Made by a program: the position numbers and the translations under genes | Assembly: GCA_051872415.1 (NCBI GenBank) | Contig: JBJEDW010000061.1 | Location: 3,986-35,985 of the forward strand | DNA: 32,000 nucleotides | Origin: Bacilli bacterium | Lineage (GTDB): Bacteria; Bacillota_I; Bacilli_A; RF39; UBA660 | Direction: 5' to 3' | The notes under the pieces: model-generated | Told to the model about the DNA's origin: nothing | The model's input: the letters and a program-made list of their open reading frames with translations, nothing else | Databases searched by the model: none | In this document: piece after piece, positions 1-32,000 of the stretch | Layout of the letters: every line of letters begins with the position of its first letter | Numbering within the stretch: the first letter of the stretch is position 1

Positions 1-697
1 CTTTTATTATAGCCAAATATTCTCTATCATATTGATAATCTTTTATTTTTTTTATTTCTCCATTAGCACCATATATAGGATATATTCCATAATCATTTTC
101 AATATCTGAAAGACTAATTGATGAAGAATTACACTCACAAATTGCTTTTAATTTAGTATCTTTAAGTCCTTTAAATAATTTGGTGTTTAAGCACAATTTA
201 AATAACTTAAGGTCTTCAATTTTCTTAGTTTGAAGCTCTATTTTTTTATCTAATAGAGATAGAAAATTGGATACCTTAACTTGTTCTTCCTTACTGGGAA
301 CACCTAATTTTATTTTTTTTAATTGTCCACCAGTTACAAGTGGTTGTCCAGATCCGAATATTAATTTTTTTGGATCATAATGAGATAATGAATAATACAA
401 ATAATCATTTAAAATATTTTTAGGTTCAAGAACTAGTGTATTATCGGAAATGCAACATTTTTCATTAATTTTATTAACACTACCAGCATTAGCTCCAACT
501 CTTGCCACTAAGACTTTTTCACCAGTATAATCATAGAAATTAGATTTTCCAATTATTCCCATCGAACCATAAACATTATATTCACCATCTTCTAATTGTT
601 TTGATATTTTCCCAGATGAAACATTATAAGTTATATCCGATATTTCTTTAATTTCATAATCATTATTAAAATTTAAAAATCTTAATTTAGGTTTCAT
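1..697 (-). CDS. hsdS: Type I R-M specificity subunit HsdS, N-terminal part (3' end runs off the left edge)
   Basis: Absent from the ORF track because it is open to the window edge. My translation from the ATG at 697 reads MKPKLRFLNFNNDYEIKEISD...GVPSKEEQVKVSNFLSLLDKKIELQTKKIEDLKLFK...DYGIYPIYGANGEI. It has the same architecture and the same conserved central spacer as the HsdS at 1865-2962. Confidence 0.85.
   Translation of the reverse strand, partial: MKPKLRFLNFNNDYEIKEISDITYNVSSGKISKQLEDGEYNVYGSMGIIGKSNFYDYTGEKVLVARVGANAGSVNKINEKCCISDNTLVLEPKNILNDYLYYSLSHYDPKKLIFGSGQPLVTGGQLKKIKLGVPSKEEQVKVSNFLSLLDKKIELQTKKIEDLKLFKLCLNTKLFKGLKDTKLKAICECNSSSISLSDIENDYGIYPIYGANGEIKKIKDYQYDREYLAIIK
197..267. 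repeat. Inverted repeat, central hsdS spacer (left copy); partner is 2301-2371
   Basis: The reverse complement of 197-267 matches 2301-2371 at 69 of 71 positions (mismatches at 236 and 257). It encodes the conserved FLSLLDKKI(E/D)LQTKKIEDLKLFK spacer between the two target-recognition domains. Confidence 0.9.
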
Positions 698-701
698 TAT
701 C

Positions 702-731
702 TCACCACTTTTCAAGTCCTTAAGTTTAATA
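702..731. repeat. Inverted repeat, hsdS 5' leader (left copy); partner is 1831-1860
   Basis: tcaccacttttcaagtccttaagtttaata is the exact reverse complement of tattaaacttaaggacttgaaaagtggtga at 1831-1860 (30/30). Similarity continues with 2 mismatches through both ATG start codons. Confidence 0.9.
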
Positions 732-799
732 AATAGATACTAAACTATTCATATTAATTATAACACACTTTCTTAAAAATTTATTGCAAAAAGAAAAAG

Positions 800-1771
800 T
801 CATTTATTAACTTTTTCTTGAAATACTTTGCTTACTAGATCTATACATTTTTTCTTTTGAGAATATCTTGGATGAACATATAAATTTAAAGTAATATTAA
901 CATTAGCGTGTCCTAACAATTCACTTACCGTTTTATAATCACATCCTAAAGAAATACAATTTGTTGCAAATGTATGTCTTAAAGAATGAAAATTGAAGTG
1001 TTTTATTTTTAATTCATTTAATATCTTATTAAAATATTTTCTATATGTTCTTGGCTCAATATATTTATCATTATTAGATAAAATATAGTTTTCTTTGGAT
1101 GTTTTTAAAGGCTTTAATAATTCCATAAAATCTTTATTAATAGGTATTTCTCTGTTAGCATTTTTAGTTTTTGGAGTTGTGATAATAACCTTAGAAATAT
1201 TTTTATCTTTGTCCTTAATATACACTCTTTGAATTGTCTTTGAAATTATTAATTTATTATTTTTAAAATCTATATCTTTCCATTGCAAAGCACAAAGTTC
1301 ACCAATTCTTATTCCTGAATATAAAGATATTAAAAATCCTATATTTTTTGTATTTCTATTATCTAAAACATAATTAGTGATTTTATTTTGTTCATGTTTT
1401 GTTAAAATATATATACTTTTTTCTTTATTATCTTTTGGATAATTAAATGATAATTCTATATGTTTTATTTTGCCTTCATTAATCCCTTTTTTAATACTTC
1501 CTTTTACAATAATTGTAATATCTTTAATAGTTTTTTCTGATAATCCACCTTTTTTATCCTTCCTTCCATTTTTAGACAACTCTAAAAGAAAATCTTGAAT
1601 AATCTTATGATTAATCTCTTTTAATGTGTAATTTCCTAATTTAGGAATTATATGATTAAAAATATTATTTGAATAATTTGCGTAAGTAGATTCCTTAATA
1701 TAATCTTTTTTTTCAATAAGCCACGTATAAATCCAATCCTTGTAAAGTATCTTTCTTGATTTAATAATCAT
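800..1771 (-). CDS. Tyrosine site-specific recombinase (phage-integrase family), candidate hsdS invertase
   Basis: 323 aa with the SGIRIGELCAL (Arg), HSLRHTFAT (H-x-x-R), LLGH and LYVH (Tyr) catalytic motifs. It sits between two inverted hsdS genes. Confidence 0.93.
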   Translation of the reverse strand: MIIKSRKILYKDWIYTWLIEKKDYIKESTYANYSNNIFNHIIPKLGNYTLKEINHKIIQDFLLELSKNGRKDKKGGLSEKTIKDITIIVKGSIKKGINEGKIKHIELSFNYPKDNKEKSIYILTKHEQNKITNYVLDNRNTKNIGFLISLYSGIRIGELCALQWKDIDFKNNKLIISKTIQRVYIKDKDKNISKVIITTPKTKNANREIPINKDFMELLKPLKTSKENYILSNNDKYIEPRTYRKYFNKILNELKIKHFNFHSLRHTFATNCISLGCDYKTVSELLGHANVNITLNLYVHPRYSQKKKCIDLVSKVFQEKVNK

Positions 1772-1830
1772 TTAATTCTTTCTCCTTTCCAAAGATATTA
1801 TATAGGAATAATTAATTACTACTTTTCAAG

Positions 1831-1860
1831 TATTAAACTTAAGGACTTGAAAAGTGGTGA
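1831..1860. repeat. Inverted repeat, hsdS 5' leader (right copy)
   Basis: Exact 30-nt reverse complement of 702-731, ending 4 nt before the ATG at 1865. It contains the GTGGTGA Shine-Dalgarno-like element. Confidence 0.9.
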
Positions 1861-1864
1861 TAAA

Positions 1865-2962
1865 ATGAATGTTCCTAAATTAAGATTTAAAGAATTTAAT
1901 GATGAATATATAAATCTAAAATACAAAGATGTTTTAAAAATAAAAAGTGGTAAAGATCAAAAACAAGTTGAATGCGAAAGTGGTATTTATCCAATTTTAG
2001 GAACTGGTGGACAAATAGGAAAAACAAATTCTTTCCTATATGATAAACCATCTGTTTTGATAGGACGAAAAGGGACAATCAATAAACCACAATATATGGA
2101 AACACCTTTTTGGACTGTTGACACTTTATTTTATTCCCATATATATGAACCTAATATACCTAAATATTTATTTTATTCTTTTCAAAATGTTAATTGGAAA
2201 AAATATGATGAATCAACAGGAGTTCCTAGCTTGAGTTCGTCTACTATCGAAAGTGTTGAGTGCAATATTCCATCAAAAGAAGAACAACTTAAGATAGCCG
2301 ATTTTCTATCGCTATTAGATAAAAAAATAGACCTTCAAACTAAGAAAATTGAAGACCTTAAGTTATTTAAAAAAGGACTAATTAAAGATTTTTATAATGA
2401 ATATAATTTAAGACAAATAAAAATAAAAGAAATAGGTAAAATAGTTACTGGAACTACTCCATCAAAGTCTATAAATAGTTATTGGGATAATGGTAATATT
2501 ACATGGGTAACTCCAACAGATATTAATGACAGTAGAGATATTAATGATTCATTTTTTAAAATTACTGATACAGGTTTAGATAAAGGAAAATTTATTCCTA
2601 AAAATTCAGTTTTAGTTACATGTATAGCTAGTATAGGTAAAAATGCTATTTTAAAAGTTGATGGATCATGTAATCAACAAATAAATGCAATTATACCTAA
2701 TAAAAATTTTAATTATAATTATGTATATTACTTAATTGAATCTATATCTAATTATATGAAATCTATTGCTGGAACATCTGCTACATCTATTATTAATAAA
2801 GAAGAATTTTCAAAAATAATAGTCAAAGTTCATTCAAAAGAGAAGCAGGATTATATTGCATCAGTATTGTCACAGTTTGAAATAAAAATACTATTAGAAA
2901 TTTCAAAATTAAATAAATTCTATCAATTAAAAAAAAGCCTTATGCAAAATATGTTTGTATAA
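1865..2962 (+). CDS. hsdS: Type I R-M specificity subunit HsdS (full length)
   Basis: Two target-recognition-domain halves separated by the conserved spacer SKEEQLKIADFLSLLDKKIDLQTKKIEDLKLFKKGL, with a C-terminal conserved helix LKKSLMQNMF. The track starts at TTG 1847. I prefer ATG 1865 (MNVPKLRFKEF), which parallels MKPKLRF of the other copy. Confidence 0.93.
   Translation: MNVPKLRFKEFNDEYINLKYKDVLKIKSGKDQKQVECESGIYPILGTGGQIGKTNSFLYDKPSVLIGRKGTINKPQYMETPFWTVDTLFYSHIYEPNIPKYLFYSFQNVNWKKYDESTGVPSLSSSTIESVECNIPSKEEQLKIADFLSLLDKKIDLQTKKIEDLKLFKKGLIKDFYNEYNLRQIKIKEIGKIVTGTTPSKSINSYWDNGNITWVTPTDINDSRDINDSFFKITDTGLDKGKFIPKNSVLVTCIASIGKNAILKVDGSCNQQINAIIPNKNFNYNYVYYLIESISNYMKSIAGTSATSIINKEEFSKIIVKVHSKEKQDYIASVLSQFEIKILLEISKLNKFYQLKKSLMQNMFV
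2301..2371. repeat. Inverted repeat, central hsdS spacer (right copy)
   Basis: See 197-267: 71 nt with 2 mismatches. Confidence 0.9.
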
Positions 2963-2968
2963 GGTTTT

Positions 2969-3592
2969 TTATAATCTTTCTATAATATGTAGATATTCAT
3001 CAATTGTGCTTGGAAATTTTGAATACGCTCTTCTATTATAATCAATAGATAAAATATTTAAATTTTTATATATTAGGTTTAAAATTTCATCAATATCATT
3101 ATAGGTTATTTTAAAATCTTCGTTTACTTTTCCATTATCATAAAAGTATTTTTTATCTTGATGAGCATAAACTTTATCTCTTTGAGACTTTATATTTTCT
3201 ATTTGCTTACTATATTTATTCAATTCCAATTTAAAATTATTAATATCATCTAAAACATTTACTTTTTTTACTAAAACTTTTTCTGTTATTTTTGTTTCTT
3301 CATTATAGAACTCATCAATAAATTCATTTAAAAATTGTTCTTTCTGATTTTCGCAACAGTTAATTAACTTAAATATACTTTTATCTTCCCTTTTATCTAT
3401 TAATTTTGCAATTTTCATTACAAATGAATATTTTAATGAATTTAAAACATTATATAAAAATCCATTTATTTGTTTTATCTCTTTTTCATTTCCCTGAACA
3501 TTACTTAATATACCTTTATATAATTCAAAATCACTTAATGCACTATTAACCATTTTGAAGTATTGTGAAAATTCACATTCTAATTTTATCAT
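2969..3592 (-). CDS. Hypothetical protein, HEPN-like (AbiU2-type R-x5-H motif), coupled to hsdM
   Basis: 207 aa and predicted helical. The SQRDKVYAHQD segment fits the HEPN Rx4-6H motif. Its ATG overlaps the hsdM stop by 1 nt (TAATG at 3590-3594). The functional call rests on the motif only. Confidence 0.5.
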   Translation of the reverse strand: MIKLECEFSQYFKMVNSALSDFELYKGILSNVQGNEKEIKQINGFLYNVLNSLKYSFVMKIAKLIDKREDKSIFKLINCCENQKEQFLNEFIDEFYNEETKITEKVLVKKVNVLDDINNFKLELNKYSKQIENIKSQRDKVYAHQDKKYFYDNGKVNEDFKITYNDIDEILNLIYKNLNILSIDYNRRAYSKFPSTIDEYLHIIERL

Positions 3593-5151
3593 TAAAGTTC
3601 CTCTAACCCTAGTTCTTTTAAGTAAACATTAAGTTCTTTATCTACTTCTGCTATTTGCTTATCAATATCTTTAAGATCTTGTTGAATAGCTTTAATATCT
3701 ATTTCTTCTTCCTCTTCAAATGTGTCTACATACCTAGGAATATTTAAATTATATTCATTTTCTTTTATTTCAGACATTGGAGCAACATGGCAATATTTTT
3801 CTATCTCAACTCTATTTTTATAAGTTTCAATAATTTTATCAACATCTTCATCTCTTAATCTGTTTTGATTTTTTCCAGCTTCAAATTCTTTAGAAGCATC
3901 TATAAATAAAATATTGCCTTCGTTTTCTCTGCATTTTTTAAATACTAATATACAAGTTGGAATACTTGTTCCATAAAATATATTAGCTGGTAATCCAATT
4001 ACTGCATCTAAATAGTTTTTTTCTTCAATTAAATATTTTCTAATTACTCCTTCTGACGCTCCTCTAAATAAAACACCATGAGGAAGAACTACTGCCATAG
4101 TTCCATTATCTGATAATTGGTATATCATATGTTGAATAAAAGCAAAATCTGCCTTTGATTTTGGTGCTAATTTACCATAAGCACTAAATCTTTCATCTTC
4201 TATAAACTTTGGATCAGCACTCCATTTTGCAGAATATGGAGGATTAGCAACTATTGCATCAAATTTCATATCTAAATGTCTAGGTTTTTCTAAAGTATCA
4301 TCGTTTTTAATATCAAAATGTTTAAATGAAACTCCATGTAATAACATGTTCATTCGAGCTAAGTTGTAAGTTGTAGAATTAAATTCTTGTCCATAGTATG
4401 AACTTACCTTACATTCTTTACCAACTCTTAAAAGTAACGATCCGGATCCACAAGTAGGATCATATACATTTTGAAGTTTTGATTTATTTAGCGTAACTAA
4501 TTTTGCAAGAATTCTTGATACTTGTTGTGGTGTATAAAATTCTCCAGCTTTCTTTCCAGCTGATGCAGCAAAGTTTGAAATTAAGTATTCGTATGCATCT
4601 CCTAAAACATCAATTTCCGCATCTTCATAATGAAAGTCTATATCATCTATTTTTAACATAATAGTTGAAATTAGTTTGGTTCTTTCTGCTTCGCCTCTAC
4701 CTAATTTAGAGTTGTTTAAATCCATATCTTCAAATAGATTCTCAAAATCATCTTCTGATTCATTACCTAAAGTAGATTCTGATATAACATTAACTGCTTT
4801 AGCAAGCATTGAGATATCAAATTTACCAGTTTTAATATTATCAATTAATGTACTCCATAGATATTCTGGTTCAATACAATAACCTATATTTTCTTCCTCT
4901 ATTAAATCGGACTTAAATTCTTGTGCTTGTTCTTTATCCTTGAACATGTCAGCATATTTCATTTTATTTCTTAACATTACATTTTCAACGTAATTAACTA
5001 AATTTTCAGATAAATATCTGTAGAATATTAATCCTAAGATATAATTTTTGAAATCATTAGCATCCATATTTCCTCTTAGGGAATTAGCAATACTCCAAAG
5101 TTGTTTTTGAAGTTCTGCTTGTTGTGATTGTTGTTTTTCTTCTCTTGACAT
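3592..5151 (-). CDS. hsdM: Type I R-M N6-adenine DNA methyltransferase subunit HsdM
   Basis: N-terminus has the HsdM_N pattern LWSIANSLRGNMDANDFKNYILGLIFYRYLSE. AdoMet motif DPTCGSGSLL and catalytic NPPY (IVANPPYSAKW) are present. Confidence 0.97.
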   Translation of the reverse strand: MSREEKQQSQQAELQKQLWSIANSLRGNMDANDFKNYILGLIFYRYLSENLVNYVENVMLRNKMKYADMFKDKEQAQEFKSDLIEEENIGYCIEPEYLWSTLIDNIKTGKFDISMLAKAVNVISESTLGNESEDDFENLFEDMDLNNSKLGRGEAERTKLISTIMLKIDDIDFHYEDAEIDVLGDAYEYLISNFAASAGKKAGEFYTPQQVSRILAKLVTLNKSKLQNVYDPTCGSGSLLLRVGKECKVSSYYGQEFNSTTYNLARMNMLLHGVSFKHFDIKNDDTLEKPRHLDMKFDAIVANPPYSAKWSADPKFIEDERFSAYGKLAPKSKADFAFIQHMIYQLSDNGTMAVVLPHGVLFRGASEGVIRKYLIEEKNYLDAVIGLPANIFYGTSIPTCILVFKKCRENEGNILFIDASKEFEAGKNQNRLRDEDVDKIIETYKNRVEIEKYCHVAPMSEIKENEYNLNIPRYVDTFEEEEEIDIKAIQQDLKDIDKQIAEVDKELNVYLKELGLEEL

Positions 5152-5160
5152 AATATCCTC

Positions 5161-7920
5161 CTATAAAAATTTCTTAAATATATTTTTTATAAATTCTTTT
5201 ACTTTATTTTTCACAATTCTTCTTTCCCAATAATCATCTATATCTATTGCTTCATTTATTTCTTTATCTGGAAAAATACTGCTATATTCATATTCATTAA
5301 TTATTTCATTTAATTTATCTAAATTAATTTTATTATTTAAAGCAAATTTTTTAATTTCTTTTTCTCTTTCTTTATTCATATGGTCATTGAAAGCAGCATC
5401 TATTGAATCAGCTTCTTTTAGTGCAGGTAATATAGATTTTAAGAAGCTCTTAATTAAATCAGCTTTTAAGAATAATTCATCATCTGTAATATTTGTTAAT
5501 TTACTTTCAATATCTGCAATATCACGTTTCTTTTGGTCTTCGTTTGTTAAATCAACATTTCTAATTAAATTAAGTATATATGAAACATTAATTCTATCAG
5601 TTTGAATTAATTCTAGCGAGAATGTAACATCATTTAAAATTGAACTTTTTTCTTTATCATTAGAAATTTTTCTGTATAACTCATAATATTTACTTCTATA
5701 ATCTTCAAACATTTGAGTATTAATAACATCATCAGCATTATCTAAATCAAATTGATTAAATGTTTTTAAGCTAACAAGTATTTTAGCAACATCTCTAAAT
5801 GCTAAAATAAACTCTTTTATATCTTCTTCTCTTTCTAGTTCATCAACACTATCAACAGTCGGAGTAATGCTTAGCAACTTATCTACAGCTTTATTAAATT
5901 TATCTAAATAAACAGGATATGGTGCCATTATTACAGTATCAATACTATCAGTTTGAGAGAATAATTTAACAGCTTCATCTACTCTAGCTTTAGTGGTTCT
6001 ATAACAAACTATATTCCCAAATGGTTTTGTTTCAGATTCAACTCTATTTGTTCTTGAAAATGCCTGAATTAAATCATGATATTTAAGTGGTTTATCAACA
6101 TATAAAGTATTTAATCTTTTAGCATCAAATCCAGTTAATAACATATTAACAACTATAACTATATCAATTTCTGTATTTTTTATTCTTTTGCATATATCTC
6201 TAAAATAACCATCAAAATTATGAGTAGAGAAATTTGTGTTGAATATTTTGTTATAATCTTCCATATATCTATCTAATACTTCTCTTGAATGTTCTGGATT
6301 TTTATCTAAATCTTCATTTGCTCCGCAAGTAAATATTGCTCCTATTTTTAAATCATGATTTATCTTTTTAAAAGCATCGTAATATTTTATTAGTAATGGT
6401 ATTGAAGATACAGTAAATAATGCATTATATTTTCTATCTCTTGTTTTAATATTATGATGATCAATAATGTGTTGAGCAATTAAGCCTACTCTTTCATATG
6501 CTAAGAATACTTCATCTGTATCTATCCCTTCCACCATAATGTCTTCTTCTAACGCAACTGTATTTGCTTCCATAAACTTTATATAGTCAACATTAAATCC
6601 TAATACATTTTCATCTTTAATAGCATCTTTTATTAAGTATGTATGTAAGCATTTTTCGAATATATCAGCAGTACTTCTACCATCTTGTGATGGATTTTCT
6701 TTAAATCTAGGAGTGCCAGTAAATCCAAAGTATTGCGCTTTACTAAATGTTTTAGAAATCTGTTTATGCATATCACCAAATTGTGATCTATGACATTCAT
6801 CTATTATGAATACTGTTTTTAAATCTTTATATTTTTCCATAATATGTGCATATTTAGGATTAGTACAAGCATTAGCCATTTTTTGAATTGTAGTTATAAT
6901 TAATTGCTTAGAACTATCTTTAATCTGCTCTATTAATTTATCAGTTTGATTAGTCATGTCAACGCAACCTGGGTCAAATTTATTAAATTCATCTAATGTT
7001 TGTTTATCCAAGTCCTTTCTATCTACTAAAAAGAATACTTGATTGATAGAAGGTTCTAAAGAAAGAATTTGGCTTGTTTTAAAAGAAGTAATTGTTTTAC
7101 CAGAACCAGTTGTATGCCATACATAACCATTATTACTTGTATCTAATGCACGAGATACAATATTTTCAACTGCATATACTTGATAAGGTCTCATTACCAT
7201 CAATGTTTTTTCTGTTTCATTAACAATCATATATCTTGCTATCATTTTTCCTATATGACACCTGTCTAAGAAAAACACACAAAATTGTTCTAAGTTATTA
7301 ATTCTATCATTATTTATATCAGTCCAATAAAAAGTAAATCCATAATTTAACTCTTGATCTCCATTTGCAAAATATTTAGTTTCTACTCCATTACTTATTA
7401 CAAATAATTGAATAAATTTATATAAGCCTTGATATGAATGCCTTTTATATCTCTTAATTTGATTAAAGGCTTCTTTCATATCAATACCTCTACGCTTTAA
7501 TTCAACTTGAACCAAAGGTAATCCATTTATTAAAATAGTTACATCATATCTATTTGTATATTTTCCTTCGACAGTAGTTTGATGAGTTACTTGAAATATA
7601 TTCTTACACCAATCTTTTGTATTAAATAATTCAATATAAACAATACTTCCATCATCTCTTTGAATATCCTGTTTTTGCCTTAATTCTTTTGCCGATTGAA
7701 AAACACCTTTACCAGATATTTTAACCATTAATCTTTCAAATTCTTTATCACTTAAATTTTTACCTTTAAGTTCTATTTTGTTATGAATATTGACTTGTTC
7801 TCTAAAATTTTGTTCTAATTCATTAACATCATTTATTACTACTTTAGAATACCCTTGCTTTGCAAGTTGATCTATCATACGATCTTCTAATCTTGCTTCA
7901 CTTTCATATACTCCCATCAT
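5161..7920 (-). CDS. hsdR: Type I restriction endonuclease subunit HsdR
   Basis: Has Walker A TTGSGKT, DEAH-box IIDECHRSQ, helicase C motifs (QAFSRTNR) and a long C-terminal helical domain. The track starts at TTG 7932. ATG 7920 or 7917 lies behind GGTAGGTG and is the more likely start. Confidence 0.96.
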   Translation of the reverse strand: MMGVYESEARLEDRMIDQLAKQGYSKVVINDVNELEQNFREQVNIHNKIELKGKNLSDKEFERLMVKISGKGVFQSAKELRQKQDIQRDDGSIVYIELFNTKDWCKNIFQVTHQTTVEGKYTNRYDVTILINGLPLVQVELKRRGIDMKEAFNQIKRYKRHSYQGLYKFIQLFVISNGVETKYFANGDQELNYGFTFYWTDINNDRINNLEQFCVFFLDRCHIGKMIARYMIVNETEKTLMVMRPYQVYAVENIVSRALDTSNNGYVWHTTGSGKTITSFKTSQILSLEPSINQVFFLVDRKDLDKQTLDEFNKFDPGCVDMTNQTDKLIEQIKDSSKQLIITTIQKMANACTNPKYAHIMEKYKDLKTVFIIDECHRSQFGDMHKQISKTFSKAQYFGFTGTPRFKENPSQDGRSTADIFEKCLHTYLIKDAIKDENVLGFNVDYIKFMEANTVALEEDIMVEGIDTDEVFLAYERVGLIAQHIIDHHNIKTRDRKYNALFTVSSIPLLIKYYDAFKKINHDLKIGAIFTCGANEDLDKNPEHSREVLDRYMEDYNKIFNTNFSTHNFDGYFRDICKRIKNTEIDIVIVVNMLLTGFDAKRLNTLYVDKPLKYHDLIQAFSRTNRVESETKPFGNIVCYRTTKARVDEAVKLFSQTDSIDTVIMAPYPVYLDKFNKAVDKLLSITPTVDSVDELEREEDIKEFILAFRDVAKILVSLKTFNQFDLDNADDVINTQMFEDYRSKYYELYRKISNDKEKSSILNDVTFSLELIQTDRINVSYILNLIRNVDLTNEDQKKRDIADIESKLTNITDDELFLKADLIKSFLKSILPALKEADSIDAAFNDHMNKEREKEIKKFALNNKINLDKLNEIINEYEYSSIFPDKEINEAIDIDDYWERRIVKNKVKEFIKNIFKKFL

Positions 7921-7947
7921 TACACCTACCAATCAATTTATATTTCA

Positions 7948-7956
7948 ATTATATCA
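7948..7956 (-). promoter_or_regulatory. Candidate extended -10 promoter for hsdR-hsdM
   Basis: The minus strand reads TGaTATAAT about 25 nt upstream of the hsdR start. There is no good -35. Confidence 0.4.
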
Positions 7957-8029
7957 CGAAAATTGGTAAACTTTGGATTTGAACTAAAAAATTATAAAAA
8001 AAAAGAAACTGCACTCTCTTATTACATAA

Positions 8030-8069
8030 TCAAAAATGAAAAATAGGGCTCTACCGCTAGATAGTGCCC
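8030..8069 (-). terminator. Intrinsic terminator downstream of the Abi_2 gene
   Basis: Minus-strand RNA is GGGC-A-CUAUC[UAGC]GGUAG-A-GCCC followed by UAUUUUUCAUUUUU. Confidence 0.6.
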
Positions 8070-8141
8070 TTGCAAAAATGTATTACCATTTTTTCCTTGC
8101 ATAATCATAATACCATATATTAATGATCATGTCAAACTATT

Positions 8142-9152
8142 TTAATCTGAGTTTACATTATAATTTTTTTCAATGATTTTTTTAAAATATAAATATACAG
8201 ATTTCAATAGTCCATTATTATTATAATACTCTTTATGACGAATTATTCTTCCAAAAAACAATTCATTAATGTCTTCTTTTACATTTTCCTTAATACCCTT
8301 GCTAGTTACTATTTCATTAAACATATATAACGCATAAGTCATTTGCCTTATTCTGGAATTACTCAATTTATTGTTTCTTGTTTCTTTACCTACTCCACAT
8401 TCTCTTAAATAATTAATAACTAATGTATCCGCTCTATGTAGATTATCTTTTTTATCTAGTTCTGATAAAACGCAAGAATTATGAGCTACTGCATTTCTAA
8501 GTTTTACTACTTCTCTTAAAATAAATATGTTTTTAAGTTCATTCTCTAAATTATATTCTTTAGAAAAAAATTCATAAAAATTAACTAATTCACCAAATGT
8601 AATTATTTCAAGAAATTCCCATACAGGAATATTTTCTAATTGTTGATTCTTATCTATATCGTATTTAGAAAAAATTTTTTTATAATATTCACTTCCTACT
8701 TTTTTAAAAATACTATTATGCACTTTTTTAGGAAACTTTTTATCATTGAAATCTCTTTCTAAATACATGTTAACAGATTTATAGCCATTTTCTTCTTCTA
8801 TGTTTTCAATTAAATTTAATATTCTTATTTTTAAATAATGTTCAATATCAATAATTATTTTAAAGAATAATAGTCTAACTCTATGATCTATAATAGCCAT
8901 ATCTTTAAGATAAGCAAAATCTAAATCTTGATATAATCCTTCATATTCACCTGCTGGAGATGGATATTTCAAAAAATTATTTTTATATGAGGTTAAGTTA
9001 TAATAGTTATTGTTATTTCTTAAATACTCTTCTGCATCCTTTTCACTAATTTTTTCAAACTTAATATTTTTTCTTTTTAAATACGGAACTAATTCGTTAA
9101 TTTTCATCATAGGTCTCAACTCTGATATTTTTTCATCTGTTTCAATCATCAT
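8142..9152 (-). CDS. Abi_2 family (AbiD/AbiF-like) abortive-infection protein
   Basis: 336 aa. The N-terminal pattern LKRKNIKF..EKDAEEYLRNNNNYYNLTSYKNNF and the DLDFAYLKDMAIIDHRVRLLFFKIIIDIEHYLKIRI core match what I recall of Abi_2 family proteins. Confidence 0.75.
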   Translation of the reverse strand: MMIETDEKISELRPMMKINELVPYLKRKNIKFEKISEKDAEEYLRNNNNYYNLTSYKNNFLKYPSPAGEYEGLYQDLDFAYLKDMAIIDHRVRLLFFKIIIDIEHYLKIRILNLIENIEEENGYKSVNMYLERDFNDKKFPKKVHNSIFKKVGSEYYKKIFSKYDIDKNQQLENIPVWEFLEIITFGELVNFYEFFSKEYNLENELKNIFILREVVKLRNAVAHNSCVLSELDKKDNLHRADTLVINYLRECGVGKETRNNKLSNSRIRQMTYALYMFNEIVTSKGIKENVKEDINELFFGRIIRHKEYYNNNGLLKSVYLYFKKIIEKNYNVNSD

Positions 9153-9175
9153 ATCACTTCCTAACTGCTATAAGA

Positions 9176-9184
9176 ATTATAGCA
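9176..9184 (-). promoter_or_regulatory. Candidate extended -10 promoter for the Abi_2 gene
   Basis: The minus strand reads TGcTATAAT about 24 nt upstream of the ATG at 9152, followed by the AGGAAGTG RBS. Confidence 0.35.
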
Positions 9185-9368
9185 CACTATCTTTTAAAAT
9201 TTTATATTTAAAATAAATTTATAATTCTTTAAGATAGTTAGTTTTGTATTTAATATCATTAAAACCATATACTTTTTTACAACTATTTCTAATAATTGCT
9301 ATATAGTCTAAGCCTATAATGCTAAACCCATTATCTTTTAACAATTTATGGTGACTTTCCTATGACAC

Positions 9369-9394
9369 AAAAAAAGACGATATAATCGCCTTTT
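9369..9394 (-). terminator. Intrinsic terminator of tuf / str operon
   Basis: Minus-strand RNA is GGCGAU-UAU-AUCGUC followed by UUUUUUU, just after the tuf stop. Confidence 0.7.
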
Positions 9395-9399
9395 AGTTA

Positions 9400-10584
9400 T
9401 TATTCAACAATTTCAGAAACTACACCTGCTCCAACTGTTCTACCACCTTCACGAATTGAGAATTGAGTTCCTTTTTCAATTGCGATTGGGTGAATTAATT
9501 CTACAGTCATGTTAACATTGTCTCCAGGCATAACCATTTCAACACCTGCAGGTAATTCGATTACACCAGTAACATCTGTTGTTCTGAAGTAGAATTGTGG
9601 ACGGTAGTTTGCGAAGAATGGAGTATGACGTCCACCTTCTTCTTTAGATAATACATATACTTCAGCAGTGAATTTTTTGTGAGGAGTAACTGAACCTGGT
9701 TTAGCAAGTACTTGTCCACGTTCAACTTCTTCTCTAGAGATTCCACGAAGTAATACTCCGGCATTGTCTCCAGCTTCAGCATAATCTAAAGATTTTTTGA
9801 ACATTTCGATTCCTGTAACAACTGTCTTTTTAGTTGGTTTAATTCCAACGATTTCAACTTCGTCGTTAAGGTTTAATTTTCCACGTTCTACACGACCTGT
9901 AACAACTGTTCCACGTCCTGTAATTGTGAATACGTCTTCGATACTCATTAGGAATGGTTTTTCAGTATCACGTTCTGGAGTTGGAATCCATTCGTCAACT
10001 GCATCCATAAGTTCTTTAATTTTTTCAACGTAGTTAGCGTCTCCTTCAAGAGCTTTAAGAGCTGAACCTGTAATGATTGGAGTTTCATCTCCTTCAAATC
10101 CGTATTCGTTAAGTAGATCTCTTACTTCCATTTCTACTAATTCAAGTAATTCTGGATCGTCTACCATATCACATTTGTTTAAGAATACTACCATTCTTGG
10201 TACTCCAACTTGACGTGATAATAGGATATGTTCTCTTGTTTGAGCCATTGGTCCATCTGTAGCTGCGATAACTAAGATAGCTCCATCCATTTGTGCTGCT
10301 CCAGTGATCATGTTTTTAACATAATCGGCATGTCCTGGGCAGTCTACGTGAGCATAATGTCTTTTTTCAGTTTCATACTCAACGTGTGCAGTATTAATTG
10401 TAATACCACGTTCTCTTTCTTCTGGTGCTTTATCAATGTTTGCATAGTCTACAAAGTTTGCTCCTCCTTGTTCTGCTAAAACTTTTGTGATAGCAGCAGT
10501 TAGAGTTGTTTTACCGTGGTCTACGTGACCGATTGTACCAATGTTAACATGTGGTTTACTACGGTTAAATTTTTCTTTTGCCAT
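9400..10584 (-). CDS. tuf: Elongation factor Tu
   Basis: 394 aa. Starts [28 protein letters not shown], with DCPGH and NKCD GTPase motifs. Confidence 0.99.
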
Positions 10585-10669
10585 ATTTTTTATTTCCTCC
10601 TTTTTTTATTTCATTTTATATTGTATCTAACAATTGAATTTTTTTCAACTGTTTCTACCTTTTTTTTAA

Positions 10670-12739
10670 TTAATTACCACTTTTTTTGATAATTTCTTCG
10701 GCAATTGATTTTGGTACTTCTTCATAATGATCTGGTACCATTTGGAATGTTCCTCTACCTTGAGTATTTGATCTAATTGATGTTGCATATCCAAACATTT
10801 CTGATAGTGGAACCATTGCTGAAAACTTGATTGAGTTTCCACGTGATTCTTGTGATAGAGGTTTTCCACGTCTTGATGTTATATCCCCCATTACATTACC
10901 AAAGTATTCTTCTGGTACTACGATATCTACTTTCATGATTGGTTCAAGTATTACTGGTTTACATTTGTTTTTAGCTTCTTTAAGTGCTAAAGATGCTGCA
11001 ATTTTGAAAGCCATTTCACTTGAGTCTACATCATGGTATGATCCATCGTAAAGAGTTGCTTTTACATCAATCATTGGGAATCCTGCAAGTACTCCTGTTT
11101 TAAGAGCATCTTGAAGTCCTTTATCTACTACTGGGATGTATTCTCTTGGAACTACACCACCAACAATTTCGTCAACAAATTCATAACCTTTGTCATGATT
11201 TGGTTCGAATTTAATCCAAACATGTCCATATTGTCCACGTCCACCAGATTGTTTAATGTATTTACCTTCACATTCTCCAGTAGCTGTTAGAGTTTCGCGG
11301 TAAGCAACTTGTGGTTTACCTACGTTTGCTTCTACGTGGAATTCTCTTTTCATACGATCTACTAGTACGTCTAAGTGAAGTTCTCCGATACCGGCAATTA
11401 TTGTTTGACCAGTTTCTGTATCAGTATGAACTCTGAATGTTGGATCTTCTTCTGCTAGCTTTTGTAGTGCTAAAGCCATTTTATCTTGATCTGCTTTTGA
11501 TTTTGGTTCAATTGCAAGTTCAATAACTGGATCTGGTACTTCGATTGATTCTAGAATGATTGGTTTCTTTTCATCACATAAAGTATCTCCAGTTGTGGTA
11601 TTTTTTAGTCCTACTGCTGCAGCGATATCTCCAGTAAATACTTCAGATATTTCTGTTCTATCGTTGGCATGCATTTGGAGGATACGTCCTATTCTTTCTT
11701 TTACATTTTTAGTACTATTTAGAACATATGAACCACTTGATAATTTTCCTGAATAAACTCTAAAGAAAGTTAAACGTCCTACAAATGGATCTGTCATTAC
11801 TTTAAATGCTAAGGCACTAAATGGTTCAGTGTCTGAAGGATGTCTTTCGTCTTCTTCTCCTTTTGAGTTTATTCCTTTTATTGCAGGTATATCAAGTGGA
11901 GATGGTAAGTAATCAATTACTGCATCAAGTAGCAATTTTACTCCTTTGTTTCCAAGGGCTGTACCACACATGAATGGGAAGAATTCTGCTTTTAGAACTC
12001 CTGTTCTAATTGCACGTTTAATCATTTCTACTGATACTTCTTCTCCTTCAAGATATTTTTCCATTAATTCGTCATCGAATTCTGCAATTGCTTCAAGCAT
12101 TGTTGTTCTATATTCTTCTACTTTTTCTTTCATGTCTTCTGGAATAGCGATTTCTTCTGGATTTTCTTCTGCTCCACCATCATAGTGATAAGCTTTCATT
12201 GTAATAAGATCAATTATTCCATTAAATTCAGATTCTGCTCCAATAGGAAGTTCTATTGCTGCAGTGTTTGCTCCAAGTCTATCTTTAACACTTTGTAAGC
12301 TCATATAGAAATCTGCTCCTAATTTATCCATTTTGTTTGAGAAGATAATTCTAGGAACTTGATATTCGTTTGCTTGTCTCCATACTGTTTCACTTTGTGG
12401 TTCTACTCCAGCATTTGAGTCAAGTAATAATACTGCTCCATCTAGTACTCTTAAACTACGTTGTACTTCTACTGTGAAGTCTACGTGTCCTGGAGTATCG
12501 ATGATATTATATCTATATCCTTTCCAGAATGCTGTTGTTGCAGCGGATGTGATTGTAATACCACGTTCTTTTTCTTGTTCCATCCAGTCCATTTGAGATG
12601 CTCCATCATGAGTTTCTCCAATTTTATGAATTTTCTTTGTATGGAATAAAATACGTTCTGTTGCTGTTGTTTTTCCGGCATCTATGTGAGCCATGATTCC
12701 AAAGTTTCTTGTTTTTTCTAAACTAGTTTCTCTTGCCAT
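10670..12739 (-). CDS. fusA: Elongation factor G
   Basis: 689 aa with [17 protein letters not shown] and NKMD motifs, and full-length EF-G architecture. Confidence 0.99.
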
Positions 12740-12754
12740 ATTTTATTTCCTTTC

Positions 12755-13222
12755 CTACCATTTATAATGAGCGAATGCTTTGTTAGCTTCGGCCATTTTG
12801 TGAGTATCTTCACGTTTTTTAACTGCTGCACCTGTGTTATTTGATGCGTCAATTATTTCATTTGCTAGATTTTCAGCCATTCCATGACCACCACGTAATC
12901 TAGCATAATTTATTAACCATCTAAGTCCTAGAGTTTGAGATCTTTCGTTTGATACTTCAATTGGAACTTGATAGTTAGAACCTCCAACACGACGTGATTT
13001 AACTTCTAAAGCTGGTTTTATGTTTTCAAGTGCTTGGTTAAATACTTCCATTGGTTCTTTTCCAGTTTTTTCTTTTATCATATCAAAAGCACTGTAAAGT
13101 ATTTTTTCAGCCTTACCTCTTTTTCCATCTATCATCATTGAGTTTATTAACTTTGTAACAACTTTTGATTTATATATAGGATCTGGTAAAACATCTCTTT
13201 TAACTGCTCTTTTTTTACGCAC
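12755..13222 (-). CDS. rpsG: 30S ribosomal protein S7
   Basis: 155 aa with the canonical S7 sequence ([15 protein letters not shown]...). Confidence 0.98.
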
Positions 13223-13257
13223 TTTGTTTTCCTCCTTTATATTATTTTTTACTTATT

Positions 13258-13668
13258 TTATTTTCCTTTTTTTGTTCCGTATTTTGAACGAGCTTTTTTA
13301 CGATCTTTAACGCCTTGTGTATCCATTGTTCCACGAACAATATGATAACGTACACCGATAAGGTCTTTTACACGTCCACCACGAATTAATACAACGCTGT
13401 GTTCTTGAAGATTATGTCCTTCTCCAGGAATATAAGCATCTACTTCTTTACCGTTTGATAAACGTACACGTGCATATTTTCTTAATGCTGAGTTTGGTTT
13501 TTTTGGTGTTTTTGTTCCTACACGAATACATACTCCACGTTTTTGTGGTGATGCAGTATTAGTAGCTTTCTTTTGTAATGTGTTCATTCTAATTCCAAGT
13601 ACTGGAGATTTAGACTTTCTTGTTTTGTCTTTTCTCTTCTTTCTTACTAATTGATTTATTGTTGGCAT
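13258..13668 (-). CDS. rpsL: 30S ribosomal protein S12
   Basis: [13 protein letters not shown]...[11 protein letters not shown] trimmed the start to ATG 13668, which lies behind AAAGGAG. The track's upstream extension is not S12-like. Confidence 0.98.
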
Positions 13669-13760
13669 AACTTCTCCTTTCCACACACATATCCAGGTGT
13701 ATCATTTTTCTTAATTTTTATTAGGTTTAGCTAGTAAACCCAATAAAATTCAACGATAGT

Positions 13761-13789
13761 AATATATCATTTTACCTTTAGTTTGTCAA
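13761..13789 (-). promoter_or_regulatory. str operon promoter
   Basis: The minus strand reads TTGACA (13789-13784), a 17-nt spacer containing TG, then TATATT (13766-13761), about 95 nt upstream of rpsL. Confidence 0.65.
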
Positions 13790-13817
13790 TCGTTTTTGGT
13801 AAATTTTGTATACATTG

Positions 13818-14864
13818 TTATGATATGCAATTTTGATTATTGTATGAAGATTTAAATTTCATTTTATTAAAACATTTGTTTTTGAAATGATAACTATCCG
13901 CATATTTAATATGTCCAAGAAAAGATGCAATACTCATTTCAACTTTTGTAATATCTAAATTTTCTTGCTCGTATAAATTATTCCATGTTTTTATTTTCTT
14001 TATAATGGTTTTTTTGTTTCTTTTTCTTAATAGTACATAATCTTCATGGATTATGTATCCACAAAAATCACAACCTTTTTTAGAAGGATAATATTTACTT
14101 TTTTTATTTAATTCTAGTTTTAAGGTTTCTATTAAAAACTTTTCTATTTTTTTTAGAACTTCTTTAGCAGTTTTTTTATCTTTTACTAAAATAACAAAAT
14201 CATCCATATATCTACAGTAGCACTTTATTCTTAAACCAAATTTTATGTAGTGATCAAGTTCGTTTAAATAAATATTAGCAAAGTACTGACTTGTGTAATT
14301 GCCGATTGGTATTCCTTTTTCGTTAAAGTCTCCGATTATTGTTTTTGTAAGCTTTAAAAATTTTTTGTCTTTAAAGTTTTTCTTCAAAATGTTATATAAG
14401 GTTTCTCTATCAATGCTGAAAAAATACTTTTTAATATCAAGCTTTATTATATAATAATCACCATATTCTTTTCTCATACATCTCATATAGTGTTTTATCT
14501 TTTGGTATGATTTGTGAGTTCCTCTTCCTATTATACAAGCATAAGTGTCATTTATGAACTTAGGAACCATGTATGGTTTTAAAAATTCTTCTACATACCA
14601 CTGATGAATAACTCTATCTTTGATCGGAAGTGCTTTTATTAATCTTTCTTTTGGTTCATAAATTGTAAATTCTCTATATTTTGAAGGTGTGTAAGTTAAA
14701 TTTAAGAGTTCATCATATATAGATACTAAATTACTTTCTAAGTTTTGTTCAAAGTTTATTATTTCTTTTTTATTTATTTTACCGTCACGAGCTCTATAGA
14801 AAGCATTATATAAATTAGTAAACTCAAGTTTTTCGTCATACTTTACTTTAATCTTTTTTGGCAT
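13818..14864 (-). CDS. DGR reverse transcriptase
   Basis: 348 aa. It has the RT motif 4 variant PIGNYTSQYFANIYL (the IGxxxSQ form typical of DGR RTs) and motif 5 YCRYMDDFVIL (YMDD). It has no maturase or endonuclease extension. Confidence 0.93.
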   Translation of the reverse strand: MPKKIKVKYDEKLEFTNLYNAFYRARDGKINKKEIINFEQNLESNLVSIYDELLNLTYTPSKYREFTIYEPKERLIKALPIKDRVIHQWYVEEFLKPYMVPKFINDTYACIIGRGTHKSYQKIKHYMRCMRKEYGDYYIIKLDIKKYFFSIDRETLYNILKKNFKDKKFLKLTKTIIGDFNEKGIPIGNYTSQYFANIYLNELDHYIKFGLRIKCYCRYMDDFVILVKDKKTAKEVLKKIEKFLIETLKLELNKKSKYYPSKKGCDFCGYIIHEDYVLLRKRNKKTIIKKIKTWNNLYEQENLDITKVEMSIASFLGHIKYADSYHFKNKCFNKMKFKSSYNNQNCIS

Positions 14865-15208
14865 AGTCCTATCCAGTTATCTAAGTTTTTATCTACTGCA
14901 TTTATTTTTCTTGACCAAGCTTCGTAATTTTTAATGGAAATATATTTTTCTTTATACGATACTCTTATATAAAAAGAAATAACTTTTATATTTGATGAAA
15001 TTTCTTTTAGGTAACCTAATTTGAGGTTTATTTTGGTTTCGTTGTAAGCATAAATCAGATATTTATATCCTTTTTCTAATATTTTTCTAATATCACTGCA
15101 TAAAACATCACGTTCATATTTTGGAAATTTTTTCATTATGTTATATGAATAATAAAATAAATCTATATATCTATTGTAAATAATGGACTTTTCAAATTCT
15201 TTATTCAT
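14843..15208 (-). CDS. avd: Avd-like accessory variability determinant (four-helix-bundle protein)
   Basis: 121 aa and basic. The MKKFPKYERDVLCSDIR pattern resembles the 23S-rRNA-IVS/Avd family. It overlaps the RT start by 22 nt and the upstream ORF by 4 nt. Confidence 0.8.
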   Translation of the reverse strand: MNKEFEKSIIYNRYIDLFYYSYNIMKKFPKYERDVLCSDIRKILEKGYKYLIYAYNETKINLKLGYLKEISSNIKVISFYIRVSYKEKYISIKNYEAWSRKINAVDKNLDNWIGLCQKRLK

Positions 15209-15555
15209 AGTTTTTCTTTTAACCTTCCGATTATATTAAGGGCTTCTAGTGGGGTTAAGTTATTGATATCTACCTTTTCTAAAATTTTAATTATAGAATC
15301 TTTATCACTTTCTTTTACTATTTCATATTTTATTTTATTTTCTTTAAACATTTCTTGGTATTTTTTTATGGATTTAACAGGAAAACCACATTTTTTTATT
15401 TCATTATTGAAATTGCTTAATTTAAATTCAAATTTTTTATTTAGGAAAATAGCATCTTCAGCGAGCGCTATGTAGAATATTCCACTTTTAAATAAATATA
15501 TTATTTTTTCATTATTTCTTTTTAATTTTAAATATTTTTCGTATGTTTTACTCAT
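15205..15555 (-). CDS. MutS domain-I-like mini-protein (DGR accessory candidate)
   Basis: 116 aa. YEKYLKLKRNNEKIIYLFKSGIFYIALAEDAIFLNKKF...CGFPVKSIKKYQEMFKENKIKYEIVKE parallels the MutS mismatch-binding domain (QYL.LK...P..ILFFR.GDFYELF..DA...GIP.......Y...L...G..VAI.EQ). The C-terminal LTPLEALNIIGRLKEKL parallels the MutS C-terminal helix-turn-helix. RBS is AAAGGAG. Confidence 0.65.
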   Translation of the reverse strand: MSKTYEKYLKLKRNNEKIIYLFKSGIFYIALAEDAIFLNKKFEFKLSNFNNEIKKCGFPVKSIKKYQEMFKENKIKYEIVKESDKDSIIKILEKVDINNLTPLEALNIIGRLKEKL

Positions 15556-15619
15556 GTTTTTACTCCTTTTACTTTTTTTATCCAGCGCAACTAAAGCGAA
15601 AACTTGTTAATACTAAAAT

Positions 15620-15651
15620 AATGCTAAAGAGAATAAATTCTCTATAGCATT
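15620..15651 (-). other. 15-bp imperfect hairpin in the TR-to-msl spacer
   Basis: aatgctaaagagaat-aa-attctctatagcatt, with one mismatch. Confidence 0.4.
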
Positions 15652-15807
15652 ATCTGTAGTTTCTAACTTTCACATATTGTTACTAGCTCTAAACTATCGT
15701 TTTTTATTTTTTTCTTGCACTTGCAAGAAAGGTAAAAGCTCTTTACTAAATTAGCTTTGTATTTAATCCTTGAACTAAATCTCTCACCATATTATTTAGT
15801 AATCCAA

Positions 15808-15938
15808 AGGGCACCAGGACAACCACGCGAGCCGAGTTGTTACTGTTGGCATTACCGTTGTTGTTGTTCGAGTTCATCACGCCTGCGTTAGCCCCATTGT
15901 TGTAGTTACCGCCACGTATGAACCAAGGGTTCGAAGCA
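15808..15938 (-). repeat. DGR template repeat (TR)
   Basis: 131 nt homologous to 16196-16326. On the coding strand it is rich in AAC/AAT codons (14 of them). The 72-aa track ORF here (15746-15964) is just the TR read in the VR frame. Confidence 0.92.
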
Positions 15939-16173
15939 GAACGAGACACTTTACAAACTTTCACCTATCTTAACAAATGTTAAGACCATATTCCTTGCCA
16001 CTTCTTGCGAAGCGGAAGGCAATCGGGACCCTGGCGGGAAAAGCCCGCTTGCCTTGTGCTTTATTATATTATATTGTATCACTATTTTCGCCTGATTTTA
16101 GTAAACTAAAATCTAGGAAAAATAGTGTTATTGTTGTTTGCCTTGCAAAAATTGGACAGTCGTCCGAAAGGGG

Positions 16174-16193
16174 CATAGTCCTAACGGACTATG
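16174..16193 (-). promoter_or_regulatory. Perfect 8-bp stem / 4-nt loop hairpin immediately 3' of the VR and stop codon
   Basis: catagtcc-taac-ggactatg, abutting the TAG stop (16194-16196). It is in the position of the hairpin/cruciform that guides DGR target recognition. Confidence 0.6.
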
Positions 16194-18287
16194 CTAGGGC
16201 ACAAGGACAACCACGCGAGCCGAGAGGAAACCGTCGGCATCACCAGGGTAGTAGTCCGAGCTCATCACGCCAGCGCTAGCCCCAGAGTCGCAGCCACCGC
16301 CACGTCCGAACCAAGGGCGCGGAGCAAATGCTACATATCCATAATCCGAATACCAACCTGCCCCCGATGTTGCTGTTACTTCTTTTACTGCATCTCCTAA
16401 TTTACTTCTTTTCTTTTGGGTAATACTTGTTCCAAAACTATATTTATCTAAGTATTTATTTTCTGGATAAGCTATTCCTGTATAACTTGTATATGTTACA
16501 CTTTCATATAGAATTCCAGTGTATCCTGAGTGATATCCTACATAATCTCCTGTGTTACTATATCCTGCCATCATTGTTGTTCCATCATTTGATACTATGT
16601 TACCCATTACATATTCCCAAGCACCACCTGACATATCATATATTCCATAGATATTTCCTGTTGTTGATGCAACTTTACTCATATCTTTTGTCGAACTTTT
16701 GGTATTTGTATTGTAATTTAATAAGTATCCATCATAGGTATAGAAACCATAACTATTATACGTAGTAGTTGATGTTTGATCAGTATATGTACCATTTATC
16801 GGTGTTTGTCCTCCGACATTTCCTCCGCTTCTTCCTGTATAGTATGAAGAACTATTATTTATATTTATTTCTTTATTTATTCCATATTTTGAGTGTGATA
16901 GGTATGCTACTGCTCCCCATTCTTGGTTTTTCATCATATGAGTATCATCTGTAGATGCAAATCCATATTTGTTGCCACTATCATTCATTGCCATTATGTT
17001 AGTTTCAAACGAACTTACTTTTTGACTTCTTAAACTTTGTACATCTGGTTTTATTGTTATATCGCTTATTGTTCCTGTTGTTTCAAATTTTCCTACCCAC
17101 ATTCCTTCTAGTTCTTGAGATCCAAATGTAAAGGCTGGATGATTATATGTTTTACCATTACAAGTACTATCTGTACATGTAGCATTTGTACTTTTTAATT
17201 TACAGGTTTCAGATGGATCTCCATCTGTTCCTGATATACTATCAGTACATGATATTTCTCCAGTTGTTTCTGTTCCATTTTCAAAAGTTATTTCTATTTC
17301 TTGAGGTTCACTTGTTACTGTTCCATCAGCATTATAATTCCATACTTTATACTTATATCTTGGTATCCATACTTGCATTGTTAAAATATCATCCATTGGT
17401 ATTGTTGTACCTGGACTTGCATTTTTATATGTACTTCTATTGGTTTCACTTACTGTTACACTATTTGCCCACATCTTATCGTTATAATCATACCATTTGT
17501 ATGTTTTGCTATTATTTGTACTATCTGCTTTTTTCCATACCTCTGCATCTTCATCATAATATACTGCAATCATATTACTTGTTAATACTGGTACATTTGC
17601 CCCACTTATATCTAAGTTATCCCTTGTTTTTACTCCTACTTTAAATTTATATTGATATTTTTTTACTGTCTGTGTATTTTCATCATAGAATTTACTTGCT
17701 TCTACTTTACTATCTAACCATACTCTTAATTTAAACTTCTTACTTATCTCTCTTGTTGTTCCATCATGTGTGTTTGTATCTGCATATATCATCTTTTCAC
17801 TATTTAAATCACTTATTTTTGTCGGATTTAACAAAACGTTCCCTTCATAATCTGTTAGATATACTTTTACTTCATCATCTGTTAATGCTGTCATATTTGT
17901 ATCTACACTTAATTTTTCTAAATATACTCCATATGTTATATCTATTGGTTTACTTGTTGTTGTTTTAACTGAAAAATCAAATGTTTCACTTTGGTTTTTT
18001 CCATCTGTATCACTTATTGGAAGAGCATTTTCTATACTTATTATATTGCTGTTGCTTTCTAAAAACTCTAGTGATACATCTCCTGTATTTATTGTATTTG
18101 CACTTCCTATAAAACCATAATTCCACACAGCAAAACTTATGCCCACAGAAAGCATAAGTAATATTACAAGTAATAGAATTGTTATTATTTTCCTCTTATT
18201 ATCGCCTTTTTCTATAGAGGTTTTAGTTAAATTTGCCCCCCCCCCCCCAGACGAACATTTGTTTTGTTTTTTAGATAGTTTTTTCAT
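16194..18287 (-). CDS. DGR target protein: N-terminal membrane anchor, beta-rich ectodomain, C-terminal C-type-lectin/FGE-sulfatase-like domain carrying the VR
   Basis: 697 aa. The KRKIITILLLVILLMLSVGISFAVW segment is a TM helix. GIYDMSGGAWEYVMGN resembles the FGE/CLec motif GxYDMxGNxWEW. The C-terminal PWFGRGGG...ARVVV is typical of DGR VR scaffolds. Confidence 0.9.
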   Translation of the reverse strand: MKKLSKKQNKCSSGGGGANLTKTSIEKGDNKRKIITILLLVILLMLSVGISFAVWNYGFIGSANTINTGDVSLEFLESNSNIISIENALPISDTDGKNQSETFDFSVKTTTSKPIDITYGVYLEKLSVDTNMTALTDDEVKVYLTDYEGNVLLNPTKISDLNSEKMIYADTNTHDGTTREISKKFKLRVWLDSKVEASKFYDENTQTVKKYQYKFKVGVKTRDNLDISGANVPVLTSNMIAVYYDEDAEVWKKADSTNNSKTYKWYDYNDKMWANSVTVSETNRSTYKNASPGTTIPMDDILTMQVWIPRYKYKVWNYNADGTVTSEPQEIEITFENGTETTGEISCTDSISGTDGDPSETCKLKSTNATCTDSTCNGKTYNHPAFTFGSQELEGMWVGKFETTGTISDITIKPDVQSLRSQKVSSFETNIMAMNDSGNKYGFASTDDTHMMKNQEWGAVAYLSHSKYGINKEININNSSSYYTGRSGGNVGGQTPINGTYTDQTSTTTYNSYGFYTYDGYLLNYNTNTKSSTKDMSKVASTTGNIYGIYDMSGGAWEYVMGNIVSNDGTTMMAGYSNTGDYVGYHSGYTGILYESVTYTSYTGIAYPENKYLDKYSFGTSITQKKRSKLGDAVKEVTATSGAGWYSDYGYVAFAPRPWFGRGGGCDSGASAGVMSSDYYPGDADGFLSARVVVLVP
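16196..16326 (-). repeat. DGR variable repeat (VR), including the A-free 3' IMH-like block (16196-16223)
   Basis: Aligns without gaps to the TR. I count 24 substitutions at TR adenines. The A-free block TCGGCTCGCGTGGTTGTCCT is identical in both. Confidence 0.92.
18236..18248 (-). repeat. Homopolymeric G13 tract (C13 on the + strand) in codons 13-17 of the DGR target gene
   Basis: Read directly as gCCCCCCCCCCCCCag, encoding SGGGGA. The gene is in frame at this length. Confidence 0.95.
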
Positions 18288-18508
18288 AGTTTTCTACTCC
18301 TTTTGGTTCATTGTATTAATAATGAACGTGATTTTATTTATTATAGAAAAGTTGCAGTATCAATTTTGATACAATCATTTGTTTTCTACTTTCTTTACTT
18401 TAATATATTATGAAGAATAGATTATTTCAATCTTTTTTTATCAATTTTTGATTTTTGCACTTACTTACTTGTAAATACTTGAATTAATTAGTAGGTCAAA
18501 AAATATTA

Positions 18509-19404
18509 TTAGTATTGTAATACATTTAAATGTTTTAGTATGTTAGTAAGGATTGTTTTGTCTTCAATTAAGTTTATTGCGAAGCATTTTTTTCCTAGAT
18601 CTTTGAATGATGTCTTTGAATGATGAACCACAGTGATATAGAAGCTTTTTGTCTATAATTATAAATCTATCATGAAAAGCATTGCTAGTGAGTGCTGTTA
18701 TGTTGTGGTACTGACTATTATATTTTTAATCAACTCTTTGTTTAAATTTTTACTGTATACTTTTATTGGAACCTGGATGTTTCTTAATAAATCAAATAGC
18801 TTTTTTCCTGCGTAATTATCTATGATTATTATTTCTTCTTTGGCTTTTGATAATATATCAATCATTAGAGAGTAAGCATCGTATATTTGTCCTTCGAAGA
18901 AGATGTGATTATTTATTTTGTTATTATCTAGTTTTTTGAATATGATATCAAATTTATTATCGTGATCTATTATTTTTGTTTCTATATTAGATAATCTGTT
19001 ACTATAATTATTTGTTGCTATATATTTTTTCATTTCTACGAATGCATCCATTATTTTTATACTTATTTCTTCTGCTACAGGTGTTCTTAATATTGAACTT
19101 AGCATCGCTACTCCTTGCTCTTAAACACATATGTTCTATTATATTTTCTTCCACGAGTTTCTACAGTATTTTTTTTGGTTTCAGATTAAAACCAAAAAAT
19201 TTTTGATTCTTCTTCTGTTAATCTAAACATAAATCTTTCTGGGAATCTATTGATATGTCTTTTTACTGCCAAGTTTATAGATTTTGTCCCATTTTTACAA
19301 CCATAAAGCATAGCTAGGTCAGAATCAAGCATTACTTGTTTGCCTCTGATTTTATATATTAGATCTTCTATTTTTATATTATCTTTTGTTATTATTTCGT
19401 TCAT
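18509..19404 (-). pseudogene. ORF6N/KilA-N-type DNA-binding protein gene, decayed by at least four lesions
   Basis: The track fragments at 19186-19404 and 18698-19105 are pieces of one gene. After ...RFPERFMFRLTEEESKIFWF comes an in-frame TAA, followed by a frameshift before EQGVAMLSSILRTP. A further frameshift precedes AFHDRFIIIDKKLLYHCGSSFKD. A 13-nt tandem duplication (18600-18625) then breaks ...SFKDLGKKCFAINLIEDK.... Confidence 0.8.
18600..18625. repeat. 13-nt perfect tandem duplication (tctttgaatgatg x2)
   Basis: Read directly. Removing one copy restores the ORF6N C-terminal frame. Confidence 0.9.
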
Positions 19405-19535
19405 AAGAATTCACCACTTTCGATATAAGCTAAATTTATTAATTTGTCTAATTAAGTTTATCAAAATAATATATTTGATATTTTTTTATTATTTAGATGA
19501 TTTAAACTTATAAATAAAAGAACTCTTCTATTTTT

Positions 19536-20384
19536 TTAGATGAGCTCTTCTATTTCTTCTTTAGAAAGACCAGTACATTCAGATATTGTACTTATATTCA
19601 TACCTTTATTAAGCATATTTTTTGCTATTTCATACTTTTCATTAGTTGAACCTTGTTCATAACCTTGACTCATTCCAACTTCAATTCCTTGTTCATATCC
19701 TTCTTTAATTAGAGTATTATGTACCATTTCTGCGTCTTTTTCTTTCGAGACTACCTCTATAAACTCTGGATCTTCATTTAGTTTTTCTATCTTTTCTTTG
19801 TACTTTTCCATCATTCTATCTCCTTTGCATACCACATCTAAATCTTTTGGCTCTAAATCTAACATTAAAAAATATTTATACTCTAGAGCCTTTTTCTTAT
19901 CTCCATGATACCACATATTCATTATTTTATCCATGTTTATTTCTATTATTTTAAGTTTATCACAGTAACATTTATTGTTATCTTTATCATACATCACGTA
20001 ACAAGACTTGATATCTTTTTCTATTCCTAGTCCCCATGTTATATTAAGCTGAATATGCATTTTAGTATCTAAATAGTCGTCACCTTTAAACACACTATTT
20101 GAAAAAACTGATGAGATATAAGCAAAGTTTCTTATAGGAAGAGAATTGTAATATCCATTGTTTATTTCTAAGTTAATAGTTTCAGTTTTTGTTTTAACAA
20201 GGACATCTAGTGTTTTAGTCTTTATTTTAATATTTGGTTTTTCAAGTTCTTTTGGATCAAGTACTAGTTCTTCAATACTTAAATCTAAGGTCTTTTCTAA
20301 AAAATATTTAAGCAAATCTTTTTGAGATTCACATCCAATAGCATTTTTAAATCCAGCATCGTATCTTGCGGTGTAAAAAGCCAT
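19536..20384 (-). CDS. Rpn-family recombination-promoting nuclease / PD-(D/E)XK putative transposase
   Basis: YDAGFKNAIG...DLLKYFLEKTL...LDVLVKTKTETINLEINN forms the nuclease core. C-terminal repeats EGYEQGIEVGMSQGYEQG are followed by the IAKNMLNKGMNISTISECTGLSKEEIEEL helix-turn-helix. I chose the start at ATG 20384, behind GGAGGTG. Confidence 0.85.
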   Translation of the reverse strand: MAFYTARYDAGFKNAIGCESQKDLLKYFLEKTLDLSIEELVLDPKELEKPNIKIKTKTLDVLVKTKTETINLEINNGYYNSLPIRNFAYISSVFSNSVFKGDDYLDTKMHIQLNITWGLGIEKDIKSCYVMYDKDNNKCYCDKLKIIEINMDKIMNMWYHGDKKKALEYKYFLMLDLEPKDLDVVCKGDRMMEKYKEKIEKLNEDPEFIEVVSKEKDAEMVHNTLIKEGYEQGIEVGMSQGYEQGSTNEKYEIAKNMLNKGMNISTISECTGLSKEEIEELI

Positions 20385-20489
20385 TTTATTCACCTCCAAA
20401 AGCACTATAAACTAAATAAAATAAGATGTAAAATGACCATTTAGAAGATTTGATCAAAAGAAAAAGATGAAACATAAATATTGGTATAA

Positions 20490-20790
20490 ACAAAATTTAT
20501 TATTTCATCTTAAAACTTTTATCAATTGTTACGTTTCATACTTTTTTCATTTTTTGTATTTTTTCATTTATGGTACTTTTGATTTTAATATAGTAGCAAG
20601 TATAGCAACACCCTGTTCTGTGAAAAATCTTAGTTTGTTATATTTTCCTCACGTGTTTCTTTTTTGGTCAAATTTTTTGACCAAAAGTTGTTTACTTTTA
20701 TCTTCTGTTAATCTCTATGATAATCTATTTGGAAATTTATCTATGTTATTCTCAACTCCTTGTTTTATTTCTTTAATTTGTTATTTTTTT
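20490..20790 (-). pseudogene. Second, more degraded ORF6N-family remnant
   Basis: My minus-strand translation is EIKQGVENNIDKFPNRLS*RLTEDKSKQLLVKKFDQKRNT*GKYNKLRFFTEQGVAILATILKS. It parallels the 19404-18509 pseudogene residue for residue and lacks an N-terminus. Confidence 0.55.
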
Positions 20791-20793
20791 GTT

Positions 20794-23319
20794 TTATAAT
20801 TGTTCTTTTAATTTTTCTAGTTTGTCTTGTTCTTCTTTTAATTTTTGTCTATCTAGCTCTACTACATTTTGAGGAGCTTTATTTACATAATTTTCGTTTG
20901 ATAGAAGTTTTTGTCTTTTAGTTATAGAAGCTTGTAATTTTTCTATTTCATTTATTAACAATTCTTTGTTAATTTCTTTTCCTTTTTGATAGAAATCTAT
21001 TGCTATGTAGTTTGATTCATATGAATATTTTTCTCCTTCTTTTGGTGAGAATAAATTTTCTTCTTTTACTTTTAACATGTTTTTGTAGATTTCTTCTACT
21101 TCTTTGTCTGTTTTTAAATTGATACTTGCTTCTTTTGTTATGTTATTTGTTACTTTTAGATTTCTTATATTGGTTATGTCTTCAATTACTTTGTCTAGTT
21201 TTTGTTCTTCTTCTTTAAATATTTCTTGTTTGTTTTCTTGTGGATAAGAACTTATCATAATACTACTTGTTTCTTTTACTGGTAGTTTTTGGTAGATTTC
21301 TTCAGTAACATAAGGCATAAATGGATGAAGCATTTTTATTATTTTGGTTAAAACTTCTAGAAGAACTGTTTTTGTTGTTTGATTTTCTAGTTTTGGTTTG
21401 GTAAGTTCTATATAGTTGTCACAGAAATCTTCCCAAATGAATTTATAAAGAGTATTTCCTACGTTGTTAAATTCATATTTTTCCATATTTGTTCTTACAT
21501 TTTTAATTGTTTTGTTTAGTTTGGTAAGAATCCATTTATCTTCGATAGATAGGTTTTCATTGGTTGGATTTATGTTTTCTATGTTCATAAGTACAAATCT
21601 TGAGGCGTTCCATAGTTTGTTTATGAAGTTCCAAGTTGATTTTACTTTTTCTTCATCGTATCTTAAATCCATTCCTGGTGCTGTATTTGTTGTTAGGAAA
21701 AATCTTAGGGCATCTGCGCCGTAACTTTCTATTACATCCATTGGATCTACACCATTTCCTAGTGATTTTGACATTTTTCTTCCTTGTTTATCTCTTATAA
21801 GTCCATGGATTAAGCAATCTTTGAATGGTCTTGTGTTTGTAAAATGTAGTCCTTGGAAAGTCATTCTGTTTACCCAGAATGGTATGATATCGTATCCTGT
21901 TACTAATACGTTATTTGGATAGTATCTTTTTAGATCTTGGGTATCTTCTGGCCAGCCTAGTGTTGAAAACGGCCAAAGTGCACTTGAGAACCAAGTATCT
22001 AATACGTCTTCGTCTTGTTTCCAACCTTCGCCTTCTGGTTTTGCTTTTCCTACGTATATTTCATCGTCTTTATACCATGCTGGAATTCTGTGACCCCACC
22101 AAAGTTGTCTTGAAATGCACCAATCGTAAGTTATTTCCATCCAGTGATTCATTGTTTTTTCGTATCTTTCAGGTACAAAGTTTACTTTTTTGTCTTTGTT
22201 TTTTTGATTTTCTAATACTCTATCTGCGAGTGGACGCATTTTTACAAACCATTGTTTGGATAAGTAAGGTTCAACCATTACCCCAGTTCTTTCAGAGTGT
22301 CCAACATTGTGGGTTATTTCTTCTATCCTGATTAGTAAATCTTGTTTTTGAAGATCGTTTACTATTTGTTCTCTTGCAGTAAATCTATCTAATCCTTGAT
22401 ATTTTCCAGCATTTTCATTCATTGTTCCGTCTTCATTTAGAACATTTATTCTTTCTAAGTTATGTCTATTTCCTACTTCAAAGTCATTAGGATCGTGTGC
22501 TGGTGTTATTTTAACTACTCCTGTTCCAAATTCTGGATCAGCATGTTCATCTGCGATTACTGGAATATTTTTGTTTAAAATTGGTAAAATTACATTTTTA
22601 CCTATGTATTTTTGATATCTTGTGTCTTTAGGGTTTACTGCTACTGCGGTATCTCCGAGTAATGTTTCAGGACGAGTTGTTGCTACTTCTAGAAAGGTTT
22701 CTTCTCCTTCGATGTAGTATTTTATGTGATAAAAGGCTCCTTTTACTTCTTTATAAATTACTTCTTCGTTTGAAAGGGCTGTTTTTGCTTCTGGATCCCA
22801 GTTTATTATTTTTTCTCCTCGGTAGATTAATCCTTCGTTATACAGTTTTATAAAAACTTCTTCTACGGCATTTGACAGACCTTCGTCAAGGGTGAATCTT
22901 TCTTTTCTATAGTCTAGTGATAGCCCTAGTTTTGCCCACTGATTCCTTATGTTTTCTGCGTATTCTTCTTTCCATTCCCAGGCTTTTCTTAAGAAACCTT
23001 CTCTTCCTAGCTGGTATTTATCTATTCCTTCACTTTTTAGTTTTGCTACTACTTTAGCTTCTGTTGCTATTGCTGCATGATCCATTCCTGGAAGCCATAG
23101 AGCATCGTATCCATCCATTCTTTTATATCTTATTAGAATATCTTGAATTGTTGTATCCCAAGCATGGCCTAGATGAAGGCGTCCTGTTACGTTTGGGGGT
23201 GGTATTACTATACAGTAAGGTTCTTTTGATTTGTCTCCACATTCAAAATATTTATTTTCCATCCATGTTTTGTATTTTCCTTTTTCTACTTGTTTGTGAT
23301 TGTATTTTTTTTCTAACAT
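20794..23319 (-). CDS. valS: Valine--tRNA ligase
   Basis: 841 aa with the HIGH-type motif [18 protein letters not shown], and a C-terminal coiled coil. Confidence 0.99.
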
Positions 23320-23325
23320 TTTTCC

Positions 23326-23545
23326 ATCTCCTTTTGTTTTTTATAAAAAAAGCCTTCATCCAAAGGACGAAGAGCTCGTGGTACCACCTTATTTTATAAT
23401 ATTTCTATTATCTTATTTGGCTATAACGTTTGCCTTACGGATTATCTTACTTGGTTTCGGATAATCTGCTAAAAAAGCTACCTTCAACTATCTTTATTAT
23501 CTATTTACACCATACATAGACTCTCTTTAAATATTAATAGTTTAC
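23326..23545 (-). promoter_or_regulatory. T-box riboswitch leader of valS, with terminator at 23345-23376
   Basis: The minus strand has AAAGAGAG, a distal-loop-like GGUGUAA and a GAAA-capped stem III. The T-box sequence AAUAAGGUGGUACCACGAG (23377-23395) follows. The terminator is CUUCGUCC-UUU-GGAUGAAG plus U7. Confidence 0.85.
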
Positions 23546-23564
23546 TCCTCTTTTTTTCTTGCTT

Positions 23565-23681
23565 TTAATATAATTTTGATATGTTTACTATTTCTCCAGC
23601 GACTAGGAATATTACCATTAGAATAACGAATGCTAAGATTAGAAAAGCCATTAGTCCCCAGCCATGATTGTTTAATTTCAT
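23565..23681 (-). CDS. Candidate 38-aa hydrophobic small protein (not in the ORF track)
   Basis: MKLNNHGWGLMAFLILAFVILMVIFLVAGEIVNISKLY. The ATG lies 4 nt after the GAGGTG embedded in the trxB stop region. It has one predicted TM helix. Confidence 0.4.
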   Translation of the reverse strand: MKLNNHGWGLMAFLILAFVILMVIFLVAGEIVNISKLY

Positions 23682-23682
23682 A

Positions 23683-24600
23683 TTACACCTCTTTTAAATC
23701 CTTTATACAAGAAATTGCTGCGAGTGCTCCGTCTGAAGTTGCTGTTACTATTTGAAAGGCATCTTTTTTTATTGTGTCTCCAGCAGCATAAATACCTTTT
23801 ATAGGTGTCTTTTTTTGTTCATCTACAATAATATACCCTTTTTCATCTAAAATATCAAGGTTTTTTAGAAAATTTGTAGCAGGTTCATATCCTATAAATA
23901 TGAAACAAGCTTTAGTGTCTAGAGTTCTTTCTTGGTCTTTTTCTTTGATTGTAATTGATTTCAAAATACTTTCTTCTTCATTGAATTTTTCTATGGTGCT
24001 GTTGTTGATAATTTTTATGTTTTCTTTTTCATTTACTCTATCTATTAGAACTTTATCTCCTTTTAGGTTGTTTCCTCTGTTTATAATAGTTACTGTTTTG
24101 CAGATATCTGATAGATATAGTGATTCTTCTAGAGCACTGTTTCCTGCTCCAACGATTGAGACGTCTTCATTTTTATATAAATTTCCATCGCAAAGTGAAC
24201 AAAAGCTTATTCCTTTTCCTTCAAGTCCTTGTGAATTTGTTGTTTCTAGTTTTTTAGGTCTTCTTCCTATTGCTAGGATAATTGCTTTTGCTTTTATTTC
24301 TTGTCCATTTTTTAGAGTTATTTTTTTTATGTTTTCTTCTATTTCGATGTTTGTTGCTTCTGAAAATATTTGTTTTACATTTAGATTGCTAAGTTGGTCA
24401 TAAAATTTCATTGCTAAATCTGGACCAGTTATTTTTATGTATCCTGGATAATTTTCTACTGTTGATGTTTTATTTAATTGTCCTCCAGGGGTTTCTTTTT
24501 CTATTATACAGCATGAAAGTTCTGCTCTTTCTGTGTATATTGCTGAGGTTATTCCTGCGGGTCCTGCGCCAATTATTGCTACATCATAAATTTCTTTCAT
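23683..24600 (-). CDS. trxB: Thioredoxin-disulfide reductase
   Basis: 305 aa with the GAGPAG FAD motif, the CSLCDG redox-active dithiol, GAGNSALEE NADPH motif and GDT. Confidence 0.93.
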   Translation of the reverse strand: MKEIYDVAIIGAGPAGITSAIYTERAELSCCIIEKETPGGQLNKTSTVENYPGYIKITGPDLAMKFYDQLSNLNVKQIFSEATNIEIEENIKKITLKNGQEIKAKAIILAIGRRPKKLETTNSQGLEGKGISFCSLCDGNLYKNEDVSIVGAGNSALEESLYLSDICKTVTIINRGNNLKGDKVLIDRVNEKENIKIINNSTIEKFNEEESILKSITIKEKDQERTLDTKACFIFIGYEPATNFLKNLDILDEKGYIIVDEQKKTPIKGIYAAGDTIKKDAFQIVTATSDGALAAISCIKDLKEV

Positions 24601-25397
24601 TTTTCTTCAGTCCTTTCTTTTAGTCTGTTTATTCGGGTATCTTTCTTTTTATGAATTACTAAGAATAGTCCTAATATGAATAGTAATACTGAAATAACTT
24701 GTGCTACTTTTACTTGTCCTATCATTAGTGAATCTGTTCTTAGGCTTTCGATAAAGAATCTAATAAATGAATACCACATGAAATATATTCCTGTTAGCTC
24801 TCCTGCTTTTAGTTTTAGTTTTTTTCTTAGTACTATTAGTAGGATGAAGCCTATAAAATCCCAGATTGATTCGTAGTAGAAGGTTGGATGATAATATTTT
24901 CCATCGATATTCATTCCATTTATTATAAAGGTTGGAATGTTTAAGTTTTCTAAAGCTTCTCTTGTTACTTCTGGACCGTGTGCTTCTGAATTAAAGAAGT
25001 TTCCCCATCTTCCTATTGCTTGTGCTAAAATTAATGAAGGTACTGCTAAATCGAATATTTTTAGAAAACTTTTTTTGTTTTTTTTACAGTAATAGATGAA
25101 CCAAATGGCTCCGGCGATTATTGCTCCGTGTATTGCAAGTCCTCCATTCCAAATTTCTATTATTTGAATTGGATCTTGAAGGTAATAATCTAGATTAAAT
25201 ATTACGTAATATATTCTTGCTCCGATTATTCCAAAGATGATTCCGTAAAATATTAGGTTTGATAAAAATTTTTCATCGTAGCCTTTCTTTTTTGCCTCTT
25301 TTATAAAAATATATGAACCAATTAGAATAGCGAGTAACATTGTAATAGAGTACCAATAAATTGATATTGGGCCAATTTCTACTAGAATGGGGTTCAT
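24597..25397 (-). CDS. lgt: Prolipoprotein diacylglyceryl transferase
   Basis: 266 aa and polytopic. It has the Lgt signature GRWGNFFNSEAHG and overlaps trxB by 4 nt. Confidence 0.95.
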   Translation of the reverse strand: MNPILVEIGPISIYWYSITMLLAILIGSYIFIKEAKKKGYDEKFLSNLIFYGIIFGIIGARIYYVIFNLDYYLQDPIQIIEIWNGGLAIHGAIIAGAIWFIYYCKKNKKSFLKIFDLAVPSLILAQAIGRWGNFFNSEAHGPEVTREALENLNIPTFIINGMNIDGKYYHPTFYYESIWDFIGFILLIVLRKKLKLKAGELTGIYFMWYSFIRFFIESLRTDSLMIGQVKVAQVISVLLFILGLFLVIHKKKDTRINRLKERTEEK

Positions 25398-25482
25398 GTT
25401 ATTCCTCCTTTATCTTTTTATATTATATCATGGATGGTCTGAAACATGAATATTTTTGATGCTTTTTATGTGTTTTTGTATT

Positions 25483-25531
25483 AAAAAAGTTATCAATTTT
25501 TAAGCTTAGAGCTTTTTTTATGATAACTTTT
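25483..25531 (-). terminator. Candidate terminator structure after uvrA
   Basis: The minus strand reads AAAAGTTATCA...TGATAACTTTT (11-bp arms, 25-nt loop with an inner AAGCT/AGCTT hairpin) followed by TTAAT. The large loop is atypical. Confidence 0.4.
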
Positions 25532-28351
25532 TTATTTTGTTTCTTCTAGTAGTTTTTTTAAGTACTTTCCTGTATAAGATTCTTTTACTTTTATTACTTC
25601 TTCTGGTGTTCCTTTTGCTATTATTTCTCCACCTTTATCTCCGCCTTCTGGCCCTAAATCTATGATGTAGTCTGCTGTTTTTATCATGTCTAGGTTGTGT
25701 TCTATTACTATTACACTATCATTGTTATCTACTATTTTGTTAATTATTGCAAGTAATTTTTTTATGTCGTGTTGATGAAGCCCAGTTGTTGGTTCATCCA
25801 TGACAAATAGGGTTTTTCCAGTTGGTTTTTTTTGGAGTTCTTTTGCTAGTTTTACACGGGATGCTTCTCCTCCGGATAAAGTTGGTGCGGGTTGTCCTAA
25901 TTTTATGTATCCTAAACCTACGTCTTCTAGAACTTTTAGTTTTCTTTTTATTTTTGGTACATTTTCAAAGAATTCTAAGGCTTCGGTTACTCTCATGTCT
26001 AGAACTTCATAAATGTTTTTATCTTTGAATTTTATTTTTAGACTTTCAGTATTATATCTTGCACCATGACAGATTTCACATGGAACGTAAACATCTGGCA
26101 AGAAATGCATTTCTATTTTTTTAACTCCATCTCCTCGGCAGGCTTCACATCTTCCACCTTTGACATTGAATGAAAATCTACTTTTGTCGTATCCTAACAT
26201 TTTTGCTTCTTTGGTAGTTGCGAAAAGTTCTCTTATATCATCGAATACTCCGGTGTATGTTGCAGGGTTTGATCTTGGTGTTCTTCCGATTGGATTTTGG
26301 GAAATGTGAACTATTTTGTCAATGTTTTCTAGACCTTTTACTGATTTATATTGTCCTGGTTTTTCTTTGGAGTTATATACATGATTATATAGTATTCTTG
26401 TTAGAATTTGATTTATTAAGGTACTTTTTCCACTTCCTGATACTCCAGTTATACAAGTGAATGTTCCAAGGGGGAATTTGACATTTATGTTTTTTAAGTT
26501 ATTTTCCTTGGCTCCTTTGATTTCTATAAATTTACCTGTTCCTTTTCTTCTTGTTTTTGGAATTTCAATACATTCTTTGCCACTTAAATATCTTCCTGTA
26601 AGACTATTTTCATCATTTGCTACTTCTTTTGGTGTTCCTATTGACACTATTTTGCCTCCTTGTTCACCTGCGAGTGGTCCTACATCTACTAAAAAGTCAC
26701 ATTTTTTCATTGTGTCTGTATCGTGTTCTACTACTATTAAGGTATTGCCTAAATCACGCATACTTAGCATTGTTTCTATTAATCTATCGTTGTCTCTTTG
26801 ATGAAGTCCAATACTTGGTTCATCTAGTACGTAAAGGACTCCGGTTAATCTTGTTCCCACTTGAGTTGCTAGTCTTATTCTTTGAGCTTCTCCTCCGGAA
26901 AGAGTGCCGGCATTTCTACTTAGAGTAAGATAGTCTAGTCCTACATTAATTAGAAAACTTAATCTATCTTTTATTTCGTCAACTATTAATTTGGCTATTT
27001 GTTCTTGCTCTTCTGTTAACTTTAAATTGTTCATAAAATCATATAACTCTTTTATACTTAATTTTGTTACTTCGTAAATGTTTTTGCCATTTATTAACAC
27101 TGATAGAATTTCTTTTTTAAGTCTTGCACCTTTACATGTTGGACACATTAATTCTACCATGTATTTTTCTAGCCAATCTCTAATCCAGGTACTACTTGTT
27201 TCCATGTATCTCCTTTCTAAATTTGTTATTATTCCTTCGAATGTTCCATAGTTATCAGAAAGGTGTCCGTTTTTACTTCGATAGTGAAAATGAATTAAAT
27301 CATCTGTTCCGTATAGAATCATGTCTAATTCTTTTTTTGTGAAATCTTTTATTTTTTTATCTAAGTCTATGTTGTAATGATCACAGAAATTTTGTAATTT
27401 AAGGAAGTTTATGTTTTCAGTATCATCTCCAAATGGTTCTATTCCTCCCTCTTTTATAGTTTTGTTTTTGTCAGGGATTACTAAATCTGGATCCATTACT
27501 AATTTGACTCCAAGTCCTTTACAATCTGGGCAGGCTCCATATGGTGCGTTAAAACTGAAAGTACGGGGTTCTAATTCGTTTAAGGAGAAGTTACAATGCG
27601 GACAAGAGAAGTTTTCGGAAAATACTATTTTTTCTTTATTTGGTATTTCTACGTAAACTTTTCCTTTTGAAAGTTTGCTTGAAGTTTCTAATGATTCATA
27701 GAGTCTTGACTTTATTCCTTCTTTTAGAATAAGTCTATCTATGATTACTTCAATGTTATGTTTTTTATTTTTTTCTAGTTCTATGTCTTCGCTTAGATCA
27801 TATTGAGTTTTGTCTATATTTACTCTTACATAACCATTTTTTCTTAAGTCTTCTAAAAGGTCTTTGTGGGTTCCTTTTTTTCCTTCGATTATTGGAGAGG
27901 TAATTATTATTTTTGTTCCTTCTTCTAGTTCTAATATTTTGTTTGTCATTTCTTCTATACTTTGGCTTTTAATTGGTATGTTATGTTCTGGACAGAAAGG
28001 CACTCCTACTTTTGAGAATAAAAGTCTTAAATGATCATATAGTTCTGTTACTGTTCCCACGGTTGAACGAGGGTTTTTGTTTGTTGTTTTTTGATCTATT
28101 GAAATAGCAGGTGATAATCCTTCAATTGAATCTACGTCTGGTTTTTCTGCTCCTCCGAGAAATTGACGAGCATAGGCTGATAAACTTTCTAAGTATCTTC
28201 TTTCTCCTTCTTTGTAGATGGTATCGAATGCAAGGGAAGATTTTCCACTTCCTGATACTCCGGTCATTACAATAAATTTATTTTTAGGTAGCTCTAGAGA
28301 AATGTTTTTTAAATTGTTTTCTCTTGCTCCTTTTATTACTATTTTTTCCAT
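25532..28351 (-). CDS. uvrA: Excinuclease ABC subunit A
   Basis: About 939 aa with two ABC ATPase modules (GVSGSGKSS and GVSGSGKST, LSGGE x2) and zinc-finger cysteines. I prefer ATG 28351, behind AAAGGGTG, over the track's GTG 28360. Confidence 0.99.
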   Translation of the reverse strand: MEKIVIKGARENNLKNISLELPKNKFIVMTGVSGSGKSSLAFDTIYKEGERRYLESLSAYARQFLGGAEKPDVDSIEGLSPAISIDQKTTNKNPRSTVGTVTELYDHLRLLFSKVGVPFCPEHNIPIKSQSIEEMTNKILELEEGTKIIITSPIIEGKKGTHKDLLEDLRKNGYVRVNIDKTQYDLSEDIELEKNKKHNIEVIIDRLILKEGIKSRLYESLETSSKLSKGKVYVEIPNKEKIVFSENFSCPHCNFSLNELEPRTFSFNAPYGACPDCKGLGVKLVMDPDLVIPDKNKTIKEGGIEPFGDDTENINFLKLQNFCDHYNIDLDKKIKDFTKKELDMILYGTDDLIHFHYRSKNGHLSDNYGTFEGIITNLERRYMETSSTWIRDWLEKYMVELMCPTCKGARLKKEILSVLINGKNIYEVTKLSIKELYDFMNNLKLTEEQEQIAKLIVDEIKDRLSFLINVGLDYLTLSRNAGTLSGGEAQRIRLATQVGTRLTGVLYVLDEPSIGLHQRDNDRLIETMLSMRDLGNTLIVVEHDTDTMKKCDFLVDVGPLAGEQGGKIVSIGTPKEVANDENSLTGRYLSGKECIEIPKTRRKGTGKFIEIKGAKENNLKNINVKFPLGTFTCITGVSGSGKSTLINQILTRILYNHVYNSKEKPGQYKSVKGLENIDKIVHISQNPIGRTPRSNPATYTGVFDDIRELFATTKEAKMLGYDKSRFSFNVKGGRCEACRGDGVKKIEMHFLPDVYVPCEICHGARYNTESLKIKFKDKNIYEVLDMRVTEALEFFENVPKIKRKLKVLEDVGLGYIKLGQPAPTLSGGEASRVKLAKELQKKPTGKTLFVMDEPTTGLHQHDIKKLLAIINKIVDNNDSVIVIEHNLDMIKTADYIIDLGPEGGDKGGEIIAKGTPEEVIKVKESYTGKYLKKLLEETK

Positions 28352-28472
28352 GATTTGCACCCTTTCTTTTTGATTTCATATTATATCATACTTTTTATTA
28401 TTTTTCACTTTCTAAATTTTGCTATGATTATATGATAACATACGAACAGATGTTTGTCTATTGTTTTTAATT

Positions 28473-28497
28473 AAAAGTCCTTTTGGTTAGGACTTTT
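28473..28497 (-). terminator. Hairpin downstream of the helicase gene
   Basis: aaaagtcct-ttggtt(7-nt loop)-aggactttt gives a perfect 9-bp stem. The U tract is partly inside the stem. Confidence 0.45.
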
Positions 28498-28508
28498 GGG
28501 TATTATAG

Positions 28509-29915
28509 CTATGTTCTACTTGTTATGTTTTTTTCTTCTATTTCATTTTCTTGCTTTGAGTCTTTAAGATTTTTAATAGCTTTTACTTTTCTTTTTTCCA
28601 GTTGTTTTTCTTTTTCTTCAATCGTTTTTTTAGCGTGTTCATATCCTGTTTGATATTTTGGGTTGCTTTTTAATTCTTTTTTGATTTTGTCTTTGTTATC
28701 ATTCCAAAATTGATTAATCTTTTTACCATCACTAAACTCGGTTTCTGGATCATTACCTTTAGGAATATAGCCTTTATTTAATAGTTCTATAAATTCGGAT
28801 ATTTTTTCTTCAAATGTTAATGTTTTAAATAAGTCCTCTTTCATTTCTATATAGTCTTTTAAATGTCCTGTTAAACTAAATAAATCATATTCTTTTGTTT
28901 CTTTTTCATTTTTTGATTTTGTTTGTTTAATCTTTTCTGGAAAGTTATAACTCCATAATCCAATGTTTTTTCCTATATTTAATATTTCTTCTATTTCTAT
29001 CTTTTTATTTTCAGGCATGATACTTAAAAGATCTTTATCTAGATATTTAGAATATGTTTCTTGAATATTTTTTAATATTTCTCCATATTTTGCTTCAACT
29101 CTATCTAAACTATTAATATTTGGTAATTTGTTATTATATTCTTCTATCCAATCTACTATAAAATGAAGTCTATCTATATCATTGGTTTGGTTTTCTCCTT
29201 TATCTAATCTTACATTTCCTATATTATCTACTAAATCAATAACTACTGGTCTTTTTTCTTCTGGGATTTCTTCGTTAGGATTTAATCCATATATTATTCT
29301 ATCTAGTTGTTGTAAAAATAATATTTTTGAGTTTTCATCTAATGGTCTAAGCCAAATTATACCATCTACATTTTCTAAATGAACTCCTTCATTTAATTTA
29401 TTCATTACTGTTAAAAATTTTATTTTATCTGACTTATCGTTTTCAAAGCTTTCTAGTTCAGCTTTGTTTTGACTTTTTGAATAAGACACAAGCATTGTGT
29501 TAAACTTAGTCATTTTATTTATTTCTTCTTCTGGTACATTGTAATATTTTTGTAACATTTTAGTTAATTTTTTTTGATGTTCTTCTATTGCTTGAGATCC
29601 TTTTAATCTATTTTCATAAGTTTTTTCTGAATAACCATTTTCATCTTCTGTTACAACAGGGCAAAATACTATATATCTTCCACCTTTTTTTAGATTATTT
29701 CCTAAAATTTGTTCTATGTTTTCTGCTTCGCTTACATTTCTTCTTAGTTCTTGATATATTTTTCTATACCTTATTTTTTTATTAGTATCTTTTTCTTCTT
29801 CTATTTTTTGTTTCATGTCTTCTATTTCTTGACTATCTTTTAACAGAGAATAAGTACAGCTTACAACTTTAGGATTTACTACTAAACCTTGATTTATTGC
29901 TTCTTCTAAGTCCAT
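28509..29915 (-). CDS. SF2 helicase, C-terminal half (RecA2 lobe plus helicase-associated-like C-terminal repeats)
   Basis: MDLEEAINQGLVVNPK matches the conserved segment after motif III. GGRYIVFCP (motif IV region), NEGVHLENVDGIIWLRP (motif V) and QQLDRIIYG (motif VI-like) are present. It is in frame with the upstream ORF across one TAA. Confidence 0.8.
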   Translation of the reverse strand: MDLEEAINQGLVVNPKVVSCTYSLLKDSQEIEDMKQKIEEEKDTNKKIRYRKIYQELRRNVSEAENIEQILGNNLKKGGRYIVFCPVVTEDENGYSEKTYENRLKGSQAIEEHQKKLTKMLQKYYNVPEEEINKMTKFNTMLVSYSKSQNKAELESFENDKSDKIKFLTVMNKLNEGVHLENVDGIIWLRPLDENSKILFLQQLDRIIYGLNPNEEIPEEKRPVVIDLVDNIGNVRLDKGENQTNDIDRLHFIVDWIEEYNNKLPNINSLDRVEAKYGEILKNIQETYSKYLDKDLLSIMPENKKIEIEEILNIGKNIGLWSYNFPEKIKQTKSKNEKETKEYDLFSLTGHLKDYIEMKEDLFKTLTFEEKISEFIELLNKGYIPKGNDPETEFSDGKKINQFWNDNKDKIKKELKSNPKYQTGYEHAKKTIEEKEKQLEKRKVKAIKNLKDSKQENEIEEKNITSRT

Positions 29916-29948
29916 ATTTGCTGTTAAATGTTTTCTTTTGATGATTTC

Positions 29949-32000
29949 TTATTTTGTATAACCATAGAAATTAGCCCATTTATTAGCCATATCTTCGTTA
30001 TCATAATCTCTTTGAGGTGTTGCAGTGATTCCTAATACTTTTGTTTTTTTAGTTTGATCTTTTAACTGATTTTCTAATAATTCTTCAACACGTTTTACCC
30101 ACTCTTTTGCTCCGGTTCTATGAAGTTCATCCATGATAATGAAATCATATTTTTTATCAATTATTTCTTTTTGATTTATTCCTATTAATTTTTGATATGT
30201 TGATAATTTTAAATTAGGAAATACTTCTTTTATTAAATCTTTTTCATCTTTTGTTAAATCTTCGATTAATTCTTTGTCTTCAAGATCATTTTTTGTTTTA
30301 TAGTTTAATTCTTTTGTATAAATATATTTTAAAATATATCTTTGGATTTGATTCAATATTTCATCATTTGGTTCAAGATATAAAATTTCTTCTTCTTGAT
30401 GCTGAAGCATTTCTGATAAAGCAATAAAACTTTTACCTGCTCCAGTTGGAAGTACTGCTGCTTGAAAGTCATGTGTTTCAAAACCTTTATCAATATTATT
30501 TACTGCTGTTGCTTGATAACTTCTTAGTCTTAATTTTTTTGTTCCTTTTACTTGATAAAATCCTAAGAAATATTCTAATTCTTCTTTTGTAAATGTTTCT
30601 TTTGTGTTTATATTTTCATCATTTAAATCTTTTTCTTTGATAATTGTTGTAAGTAAAGCATTTGCTATGTCTGTTTCTTTTATGCCTTGTTCTTTTAAAG
30701 AATTATATATTTCTACTATGTCATATTCTAATAGTTTTTCTACTATTATATTTCTCCTTCTTGGGGAAAATTCTACAATATTAAGTGTACTCCAATCAAA
30801 AGAATCTATTATTGCATTAGCATAATATGTTTCTTTATCTATATATTTTTCTTTTATTTCGCTGAAATTTTCTAGATAATAACGAAGTGCATTCATAGGA
30901 TTTTTTATTATTTGTTCTAAATCTTCAGTATTTAACTGATCTATGTATTTGAATAATCCTGTTTCTTTTGTATTAAAATCTAAGCTTATGGACTCACTAA
31001 CTTGAAATTTCTTTTTGTTATTTCTAGAGAAAATTTCTGGTTCTATTCCATAAGTTTCTTCTTTTAGTTTTTCAATTATTTCATTATAATTTGAATCATT
31101 TTCTGTTATTTTTATTAGTAAGTCAACTGCACTTAAAGTTCTAAGTTTTGATTTTGACAAGTAAAAAGATTTTTTATAAACTTCAGTTGCTTCTTTAAAA
31201 CTTACATTTCCTTTTGTAAGATTATACATATTTTCTATAGTATAATCGCTTTCTGCTTTTATTTCATTTTCACTATATTTAAATGATTTTATATTTTCAG
31301 GATTTTGGAAATTATATTCTAAAACTTTTTGCTTTAATTCTCTTACTTTTGGATTATCTGAAACTTGTTGTAGCAGTGAAAAGACATCTACTATTTCTTT
31401 TGGTGTTTCTATTATCTTATTTCTTTTTATATCATTATAATGAATAAATTCTAGTGAAGAAAAAGCGTTTCCAAGTGTTTGAATTAAAAATTTATTATTT
31501 ACTCCGGGAATTATATCCTCTTGTAAAATATCTATCATGGCAATTATTTTGTTTTTTTCAAAATTTTGATATTCATTTAAAGCAGGATAATCTACAGTAT
31601 TAGTATTTTCATAAGTGTAATCTATTCCTCTTTCGAAAATATCATATTCTATACTTTTAGAATCTTCTTTTATGTATTCTTTTAAGATATTATTCTTTAT
31701 ATTTTCGATGTTTCTTTCAAGTTCTGTTTGGTTTTTAGAGTTTTCTATAGCTGTTAAACTATAAATTATTTTTGCAGATAAGTCTTTATCTTTTGTGTAA
31801 CTATCGATATTTTGTTTATAGTAATTTATTCTTTCTGTTATTTCTTCCATCATGTATACTCCAGCATTTACTACTTCTTTTCCTATTTCTTCTTTTGGAA
31901 TTTTTATCATTACATATTTATCTTCGTAATTTTCTCTTCCGTAAAGTGCTGCTACATTAGCATTTGTTGTTAATGAAATACAGTTTGTATCTTTACTATG
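29949..32000 (-). CDS. SF2 helicase, N-terminal half (unknown N-domain plus RecA1 lobe); open to the window edge
   Basis: LRSYQATAV, PTGAGKSF (motif I), IIMDELHRTG (motif II) and LGITATPQR (motif III). The frame stays open for all 30 codons upstream of the track's ATG (31910) to position 32000, so the true start may lie outside the window. Confidence 0.8.
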   Translation of the reverse strand, partial: HSKDTNCISLTTNANVAALYGRENYEDKYVMIKIPKEEIGKEVVNAGVYMMEEITERINYYKQNIDSYTKDKDLSAKIIYSLTAIENSKNQTELERNIENIKNNILKEYIKEDSKSIEYDIFERGIDYTYENTNTVDYPALNEYQNFEKNKIIAMIDILQEDIIPGVNNKFLIQTLGNAFSSLEFIHYNDIKRNKIIETPKEIVDVFSLLQQVSDNPKVRELKQKVLEYNFQNPENIKSFKYSENEIKAESDYTIENMYNLTKGNVSFKEATEVYKKSFYLSKSKLRTLSAVDLLIKITENDSNYNEIIEKLKEETYGIEPEIFSRNNKKKFQVSESISLDFNTKETGLFKYIDQLNTEDLEQIIKNPMNALRYYLENFSEIKEKYIDKETYYANAIIDSFDWSTLNIVEFSPRRRNIIVEKLLEYDIVEIYNSLKEQGIKETDIANALLTTIIKEKDLNDENINTKETFTKEELEYFLGFYQVKGTKKLRLRSYQATAVNNIDKGFETHDFQAAVLPTGAGKSFIALSEMLQHQEEEILYLEPNDEILNQIQRYILKYIYTKELNYKTKNDLEDKELIEDLTKDEKDLIKEVFPNLKLSTYQKLIGINQKEIIDKKYDFIIMDELHRTGAKEWVKRVEELLENQLKDQTKKTKVLGITATPQRDYDNEDMANKWANFYGYTK

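Follow-up and report, generated by a model that had tools for sequence, protein, structure and literature searches.

DGRs that carry a small MutS-like (MSL) accessory gene form an established class (Wu et al. 2018, PMC5758913), and Msl is also encoded by DGRs of Bacteroides (Macadangdang et al., bioRxiv 10.1101/2024.11.15.621889). In the 'Architecture D' DGRs of Wu et al. and in the Bacteroides systems alike, the MutS-like protein (112-283 aa) always occurs with Avd and a DGR reverse transcriptase (RT), the context is cellular, and the VR is C-terminal in the target protein. Host MutS lowers DGR output 5- to 10-fold in Bacteroides. The DGR of Bordetella phage BPP-1 (mtd-avd-TR-brt; 8ub7 and related entries) is phage-borne, and the cPRT Stop architecture of DGR RNA was described by Handa et al., who predicted it in 207 Avd-type DGRs. 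The RNA family RT-14 (Rfam RF02921) has been published solely as a motif near RT genes, with no role assigned (Weinberg et al. 2017, PMC5737381).

The locus analysed here lies in a window of 32,000 nucleotides, the whole stretch of DNA under analysis, and is no new type of system but a well-preserved member of a DGR class already described, the one that includes a small MutS-like helper gene. It has the MSL+Avd layout of Architecture D and shares the features just named with the Architecture D and Bacteroides DGRs, the likeness drawn here being one of gene content. Unlike the published MSL DGRs, it belongs to an AT-rich Bacilli MAG, and its target is neither a type V pilus tip nor a lipoprotein but a protein of 697 aa whose one hydrophobic segment is N-terminal. 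What is new is the position of RT-14 directly 3' of a DGR TR and the part that its linker takes in a TR-enclosing helix of the cPRT Stop type. We consider it very likely that the locus is a chromosomal DGR of the MSL+Avd class through which a gut-type Bacilli bacterium varies the ligand-binding face at the C-terminus of a surface protein; the DGR reading is supported by the adenine bias between TR and VR, the AAC/AAT codon design, the affinity of the RT to bRT, Avd, the VR hairpin, RT-14, the covarying helix and the synteny.

Results

The cassette runs on the minus strand, 5' to 3', as target gene with the VR at its 3' end, hairpin, 257-nt spacer, TR, structured RNA, MSL, Avd and RT. A preliminary description of this DNA had proposed a full set of DGR parts on a single strand in target-to-RT order, and we recovered every element where it had been placed. 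All ORFs of the cassette are intact and full length, with translationally coupled overlaps, and the DGR is apparently complete and intact. Only one copy of the VR is present in the 32-kb window, and a search for a second copy of the cassette locus for VR comparison found none.

The TR (15808-15938, minus strand) is 131 nt long and contains 34 adenines, with 12 AAC, 2 AAT and 5 other codons among those that include an adenine. Alignment confirmed its proposed pairing with the VR (16196-16326, minus strand; 131 nt), which is 79% identical to it over an ungapped match, comprises the last 43 codons of the target and terminates at the stop codon of that 697-aa ORF. The mismatches, 28 in all, fall at TR adenines in 24 cases and at VR adenines in none (hypergeometric P = 1.6e-14), and they turn the TR-encoded peptide ASNPWFIRGGNYNNGANAGVMNSNNNNGNANSNNSARVVVLVP into the VR peptide APRPWFGRGGGCDSGASAGVMSSDYYPGDADGFLSARVVVLVP. 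From the TR we computed a repertoire of 7e18 peptides and 3e20 DNA sequences, in which a stop codon is unreachable by mutation from any TR codon. The four non-adenine differences (T5>C, T21>G, C82>T and G124>T) could represent drift after the last retrohoming event. The last of them lies within the A-free 3' end, a GC-rich segment of 28 nt read from the alignment (16196-16223, minus strand), and is the one position (T in VR, G in TR) at which this IMH-like segment differs from its TR counterpart, IMH* (15808-15835). By analogy with the Bordetella DGR, the segment probably functions as an IMH.

The RT (13818-14864, minus strand; 348 aa) carries IPIGNYTSQ and YMDD and matches RVT_1 (E = 2.7e-20). 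Its best solved relative is Bordetella bRT (8ub7, E = 8e-41, residues 9-326), in a full-length alignment that takes in the DGR-type IGxxxSQ motif, ahead of group II RTs (4.6e-20) and of the weaker retron-type RTs; it also matches phrog_1423 (E = 3e-114) and has more than 4300 homologs at about 55% identity. As had been described, an Avd-like ORF overlaps it, by 22 nt: avd (14843-15208, minus strand) encodes 121 aa with a pI of 9.6 and is recognized by bAvd PF22296 (E = 1.3e-15, 58.3 bits against a cut-off of 40) and by the PHROG 'Avd protein of DGR' (E = 1.4e-18).

The stop codon of MSL (15205-15555, minus strand; 116 aa) overlaps the avd start (ATGA). The protein matches MutS_I (PF01624, E = 3.3e-11, 43.9 bits against a cut-off of 20.6) and consists of MutS domain I followed by a short C-terminal helical segment like the MutS C-terminal oligomerisation domain, without the ATPase. 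When compared with E. coli MutS, the family profile aligns to residues 13-96 (E = 1e-7) and weakly to 818-852 (conditional E = 7e-5), and in the Phe-X-Glu motif the Phe is invariant (F27), with Ile in place of Glu. The gene had been described as an 'extra' MutS-like ORF between TR and avd; it is present there, but it is the known MSL accessory, conserved beside avd-RT. MSL adjoins avd-RT in most of 80 loci, and the MSL-avd-RT synteny recurs in dozens of genomes of gut Clostridia and Bacilli, the majority of which have A-biased TR/VR pairs of their own. About 12 of the 80 homologs stand apart from any RT, and the MSL family may therefore not be DGR-specific.

The target gene (16194-18287, minus strand) encodes a basic N-terminal segment, a hydrophobic segment (approximately residues 34-56, the single Kyte-Doolittle peak being at residues 30-60), then a long extracellular region and, at the C-terminus, an FGE/CLec-type domain with the VR last. 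It is identical to the NCBI entry 'MAG: hypothetical protein ACI31R_04220 [Bacilli bacterium]'. The CLec/FGE character claimed for the C-terminus is supported by profile search, which places it in the FGE/CLec superfamily: a profile of diverse targets matches TaqVP (5vf4, E = 4.6e-5), PvdO (2.4e-4) and pFGE (4.2e-4). The homology to the CLec/FGE variable proteins of DGRs (TaqVP 5VF4; the Treponema TvpA class) spans H.MKN.EWGAVAYL and G(I/V)YD(M/L)SG..WE(Y/W), and the RGG...AG...(F/A)R.V scaffold of the C-terminal VR is common to both. Unlike those proteins, the present domain has large insertions and matches Pfam FGE-sulfatase below threshold (18.5 bits, cut-off 23.3). Two AlphaFold runs gave mean pLDDT values of 49 and 42, and these models, being unusable, did not confirm the fold.

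A hairpin, GCATAGTCC-GTTA-GGACTATGC (16194-16173, minus strand), begins within the target stop codon and has a 9-bp stem and a 4-nt GTTA loop; its DNA fold (dG -9.4 kcal/mol, z = -7.7) was equalled by 0 of 200 shuffles, and hairpins with 4-nt loops and differing stem sequences occupy the same site in four related loci (L002, L003, L011 and L038). Within the spacer between VR and TR there follows a long AT-rich hairpin (16080-16127, minus strand; inverted repeat I2, 26-nt arms, 81% complementary) and after it an extended -10-like element, TGATACAAT. Together these may mark where the target transcript ends, where the TR transcript starts, or both, with TGATACAAT as a putative promoter; a consensus scan found no promoter for the TR RNA, including none at TGATACAAT. 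The spacer had been called GC-rich, and at 40% GC against 28% for the window it is. Its folding is unexceptional (z = -1.9). The GC-rich segment proper (15993-16059, minus strand) has two predicted hairpins, and relatives have a strong hairpin of unrelated sequence at this position. A small hairpin, GGTCTTAAC-ATTT-GTTAAGAT (15967-15987, minus strand), appears in the MFE fold directly 5' of the 5' box discussed below; its sequence is kept in L002 and its form in L003 and L011.

About 250 nt of structured spacer had been reported after the TR. The region is structured, but it is not an anonymous spacer, as 144 nt of it are RT-14 RNA (15656-15799, minus strand; matched over the full length, 1-144, at 51.2 bits, the gathering score being 48.1). 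A terminator-like hairpin comes next. On the same strand, the fold comprises the P1 outer helix (15804-15794 with 15751-15741), the 3' box (15741-15730), a stem-loop (15729-15712), an A-run (15711-15699) and a 3' hairpin (15698-15656). RT-14 also lies directly 3' of the TR in L002, L008 and L020, including TRs on the strand opposite the RT, and it is the downstream 'Sp'-type part of the DGR RNA. Its linker, annotated as 'unpaired', pairs with a conserved box shortly upstream of the TR, AGGUGAAAGUUU (15955-15966, minus strand), as both fold and covariation show. This 5' box pairs with the 3' box in the unconstrained MFE fold, and across 28 distinct related loci the helix is 96.1% paired, as opposed to 73.1% in shuffles and 32-62% in slid registers, with 9 of 12 pairs altered on both sides in a compensatory manner. 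In the Bordetella DGR RNA its counterpart is the 'cPRT Stop' duplex. Downstream of the TR RNA and ahead of the MSL ribosome-binding site, a hairpin followed by UUUUAGU (15618-15653, minus strand; DNA fold -11.0 kcal/mol, z = -7.4) is probably a terminator.

Discussion

Apart from the full-length homology of the RTs, the BPP-1 DGR and the present locus share Avd, the adenine mutagenesis footprint, the A-free IMH end and a post-VR hairpin, and their RNAs are alike in the duplex formed upstream and downstream of the TR, the adjacent stem-loop and adenosines, and the neighbouring TR-proximal helix. They differ in that the present DGR is chromosomal, has an additional MSL gene, has RT-14 and not RT-10 as its downstream RNA, and has a target that is not a tail fibre. 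Because avd lies downstream of the TR here, the upstream strand of the duplex is non-coding, whereas in BPP-1 it is within avd.

The preliminary description had named RT affinity, adenine bias and the target C-terminus as the points to check, and the DGR reading held on all three, on the third by profile search. That the RT is instead of the retron, group II intron or defence kind, and the 131-nt repeat an ordinary duplication, has next to no likelihood. The top NCBIfam match is a group II RT/maturase model (E = 1.5e-34) and the Drt3a and retron models match as well, but all fall far below their cut-offs, bRT leads the solved relatives by 21 orders of magnitude, and Avd is present; the affinity to bRT, the adenine-specific mismatches and an Rfam scan of the window, which found no group II intron RNA and no retron msr/msd, refute this explanation. 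A decayed or dormant DGR, formerly active and leaving its footprint in a VR that is no longer diversified, is a more serious alternative, though an unlikely one. It could account for the four non-adenine differences, one of them in the IMH region, and for the failure to detect a consensus promoter for the TR RNA. However, DGRs normally show a single mismatch of this kind between IMH and IMH*, non-A changes are reported from all parts of the DGR tree (Wu et al., PMC5758913), the four ORFs are full length with coupled overlaps, and the RNA elements are all intact and above the Rfam threshold.

A phage or other mobile element could also carry such a cassette and use it to diversify a receptor-binding protein. 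The closest upstream neighbours are a split ORF6N-domain gene, of a kind often phage-associated, and a PDDEXK_2 nuclease (18698-20405), and other parts of the window contain an integrase and Abi genes. The integrase, however, is not beside the DGR but in a type I R-M locus, where it adjoins an inverted hsdS. The cassette is flanked by the str operon (rpsL-rpsG-fusA-tuf) and, at its other end, by valS/trxB/lgt/uvrA, and no genes for capsid, tail, terminase or portal proteins were found in the 32 kb. The N-terminus of the target carries a membrane or signal segment, the family to which this protein belongs numbers more than 6400 members in Bacilli-type genomes, some in plain chromosomal contexts, and MSL had one partial match only among 2.9 million viral contigs. 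We regard a mobile origin as very improbable; the evidence supports a cellular DGR, in line with the cellular setting originally suggested.

For this chromosomal DGR we propose the following mechanism. An RNA covering the 5' box, TR and RT-14 would be transcribed, and pairing of the 5' box with the RT-14 linker, shown by fold and covariation, closes the TR into a loop, the stem-loop and A-run beside this helix completing a cPRT-Stop-type element. One nucleotide away, the P1 helix, also shown by fold and covariation, sets the RNA strand 15751-15741, the probable cis-primer, against the sequence just 3' of the TR. RT-Avd would copy the TR into cDNA, misincorporating opposite the 34 adenines, a step suggested by the 24 A-site changes in the VR, and the cDNA would replace the VR, with the A-free IMH end and the hairpin beside it presumably directing the exchange. 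MSL retains the mismatch-binding domain of MutS, including the stacking Phe, lacks the ATPase and has a likely oligomerisation tail. Its most plausible substrate would be the cDNA:VR heteroduplex with its many mismatches, which it might, for instance, protect from host MutS.

The host had been likened to Mollicutes; this agrees with its base composition but not with its genetic code, in which TGA is a stop and all 78 of 78 Trp codons are TGG.

An intact DGR on a single strand

The cassette at 13818-18287 is a genuine, intact DGR of the described class that combines the MutS-like protein MSL with Avd. As claimed in the preliminary description, it is a complete chromosomal element, in which we find the RT, Avd, a TR/VR pair, IMH ends, a VR-side hairpin, a target with a C-terminal VR and RNA elements flanking the TR. 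All sizeable ORFs in this interval are on the minus strand, and the window has a GC content of about 28%. Repeat finding in the window returns a single outstanding pair, 15808-15938 and 16196-16326, which is 131 nt long, ungapped and 79% identical. On the coding strand the two copies differ at 28 positions; the first copy has an adenine at 24 of these and the second at none [34 of the 131 nt in the first copy are adenines; hypergeometric P = 1.6e-14 for the bias of mismatches]. Because adenine is found at the differing positions in one copy only, we identify 15808-15938 as the TR and 16196-16326 as the VR, and the adenine bias stands when checked by alignment.

The VR forms the final 43 codons of the 697-aa target ORF (16194-18287). 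The TR encodes the peptide ASNPWFIRGGNYNNGANAGVMNSNNNNGNANSNNSARVVVLVP and contains 12 AAC and 2 AAT codons, with 32 of its 34 adenines in codon position 1 or 2; no TR codon can reach a stop codon by mutation, and the repertoire comprises about 7e18 peptides. The last 28 nt of both TR and VR are free of adenine and differ by one base, as would be expected of IMH* and IMH. A hairpin with a 9-bp stem and a 4-nt loop begins within the target stop codon (z = -7.7), and relatives carry 4-nt-loop hairpins at the equivalent place with different stem sequences. A search for a second VR in the window found none, so that the total is one. Three further ORFs were rejected as by-products of the GC-rich, stop-poor TR/VR sequence, two on the plus strand (15977-16279 and 16191-16400) and a 72-aa ORF spanning the TR (15746-15964).

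For comparison of VRs we looked for other copies of the locus, and neither exact-protein look-ups of the target and one paralog nor a metagenome scan with the TR/RT-14 junction pattern returned any. A metagenome scan with the 3' segment shared by TR and VR returned just two unrelated contigs of 56% GC, which match 22 nt of the A-free end exactly (TCGGCTCGCGTGGTTGTCCT; L081:5607-5626 and L082:712-731) and in which no RT, Avd or MSL was detected. This match may be due to chance, or it may represent the conserved ...SARVVV-coding end of other CLec targets.

Reverse transcriptase and Avd

The RT (348 aa, 13818-14864) matches RVT_1 and phrog_1423 (E = 3e-114), and its best solved relative is the DGR RT of a Bordetella phage (8ub7, E = 8e-41, residues 9-326). 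Its IPIGNYTSQ aligns with IPIGSLTSQ of bRT, which is the [I/L/V]GxxxSQ motif that replaces the QG of other RTs. Group II intron RTs come next (E = 4.6e-20), retron-type RTs are weaker, and no NCBIfam model passes for this protein, with the group II, Drt3a and retron models far below their cut-offs. A group II intron or retron origin was rejected on these scores together with the Rfam scan, which detected neither group II intron RNA nor a retron msr/msd in the window, and similarity and motif both point to an RT of the DGR type, as first proposed. The avd ORF (121 aa, 14843-15208) overlaps the RT gene by 22 nt, and its earlier reading as Avd-like is borne out by Pfam bAvd (PF22296, 58.3 bits, cut-off 40) and by phrog_3206, 'Avd protein of DGR' (E = 1.4e-18); the NCBIfam model NF033474 also scores 58.3 bits, which is under its cut-off of 80.

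Related loci

We scanned an alignment of MSL against GTDB representative genomes, which returned 100 relatives, from which 80 loci were taken. Nearly all of them come from gut MAGs with a Clostridia or Bacilli label. Most of the 80 loci show MSL followed by avd and then by an RT about 50% identical to that of the window, and 40 have a TR/VR pair of their own with adenine bias. L002, L003, L005, L006 and L011 share the order target-TR-MSL-avd-RT on one strand, and many others carry the target-TR unit on the opposite strand, downstream of the RT.

Two of these relatives depart from a simple layout. In L002, the closest full relative, a group II intron (L002:2536-4415) interrupts the DGR RT gene, as seen from matches to Rfam group-II-D1D4-6 (135 bits) and Intron_gpII and from an RT match split into residues 1-228 and 223-327. 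In L003 the target and TR are duplicated in tandem (L003:196-1644 and 3984-5432) upstream of one MSL-avd-RT module, with two VRs and two TRs, and in each pair 16 of 16 mismatches are at adenines.

RNA elements flanking the TR

An RT-14 RNA (Rfam RF02921) lies at 15656-15799, eight bases past the TR, and scores 51.2 bits with the covariance model over positions 1-144, a small margin over the gathering score of 48.1. RT-14 is also found directly 3' of the TR in L002, L008 and L020, regardless of the strand of the RT. In its original description RT-14 is simply one of a set of 19 motifs located near RT genes, and RT-10 is the only one of the set assigned to a DGR (Weinberg et al. 2017, PMC5737381).

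When the TR-upstream regions of related loci are aligned, a conserved box stands out directly 5' of the TR; most loci have AGGGATTAAACTG here, and the window has AGGTGAAAGTTTG (15966-15955). This 5' box is complementary to the RT-14 linker (the 3' box, 15741-15730 in the window), which the Rfam model marks as unpaired. In an anchored alignment of 28 distinct loci, 96.1% of the cells in the 12-bp helix are paired, compared with 73.1% for shuffled controls, and none of 500 shuffles is as high. Locating the boxes by complementarity inflates this pairing somewhat, but it has no bearing on the conserved positions or the compensatory changes. Changes on both sides occur in 9 of the 12 pairs, there are 65 doubly changed cells against 16 expected, and slid registers give a pairing of just 32-62%. 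The scores for single loci are often within the range of shuffles, and the helix is supported by positional conservation and covariation across loci and not by any one locus.

The pairing partner in the window had to be chosen among candidates. RNAduplex over wide windows produced over-extended, uninformative helices and was replaced by an ungapped-helix search with shuffle controls. That search preferred 15607-15594 as the partner of the 5' box (14 bp, four of them G-U), and we rejected this in favor of 15741-15730, which is positionally homologous to the partner in the other loci and is the choice of the MFE fold. The unconstrained MFE fold of a 504-nt region recovers the helix between 15966-15955 and 15741-15730, together with a second helix one nucleotide off, between 15804-15794 (just 3' of the TR) and 15751-15741, and a short stem-loop (15729-15712) that is followed by an A-run.

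This is the same architecture of duplex, stem-loop, adenosines and TR-proximal helix as in the Bordetella DGR RNA, where a template:primer duplex adjoins a 'cPRT Stop' duplex, in which sequence from upstream of the TR pairs with sequence from downstream; next come a stem-loop and adenosines making A-minor contacts (Handa et al.). The predictions of the same authors extend these elements to 207 of 278 Avd-type DGRs, Bacillota included. Covariation, the MFE fold and this likeness indicate that elements suited to cis-primed reverse transcription are present around the TR, and the match means that the RNA features confirm a known mechanism and reveal no new one. If the Bordetella system is a guide, the RT-14 strand would prime in cis, the cDNA would terminate at the long-range helix, and the IMH would guide replacement of the VR.

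The gains at the level of annotation are two. RT-14, published without a function, becomes readable in this clade as the half of the DGR RNA that lies downstream (Sp-type), and the linker marked 'unpaired' pairs with the box 5' of the TR in a long-range helix that covaries. As a DGR the locus adds little, with the MSL+Avd class and the RNA mechanism already published and DGRs catalogued in the tens of thousands; its value is that of a compact (4.5 kb), single-strand and fully intact example from an uncultured, AT-rich lineage of Bacilli.

The MutS-like protein

The MSL ORF (116 aa, 15205-15555), whose stop overlaps the avd start, matches Pfam MutS_I at 43.9 bits against a cut-off of 20.6. A MutS-like gene between TR and avd had been noted in the preliminary description, where it was taken as an extra component; its presence holds, but it is not extra, since MSL (112-283 aa) is one of four described classes of DGR accessory proteins, always co-occurs with avd and defines the layout 'Architecture D' (Wu et al. 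2018, PMC5758913). The window protein agrees with that definition in its length, its MutS homology and the adjacent avd. Msl has also been reported in three Bacteroides DGRs (Macadangdang et al., bioRxiv 10.1101/2024.11.15.621889).

In an alignment of 36 family members L21, F22, S24, G25, F27, D34, K55, C56, F58 and P59 are invariant. The family profile matches residues 13-96 of E. coli MutS, which are domain I (E = 1e-7), and, weakly, the C-terminal oligomerisation helices (residues 818-852; conditional E = 7e-5). Within the mismatch-binding motif GDFYE of MutS, MSL keeps the Phe (F27) and has Ile in place of the Glu.

When the host mutS of Bacteroides ovatus is deleted, VR mutagenesis rises 5- to 10-fold in an all-or-nothing manner (Macadangdang et al., bioRxiv 10.1101/2024.11.15.621889). 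We hypothesize that a MutS reduced to domain I, with a probable oligomerisation tail, would be a good candidate for binding the mismatched heteroduplex and shielding it from MutS. A fuller version of this proposal, which we consider rather unlikely, is that MSL is a 'mini-MutS', with domain I and the stacking Phe, the catalytic-signalling Glu lost, a MutS-type C-terminal oligomerisation helix and no clamp or ATPase, and that it serves as a DGR-encoded anti-mismatch-repair factor that would cover the cDNA:VR heteroduplex with its dense mismatches and so prevent all-or-nothing reversal by host MutS; standalone MSLs would do the same in trans or modulate mismatch repair generally. The window locus would be a convenient test case for the role of MSL.

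Of the 80 MSL homologs, about 12 are not near an RT, and the family may therefore have roles outside DGRs too. These standalone ORFs (L009, L012, L014, L030, L053, L056, L066, L071, L074, L075, L076 and L079) encode 96-167 aa, mostly 130-167, among ordinary-looking chromosomal genes, some of which resemble aminoacyl-tRNA synthetase, truB or recG genes by eye only. Neither RT nor avd was found within up to 6 kb of them, indicating that the mini-MutS family is not exclusively linked in cis to DGRs. A search for MSL in a viral contig collection gave one partial match only.

The target protein

A protein identical to the target is recorded at NCBI as a 'hypothetical protein' of a 'Bacilli bacterium' MAG (locus-tag prefix ACI31R). 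The family of surface proteins to which it belongs is very large, with more than 6400 uncharacterised members, and the precomputed Pfam column is empty for 120 of the 120 members listed. The target has a single hydrophobic segment (about residues 34-56), which may anchor it in the membrane or may act as a signal that is uncleaved or of the SipW type. The family keeps the scaffold PWF.RGG...AGV...SAR.V and varies at the Asn-coded positions.

Pfam FGE-sulfatase (PF03781) scores 18.5 bits on the target against a cut-off of 23.3 and matches 26 of 69 relatives, all below threshold. AlphaFold2 models of residues 225-697 (69-sequence alignment) and 375-697 (120 sequences) have a mean pLDDT of 48.8 and 42.3, respectively, with the C-terminal domain below 50 in both; the alignments were shallow because the homologs used are all at least 52% identical. 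A close-family profile (A2) gave only a non-significant match to TaqVP in the PDB (E = 0.87) and was replaced by a diverse profile, made from more divergent targets (20-45% identity) that carry a VR and come from related DGR loci; two of these targets have the classical GNVWEWT motif. The diverse profile matches TaqVP (5vf4, E = 4.6e-5), the DGR variable protein of Thermus aquaticus, which has a CLec fold, then PvdO (2.4e-4), pFGE (4.2e-4) and several FGEs. Homology thus supports a C-terminus of CLec/FGE type, and with models of low confidence the assignment is carried by these profile matches and not by the predicted structures.

Homologs of the target also occur apart from the cassette. P0205 (74% identical) lies at L084:6001-8700 between fpg and a xerC-like recombinase/murE, with a small hairpin overlapping its stop codon as at the window target, and neither a TR copy nor an RT is present within 6 kb; the gene is either a distant target diversified in trans or a family member that is not diversified. 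The source MAG (ACI31R) encodes at least two paralogs outside the window, P0214 (70% identical) and P0276 (68%), whose VR-like C-termini end differently (SARLVVSSD and STRVVVAP); these paralogs may be former targets or part of other DGRs.

Genomic context and host

The cassette is flanked on one side by the str-type genes rpsL-rpsG-fusA-tuf and on the other by a split ORF6N gene, a PDDEXK_2 nuclease, valS, trxB, lgt and uvrA, and phage structural genes are absent from the window, in keeping with the initial observation that no phage genes are adjacent. The ORF6N-domain gene (18698-19404) appears to be split into two ORFs of 72 and 135 aa and is probably a pseudogene; together with the neighboring PDDEXK_2 (Rpn-like) nuclease/transposase (19536-20405) it is the sole mobile-element-like sequence touching the DGR. 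Upstream of valS lies an ordinary T-box leader (23360-23568, 114 bits), which confirms a Bacillota-type regulatory context. TGA is a stop codon and every Trp codon in the window is TGG, so that the host uses the standard code, and genetic code 4 was rejected on the same grounds.

An Abi_2 (abortive-infection-like) gene (8142-9152) lies between tuf and a type I R-M locus (800-7932), and the stretch therefore behaves as a small defence island by the str operon. The R-M locus contains hsdR (5161-7932), hsdM (3592-5151), an AbiU2-type HEPN gene inserted after hsdM (2969-3592) and, on the opposite strand, hsdS (1847-2962), which adjoins a tyrosine recombinase (800-1771). This arrangement of hsdS and recombinase is reminiscent of phase-variable systems in which hsdS is shuffled.

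Follow-up and report, generated by a model that had tools for sequence, protein, structure and literature searches.

The open reading frame at positions 15205 to 15555 (minus strand) of the DNA analysed here, a stretch of 32,000 nucleotides that I will call the window, belongs with near certainty to MSL (MutS-like), a family of accessory genes of diversity-generating retroelements (DGRs), and is placed there by its described features. It is also near certain that the ORF resembles a mutS gene minus its middle, in that it keeps the N-terminal, mismatch-binding domain I and, at the extreme C-terminus, the helix-loop-helix by which MutS subunits pair. The simplest history would be an internal deletion within a mutS gene of the Bacillota type. 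MSL is already known as a family of DGR accessory proteins, and the present gene is a further, functionally uncharacterised member.

The family deserves attention since host mismatch repair limits the step at which mutagenised cDNA replaces the variable repeat (VR) of a DGR, and MSL is the sole DGR-encoded protein with an obvious tie to mismatch recognition. A DNA-reading head and a pairing tail are kept, the signalling Glu and the ATPase are lost, and a fusion to Avd occurs in nature, features that together suggest that MSL shields against repair or caps MutS. If that were true, MSL would be a small natural part able to boost directed-evolution tools based on DGRs without a global loss of repair. 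For purposes of annotation the result is an ordinary one, and the gene should carry the label DGR MSL accessory protein.

The DGR cassette and the MSL reading frame

The element surrounding the ORF is a bona fide DGR, with a reverse transcriptase (RT), an adenine-biased pair of template repeat (TR) and VR, and a target gene with the VR at its 3' end. The cassette is laid out on the minus strand in the order target gene with VR, hairpin, TR, RT-14 RNA, MSL, avd, and RT, and its features are these:

16194 to 18287, minus strand: DGR target gene, 697 aa, from the ORF list; its C-terminus bears the VR
16196 to 16328, minus strand: variable repeat (VR), from the TR/VR alignment, at the target gene's 3' end
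16173 to 16194, no strand assigned: perfect inverted repeat of 9 bp with a 4-nt loop, from a repeat search; it abuts the end of the VR and the stop codon
15808 to 15940, minus strand: template repeat (TR), 133 nt, 34 of them adenines, from alignment to the VR
15656 to 15799, minus strand: structured RNA, Rfam RT-14 (RF02921), 51.2 bits (gathering score 48.1), full-length match 1-144
15563 to 15569, minus strand: Shine-Dalgarno sequence AAAGGAG, 7 nt 5' of the MSL ATG, read from the sequence
15205 to 15555, minus strand: MSL (MutS-like) accessory ORF, 116 aa with an ATG start, from the ORF list and Pfam MutS_I
14843 to 15208, minus strand: avd (accessory variability determinant), 121 aa, Pfam bAvd E 1.3e-15, NCBIfam DivGenRetAVD E 8e-16
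13818 to 14864, minus strand: DGR reverse transcriptase, 348 aa, Pfam RVT_1 E 2.7e-20, overlapping the end of avd

The VR ends at the stop codon of the target gene, and a spacer of 253 nt lies between the hairpin/VR side and the TR. Over 133 positions there are 29 mismatches between the two repeats, and adenines of the TR account for 24. The target protein has a weak match of the FGE-sulfatase/C-type-lectin-like kind (Pfam FGE-sulfatase E 0.0017, under the gathering score). Directly 3' of the TR, and 5' of the MSL ORF, comes the RT-14 RNA. The MSL stop codon and the avd start codon share the sequence ATGA (tcat on the plus strand, 15205-15208). A preliminary description of this DNA, made from the letters alone, had placed the ORF inside a DGR operon, and the bAvd and RVT_1 matches and the bias of the TR/VR differences bear this out; the 116-aa length, the ATGA overlap with avd, and the AAAGGAG ribosome-binding site that it had listed can all be read directly from the sequence.

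A search of the window for terminator-like sites found none from the TR through to where the RT gene ends, a result consistent with a single transcription unit, and none of the scanned ORFs, whether of the cassette or of the window, matched HRDC. The DGR is chromosomal, lying directly upstream of rpsL-rpsG-fusA-tuf (the str operon), and the host genome is that of a low-GC (23-35%) member of the Bacillota.

Homology to the two ends of MutS

The features within the ORF that bear on its relationship to MutS are the following:

15286 to 15540, minus strand: MutS domain I, residues 6-90, from the Pfam MutS_I alignment, approximately E. coli MutS 13-95
15469 to 15477, minus strand: F27-Y28-I29, the counterpart of E. 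coli MutS F36-Y37-E38, from alignment to E. coli MutS
15208 to 15297, minus strand: C-terminal helix-loop-helix, residues about 87-116, homologous to the tetramerisation/dimerisation domain of MutS, E. coli 823-853

The pattern of MutS domain I that had been noticed by eye is significant when searched with Pfam MutS_I (E 3.3e-11; 43.9 bits against a gathering cut-off of 20.6; profile positions 5-93 of 113), and all 28 aligned relatives match the same profile. The NCBIfam mutS1 model also matches (E 4e-10), its 38.6 bits falling far under the full-length cut-off of 641.7, as is expected since MSL is a fragment. When a profile of the 28 relatives was searched against PDB, it aligned to residues 13-95 of E. 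coli MutS, an alignment in which the last beta-hairpin of domain I is missing from MSL. There is in addition a deletion of four residues, relative to MutS, in the loop preceding the CGFP of MSL. The monomer structure prediction that the preliminary description had proposed gives the fold of MutS domain I: the AlphaFold2 model, built on the alignment of the relatives, has a mean pLDDT of 91.9, and its top PDB matches by Foldseek are all to domain I of MutS or MSH proteins, with a TM(query) of 0.62-0.64 and an rmsd of 1.5-1.9 Å over 82-85 residues.

MutS_I is the sole Pfam domain found in the 116 residues, and the connector, core/lever, clamp, and ATPase domains are absent, in keeping with the earlier statement that ATPase, clamp, and connector were gone. 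With domains II-V missing, the protein, judged from its sequence, cannot be a repair ATPase.

At the mismatch-contacting site, Phe36 of MutS stacks onto the base that is mismatched, and the change F36A abolishes specific binding, while Glu38 hydrogen-bonds the same base and lies in the signalling path to the ATPase, the change E38Q abolishing discrimination (reviewed in PMC3848065). The alignment to E. coli MutS agrees with the earlier observation that the Phe-X-Glu motif has its Glu replaced here, giving FYI. The replacement is general in the family. Within a set of 164 relatives, F27 is kept in all 163 that could be aligned and Y28 in 161, and the position equivalent to Glu38 is occupied by I, L, or V, rarely by Y, R, or T, and never by Glu. 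G25, F27, and Y28, corresponding to G34, F36, and Y37 of E. coli, are essentially invariant in the same set. The sequence K55-C56-G57-F58-P59 serves as a signature of the relatives and is similar to the MCGVP found in the MutS of Paenibacillus (Bacillota). With Phe kept and both Glu and the ATPase gone, MSL retains the wedge without the residue that couples recognition to repair.

The other end of the protein was given a profile of its own, drawn only from the C-termini of the 164 non-redundant relatives. Against E. coli MutS this C-terminal-only profile scored 15.3 bits (per-sequence E 3.6e-7) at residues 827-852 of 853, a score reached by none of 5000 shuffled MutS sequences, the best of which attained 8.4 bits. 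The match recurs in the MutS of Paenibacillus, at residues 876-912 of 914, in the same register and at the very end of the chain. The profile of 28 relatives tells a similar story, since it aligns a second stretch to E. coli MutS 817-852 and scores full-length MutS chains about 8-10 bits above chains truncated at residue 800. Matches of the MSL profile to the isolated C-terminal domain (CTD) in structures 2ok2 and 3zlj_C are marginal. In the AlphaFold2 model, helices at residues 84-94 and 102-115 are joined by the loop VDINNLT.

In MutS, dimers are stabilised and tetramers formed by way of residues 823-853, a conserved helix-loop-helix with D835 situated in its acidic loop (PMC1636413; PMC3783165). 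The preliminary description had likened the last 20 or so residues of the ORF to a dimerisation/HTH segment of MutS. The first half of that description stands, as homology to the dimerisation region, but the second does not: the segment is the helix-loop-helix of the CTD, and the HTH of domain V, considered as an identity for the C-terminus of MSL, is ruled out by where the alignments to the E. coli and Paenibacillus proteins fall. No beta-clamp-binding motif (QLxLF-like) was seen by eye upstream of the helix-loop-helix in the alignment of the relatives, and the protein of the window has almost no linker at that point.

Relatives and their genomic neighbourhoods

A word-indexed search for relatives of the protein gave 79, all of them small stand-alone proteins of 94-181 aa annotated as PF01624. 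The precomputed annotation lists, for three homologues, PF27441.1. An exhaustive profile search over 1.84 billion representatives returned 436 clusters at E<=1e-10, of which 97 pass E<=1e-30, and again these are nearly all stand-alone proteins, of 90-230 aa; giant polyvalent proteins also appear amongst the profile matches (P0149 and P0204). The median length over the set of 164 relatives is 137 aa, and 11 columns are invariant among proteins that are only 35-60% identical. The pI of the window protein is 9.5, and the mean pI across relatives is 7.6.

The size and conservation of the family show that the gene is no decaying fragment. The small size of the ORF might by itself suggest a non-functional remnant of mutS, or an ORF that arose by chance, but either idea is refuted by the number of cluster representatives of conserved length, the invariant columns, the conserved position in the operon, and the possession of a ribosome-binding site, and I put its likelihood close to nil.

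In contigs representing one genome per species, 100 stretches were found to encode a relative, and 80 loci were kept for counts of neighbouring genes. Almost all come from MAGs of gut Clostridia or Bacilli, and the nearest public sequence, with an MSL 96% identical to that of the window, is a contig from a MAG labelled "Bacilli bacterium" (L001). An RT is encoded within 6 kb in 66 of the 80 loci and avd within the same distance in 64; in 46, as in the window, avd directly follows MSL on the same strand; and an adenine-biased repeat resembling TR/VR is present in 43. The preliminary description had named such a survey beforehand, and the link of its homologues to DGRs holds in these counts. In 13 of the 14 loci with no RT the sequence extends for less than 2.6 kb to one side, and a relaxed search for RT in these loci found nothing further. 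One copy is clearly an orphan (L053), lying next to recG and a gene for the toxin ToxN with no RT nearby.

A search by peptide pattern of GenBank phages found no relative of MSL. IMG/VR yielded one partial match to MSL, PHROG a weak match to a family the size of full-length MutS, and the only match in plasmids was a full-length mutS. A phage origin for this subfamily of MSL was considered and rejected: as far as the peptide pattern used can tell, the subfamily is chromosomal.

Two kinds of fusion bear on what the protein might do. In the first (P0209), MSL domain I is naturally joined to Avd, without the helix-loop-helix and followed by RT; this fusion was found on contigs from three samples and argues for MSL and Avd acting together. 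Such a fusion would be in accord with a role in the synthesis of cDNA, where MSL would work with Avd-RT on the hybrid of TR-RNA and cDNA or on the priming region, so that cDNA yield or processivity would rise, in place of an action on the target DNA; it might, for example, stabilise mispaired primer ends opposite template adenines. Also in accord are the tight translational coupling of MSL to avd and RT, the adjacency of its gene to the TR and the RT-14 RNA, and the conservation of the Phe wedge. I nonetheless regard a role in cDNA synthesis as distinctly improbable, given that MutS domain I is known as a reader of the minor groove of duplex DNA (PMC3848065), that the RT-Avd of Bordetella accomplishes adenine mutagenesis with no such factor (PMC5758913), and that the retained oligomerisation domain of MutS would be left unexplained.

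The second kind of fusion, seen in a few relatives, places an HTH of the Cro/C1 type at the N-terminus (P0090). It raises the thought that MSL is a general DNA-binding or regulatory protein, acting for example at the VR/IMH or at a promoter to control the expression of the DGR or the choice of target site, with no link to mismatches. The loss of Glu, which predicts poor discrimination of mismatches (PMC3848065), would fit such a protein, as would the fact that the DGRs of Bacteroides that bear Msl are the tightly regulated ones. But the HTH fusions are few, and the absolute conservation of the Phe-Tyr wedge, along with the kept pairing domain of MutS, points to an activity related to that of MutS, so that a purely regulatory role seems to me quite unlikely.

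Possible roles and known counterparts

The role I favour is that of a non-catalytic factor that works with Avd-RT and protects the mismatched heteroduplex of cDNA and VR from repair. I would call this quite possible, though somewhat short of probable. It is the likeliest role because host MutS restricts retrohoming in Bacteroides: in Bacteroides ovatus, retrohoming rose 5-10 fold once mutS was deleted, and it followed an all-or-nothing pattern (bioRxiv 10.1101/2024.11.15.621889). Furthermore, engineered DGR systems suppress mismatch repair for the sake of efficiency, and the CTD-dependent tetramerisation of MutS has been reported as important for suppressing recombination. For a protein that has the wedge and the pairing helices, that lacks the ATPase and the parts that recruit MutL, that shares its translation with Avd and RT, and that is sometimes fused to Avd in nature, a blocker of repair is the most economical reading.

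The protection might come about as follows. MSL would be translated along with Avd and RT from the transcript that contains the TR and would act in the same complex. By means of its helix-loop-helix, it would form a homodimer with two domain I heads or else dock onto the C-terminal domain of host MutS, and the conserved Phe wedge would seat it on distorted or mismatched DNA. Having no ATPase, it would neither form a sliding clamp nor recruit MutL, and the Glu that couples contact with a mismatch to the signalling of repair would be gone. The net effect would be to spare the densely mismatched heteroduplex of cDNA and VR from MutS-dependent repair or heteroduplex rejection, with more of the adenine-mutagenised cDNA then fixed in the VR. 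The block could operate through occupancy of the DNA, capping of the MutS CTD, or both. Throughout this scheme the binding of DNA, the dimerisation, and the anti-repair effect are putative activities of MSL; its domain composition, the conservation of its residues, its linkage to DGRs, and its fusion to Avd are established.

Several considerations weigh against a repair shield. Without the Glu, mismatched DNA should, by analogy with MutS, be told apart less well from matched DNA. Neither MutS nor an MSL is required by the DGR of Bordetella phage (PMC5758913). Caution is also called for by the quiescence of the Bacteroides DGRs that bear Msl and by the orphan copy L053, which lies away from any RT. 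The clamp domains supply much of the hold that MutS has on DNA. With both these domains and the last hairpin of domain I missing, the binding of DNA by MSL alone is uncertain.

A more specific version of the shield has MSL as a natural, portable mimic that counteracts mismatch repair locally, at the DGR, by capping the MutS CTD and occupying the heteroduplex. Its helix-loop-helix would pair with the CTD of host MutS and cap the surface that forms tetramers, while domain I, with its Phe wedge, would occupy the heteroduplex of cDNA and VR, so that MutS-dependent rejection would be switched off only where the DGR acts. In DGRs with two divergent MSL paralogues, the two might form an asymmetric heterodimer, like the MSH pairs of eukaryotes. 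In this full form the proposal is rather unlikely.

The same homology to the CTD would permit a mixed pair of helix-loop-helices, one from MSL and one from MutS, put to the opposite use. MSL might recruit MutS, docking itself and the complex of Avd, RT, and cDNA onto the host protein, with the parental strand then repaired and the whole tract of the VR converted to the sequence of the cDNA. The all-or-nothing repair of VR heteroduplexes in Bacteroides fits long-patch, strand-directed repair of this sort, and Wu et al. (PMC5758913) suggested that mismatch repair might take part in some DGRs. However, deletion of mutS raises retrohoming in the sole natural system that has been tested (itself a DGR without Msl), and nothing in MSL would be able to impose a choice of strand. 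I give the recruitment of MutS a low probability and retain the shield against repair as the preferred role.

The family itself was described by Wu et al. (2018, NAR 46:11; PMC5758913) as one of four classes of DGR accessory genes, present in 16 of 372 DGRs, with lengths of 112-283 aa and a near-neutral pI. They found MSL always with avd and never with HRDC, included in it a DGR of Legionella, and used it to define their Architecture D. These are the small MutS-like ORFs of DGRs that the preliminary description had mentioned. Macadangdang et al. (2024, bioRxiv 10.1101/2024.11.15.621889) noted Msl in three DGRs of Bacteroides (Bfr, Bth, and Bun); these three were quiescent in the laboratory and the two DGRs without Msl were constitutively active, a pattern from which it follows that Msl is neither necessary nor sufficient for high activity. 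The presence of "many MutS-like homologs" in DGRs is given by a 2026 preprint as its grounds for suppressing mismatch repair. The literature yielded no functional study of MSL, in agreement with the earlier remark that the function is uncharacterised. In the published accounts of MSL that were found, the C-terminal helix-loop-helix of MutS, the universal loss of Glu, and the fusion to Avd appear to be unstated, and the order TR, RT-14 RNA, MSL, avd, RT is not mentioned.

How, then, does the present protein compare with known systems? With the MSL of Wu et al., compared by description, it shares the character of a small ORF in a DGR cassette, the homology to the mismatch-recognition part of MutS, the presence of avd, and the absence of HRDC, and its 116 aa lie within the range of 112-283. 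With MutS itself (MutS1) it shares the sequence and fold of domain I, the Phe wedge, and the C-terminal helix-loop-helix in register, but it lacks domains II-V, the Glu of Phe-X-Glu, the last hairpin of domain I, and the beta-clamp motif.

Outside of MutS, MutS-I domains have been described in polyvalent proteins of conjugative elements and phages, where non-catalytic binding of DNA was proposed for them (Iyer et al. 2017, J Bacteriol 199:e00245-17, PMC5512222). As with MSL, a domain I separated from the ATPase here serves an element of the mobile or selfish kind, within Bacteroidota and Firmicutes (PMC5512222). Unlike MSL, the polyvalent proteins are giant, delivered, and multidomain, often with 4-5 tandem copies of MutS-I along with ArdC-N, and they have neither the helix-loop-helix of the CTD nor any link to DGRs, whereas MSL is a stand-alone protein of 116 aa in a chromosomal DGR. 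Finally, the dominant-negative inhibitors of the MutL E32K type, used in recombineering and in the engineering of DGRs, have the same outcome as that proposed for MSL, a local or transient escape of a mismatched heteroduplex from repair by MutS/MutL that lets edits become fixed. Those inhibitors are engineered, full-length, and act on MutL, and MSL is a natural fragment of MutS with a putative activity.

MutS-like genes in pairs, fusions and giant proteins

Eight related DGR loci (L016, L032, L033, L036, L041, L054, L077 and L080) carry two MutS-domain-I genes each, the members of a pair sharing only 18-27% identity with one another. The pair in L036 may serve as an example:

6001-6402 (+), first MutS-domain-I gene of L036
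8044-8493 (-), second MutS-domain-I gene of L036

One member, which I will call type A, resembles the MutS-like (MSL) gene of the window, and the other, type B, is a divergent form of about 150 amino acids ('VKVGxFYxxYGKDAY...SCGFP') with a longer helical tail. The gene immediately preceding avd is the type B one. Neither type has the Glu of the Phe-X-Glu motif. By analogy with the eukaryotic MSH pairs, types A and B may form a heterodimer.

The domain also appears joined to other protein segments. A natural MSL-Avd fusion of 227 amino acids (P0209; L083 401-1084, also L084 and L085), present on contigs of three sequencing runs, consists of MSL domain I, an Asn-rich linker and then a complete Avd; the C-terminal helix-loop-helix is absent, and the RT gene follows directly. 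Four relatives of about 200-214 amino acids (P0090, P0122, P0130 and P0136) have a putative N-terminal extension of 56-70 residues, which in P0090 is a Cro/C1-type HTH (HTH_26, E 1.5e-10). In precomputed annotation, three homologues (P0012, P0047 and P0051) carry a further Pfam family, PF27441.1, which might model the C-terminal segment.

At the far end of the size range, P0149 (2323 aa) and P0204 (1756 aa) contain four to five MutS_I domains in tandem, together with DUF285 repeats and an ArdC-N domain. Both fall into the 'polyvalent protein' class that Iyer et al. 2017 (PMC5512222) reported for conjugative elements. The Phe-Tyr-Glu motif (FYESY) is kept in one MutS_I repeat of these giant proteins.

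One relative is an orphan:

L053 4331-4741, orphan MSL gene

The 4.3 kb upstream and the 5.8 kb downstream of it contain neither RT nor avd. Its neighbours are a recG helicase gene, split and in convergent orientation, and, nearby, a ToxN toxin gene.

Chromosomal setting of the DGR

Directly downstream of the DGR insertion in the window comes the str operon (rpsL, rpsG, fusA, tuf), and a near-consensus promoter lies between the RT stop codon and rpsL. On the other side of the DGR, several genes separate its target gene from valS.

13258-13686, rpsL of the str operon
13761-13789 (-), promoter TTGACA-17-TATATT with upstream TG
18698-19105, 135-aa ORF, to which Pfam gives no match
19186-19404, ORF6N-domain fragment
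19536-20405, PD-(D/E)XK transposase-family gene
20794-23319, class I aminoacyl-tRNA synthetase gene with Val-tRNA-synthetase C-terminal arm
23360-23568 (-), T-box leader (114 bits), upstream of the synthetase gene
25532-28360, uvrA

The genes at 18698-20405 could be what is left of a mobile element. Elsewhere in the window, a defence island spans 800-9152:

800-1771, tyrosine integrase
1847-2962, type I R-M hsdS, opposite strand
2969-3592, HEPN AbiU2 gene, adjoining hsdM
3592-5151, hsdM
5161-7932, hsdR
8142-9152, Abi_2 gene

An integrase adjoining an inverted hsdS suggests a phase-variable specificity system.

RNA and inverted repeats near TR and VR

15656-15799 (-), RT-14 RNA (Rfam RF02921), full-length match
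16010-16061 and 16077-16130, longer, imperfect inverted repeats in the VR-TR spacer
16173-16194, perfect inverted repeat with 9-bp arms (GCATAGTCC / GGACTATGC) around a 4-nt loop, adjoining the VR end

The RT-14 match (51.2 bits vs a gathering score of 48.1) is placed directly 3' of TR and 5' of the MSL ORF, and probably represents the DGR's structured spacer RNA. In other DGRs, this spacer region helps to prime cDNA synthesis. The perfect inverted repeat overlaps the stop codon of the target gene, and it is similar to the hairpin/cruciform target-recognition element found downstream of VR in other DGRs.

Follow-up and report, generated by a model that had tools for sequence, protein, structure and literature searches.

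Two copies of one short sequence lie close together in the genome of an uncultured gut bacterium, one of them at the end of a gene and the other in an intergenic stretch, and they differ mostly where the intergenic copy carries an adenine. What kind of element writes such differences, and does it still do so? We analysed a stretch of 32,000 nt around them (the window). Our results suggest that the locus is a complete chromosomal diversity-generating retroelement (DGR) of the MSL type ('Architecture D') in uncultured gut Bacilli, and that the two copies are its template repeat (TR) and variable region (VR), a reading to which we give a probability of about 93%.

The repeat pair

A repeat search of the window found a direct repeat of 131 nt whose copies are 79% identical and 388 nt apart. 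All elements given here with coordinates lie on the minus strand, which is also the coding strand of the pair. The donor copy, or TR (15808..15938), is non-coding, and the recipient copy, or VR (16196..16326), forms the last 44-45 codons of an open reading frame (16194-18287). They align without gaps over the 131 nt, and a base-by-base table gives 28 mismatches, placed at 24 of the 34 TR adenines and at four of the 97 other bases (Fisher's exact test, p = 1.6e-14). An earlier, sequence-only reading of this DNA had counted about 24 adenine-specific substitutions, exactly what the computed alignment returns, and the mismatches are concentrated at adenines instead of being spread over the TR bases by composition. 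That reading also listed three differences at other bases, all of which exist, but its count was short by one. The four are T>C at 15934/16322 (TCG>CCG), which it missed although the site lies inside the repeat that it had delimited, just 5' of its core, T>G at 15918/16306, C>T at 15857/16245 and G>T at 15815/16203. Two of the VR sites that it had placed approximately, at 16290 and 16233, are actually 16306 and 16245.

Both copies end in a 28-nt block free of adenine. In the VR this GC-rich, IMH-like 3' block (TCGGCTCGCGTGGTTGTCCTTGTGCCCT) spans 16196..16223, with its TR counterpart at 15808-15835, and the two differ only by the G>T at 16203. An A-free 20-mer from the block has only two sites in the window, one in the TR and one in the VR (chance expectation 0), and there is a single TR within the 32 kb.

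In the reading frame of the VR, 17, 15 and 2 of the TR adenines occupy codon positions 1, 2 and 3, respectively. The 14 AAY codons claimed before were counted again in this frame, and the claim that the template is stop-proof proved right, as a stop can be reached by adenine substitution in none of the 19 adenine-bearing codons (0/19). With its adenines in AAY and similar codons, the TR therefore allows 19 codons to be recoded without ever making a stop. The theoretical repertoire amounts to 7.0e18 proteins and 2.95e20 DNA sequences, so that the earlier arithmetic of more than 10^16 sequences holds. The features of the pair picked out by the sequence-only reading are textbook properties of DGRs.

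Genes and chromosomal setting

The locus consists, in this order, of the target gene with its C-terminal VR, a hairpin, the TR, an RNA domain matching Rfam RT-14, and genes for a MutS-like protein (MSL), Avd and a reverse transcriptase (RT), that is, target(VR)-TR-MSL-Avd-RT. The RT (348 aa, 13818..14864) matches Pfam RVT_1 (E = 2.7e-20) and has 4083 homologues at E <= 1e-20; its motifs IGNYTSQ (the I/LGxxxSQ motif) and YMDD are invariant in an alignment of 16 homologues. The Avd accessory protein (121 aa, 14843..15208) scores 58.3 bits against Pfam bAvd, whose cut-off is 40, and matches NCBIfam DivGenRetAVD with E = 7.9e-16, under the 80-bit cut-off of that model.

The MSL accessory protein (116 aa, 15205..15555; Pfam MutS_I, E = 3.3e-11) consists of MutS domain I followed by a short C-terminal segment that is similar to the very end of MutS. 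Its family profile matches MutS in the PDB (E = 3.4e-7), and a second stretch, of weak similarity, aligns with residues 824-852 of E. coli MutS. Its size, its MutS_I domain and the position of its gene beside avd fit the published definition of MSL, a DGR accessory gene whose product has 112-283 aa and is homologous to MutS domain I (Wu et al. 2018, PMC5758913). Domain I and the C-terminal tail are all that it shares with canonical MutS, as domains II-V and the ATPase are missing; in the Phe-x-Glu mismatch-binding motif the Phe is kept (F27, invariant) and the Glu position is taken by Ile. The lack of domains II-V and the replaced Glu rule out a canonical mismatch-repair MutS. Look-ups of the window's own MSL and Avd proteins returned contigs of the same strain only.

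The target (697 aa, 16194..18287) has one N-terminal hydrophobic anchor, the VR at its C-terminal end, and 5884 homologues at E <= 1e-5. Its C-terminal domain gives weak FGE-sulfatase or C-type-lectin-like signals. The match to Pfam FGE-sulfatase is below threshold (E = 0.0017) and is found in 16 of 36 family members, and in the PDB the family profile comes closest to TaqVP, a DGR variable protein of Thermus (5VF4), at an E value of 0.19 that is below significance. A phmmer search of the target against the PDB gave no match, and an AlphaFold model of its C-terminus, built from a 36-sequence alignment, had a pLDDT of 44 and was not used for fold search. These weak sequence signals hint at a C-type-lectin fold. 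DGR variable proteins with C-type-lectin or FGE-like folds (TaqVP, TvpA) also carry the VR at the extreme C-terminus, but the similarity of our target to such folds, from the FGE-sulfatase matches to the top PDB match, stays below significance.

The DGR lies just upstream of rpsL-rpsG-fusA-tuf in the chromosome. A phage origin was considered and rejected, because the flanks are housekeeping genes and not phage genes. Relatives of the element number 447 among species genomes, nearly all of them uncultured gut Bacilli, and most have the same gene order, with MSL-Avd-RT in about 58 of 80.

RNA elements around the repeats

A hairpin with a perfect 9-bp stem and a 4-nt loop (GCATAGTCC-GTTA-GGACTATGC, 16173..16194), visible in the sequence and in its fold, begins at the last base of the target stop codon. 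Of 27 relatives, nearly all have a strong hairpin within a few nucleotides of where the VR ends, and the one past our VR is a candidate target-recognition hairpin or cruciform. The VR-TR spacer as a whole folds with z = -6.0 relative to shuffles. It contains a long AT-rich hairpin (16080..16127, from an inverted repeat and the fold), possibly the end of the target transcript, and, 5' of the TR, two GC-rich stem-loops (15998..16055, from the fold; about 45% GC against about 25% around), which are possibly the 5' part of the TR transcript and in whose place relatives have a strong hairpin of unrelated sequence. A scan for promoters and terminators gave fewer sites than shuffles and called none in this spacer.

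The TR is bracketed by a long-range duplex. The 5' strand (AGGUGAAAGU, 15957..15966) is complementary at 10 of 10 positions to the 3' strand (GCUUUUACCU, 15730-15739), and the latter opens an element (15700..15739) that goes on with a stem-loop, UUCUUGC-AAGU-GCAAGAA (15712-15729), and ends in an A-run (AAAAAUAAAAAA, 15700-15711). In 23 distinct relatives, pairing holds for 99.6% of cells, a figure inflated somewhat by picking as partner the best complement within 250 nt; nine of the ten pairs change on both sides, and 0 of 500 shuffles match. The partners in relatives all lie in the same sequence context, and the stem-loop and adenosines after the downstream strand recur there in the same layout. 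Judged by sequence and pairing, duplex, stem-loop and A-run together match the 'cPRT Stop' layout, which was published for 207 of 278 DGRs and has in the Bordetella phage the same order of elements as at 15700..15739 (Handa et al., bioRxiv 10.1101/2023.10.23.563531).

A further hairpin (GGTCTTAAC-ATTT-GTTAAGAT, 15967..15987), which adjoins the duplex strand on its 5' side, was recognized from the complementarity of its arms in relatives. The arms differ yet stay complementary in about 12 of them (GTCTTAAT/ATTAAGAC, GCATTTAT/ATAAATGT, ATGTTAAT/ATTAACAT, GTATTTCA/TGAAATAT). Per-sequence shuffle tests of this hairpin were not significant in AT-rich DNA, and the MAFFT alignment misplaced sequences with different loop lengths. 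We regard the hairpin as likely but not proven.

Beginning 9 nt after the TR, a structured RNA domain of 144 nt (15656..15799) matches Rfam RT-14 (RF02921) over the full model, positions 1-144; it scores 51.2 bits, above the gathering score of 48.1 (E = 6.8e-6, local search). The 5' strand of the duplex, upstream of the TR, is not part of the Rfam model, whose threshold is reached in only one of 20 related loci. The model therefore covers a narrow part of this DGR clade; for this reason we based the conservation of the RNA on direct complementarity and covariation.

Natural variation

Metagenome contigs from other samples that encode the identical RT protein, found by exact-protein look-up, served as the comparison set. 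Exact-pattern scans for the VR-flanking hairpin or the spacer had no match in genome_contigs or JGI metagenome_contigs. The TR is identical at every adenine in ten contigs of the species, and the VR occurs as six distinct alleles that vary at 34 of 34 adenine columns against 9 of 99 others (p = 1e-23, between-sample contigs). The constancy of the TR adenines and the variability of the VR at all 34 columns imply that the element has been diversifying and that its RT is adenine-specific. The sequence-only reading had proposed to ask whether VR polymorphism coincides with TR adenines, which it does across samples, and had named the reverse picture, a monomorphic VR beside a varying TR, as contrary to its view; the cross-sample contigs give six VR alleles and constant TR adenines. 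Its interpretation of the repeats as an adenine-specific TR/VR pair is thus borne out by the mismatch spectrum and by the neighbouring DGR genes.

Two substitutions of the 3' block are strain-specific and occur in the TR as well as in the VR of each strain; information has therefore passed between the two copies after the strains split. In sister strains the 3' blocks of TR and VR are identical to each other and co-vary between strains at these two positions. A distinct IMH/IMH* difference is not evident between the 3' blocks of TR and VR, which differ by one base in the window and are identical in the sister strains. On these sequence comparisons, the DGR appears active in an uncultured gut bacterium.

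Related elements suggest that templates themselves can multiply. Complete TR units are arranged in tandem in some of them, with ten units in one species (L060), four in another (L030), and one or two among strains of the sister species. The two halves of the L030 VR match two different TR units with adenine-only differences. Hypervariability of the codon at the 5' boundary was looked for in a second species and not seen. Such tandem arrays look less familiar among DGRs.

Origin of the non-adenine differences

The four non-adenine differences are all changes of the VR and private to the window strain. Any of three sources, namely drift, an error linked to homing and a TR allele that escaped sampling, could account for them. 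They are no sign of a lax RT: against the four such changes of the window allele, the five other alleles that this RT wrote have one in total, so that the enzyme is not generally lax. To attribute the changes to drift or to a less strict RT, as the sequence-only reading did, was reasonable, but the five other alleles lend no support to a generally lax enzyme, and a third source, another TR, had been omitted. It is possible, though we hold it to be doubtful, that the differences are by-products of homing, produced when the RT misincorporates beside a misread adenine or when errors arise during integration of the cDNA. A mutated adenine lies directly beside two of the four changes (ATA>GGA, AAC>CCT) and also beside the one non-adenine change of another allele, that of L001 (T AAC > G GGC). 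The pooled TR/VR pairs of relatives have 529 of 577 mismatches at adenines, and in 37 such pairs non-adenine mismatches reach 3.7% beside a mutated adenine and 0.9% elsewhere (odds ratio 4.2, p = 7e-6), a ratio that is still 4-fold without the three noisiest pairs (p = 0.0016). Differences other than A-to-N occur in 23% of DGRs, for which homing-linked error was raised as an explanation (Wu et al., PMC5758913). Yet, the adjacency could equally come from selection tolerating further changes in codons that vary already or from alternative TR alleles with differences in these codons, and the other two changes of the window are far from any adenine.

The differences might also have been templated by a second TR copy or by an earlier TR allele. 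This fits the tandem arrays and the mosaic L030 VR, and in the sister species another TR allele of the population explains 13 of the 18 non-adenine mismatches between a VR and the TR of its own strain. Nevertheless, we consider it improbable for our strain, as there is one TR per contig in all contigs of the species, the window included, the two TR alleles of the species differ only at two positions of the 3' block and explain none of the four changes, and these are scattered singletons, not a block. Just as low is the chance we give to a DGR which the species keeps intact but which has become frozen in this strain, where G>T at 16203 would have impaired homing and the VR would then have drifted to the other non-adenine changes. 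The excess of changes in the window allele and their position in the VR are compatible with such stasis; two of them are synonymous (CCC>CCT, CTG>CTT), and the G>T falls in a tract that is normally copied from the TR, to judge from the flanking concerted substitutions. However, the genes for RT, Avd and MSL are undamaged, and strains with diversified VRs encode the very same RT protein. The TR has kept all its adenines, and the RNA elements and the VR hairpin are perfect. A background divergence of about 2-3.5% between strain clades predicts only about 1-2 changes per 97 sites, even for a VR frozen ever since the clades separated. An identical VR in two contigs (L003 and L004) was rejected as a sign of freezing, because the window's VR is met only in contigs 100% identical to the window; these are the same strain and do not demonstrate stasis. 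Finally, the notion that no retroelement is involved, and that an ordinary duplicated segment diverged by point mutation or gene conversion, accounts for the existence of a repeat and has next to no probability. This notion is ruled out by the mismatch spectrum, with 86% of mismatches at one base of one copy; moreover, only one copy encodes protein and it varies between samples, whereas the non-coding copy is invariant, and RT, Avd and DGR RNA elements adjoin the repeats.

A broader view of the arrays is that the template of this family in gut Bacilli is no fixed master. TR units with their own 5' and 3' RNA elements would duplicate and diverge with an adenine bias, different units would write different parts of a VR, and the four changes of the window would be footprints of a lost or unsampled TR allele. 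We rate this as improbable. If true, 'non-adenine mutagenesis' in the family would largely be TR turnover, opening sequence space beyond the reach of adenine-only change.

Comparison with known systems

The prototype DGR of Bordetella phage BPP-1 (mtd-VR, avd, TR, brt) has many traits in common with ours: RT and Avd, TR/VR mutagenesis restricted to adenines, AAY-rich stop-proof template codons, a VR at the C-terminus of a ligand-binding protein (here predicted), a short-loop hairpin just after the VR, and an upstream:downstream RNA duplex, stem-loop and adenosines (cPRT Stop) bracketing the TR. BPP-1 is a phage whose target is the tip of the tail fibre, whereas our DGR is chromosomal and its target is a membrane-anchored protein. 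It also has an extra MutS-like gene, and given the order target-TR-MSL-Avd-RT, the 5' strand of the duplex lies in intergenic RNA and not inside avd as in BPP-1. In the Bordetella phage DGR, directionality is set by an IMH in the VR and a slightly different IMH* in the TR, a mismatch pattern that is not clearly visible here.

A small MutS-domain-I protein beside avd and RT is also found in the MSL-containing DGRs of 'Architecture D' (Wu et al. 2018; e.g. Legionella) and in the Bacteroides elements Bfr, Bth and Bun with Msl, all of them cellular, not phage, elements. They differ from ours in the host clade and in the target family. The C-terminal stretch of our MSL, like the last ~30 residues of MutS, had no description in the MSL-DGR literature examined. 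Our DGR is ordinary but complete, and adds to a known kind.

Proposed mechanism and implications

The mechanism that we propose follows the analogy with the Bordetella phage DGR in what concerns transcription, cis-priming, the stop function, the route of integration and the role of MSL; the mismatch spectrum, the gene set, the RNA elements with their covariation and the natural VR diversity at adenine positions are direct observations. An RNA spanning roughly 15656-15990 would be transcribed, and its 5' flank (15957-15966) would pair with the 3' domain (15730-15739), so that the TR loops out. The RT-Avd complex would bind the RT-14 3' domain and copy the TR into cDNA, with random bases opposite adenines only, and synthesis should stop at the duplex. 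The A-free 3' block that TR and VR share and the hairpin past the stop codon would then guide the cDNA to the end of the target gene, where it would replace the VR. We conjecture that the MutS-like protein acts on the mismatched cDNA:VR heteroduplex, for example by shielding it from mismatch repair. By error-prone reverse transcription, the DGR would thus rewrite the tip of one surface protein, which is membrane-anchored, presumably varying what the cell binds.

Overall, our study adds a DGR that is well resolved, and whose activity is indicated by natural variation, from a poorly known group of gut Bacilli with small genomes; it sits beside the core translation operon. The 'cPRT Stop' RNA architecture, proposed recently, gains independent comparative support from the covariation in this clade, which is distant from the Bordetella phage. 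Population data indicate that one RT protein yields almost purely adenine-directed variation, and the tandem TR arrays and mosaic VRs of relatives suggest a route by which DGRs may go beyond adenine-only diversification.

Results

A repeat search of the region yields a single long direct repeat, with copies at 15808-15938 and 16196-16326 (131 nt, 79% identity), the template repeat (TR) and variable region (VR) of a diversity-generating retroelement (DGR). Because all neighbouring genes lie on the minus strand, the copies were compared on that strand. The gapless comparison has 28 mismatches, and 24 of them fall on the 34 adenines of the 15808-15938 copy, exactly as the sequence-only reading had counted by hand. 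Tabulated by TR base, mismatches are concentrated on adenine as that reading expected, at 24/34 TR adenines against 4/97 other bases (Fisher's exact test, p = 1.6e-14). Outside adenines, the copies differ by T>C at 15934/16322, T>G at 15918/16306, C>T at 15857/16245, and G>T at 15815/16203. The last three had been listed before, the T>G and C>T sites with approximate coordinates that were 12-16 nt off, while the first, just 5' of the core then considered, had been overlooked.

Read in the frame of the open reading frame at 16194-18287, the TR copy is RSASNPWFIRGGNYNNGANAGVMNSNNNNGNANSNNSARVVVLVP. It has 14 AAY codons, and its adenines are distributed as 17, 15, and 2 over codon positions 1, 2, and 3. 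None of its 19 adenine-bearing codons can turn into a stop by adenine change, in line with the stop-proof design proposed from sequence, and the theoretical repertoire of 7.0e18 proteins agrees with the earlier figure of more than 10^16.

Exact-sequence look-up of the reverse transcriptase (RT) protein retrieved ten contigs from other metagenome assemblies, in which the TR is the same at every adenine and the VRs form six distinct alleles. The expectation that VR polymorphism would track TR adenines holds in this between-sample comparison, where 34/34 adenine columns are polymorphic vs 9/99 others (p = 1e-23). Among these nine, two are strain differences in the A-free, GC-rich 3' block, found in both TR and VR of each strain, two lie in the codon at the 5' homology edge, four are private to the window allele, and one is private to another contig of the species, L001. 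The concerted changes in the 3' block require TR-VR transfer after strain divergence. The comparison between samples of contigs with identical RT is in favour of a working and adenine-specific DGR. The window strain itself is represented by one VR allele: contigs L003 and L004 share its VR and are 100% identical to it across 3.6-3.9 kb, and are therefore the same strain. Several of the identical-RT contigs terminate in or beside the VR, as would be expected if within-sample heterogeneity breaks assemblies.

Two further observations concern the 5' side of the VR. The codon at the homology edge (VR 16327-16328, TR 15939-15940) is TCT in every TR and TTT, TAT, ACT, or TCT in the VRs of identical-RT contigs; it thus differs at non-adenine positions, and the 70 nt upstream are nearly invariant. 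Processing of the junction as cDNA integrates may underlie this variation, which a second species, when checked, did not show. About 35 nt upstream of the VR homology, beyond TR coverage, clustered G/A differences at 16361, 16363, and 16365 (minus strand) distinguish the window strain (TCGGGGGCA) from the other clade (TCAGAGACA) in a stretch that is otherwise identical.

The element reads, 5' to 3' on the minus strand, as follows. The target gene (16194-18287; 697 aa, one N-terminal hydrophobic segment) has the VR as its final 44 codons and is followed by a hairpin (16173-16194) whose first base is the last base of the stop codon. Then come a strongly structured 257-nt spacer (z = -6.0 vs shuffles), the TR, and, starting 9 nt past it, a 144-nt RNA domain that matches Rfam RT-14 above the gathering score. 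The accessory genes encode a small MutS-like protein (MSL; 15205-15555, 116 aa, MutS domain I) and, 3' of it, Avd (121 aa, bAvd protein), followed by the RT (348 aa), whose IGNYTSQ and YMDD motifs are invariant among 16 homologues. MSL proteins have been described as a class of DGR accessory protein, and 'Architecture D' is defined by them (Wu et al., PMC5758913).

Directly downstream of the DGR are rpsL, rpsG, fusA, and tuf, and upstream are a PD-(D/E)XK transposase-like gene, a T-box-controlled valyl-tRNA synthetase gene, lgt, and uvrA; with these housekeeping flanks, the element belongs to the chromosome rather than to a prophage. The T-box leader upstream of the synthetase gene (23360-23568, minus strand, 114 bits) is ordinary and consistent with a Bacillota host. 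Defence and mobile genes occur beside the housekeeping block (800-9152 and 19186-20405), with an Abi_2 protein and a Type I restriction R subunit encoded downstream of tuf, and the transposase-like gene and an ORF6N-domain gene just upstream of the DGR target. The placement next to rpsL, noted at 13258-13686 in the window, was also considered in relatives L042, L053, L063, L069, L078, L082, L088, and L094: several related species have rpsL 1-3 kb downstream of the RT gene, and in L094 rpoC is just upstream of the target. The rpoC/rpsL neighbourhood may therefore be a recurrent site for this DGR family.

In relatives, a conserved motif just 5' of the TR consists of a hairpin and then AGGGAUUARRUUGUAA. 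A perfect complement to its 10-nt core occurs in the RNA domain past the TR in essentially all units examined, and each time a short stem-loop and then an A-rich run follow it. The window has this pairing between AGGUGAAAGU (15957-15966) and GCUUUUACCU (15730-15739), after which come UUCUUGC-AAGU-GCAAGAA and AAAAAUAAAAAA. Across 23 distinct sequences the paired fraction is 99.6% of cells, and both sides have changed in 9 of 10 pairs; 0/500 shuffles, and no slid register, came near this pairing. As a caveat, partners were chosen as the best complement within 250 nt, although all lie in the same sequence context. The same layout is found in the 'cPRT Stop' of the Bordetella phage DGR RNA, in which cryo-EM revealed the avd:Sp duplex, a stem-loop, and adenosines with A-minor contacts, and which is predicted in 207/278 DGRs (Handa et al., bioRxiv 10.1101/2023.10.23.563531). 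Since the layouts coincide, the published model transfers: the TR would loop out between the two duplex strands, and cDNA synthesis would be primed from the 3' domain and should end just before 15957.

Other structures accompany the TR. The spacer contains two GC-rich stem-loops (15998-16055) and a long AT-rich hairpin (16080-16127) on the minus strand, for which Rfam gave no match at E <= 1; relatives also form strong hairpins here, but of unrelated sequence. The structures in the window could act as a terminator, belong to the 5' part of the TR transcript, or serve in regulation. In the window strain the hairpin after the VR has a perfect 9-bp stem and a 4-nt loop; the other clade (L001, L002, L005-L007) has a C-A mismatch in it (GCATAGCCC / GGACTATGC), and its VRs are still diversified.

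Some relatives carry several TRs. In locus L060 (61-3782; CANQZD010000005.1, an uncultured Bacilli MAG), about ten tandem 367-nt units without ORFs lie directly upstream of MSL-Avd-RT, each with the 5' motif, a TR-like segment, and the 3' RNA domain. They diverge mainly in 'variable' codons, and one unit shows a compensatory change within its long-range duplex. The array looks like a set of functional template RNAs; no VR turned up in the stretch examined. Locus L030 (1461-3600) has four tandem units after the target gene. There, VR nucleotides 1-100 match unit u3237 (four A>N and no other differences) and for nucleotides 101-148 the matching unit is u1753, all differences being A>N, while every other pairing gives 5-7 non-adenine mismatches; this VR looks like a mosaic copied from two templates. 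The sister species with RT P0066 (L095-L104) has one or two TR units per strain, 398 nt apart, with alleles that differ at 15 columns; its target, a convergent protein of 1100 aa, gives a weak Bact_surface_Ig-like match. Its VRs vary at 28/30 invariant-adenine vs 2/93 invariant non-adenine columns, and another TR allele of the population accounts for 13 of the 18 non-adenine mismatches between a VR and the TR of its own strain. A limited literature search found no description of tandem TR arrays.

An RT-profile scan with one genome per species gave 447 relatives, of which 80 were kept, nearly all MAGs labelled uncultured Bacilli, Tenericutes, Erysipelotrichaceae, or Candidatus Onthousia, from human, mouse, rabbit, and chicken gut. 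The relatives include one closed chromosome of 1.5 Mb; the nearest relative is 'Bacilli bacterium LOHA18_bin.015' (92% identity). The MSL-Avd-RT order occurs in about 58 of the 80 loci; in many, a homologous target is present and its VR lies 240-420 nt upstream of the TR. Members number 4083 for the RT family (E <= 1e-20) and 5884 for the target family (E <= 1e-5). The target shows only weak similarity to FGE-sulfatase and TaqVP, at most a tentative hint of its fold.

Discussion

At all four non-adenine differences it is the VR that has changed, since every TR and the other VRs share the TR base. Two are synonymous (CCC>CCT and CTG>CTT), one replaces Ser by Pro, and ATA>GGA (Ile to Gly) gives a residue out of reach for adenine mutagenesis. 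The G>T of the 3' block sits between two concerted positions and so lies within the transferred tract; it does not appear to be a conserved difference of the kind between IMH and IMH*, the 3' elements of the Bordetella phage VR and TR, since the blocks are identical in sister strains. Non-A-to-N differences are reported in 23% of DGRs.

The sequence-only reading had suggested drift or a less strict RT as the source of such changes. A generally lax RT is excluded, as five other alleles made by the same RT protein have one non-adenine change in total. Drift after homing is possible, but the divergence between strain clades (about 2-3.5%) predicts only about 1-2 changes per 97 sites over the whole interval, and four is on the high side. 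Errors linked to homing are also possible: two of the four changes, and that of L001, adjoin a mutated adenine, and among the non-adenine mismatches of 37 TR/VR pairs of relatives (L014-L090) the rate is four-fold higher next to a mutated adenine than elsewhere (3.7% vs 0.9%, p = 7e-6). Yet selection within variable codons could give the same pattern, and alternative TR alleles are another candidate cause of this enrichment. Templating by another TR allele or copy, for which the sister species with RT P0066 provides direct evidence, is a possible source of the window's changes as well, but no such TR was found in the window or the same-species contigs.

The GxFY and CGFP motifs of MutS domain I are retained throughout the MSL family; the Phe that contacts mismatches is invariant, but Ile takes the place of its partner Glu. 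The C-terminal DINxITPxEALNxLxELK aligns with the extreme C-terminus of E. coli MutS (824-852, the last ~30 residues), and in comparisons with the family full-length MutS outscores C-terminally truncated crystal constructs by 5-7 bits. Host MutS cuts homing 5- to 10-fold in Bacteroides (bioRxiv 10.1101/2024.11.15.621889), which makes plausible our conjecture that MSL could act as a mini-MutS, occupying mismatches or interfering with MutS.

Overall, the adenine-directed repeat pair noticed from sequence is real and was correctly interpreted; its adenine bias, AAY codons, stop avoidance, and occasional non-adenine changes are established properties of DGRs. The element is a textbook example of a DGR with an already known architecture, and such elements are abundant in this host group.

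Follow-up and report, generated by a model that had tools for sequence, protein, structure and literature searches.

Can a gene whose product is diversified by a DGR also be switched on and off by a simple-sequence repeat (SSR)? The question is raised by a 697-aa gene in a 32,000-nt stretch of Bacilli DNA (hereafter, the window), which carries 13 consecutive G shortly after its start codon and which the first-pass annotation had described as a DGR target under likely slipped-strand on/off control. DGRs are usually discussed as diversifying a constitutively present target, and the control of target expression is little understood. Here, we propose, from sequence comparisons, that G13 is a hypermutable SSR through which translation of the DGR target gene is switched on and off by phase variation, making the gene a contingency locus, a reading to which we assign a probability of roughly 0.8.

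The G13 tract and its DGR target gene

The features of the locus are collected in Table 1. The description of the gene as a DGR target was confirmed: the VR at its 3′ end pairs with a TR close by, the mismatches being concentrated at TR adenines, and genes for the reverse transcriptase and Avd are adjacent. A hairpin directly follows the VR, and the DGR adjoins rpsL. The target protein has more than 6,400 homologues. As regards a C-type-lectin/FGE-like fold presenting the VR, its Pfam FGE-sulfatase match was weak (E=0.0017, below the cut-off), and sequence and profile searches of the PDB with the protein gave nothing meaningful. In the AF2 model (mean pLDDT 48, below 40 in the C-terminal half), residues 1–28 are disordered and a helix spans residues 30–51, which places the tract within the N-terminal tail, upstream of the TM anchor, as had been annotated. 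The motif SYALFSD after the TM segment, which we considered as a possible SipW-type signal-peptide feature, gave zero NCBIfam matches in a search for such a signal peptide.

Table 1. Features of the G13 locus and the adjoining DGR, in window coordinates
Feature	Position	Strand	Remarks
Shine–Dalgarno (SD) AGGAG	18297..18301	-	9 nt 5′ of the ATG
Primary ATG	18285..18287	-	39 nt 5′ of the tract
Pre-tract motif AACAAATGTTCGTCT	18249..18263	-	family consensus AACAAATATTCGTMT; reads N-K-Y/C-S-S/Y
Alternative ATG within the motif (AAATGTTCG)	18256..18258	-	10 nt before the tract, without SD
G13 homopolymer (C13 on the + strand)	18236..18248	-	four GGG (codons 14–17) and the first base of codon 18
Slip stop 1 (TAA)	18229-18227	-	met at G9, G12, G15; peptide ...GGGGQI, then stop
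Slip stop 2 (TAA)	18225-18223	-	met at G8, G11, G14; peptide ...GGGGKFN, then stop
Hydrophobic segment KIITILLLVILLMLSVGISFAVW	18123..18200	-	residues ~30–55; signal-anchor or signal peptide, after the tract-bearing Lys-rich tail
DGR target gene, 697 aa	16194..18287	-	N-terminal tail, TM segment, beta-rich domain, conserved C-terminal domain ending in VR
VR	16196..16326	-	3′ end of the target gene
TR	15808..15938	-	pairs with VR; 24/29 mismatches at TR adenines
DGR gene cluster	13818..15555	-	the three genes below
MutS_I-like gene	15205-15555	-
bAvd	14843-15208	-	E=1.3e-15
Reverse transcriptase	13818-14864	-	RVT_1, E=2.7e-20

The run had been called highly non-random, and the window bears this out. 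G13 is its sole G/C run of six or more, the runners-up being four runs of 5, and the expected number of runs at least 13 long is about 1e-6 under an iid model and 4e-6 under a first-order Markov model, in a window whose G+C content is 25–35%. The tract is well beyond the length of about 7–8 G/C from which loci are slippage-prone, and its over-representation in both composition and codon usage is that of a contingency locus. It is read as TCT GGG GGG GGG GGG GCA; the peptide SGGGGA is as annotated, and its residues are S13, G14–G17, and A18 instead of codons 13–17.

Such a run could in principle be kept for its glycines, as a structural linker, within either a cytoplasmic tail or a signal peptide, whose length changes have no role, and an in-frame tract does encode three to five Gly within a tail predicted to be disordered. 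However, GGG makes up only 12 of the 443 Gly codons (2.7%) in the other ORFs of the window, and four in a row have p ~5e-7; that no other Gly codon is used suggests that selection acts on the homopolymer at the DNA level. In addition, some orthologues have GRGVE, PGGLE, or GEGVE in place of the Gly run and retain the gene, and out-of-frame alleles occur. A linker is therefore a very improbable explanation.

The body of the gene is in frame with the SD-proximal ATG at G10, G13, and G16, and the assembled G13 allele is accordingly ON, in agreement with the first reading. Since the tract is so early in the frame, any length change other than a multiple of three truncates the product, to 19 aa at G12, 20 aa at G11, and 21 aa at G14; G15 also truncates, again within 19–21 aa. 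The predicted effect of a ±1 slip thus stands, and the truncated peptides are slightly shorter than the 20–30 residues estimated. A second ATG in another frame sits just 5′ of the repeat, and a three-state switch is possible for this reason: initiation there, in frame at G9, G12, or G15, might provide a weak third state. The predicted protein of one homologue (P0131) begins at this ATG (MFVGGGVELTE), which is confined to the ATGTTCG sub-clade of the motif.

Some other roles were rejected because of the position of the tract. A promoter-spacer SSR does not fit a tract inside the ORF and 3′ of the SD and ATG, the nearest promoter-like site being at 18430-18402. A G-quadruplex or DGR cis-element role does not fit an intragenic tract that is separated from the VR by 1.9 kb and that is also found on genes with no DGR nearby.

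Tract length among orthologues and near-identical strains

The only other assembly found to cover the tract of the window (L007; Logan, run SRR30616767) also has G13 and is 100% identical across 1,622 nt; it probably derives from the source data of the same MAG. Exact-protein look-ups of the neighboring 135-aa and ORF6N genes, aimed at same-strain assemblies, returned this assembly only, and three further assemblies (L001–L003) stop short of the tract. The DGR of this strain is present in runs SRR30616767, SRR30616778, and ERR9880678.

Among related genomes, the tract varies in length and both ON and OFF alleles are present. At the homologous position, in-frame orthologues have G13, G6, G6-T-G7, or G3AGAG4, and out-of-frame orthologues have G10+T (two genomes), G8, or G4-T-G7. 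A length difference that separates ON from OFF between close strains, a feature of contingency loci, was thus found among orthologues, outside the window's own strain. The first-pass annotation had taken an interrupted tract in a retained gene as an argument against switching. Such orthologues do occur, and together with the intact genes behind them they indicate that protein function does not require the tract, as at other contingency loci, and that some lineages, with short or interrupted tracts, are locked ON; they leave the proposed switch standing.

The informative strain-level pairs came from cluster members. L006 and L119, two near-identical strains from different samples, differ between −1300 and +1426 of the ATG by one substitution and a 2-nt change of the tract, which switches the frame and turns the gene off in one of them; all their remaining differences lie in the 3′ third of the gene, including the VR. 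In a second case, L114 (G8, OFF) and L115–L117 (G6, ON) share 96.5% identity and occupy syntenic positions downstream of pheT, and these tracts are short enough for dependable Illumina calling.

The bodies of OFF alleles are under purifying selection: dN/dS was 0.34 for an OFF–OFF pair and 0.21–0.33 for pairs including the in-frame window allele. The OFF alleles keep an intact, selected frame, which would imply that the OFF state is reversible.

A 5′ cassette shared by the family

At least 451 related loci were found in GTDB species representatives, of which 80 (554 kb) were fetched. These 80 loci from other genomes contain 24 G/C runs of at least 7, every one of them poly-G on the coding strand (G9–G13), and nearly all follow AACAAATATTCGTMT soon after an SD and ATG at the 5′ end of family genes. 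Of the 67 family genes whose 5′ end is complete, 19 have the tract. Over 39 tracts, the columns of the pre-tract motif are 62–95% conserved, including a TCG Ser codon that represents 2.75% of Ser codons in the window. Relative to the SD–ATG (n=22), 6 copies are in frame, whereas 10 are shifted by +1 and another 6 by +2; the cassette-frame method (n=26) gave 10, 14, and 2, respectively, and 10/26 does not depart from 1/3 (p=0.68). The tract is thus a family-wide, strand-specific, and position-specific feature with about random frame occupancy, and about two thirds of the tract-bearing copies were assembled in an OFF frame. Across the family, the OFF peptides are 12–36 aa long, and the body ORFs of all OFF copies are complete (340–900 codons).

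A separate metagenome scan found further cassette copies with G8–G10, ON as well as OFF. In ERZ857629 all five copies were G10 and in ERZ779888 three of four were G9; this sample-wise uniformity could be technical in origin, as lengths of G10 or more are prone to miscalling in low-coverage short-read metagenome assemblies. The cassette pattern had no match in viral contigs. Look-ups of two paralogues from the MAG of the window (P0015 and P0077) found none on record, a protein search with residues 45–230, aimed at both ON and OFF forms, gave 10 distant matches only, and no pair exceeded 93% identity in an all-against-all blastn of the first 45 tracts.

The error-prone calling of exact lengths of 10 or more also bears on whether the tracts are real. 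Some Illumina data are rich in poly-G artefacts, and a two-color-chemistry artefact or a chimeric join might produce such a run. However, the tract is in frame within a conserved gene, and the same codon position and conserved flanks recur at over 40 loci, obtained in independent studies and with different assemblers, which makes a sequencing or assembly artefact the least probable of the explanations considered here.

The frame distribution allows another reading, in which +1 ribosomal frameshifting or RNA-polymerase slippage is promoted, either by the succession of rare GGG codons or by the G homopolymer of the template. Out-of-frame alleles would then give a reduced amount of full-length protein, and the tract would set dosage. 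Transcriptional slippage is established for long homopolymers. The OFF alleles are mostly at +1 (14 versus 2), an asymmetry that is unexpected under unbiased switching and could mean read-through by either route, while the rarity of GGG would favor pausing; the purifying selection on the OFF bodies would also be accounted for. On the other hand, in-frame alleles are common by both frame counts, +1 and +2 offsets both occur, and 5 of the 14 cases at +1 come from a single assembly. We regard such a decoding effect as unlikely, and it is compatible with DNA-level switching rather than exclusive of it. A programmed ribosomal frameshift site was rejected on the common in-frame alleles and mixed offsets (6/10/6 and 10/14/2).

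The large share of out-of-frame copies could also be explained without adaptation, if the tract were a mutational hot spot inherited as baggage when the 5′ end was duplicated, with the out-of-frame copies being incipient pseudogenes. Paralogues are numerous enough to tolerate losses (at least 10 on one 706-kb contig), and there are lineages in which the tract is gone or interrupted. However, none of the OFF alleles has a second disabling mutation across the 340–900 codons of an AT-rich gene, the OFF–OFF dN/dS is 0.34, and different species have conserved both the tract and the motif beside it, rare TCG and GGG codons included. This explanation is accordingly quite improbable, more so than a decoding effect.

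Every comparative test that we ran (the orthologue series, the L006–L119 pair, dN/dS, and the family survey) supports the slipped-strand phase switch that the first-pass annotation had put forward, as far as sequence data can support it. In the proposed mechanism, slipped-strand mispairing in replication would add or remove G residues. At G10, G13, or G16, a short poly-Gly in the N-terminal tail would be followed by the anchor and the 680-residue body (ON), and at other lengths translation would end after 18–21 residues (OFF). The cassette of SD, ATG, ...N-K-Y/C-S-x, and poly-G heads many paralogues in a lineage of uncultured, low-G+C, small-genome gut Bacilli, so that the family members expressed would differ stochastically from cell to cell, as for the opa genes of Neisseria or the poly-G loci of Campylobacter. 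Separately, the DGR would diversify the C-terminal binding site, making on/off switching and hypervariation two independent layers. The comparisons show the tract, its effect on the frame, its conservation in the family, its length and frame differences between relatives, and the intact, selected bodies of OFF alleles; that slippage in replication is the cause, that switching is frequent and reversible, that the protein is exposed on the surface, and that the arrangement is adaptive are inferred.

The combination of tract and DGR on one gene was directly seen in the window locus only. Among the loci compared, an adjacent reverse transcriptase was found in the window and two others (L010 and L072), and these two have no tract. 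Targeting in trans by a remote DGR was considered in the CAKORJ genome, where the TR matches well to the cis VR (17 of 20 mismatches at A) and to one paralogue (16 of 27); its match to the poly-G paralogue (L027) spans 54 nt only.

Comparison with known systems and implications

The proposed switch is of the classical contingency type; what is new is that it acts on a DGR target and that its 5′ cassette recurs throughout a family. Campylobacter jejuni NCTC11168 has 29 phase-varying loci with poly-G/C tracts of at least 7 (PMC4965091). As in the present family, the genome is AT-rich with long G/C homopolymers otherwise absent, G8–G13 tracts within reading frames toggle the frame by their length, and many loci together give combinatorial phasotypes (PMC4965091, PMC8437040). 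However, the Campylobacter tracts are mostly on unrelated genes for glycosylation, capsule, LOS, and flagellar modification, whereas here one cassette fronts one membrane-anchored family, and at least the copy in the window is additionally a DGR target.

The opa genes of Neisseria carry CTCTT repeats in the signal-peptide coding region of a multigene family. They resemble the present system in that paralogous surface proteins, each with its own leader repeat, switch frame independently and most copies are OFF; they differ in the pentameric repeat and in varying by recombination between paralogues, not by a retroelement. Among mollicutes, Vaa of Mycoplasma hominis undergoes poly-A phase variation. 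In Ca. Mycoplasma girerdii, the metagenome consensus of surface proteins is off with intact ORFs, and dinucleotide repeats of BspA-like proteins were seen in metagenome reads (PMC5476646). These small-genome, low-G+C relatives of Bacilli likewise have SSRs in the coding regions of surface proteins, with the consensus often off, but the repeat type and protein family are different and no DGR is involved; heterogeneity was measured there at the read level, whereas assemblies are compared here.

Haemophilus influenzae lic1 has CAAT repeats with alternative in-frame ATGs. The second ATG of the window makes a similar three-state switch a candidate, but it differs in lacking an SD and in its restriction to one sub-clade, and its use is putative. 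Canonical DGRs are those of Bordetella phage BPP-1 Mtd, Treponema TvpA, and Legionella LdtA. The DGR of the window shares with them the reverse transcriptase, Avd, C-terminal TR/VR pairing with adenine-specific mismatches, and hairpin after the VR, and differs from them in its MutS_I-like accessory gene and its position next to rpsL. Among the papers surfaced by full-text searches, judged by titles and abstracts, none describes a DGR target whose reading frame is switched by an SSR.

More tentatively, and with somewhat less than even odds, the cassette may front a large membrane-anchored paralogue family with DGR-type variable C termini, of which each cell would display a random subset while the DGR rewrites at least one binding site and the +1 excess of OFF alleles hints at leaky decoding. 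This would be programmed antigenic or receptor variation in which phase variation by SSRs, the choice among paralogues, and mutagenesis by a retroelement are layered on one another, a combination that, if true, is not described for DGRs.

Gene callers annotate OFF alleles as N-terminally truncated, anchor-less proteins (P0003, P0012, P0013, and P0135), and the architecture and copy number of the family are therefore under-reported. The signature of the cassette, AACAAATATTCGTNT followed by G9 or more, may allow the expression states of dozens of surface-protein genes of gut Bacilli to be read from metagenomic reads; selection by the host (IgA) or by phages would thereby become testable in existing time series. 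If an SSR switch does front a DGR target, the population would hedge twice, on the display of the protein and on its binding site.

The poly-G tract of the target gene

The first-pass annotation had described a G13 homopolymer in the 5′ coding region of the DGR target gene, and this observation was confirmed. The 697-aa ORF lies on the reverse strand, so a stretch of 13 consecutive C on the forward strand is read as G13 in its coding sequence; this is the only G/C run of at least 6 in the 32-kb window, the next longest being 5. The G+C content of the window is 25–35%, and the number of runs of at least 13 expected from composition is about 1e-6 to 4e-6. The coding strand begins with ATG AAA AAA CTA TCT AAA AAA CAA AAC AAA TGT TCG TCT GGG GGG GGG GGG GCA AAT TTA, in which the tract forms Gly14–Gly17 and the first base of Ala18. 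Outside this gene, the ORFs of the window use GGG for 12 of their 443 Gly codons (2.7%), and four consecutive GGG codons have a probability of ~5e-7 at this usage. L007, a contig from an independent Logan assembly (run SRR30616767), also carries G13, with 100% identity across 1.6 kb. When slippage was simulated, G11, G12, G14, and G15 gave peptides of 19–21 aa, and G10, G13, and G16 gave the full-length protein. A role as a promoter-spacer repeat was rejected because the tract is inside the ORF.

The target protein consists of a Lys-rich tail, a hydrophobic helix (residues 30–51), a β-rich domain modelled with confidence, and a C-terminal half whose model is poor; an FGE-sulfatase match below threshold was the sole Pfam signal. 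The source MAG of the protein (P0001) is labelled 'Bacilli bacterium', and its relatives carry the labels uncultured Bacilli, Tenericutes, Mycoplasma, and Clostridium sp. CAG:914. Three independent Logan contigs break off within the body of the gene (L001 and L002 at 16406, L007 at 18017), and the probable reason is that paralogues in the same genome carry further copies of the central domain.

Coordinates of features in the window and in related loci (L-numbers)
Feature	Position	Strand	Remark
Target gene	16194..18287	(-)	697 aa
G13 tract	18236-18248		C13 on + strand
Shine-Dalgarno AGGAG	9 nt 5′ of target-gene ATG		
Alternative ATG within pre-tract motif	18256-18258		without SD; in-frame start if the tract were G9, G12 or G15
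VR	16196-16326		target gene 3′ end
Inverted repeat	16173-16194		
TR	15808-15938		131 nt
MutS_I-like ORF	15205-15555	(-)	116 aa, MutS domain I match E=3e-11; 5′ of bAvd and RT
bAvd	14843-15208	(-)	DGR gene 3′ of target, same strand
Reverse transcriptase (RT)	13818-14864	(-)	DGR gene 3′ of target, same strand
ORF6N-domain ORF (72 aa), then 135-aa ORF	18698-19404	(-)	
PD-(D/E)XK_2 transposase-like gene	19536-20405	(-)	
52-nt element	L072 5290-5341; L014 4927-4978; L051 5331-5382; L030 5942-6108		up to 167 nt in L030
~340-aa cassette genes	L026 7795; L088 7960; L096 269; L099 (-) 8072; L101 5490; L105		

Tract states and selection in orthologues

Comparison of the tract in assemblies of related genomes showed that its length varies and that the frame toggles between orthologues. 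Alleles are called ON when the SD-proximal ATG is in frame with the gene body, and OFF when it is out of frame and followed by an early stop. Together with the family copies, these orthologues support the earlier interpretation of the tract as a slippage switch. L006 and L119 come from two different samples. Between −1,300 (relative to the ATG) and codon 475, a single substitution and a 2-nt indel in the tract separate them, and every other difference is confined to the 3′ third, including the VR. This pair is the strongest single result for frame toggling. L114 and L115 are syntenic (each downstream of pheT) and 96.5% identical, and their frames differ via G8 versus G6. Runs this short can be called reliably from short reads.

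Tract and frame of the target gene and its orthologues
Locus	Tract	Frame
Window	G13	in frame
L008 (= L004)	G10+T	out of frame, TAA after 20 codons
L005	G10+T	out of frame, TAA after 20 codons
L114	G8	out of frame
L115-117 (three samples)	G6	in frame
L006	G6-T-G7	in frame
L119	G4-T-G7	out of frame
L118	G3AGAG4	in frame

In the public annotations of the OFF alleles (P0003 for L004/L008, P0012 for L114, P0013 for L005, and P0135 for L119), the start is placed in or after the membrane segment, at an internal ATG or, in L004, GTG. As deposited, these proteins are therefore without the anchor and resemble shorter family members. All out-of-frame alleles have uninterrupted bodies of 340–900 codons in very AT-rich DNA. 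The dN/dS ratio, computed without the last 60 codons, was 0.34 for the OFF/OFF pair L008/L005, 0.21–0.33 for pairs with the in-frame window allele, and 0.26 for the ON/ON pair of the window and L006. The intact bodies and the ratio of 0.34 indicate that the OFF alleles are not pseudogenes. Because the OFF bodies are intact and evolve at ratios similar to those of ON pairs, the frameshift appears to be evolutionarily transient, as would be expected of a reversible switch.

A 5′ cassette in the protein family

The family was surveyed with one genome per GTDB species; 451 loci encoding relatives were found, and 80 (554 kb) were fetched. These 554 kb contain 24 G/C runs of at least 7, all of which are poly-G on the coding strand (G9–G13), and nearly all come after the motif AACAAATATTCGTMT, a few codons past the SD and ATG. 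The tract is present in 19 of the 67 family genes having a complete 5′ end, and scanning metagenome contigs for the cassette pattern yielded more copies. Across 39 tracts, the motif columns are 62–95% conserved, and the lengths are G8 (1), G9 (9), G10 (15), G11 (9), G12 (2), and G13 (3). The motif contains the Ser codon TCG, which makes up just 2.75% of the Ser codons in the window. Conservation is higher in the 5′ cassette than in the bodies, with identical flanks where the gene bodies are 70–89% identical or less; such a contrast is typical of phase-variable multigene families. Proteins of ~340 aa without similarity to the DGR-type C-terminal domain are also headed by SD, ATG, NKYS, poly-G, and QNTYKINPLF with a membrane anchor, and the cassette is thus shared beyond the DGR-target family.

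Counted from the SD-proximal ATG, the body is in frame in 6 copies, at +1 in 10, and at +2 in 6. With the conserved motif as the frame reference and the metagenome copies added, 10/26 are in frame, which is not different from 1/3 (p = 0.68). On this reference, every G9 and G12 copy is ON and every G10 and G11 copy OFF, and the G13 copies are split (two ON, one OFF). A programmed frameshift site was rejected because frames are mixed among copies. This distribution of frames is what would be seen if most paralogues were silent at any moment and each switched independently. The OFF copies are at +1 in 14 cases versus +2 in 2. This excess could stem from a mutational (insertion) bias, from copies that are not independent, or from partial rescue, with the ribosome shifting to +1 or RNA polymerase slipping on the rare GGG codons. 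All five cassette copies from ERZ857629 (L089, L094, L095, L096, L101) are G10 (OFF, +1), and three of four from ERZ779888 (L088, L097, L104, L113) are G9 (ON). These uniform lengths within samples may be technical or biological, and tract lengths of at least 10 from low-coverage short-read assemblies may include miscalls.

The DGR and known contingency loci

TR and VR match at 79%, and 24 of the 29 mismatches fall on TR adenines. Directly after the VR, an inverted repeat with perfect 9-bp arms and a 4-nt loop (GCATAGTCC/GGACTATGC) overlaps the target-gene stop codon, and it resembles the hairpin/cruciform element that marks DGR target sites. Paralogues on one 706-kb contig share, just 3′ of the VR, a 52-nt element that contains an inverted repeat and is 92–94% conserved. 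The MutS domain I accessory protein has an identical copy in three sequencing runs. Within 10670–14864(-), the DGR cassette is directly upstream of and co-directional with rpsL-rpsG-fusA (131 nt from the RT end to rpsL), a chromosomal location that is unusual for a retroelement. Just upstream of the target gene, the ORF6N and 135-aa ORFs, which resemble one split gene, and the adjoining transposase-like gene may be mobile-element debris. Of the fetched loci, L010 and L072 are the only ones besides the window with an adjacent RT. Both lack the tract, and the poly-G switch and a cis DGR are therefore directly stacked in the window only.

The proposed mechanism is that of a classical translational contingency locus, and we put the probability that the tract works as a slippage switch at about 0.8. 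In the Neisseria opa genes, each paralogue has a repeat in the leader-coding region, and they are mechanistically comparable to the poly-G cassette family. The 29 poly-G/C loci of C. jejuni NCTC11168 (PMC4965091) are also comparable in mechanism to the window tract. In Mollicutes, an OFF metagenome consensus with an intact ORF was shown from reads for SSR-controlled surface proteins (PMC5476646), whose mechanism is likewise comparable. Full-text searches covering DGRs, phase variation, and related subjects turned up no paper whose title or abstract points to an SSR switch in a DGR target gene. The new elements are the placement of the proposed slippage switch on a DGR target and the 5′ cassette conserved across a large surface-protein family of uncultured gut Bacilli.
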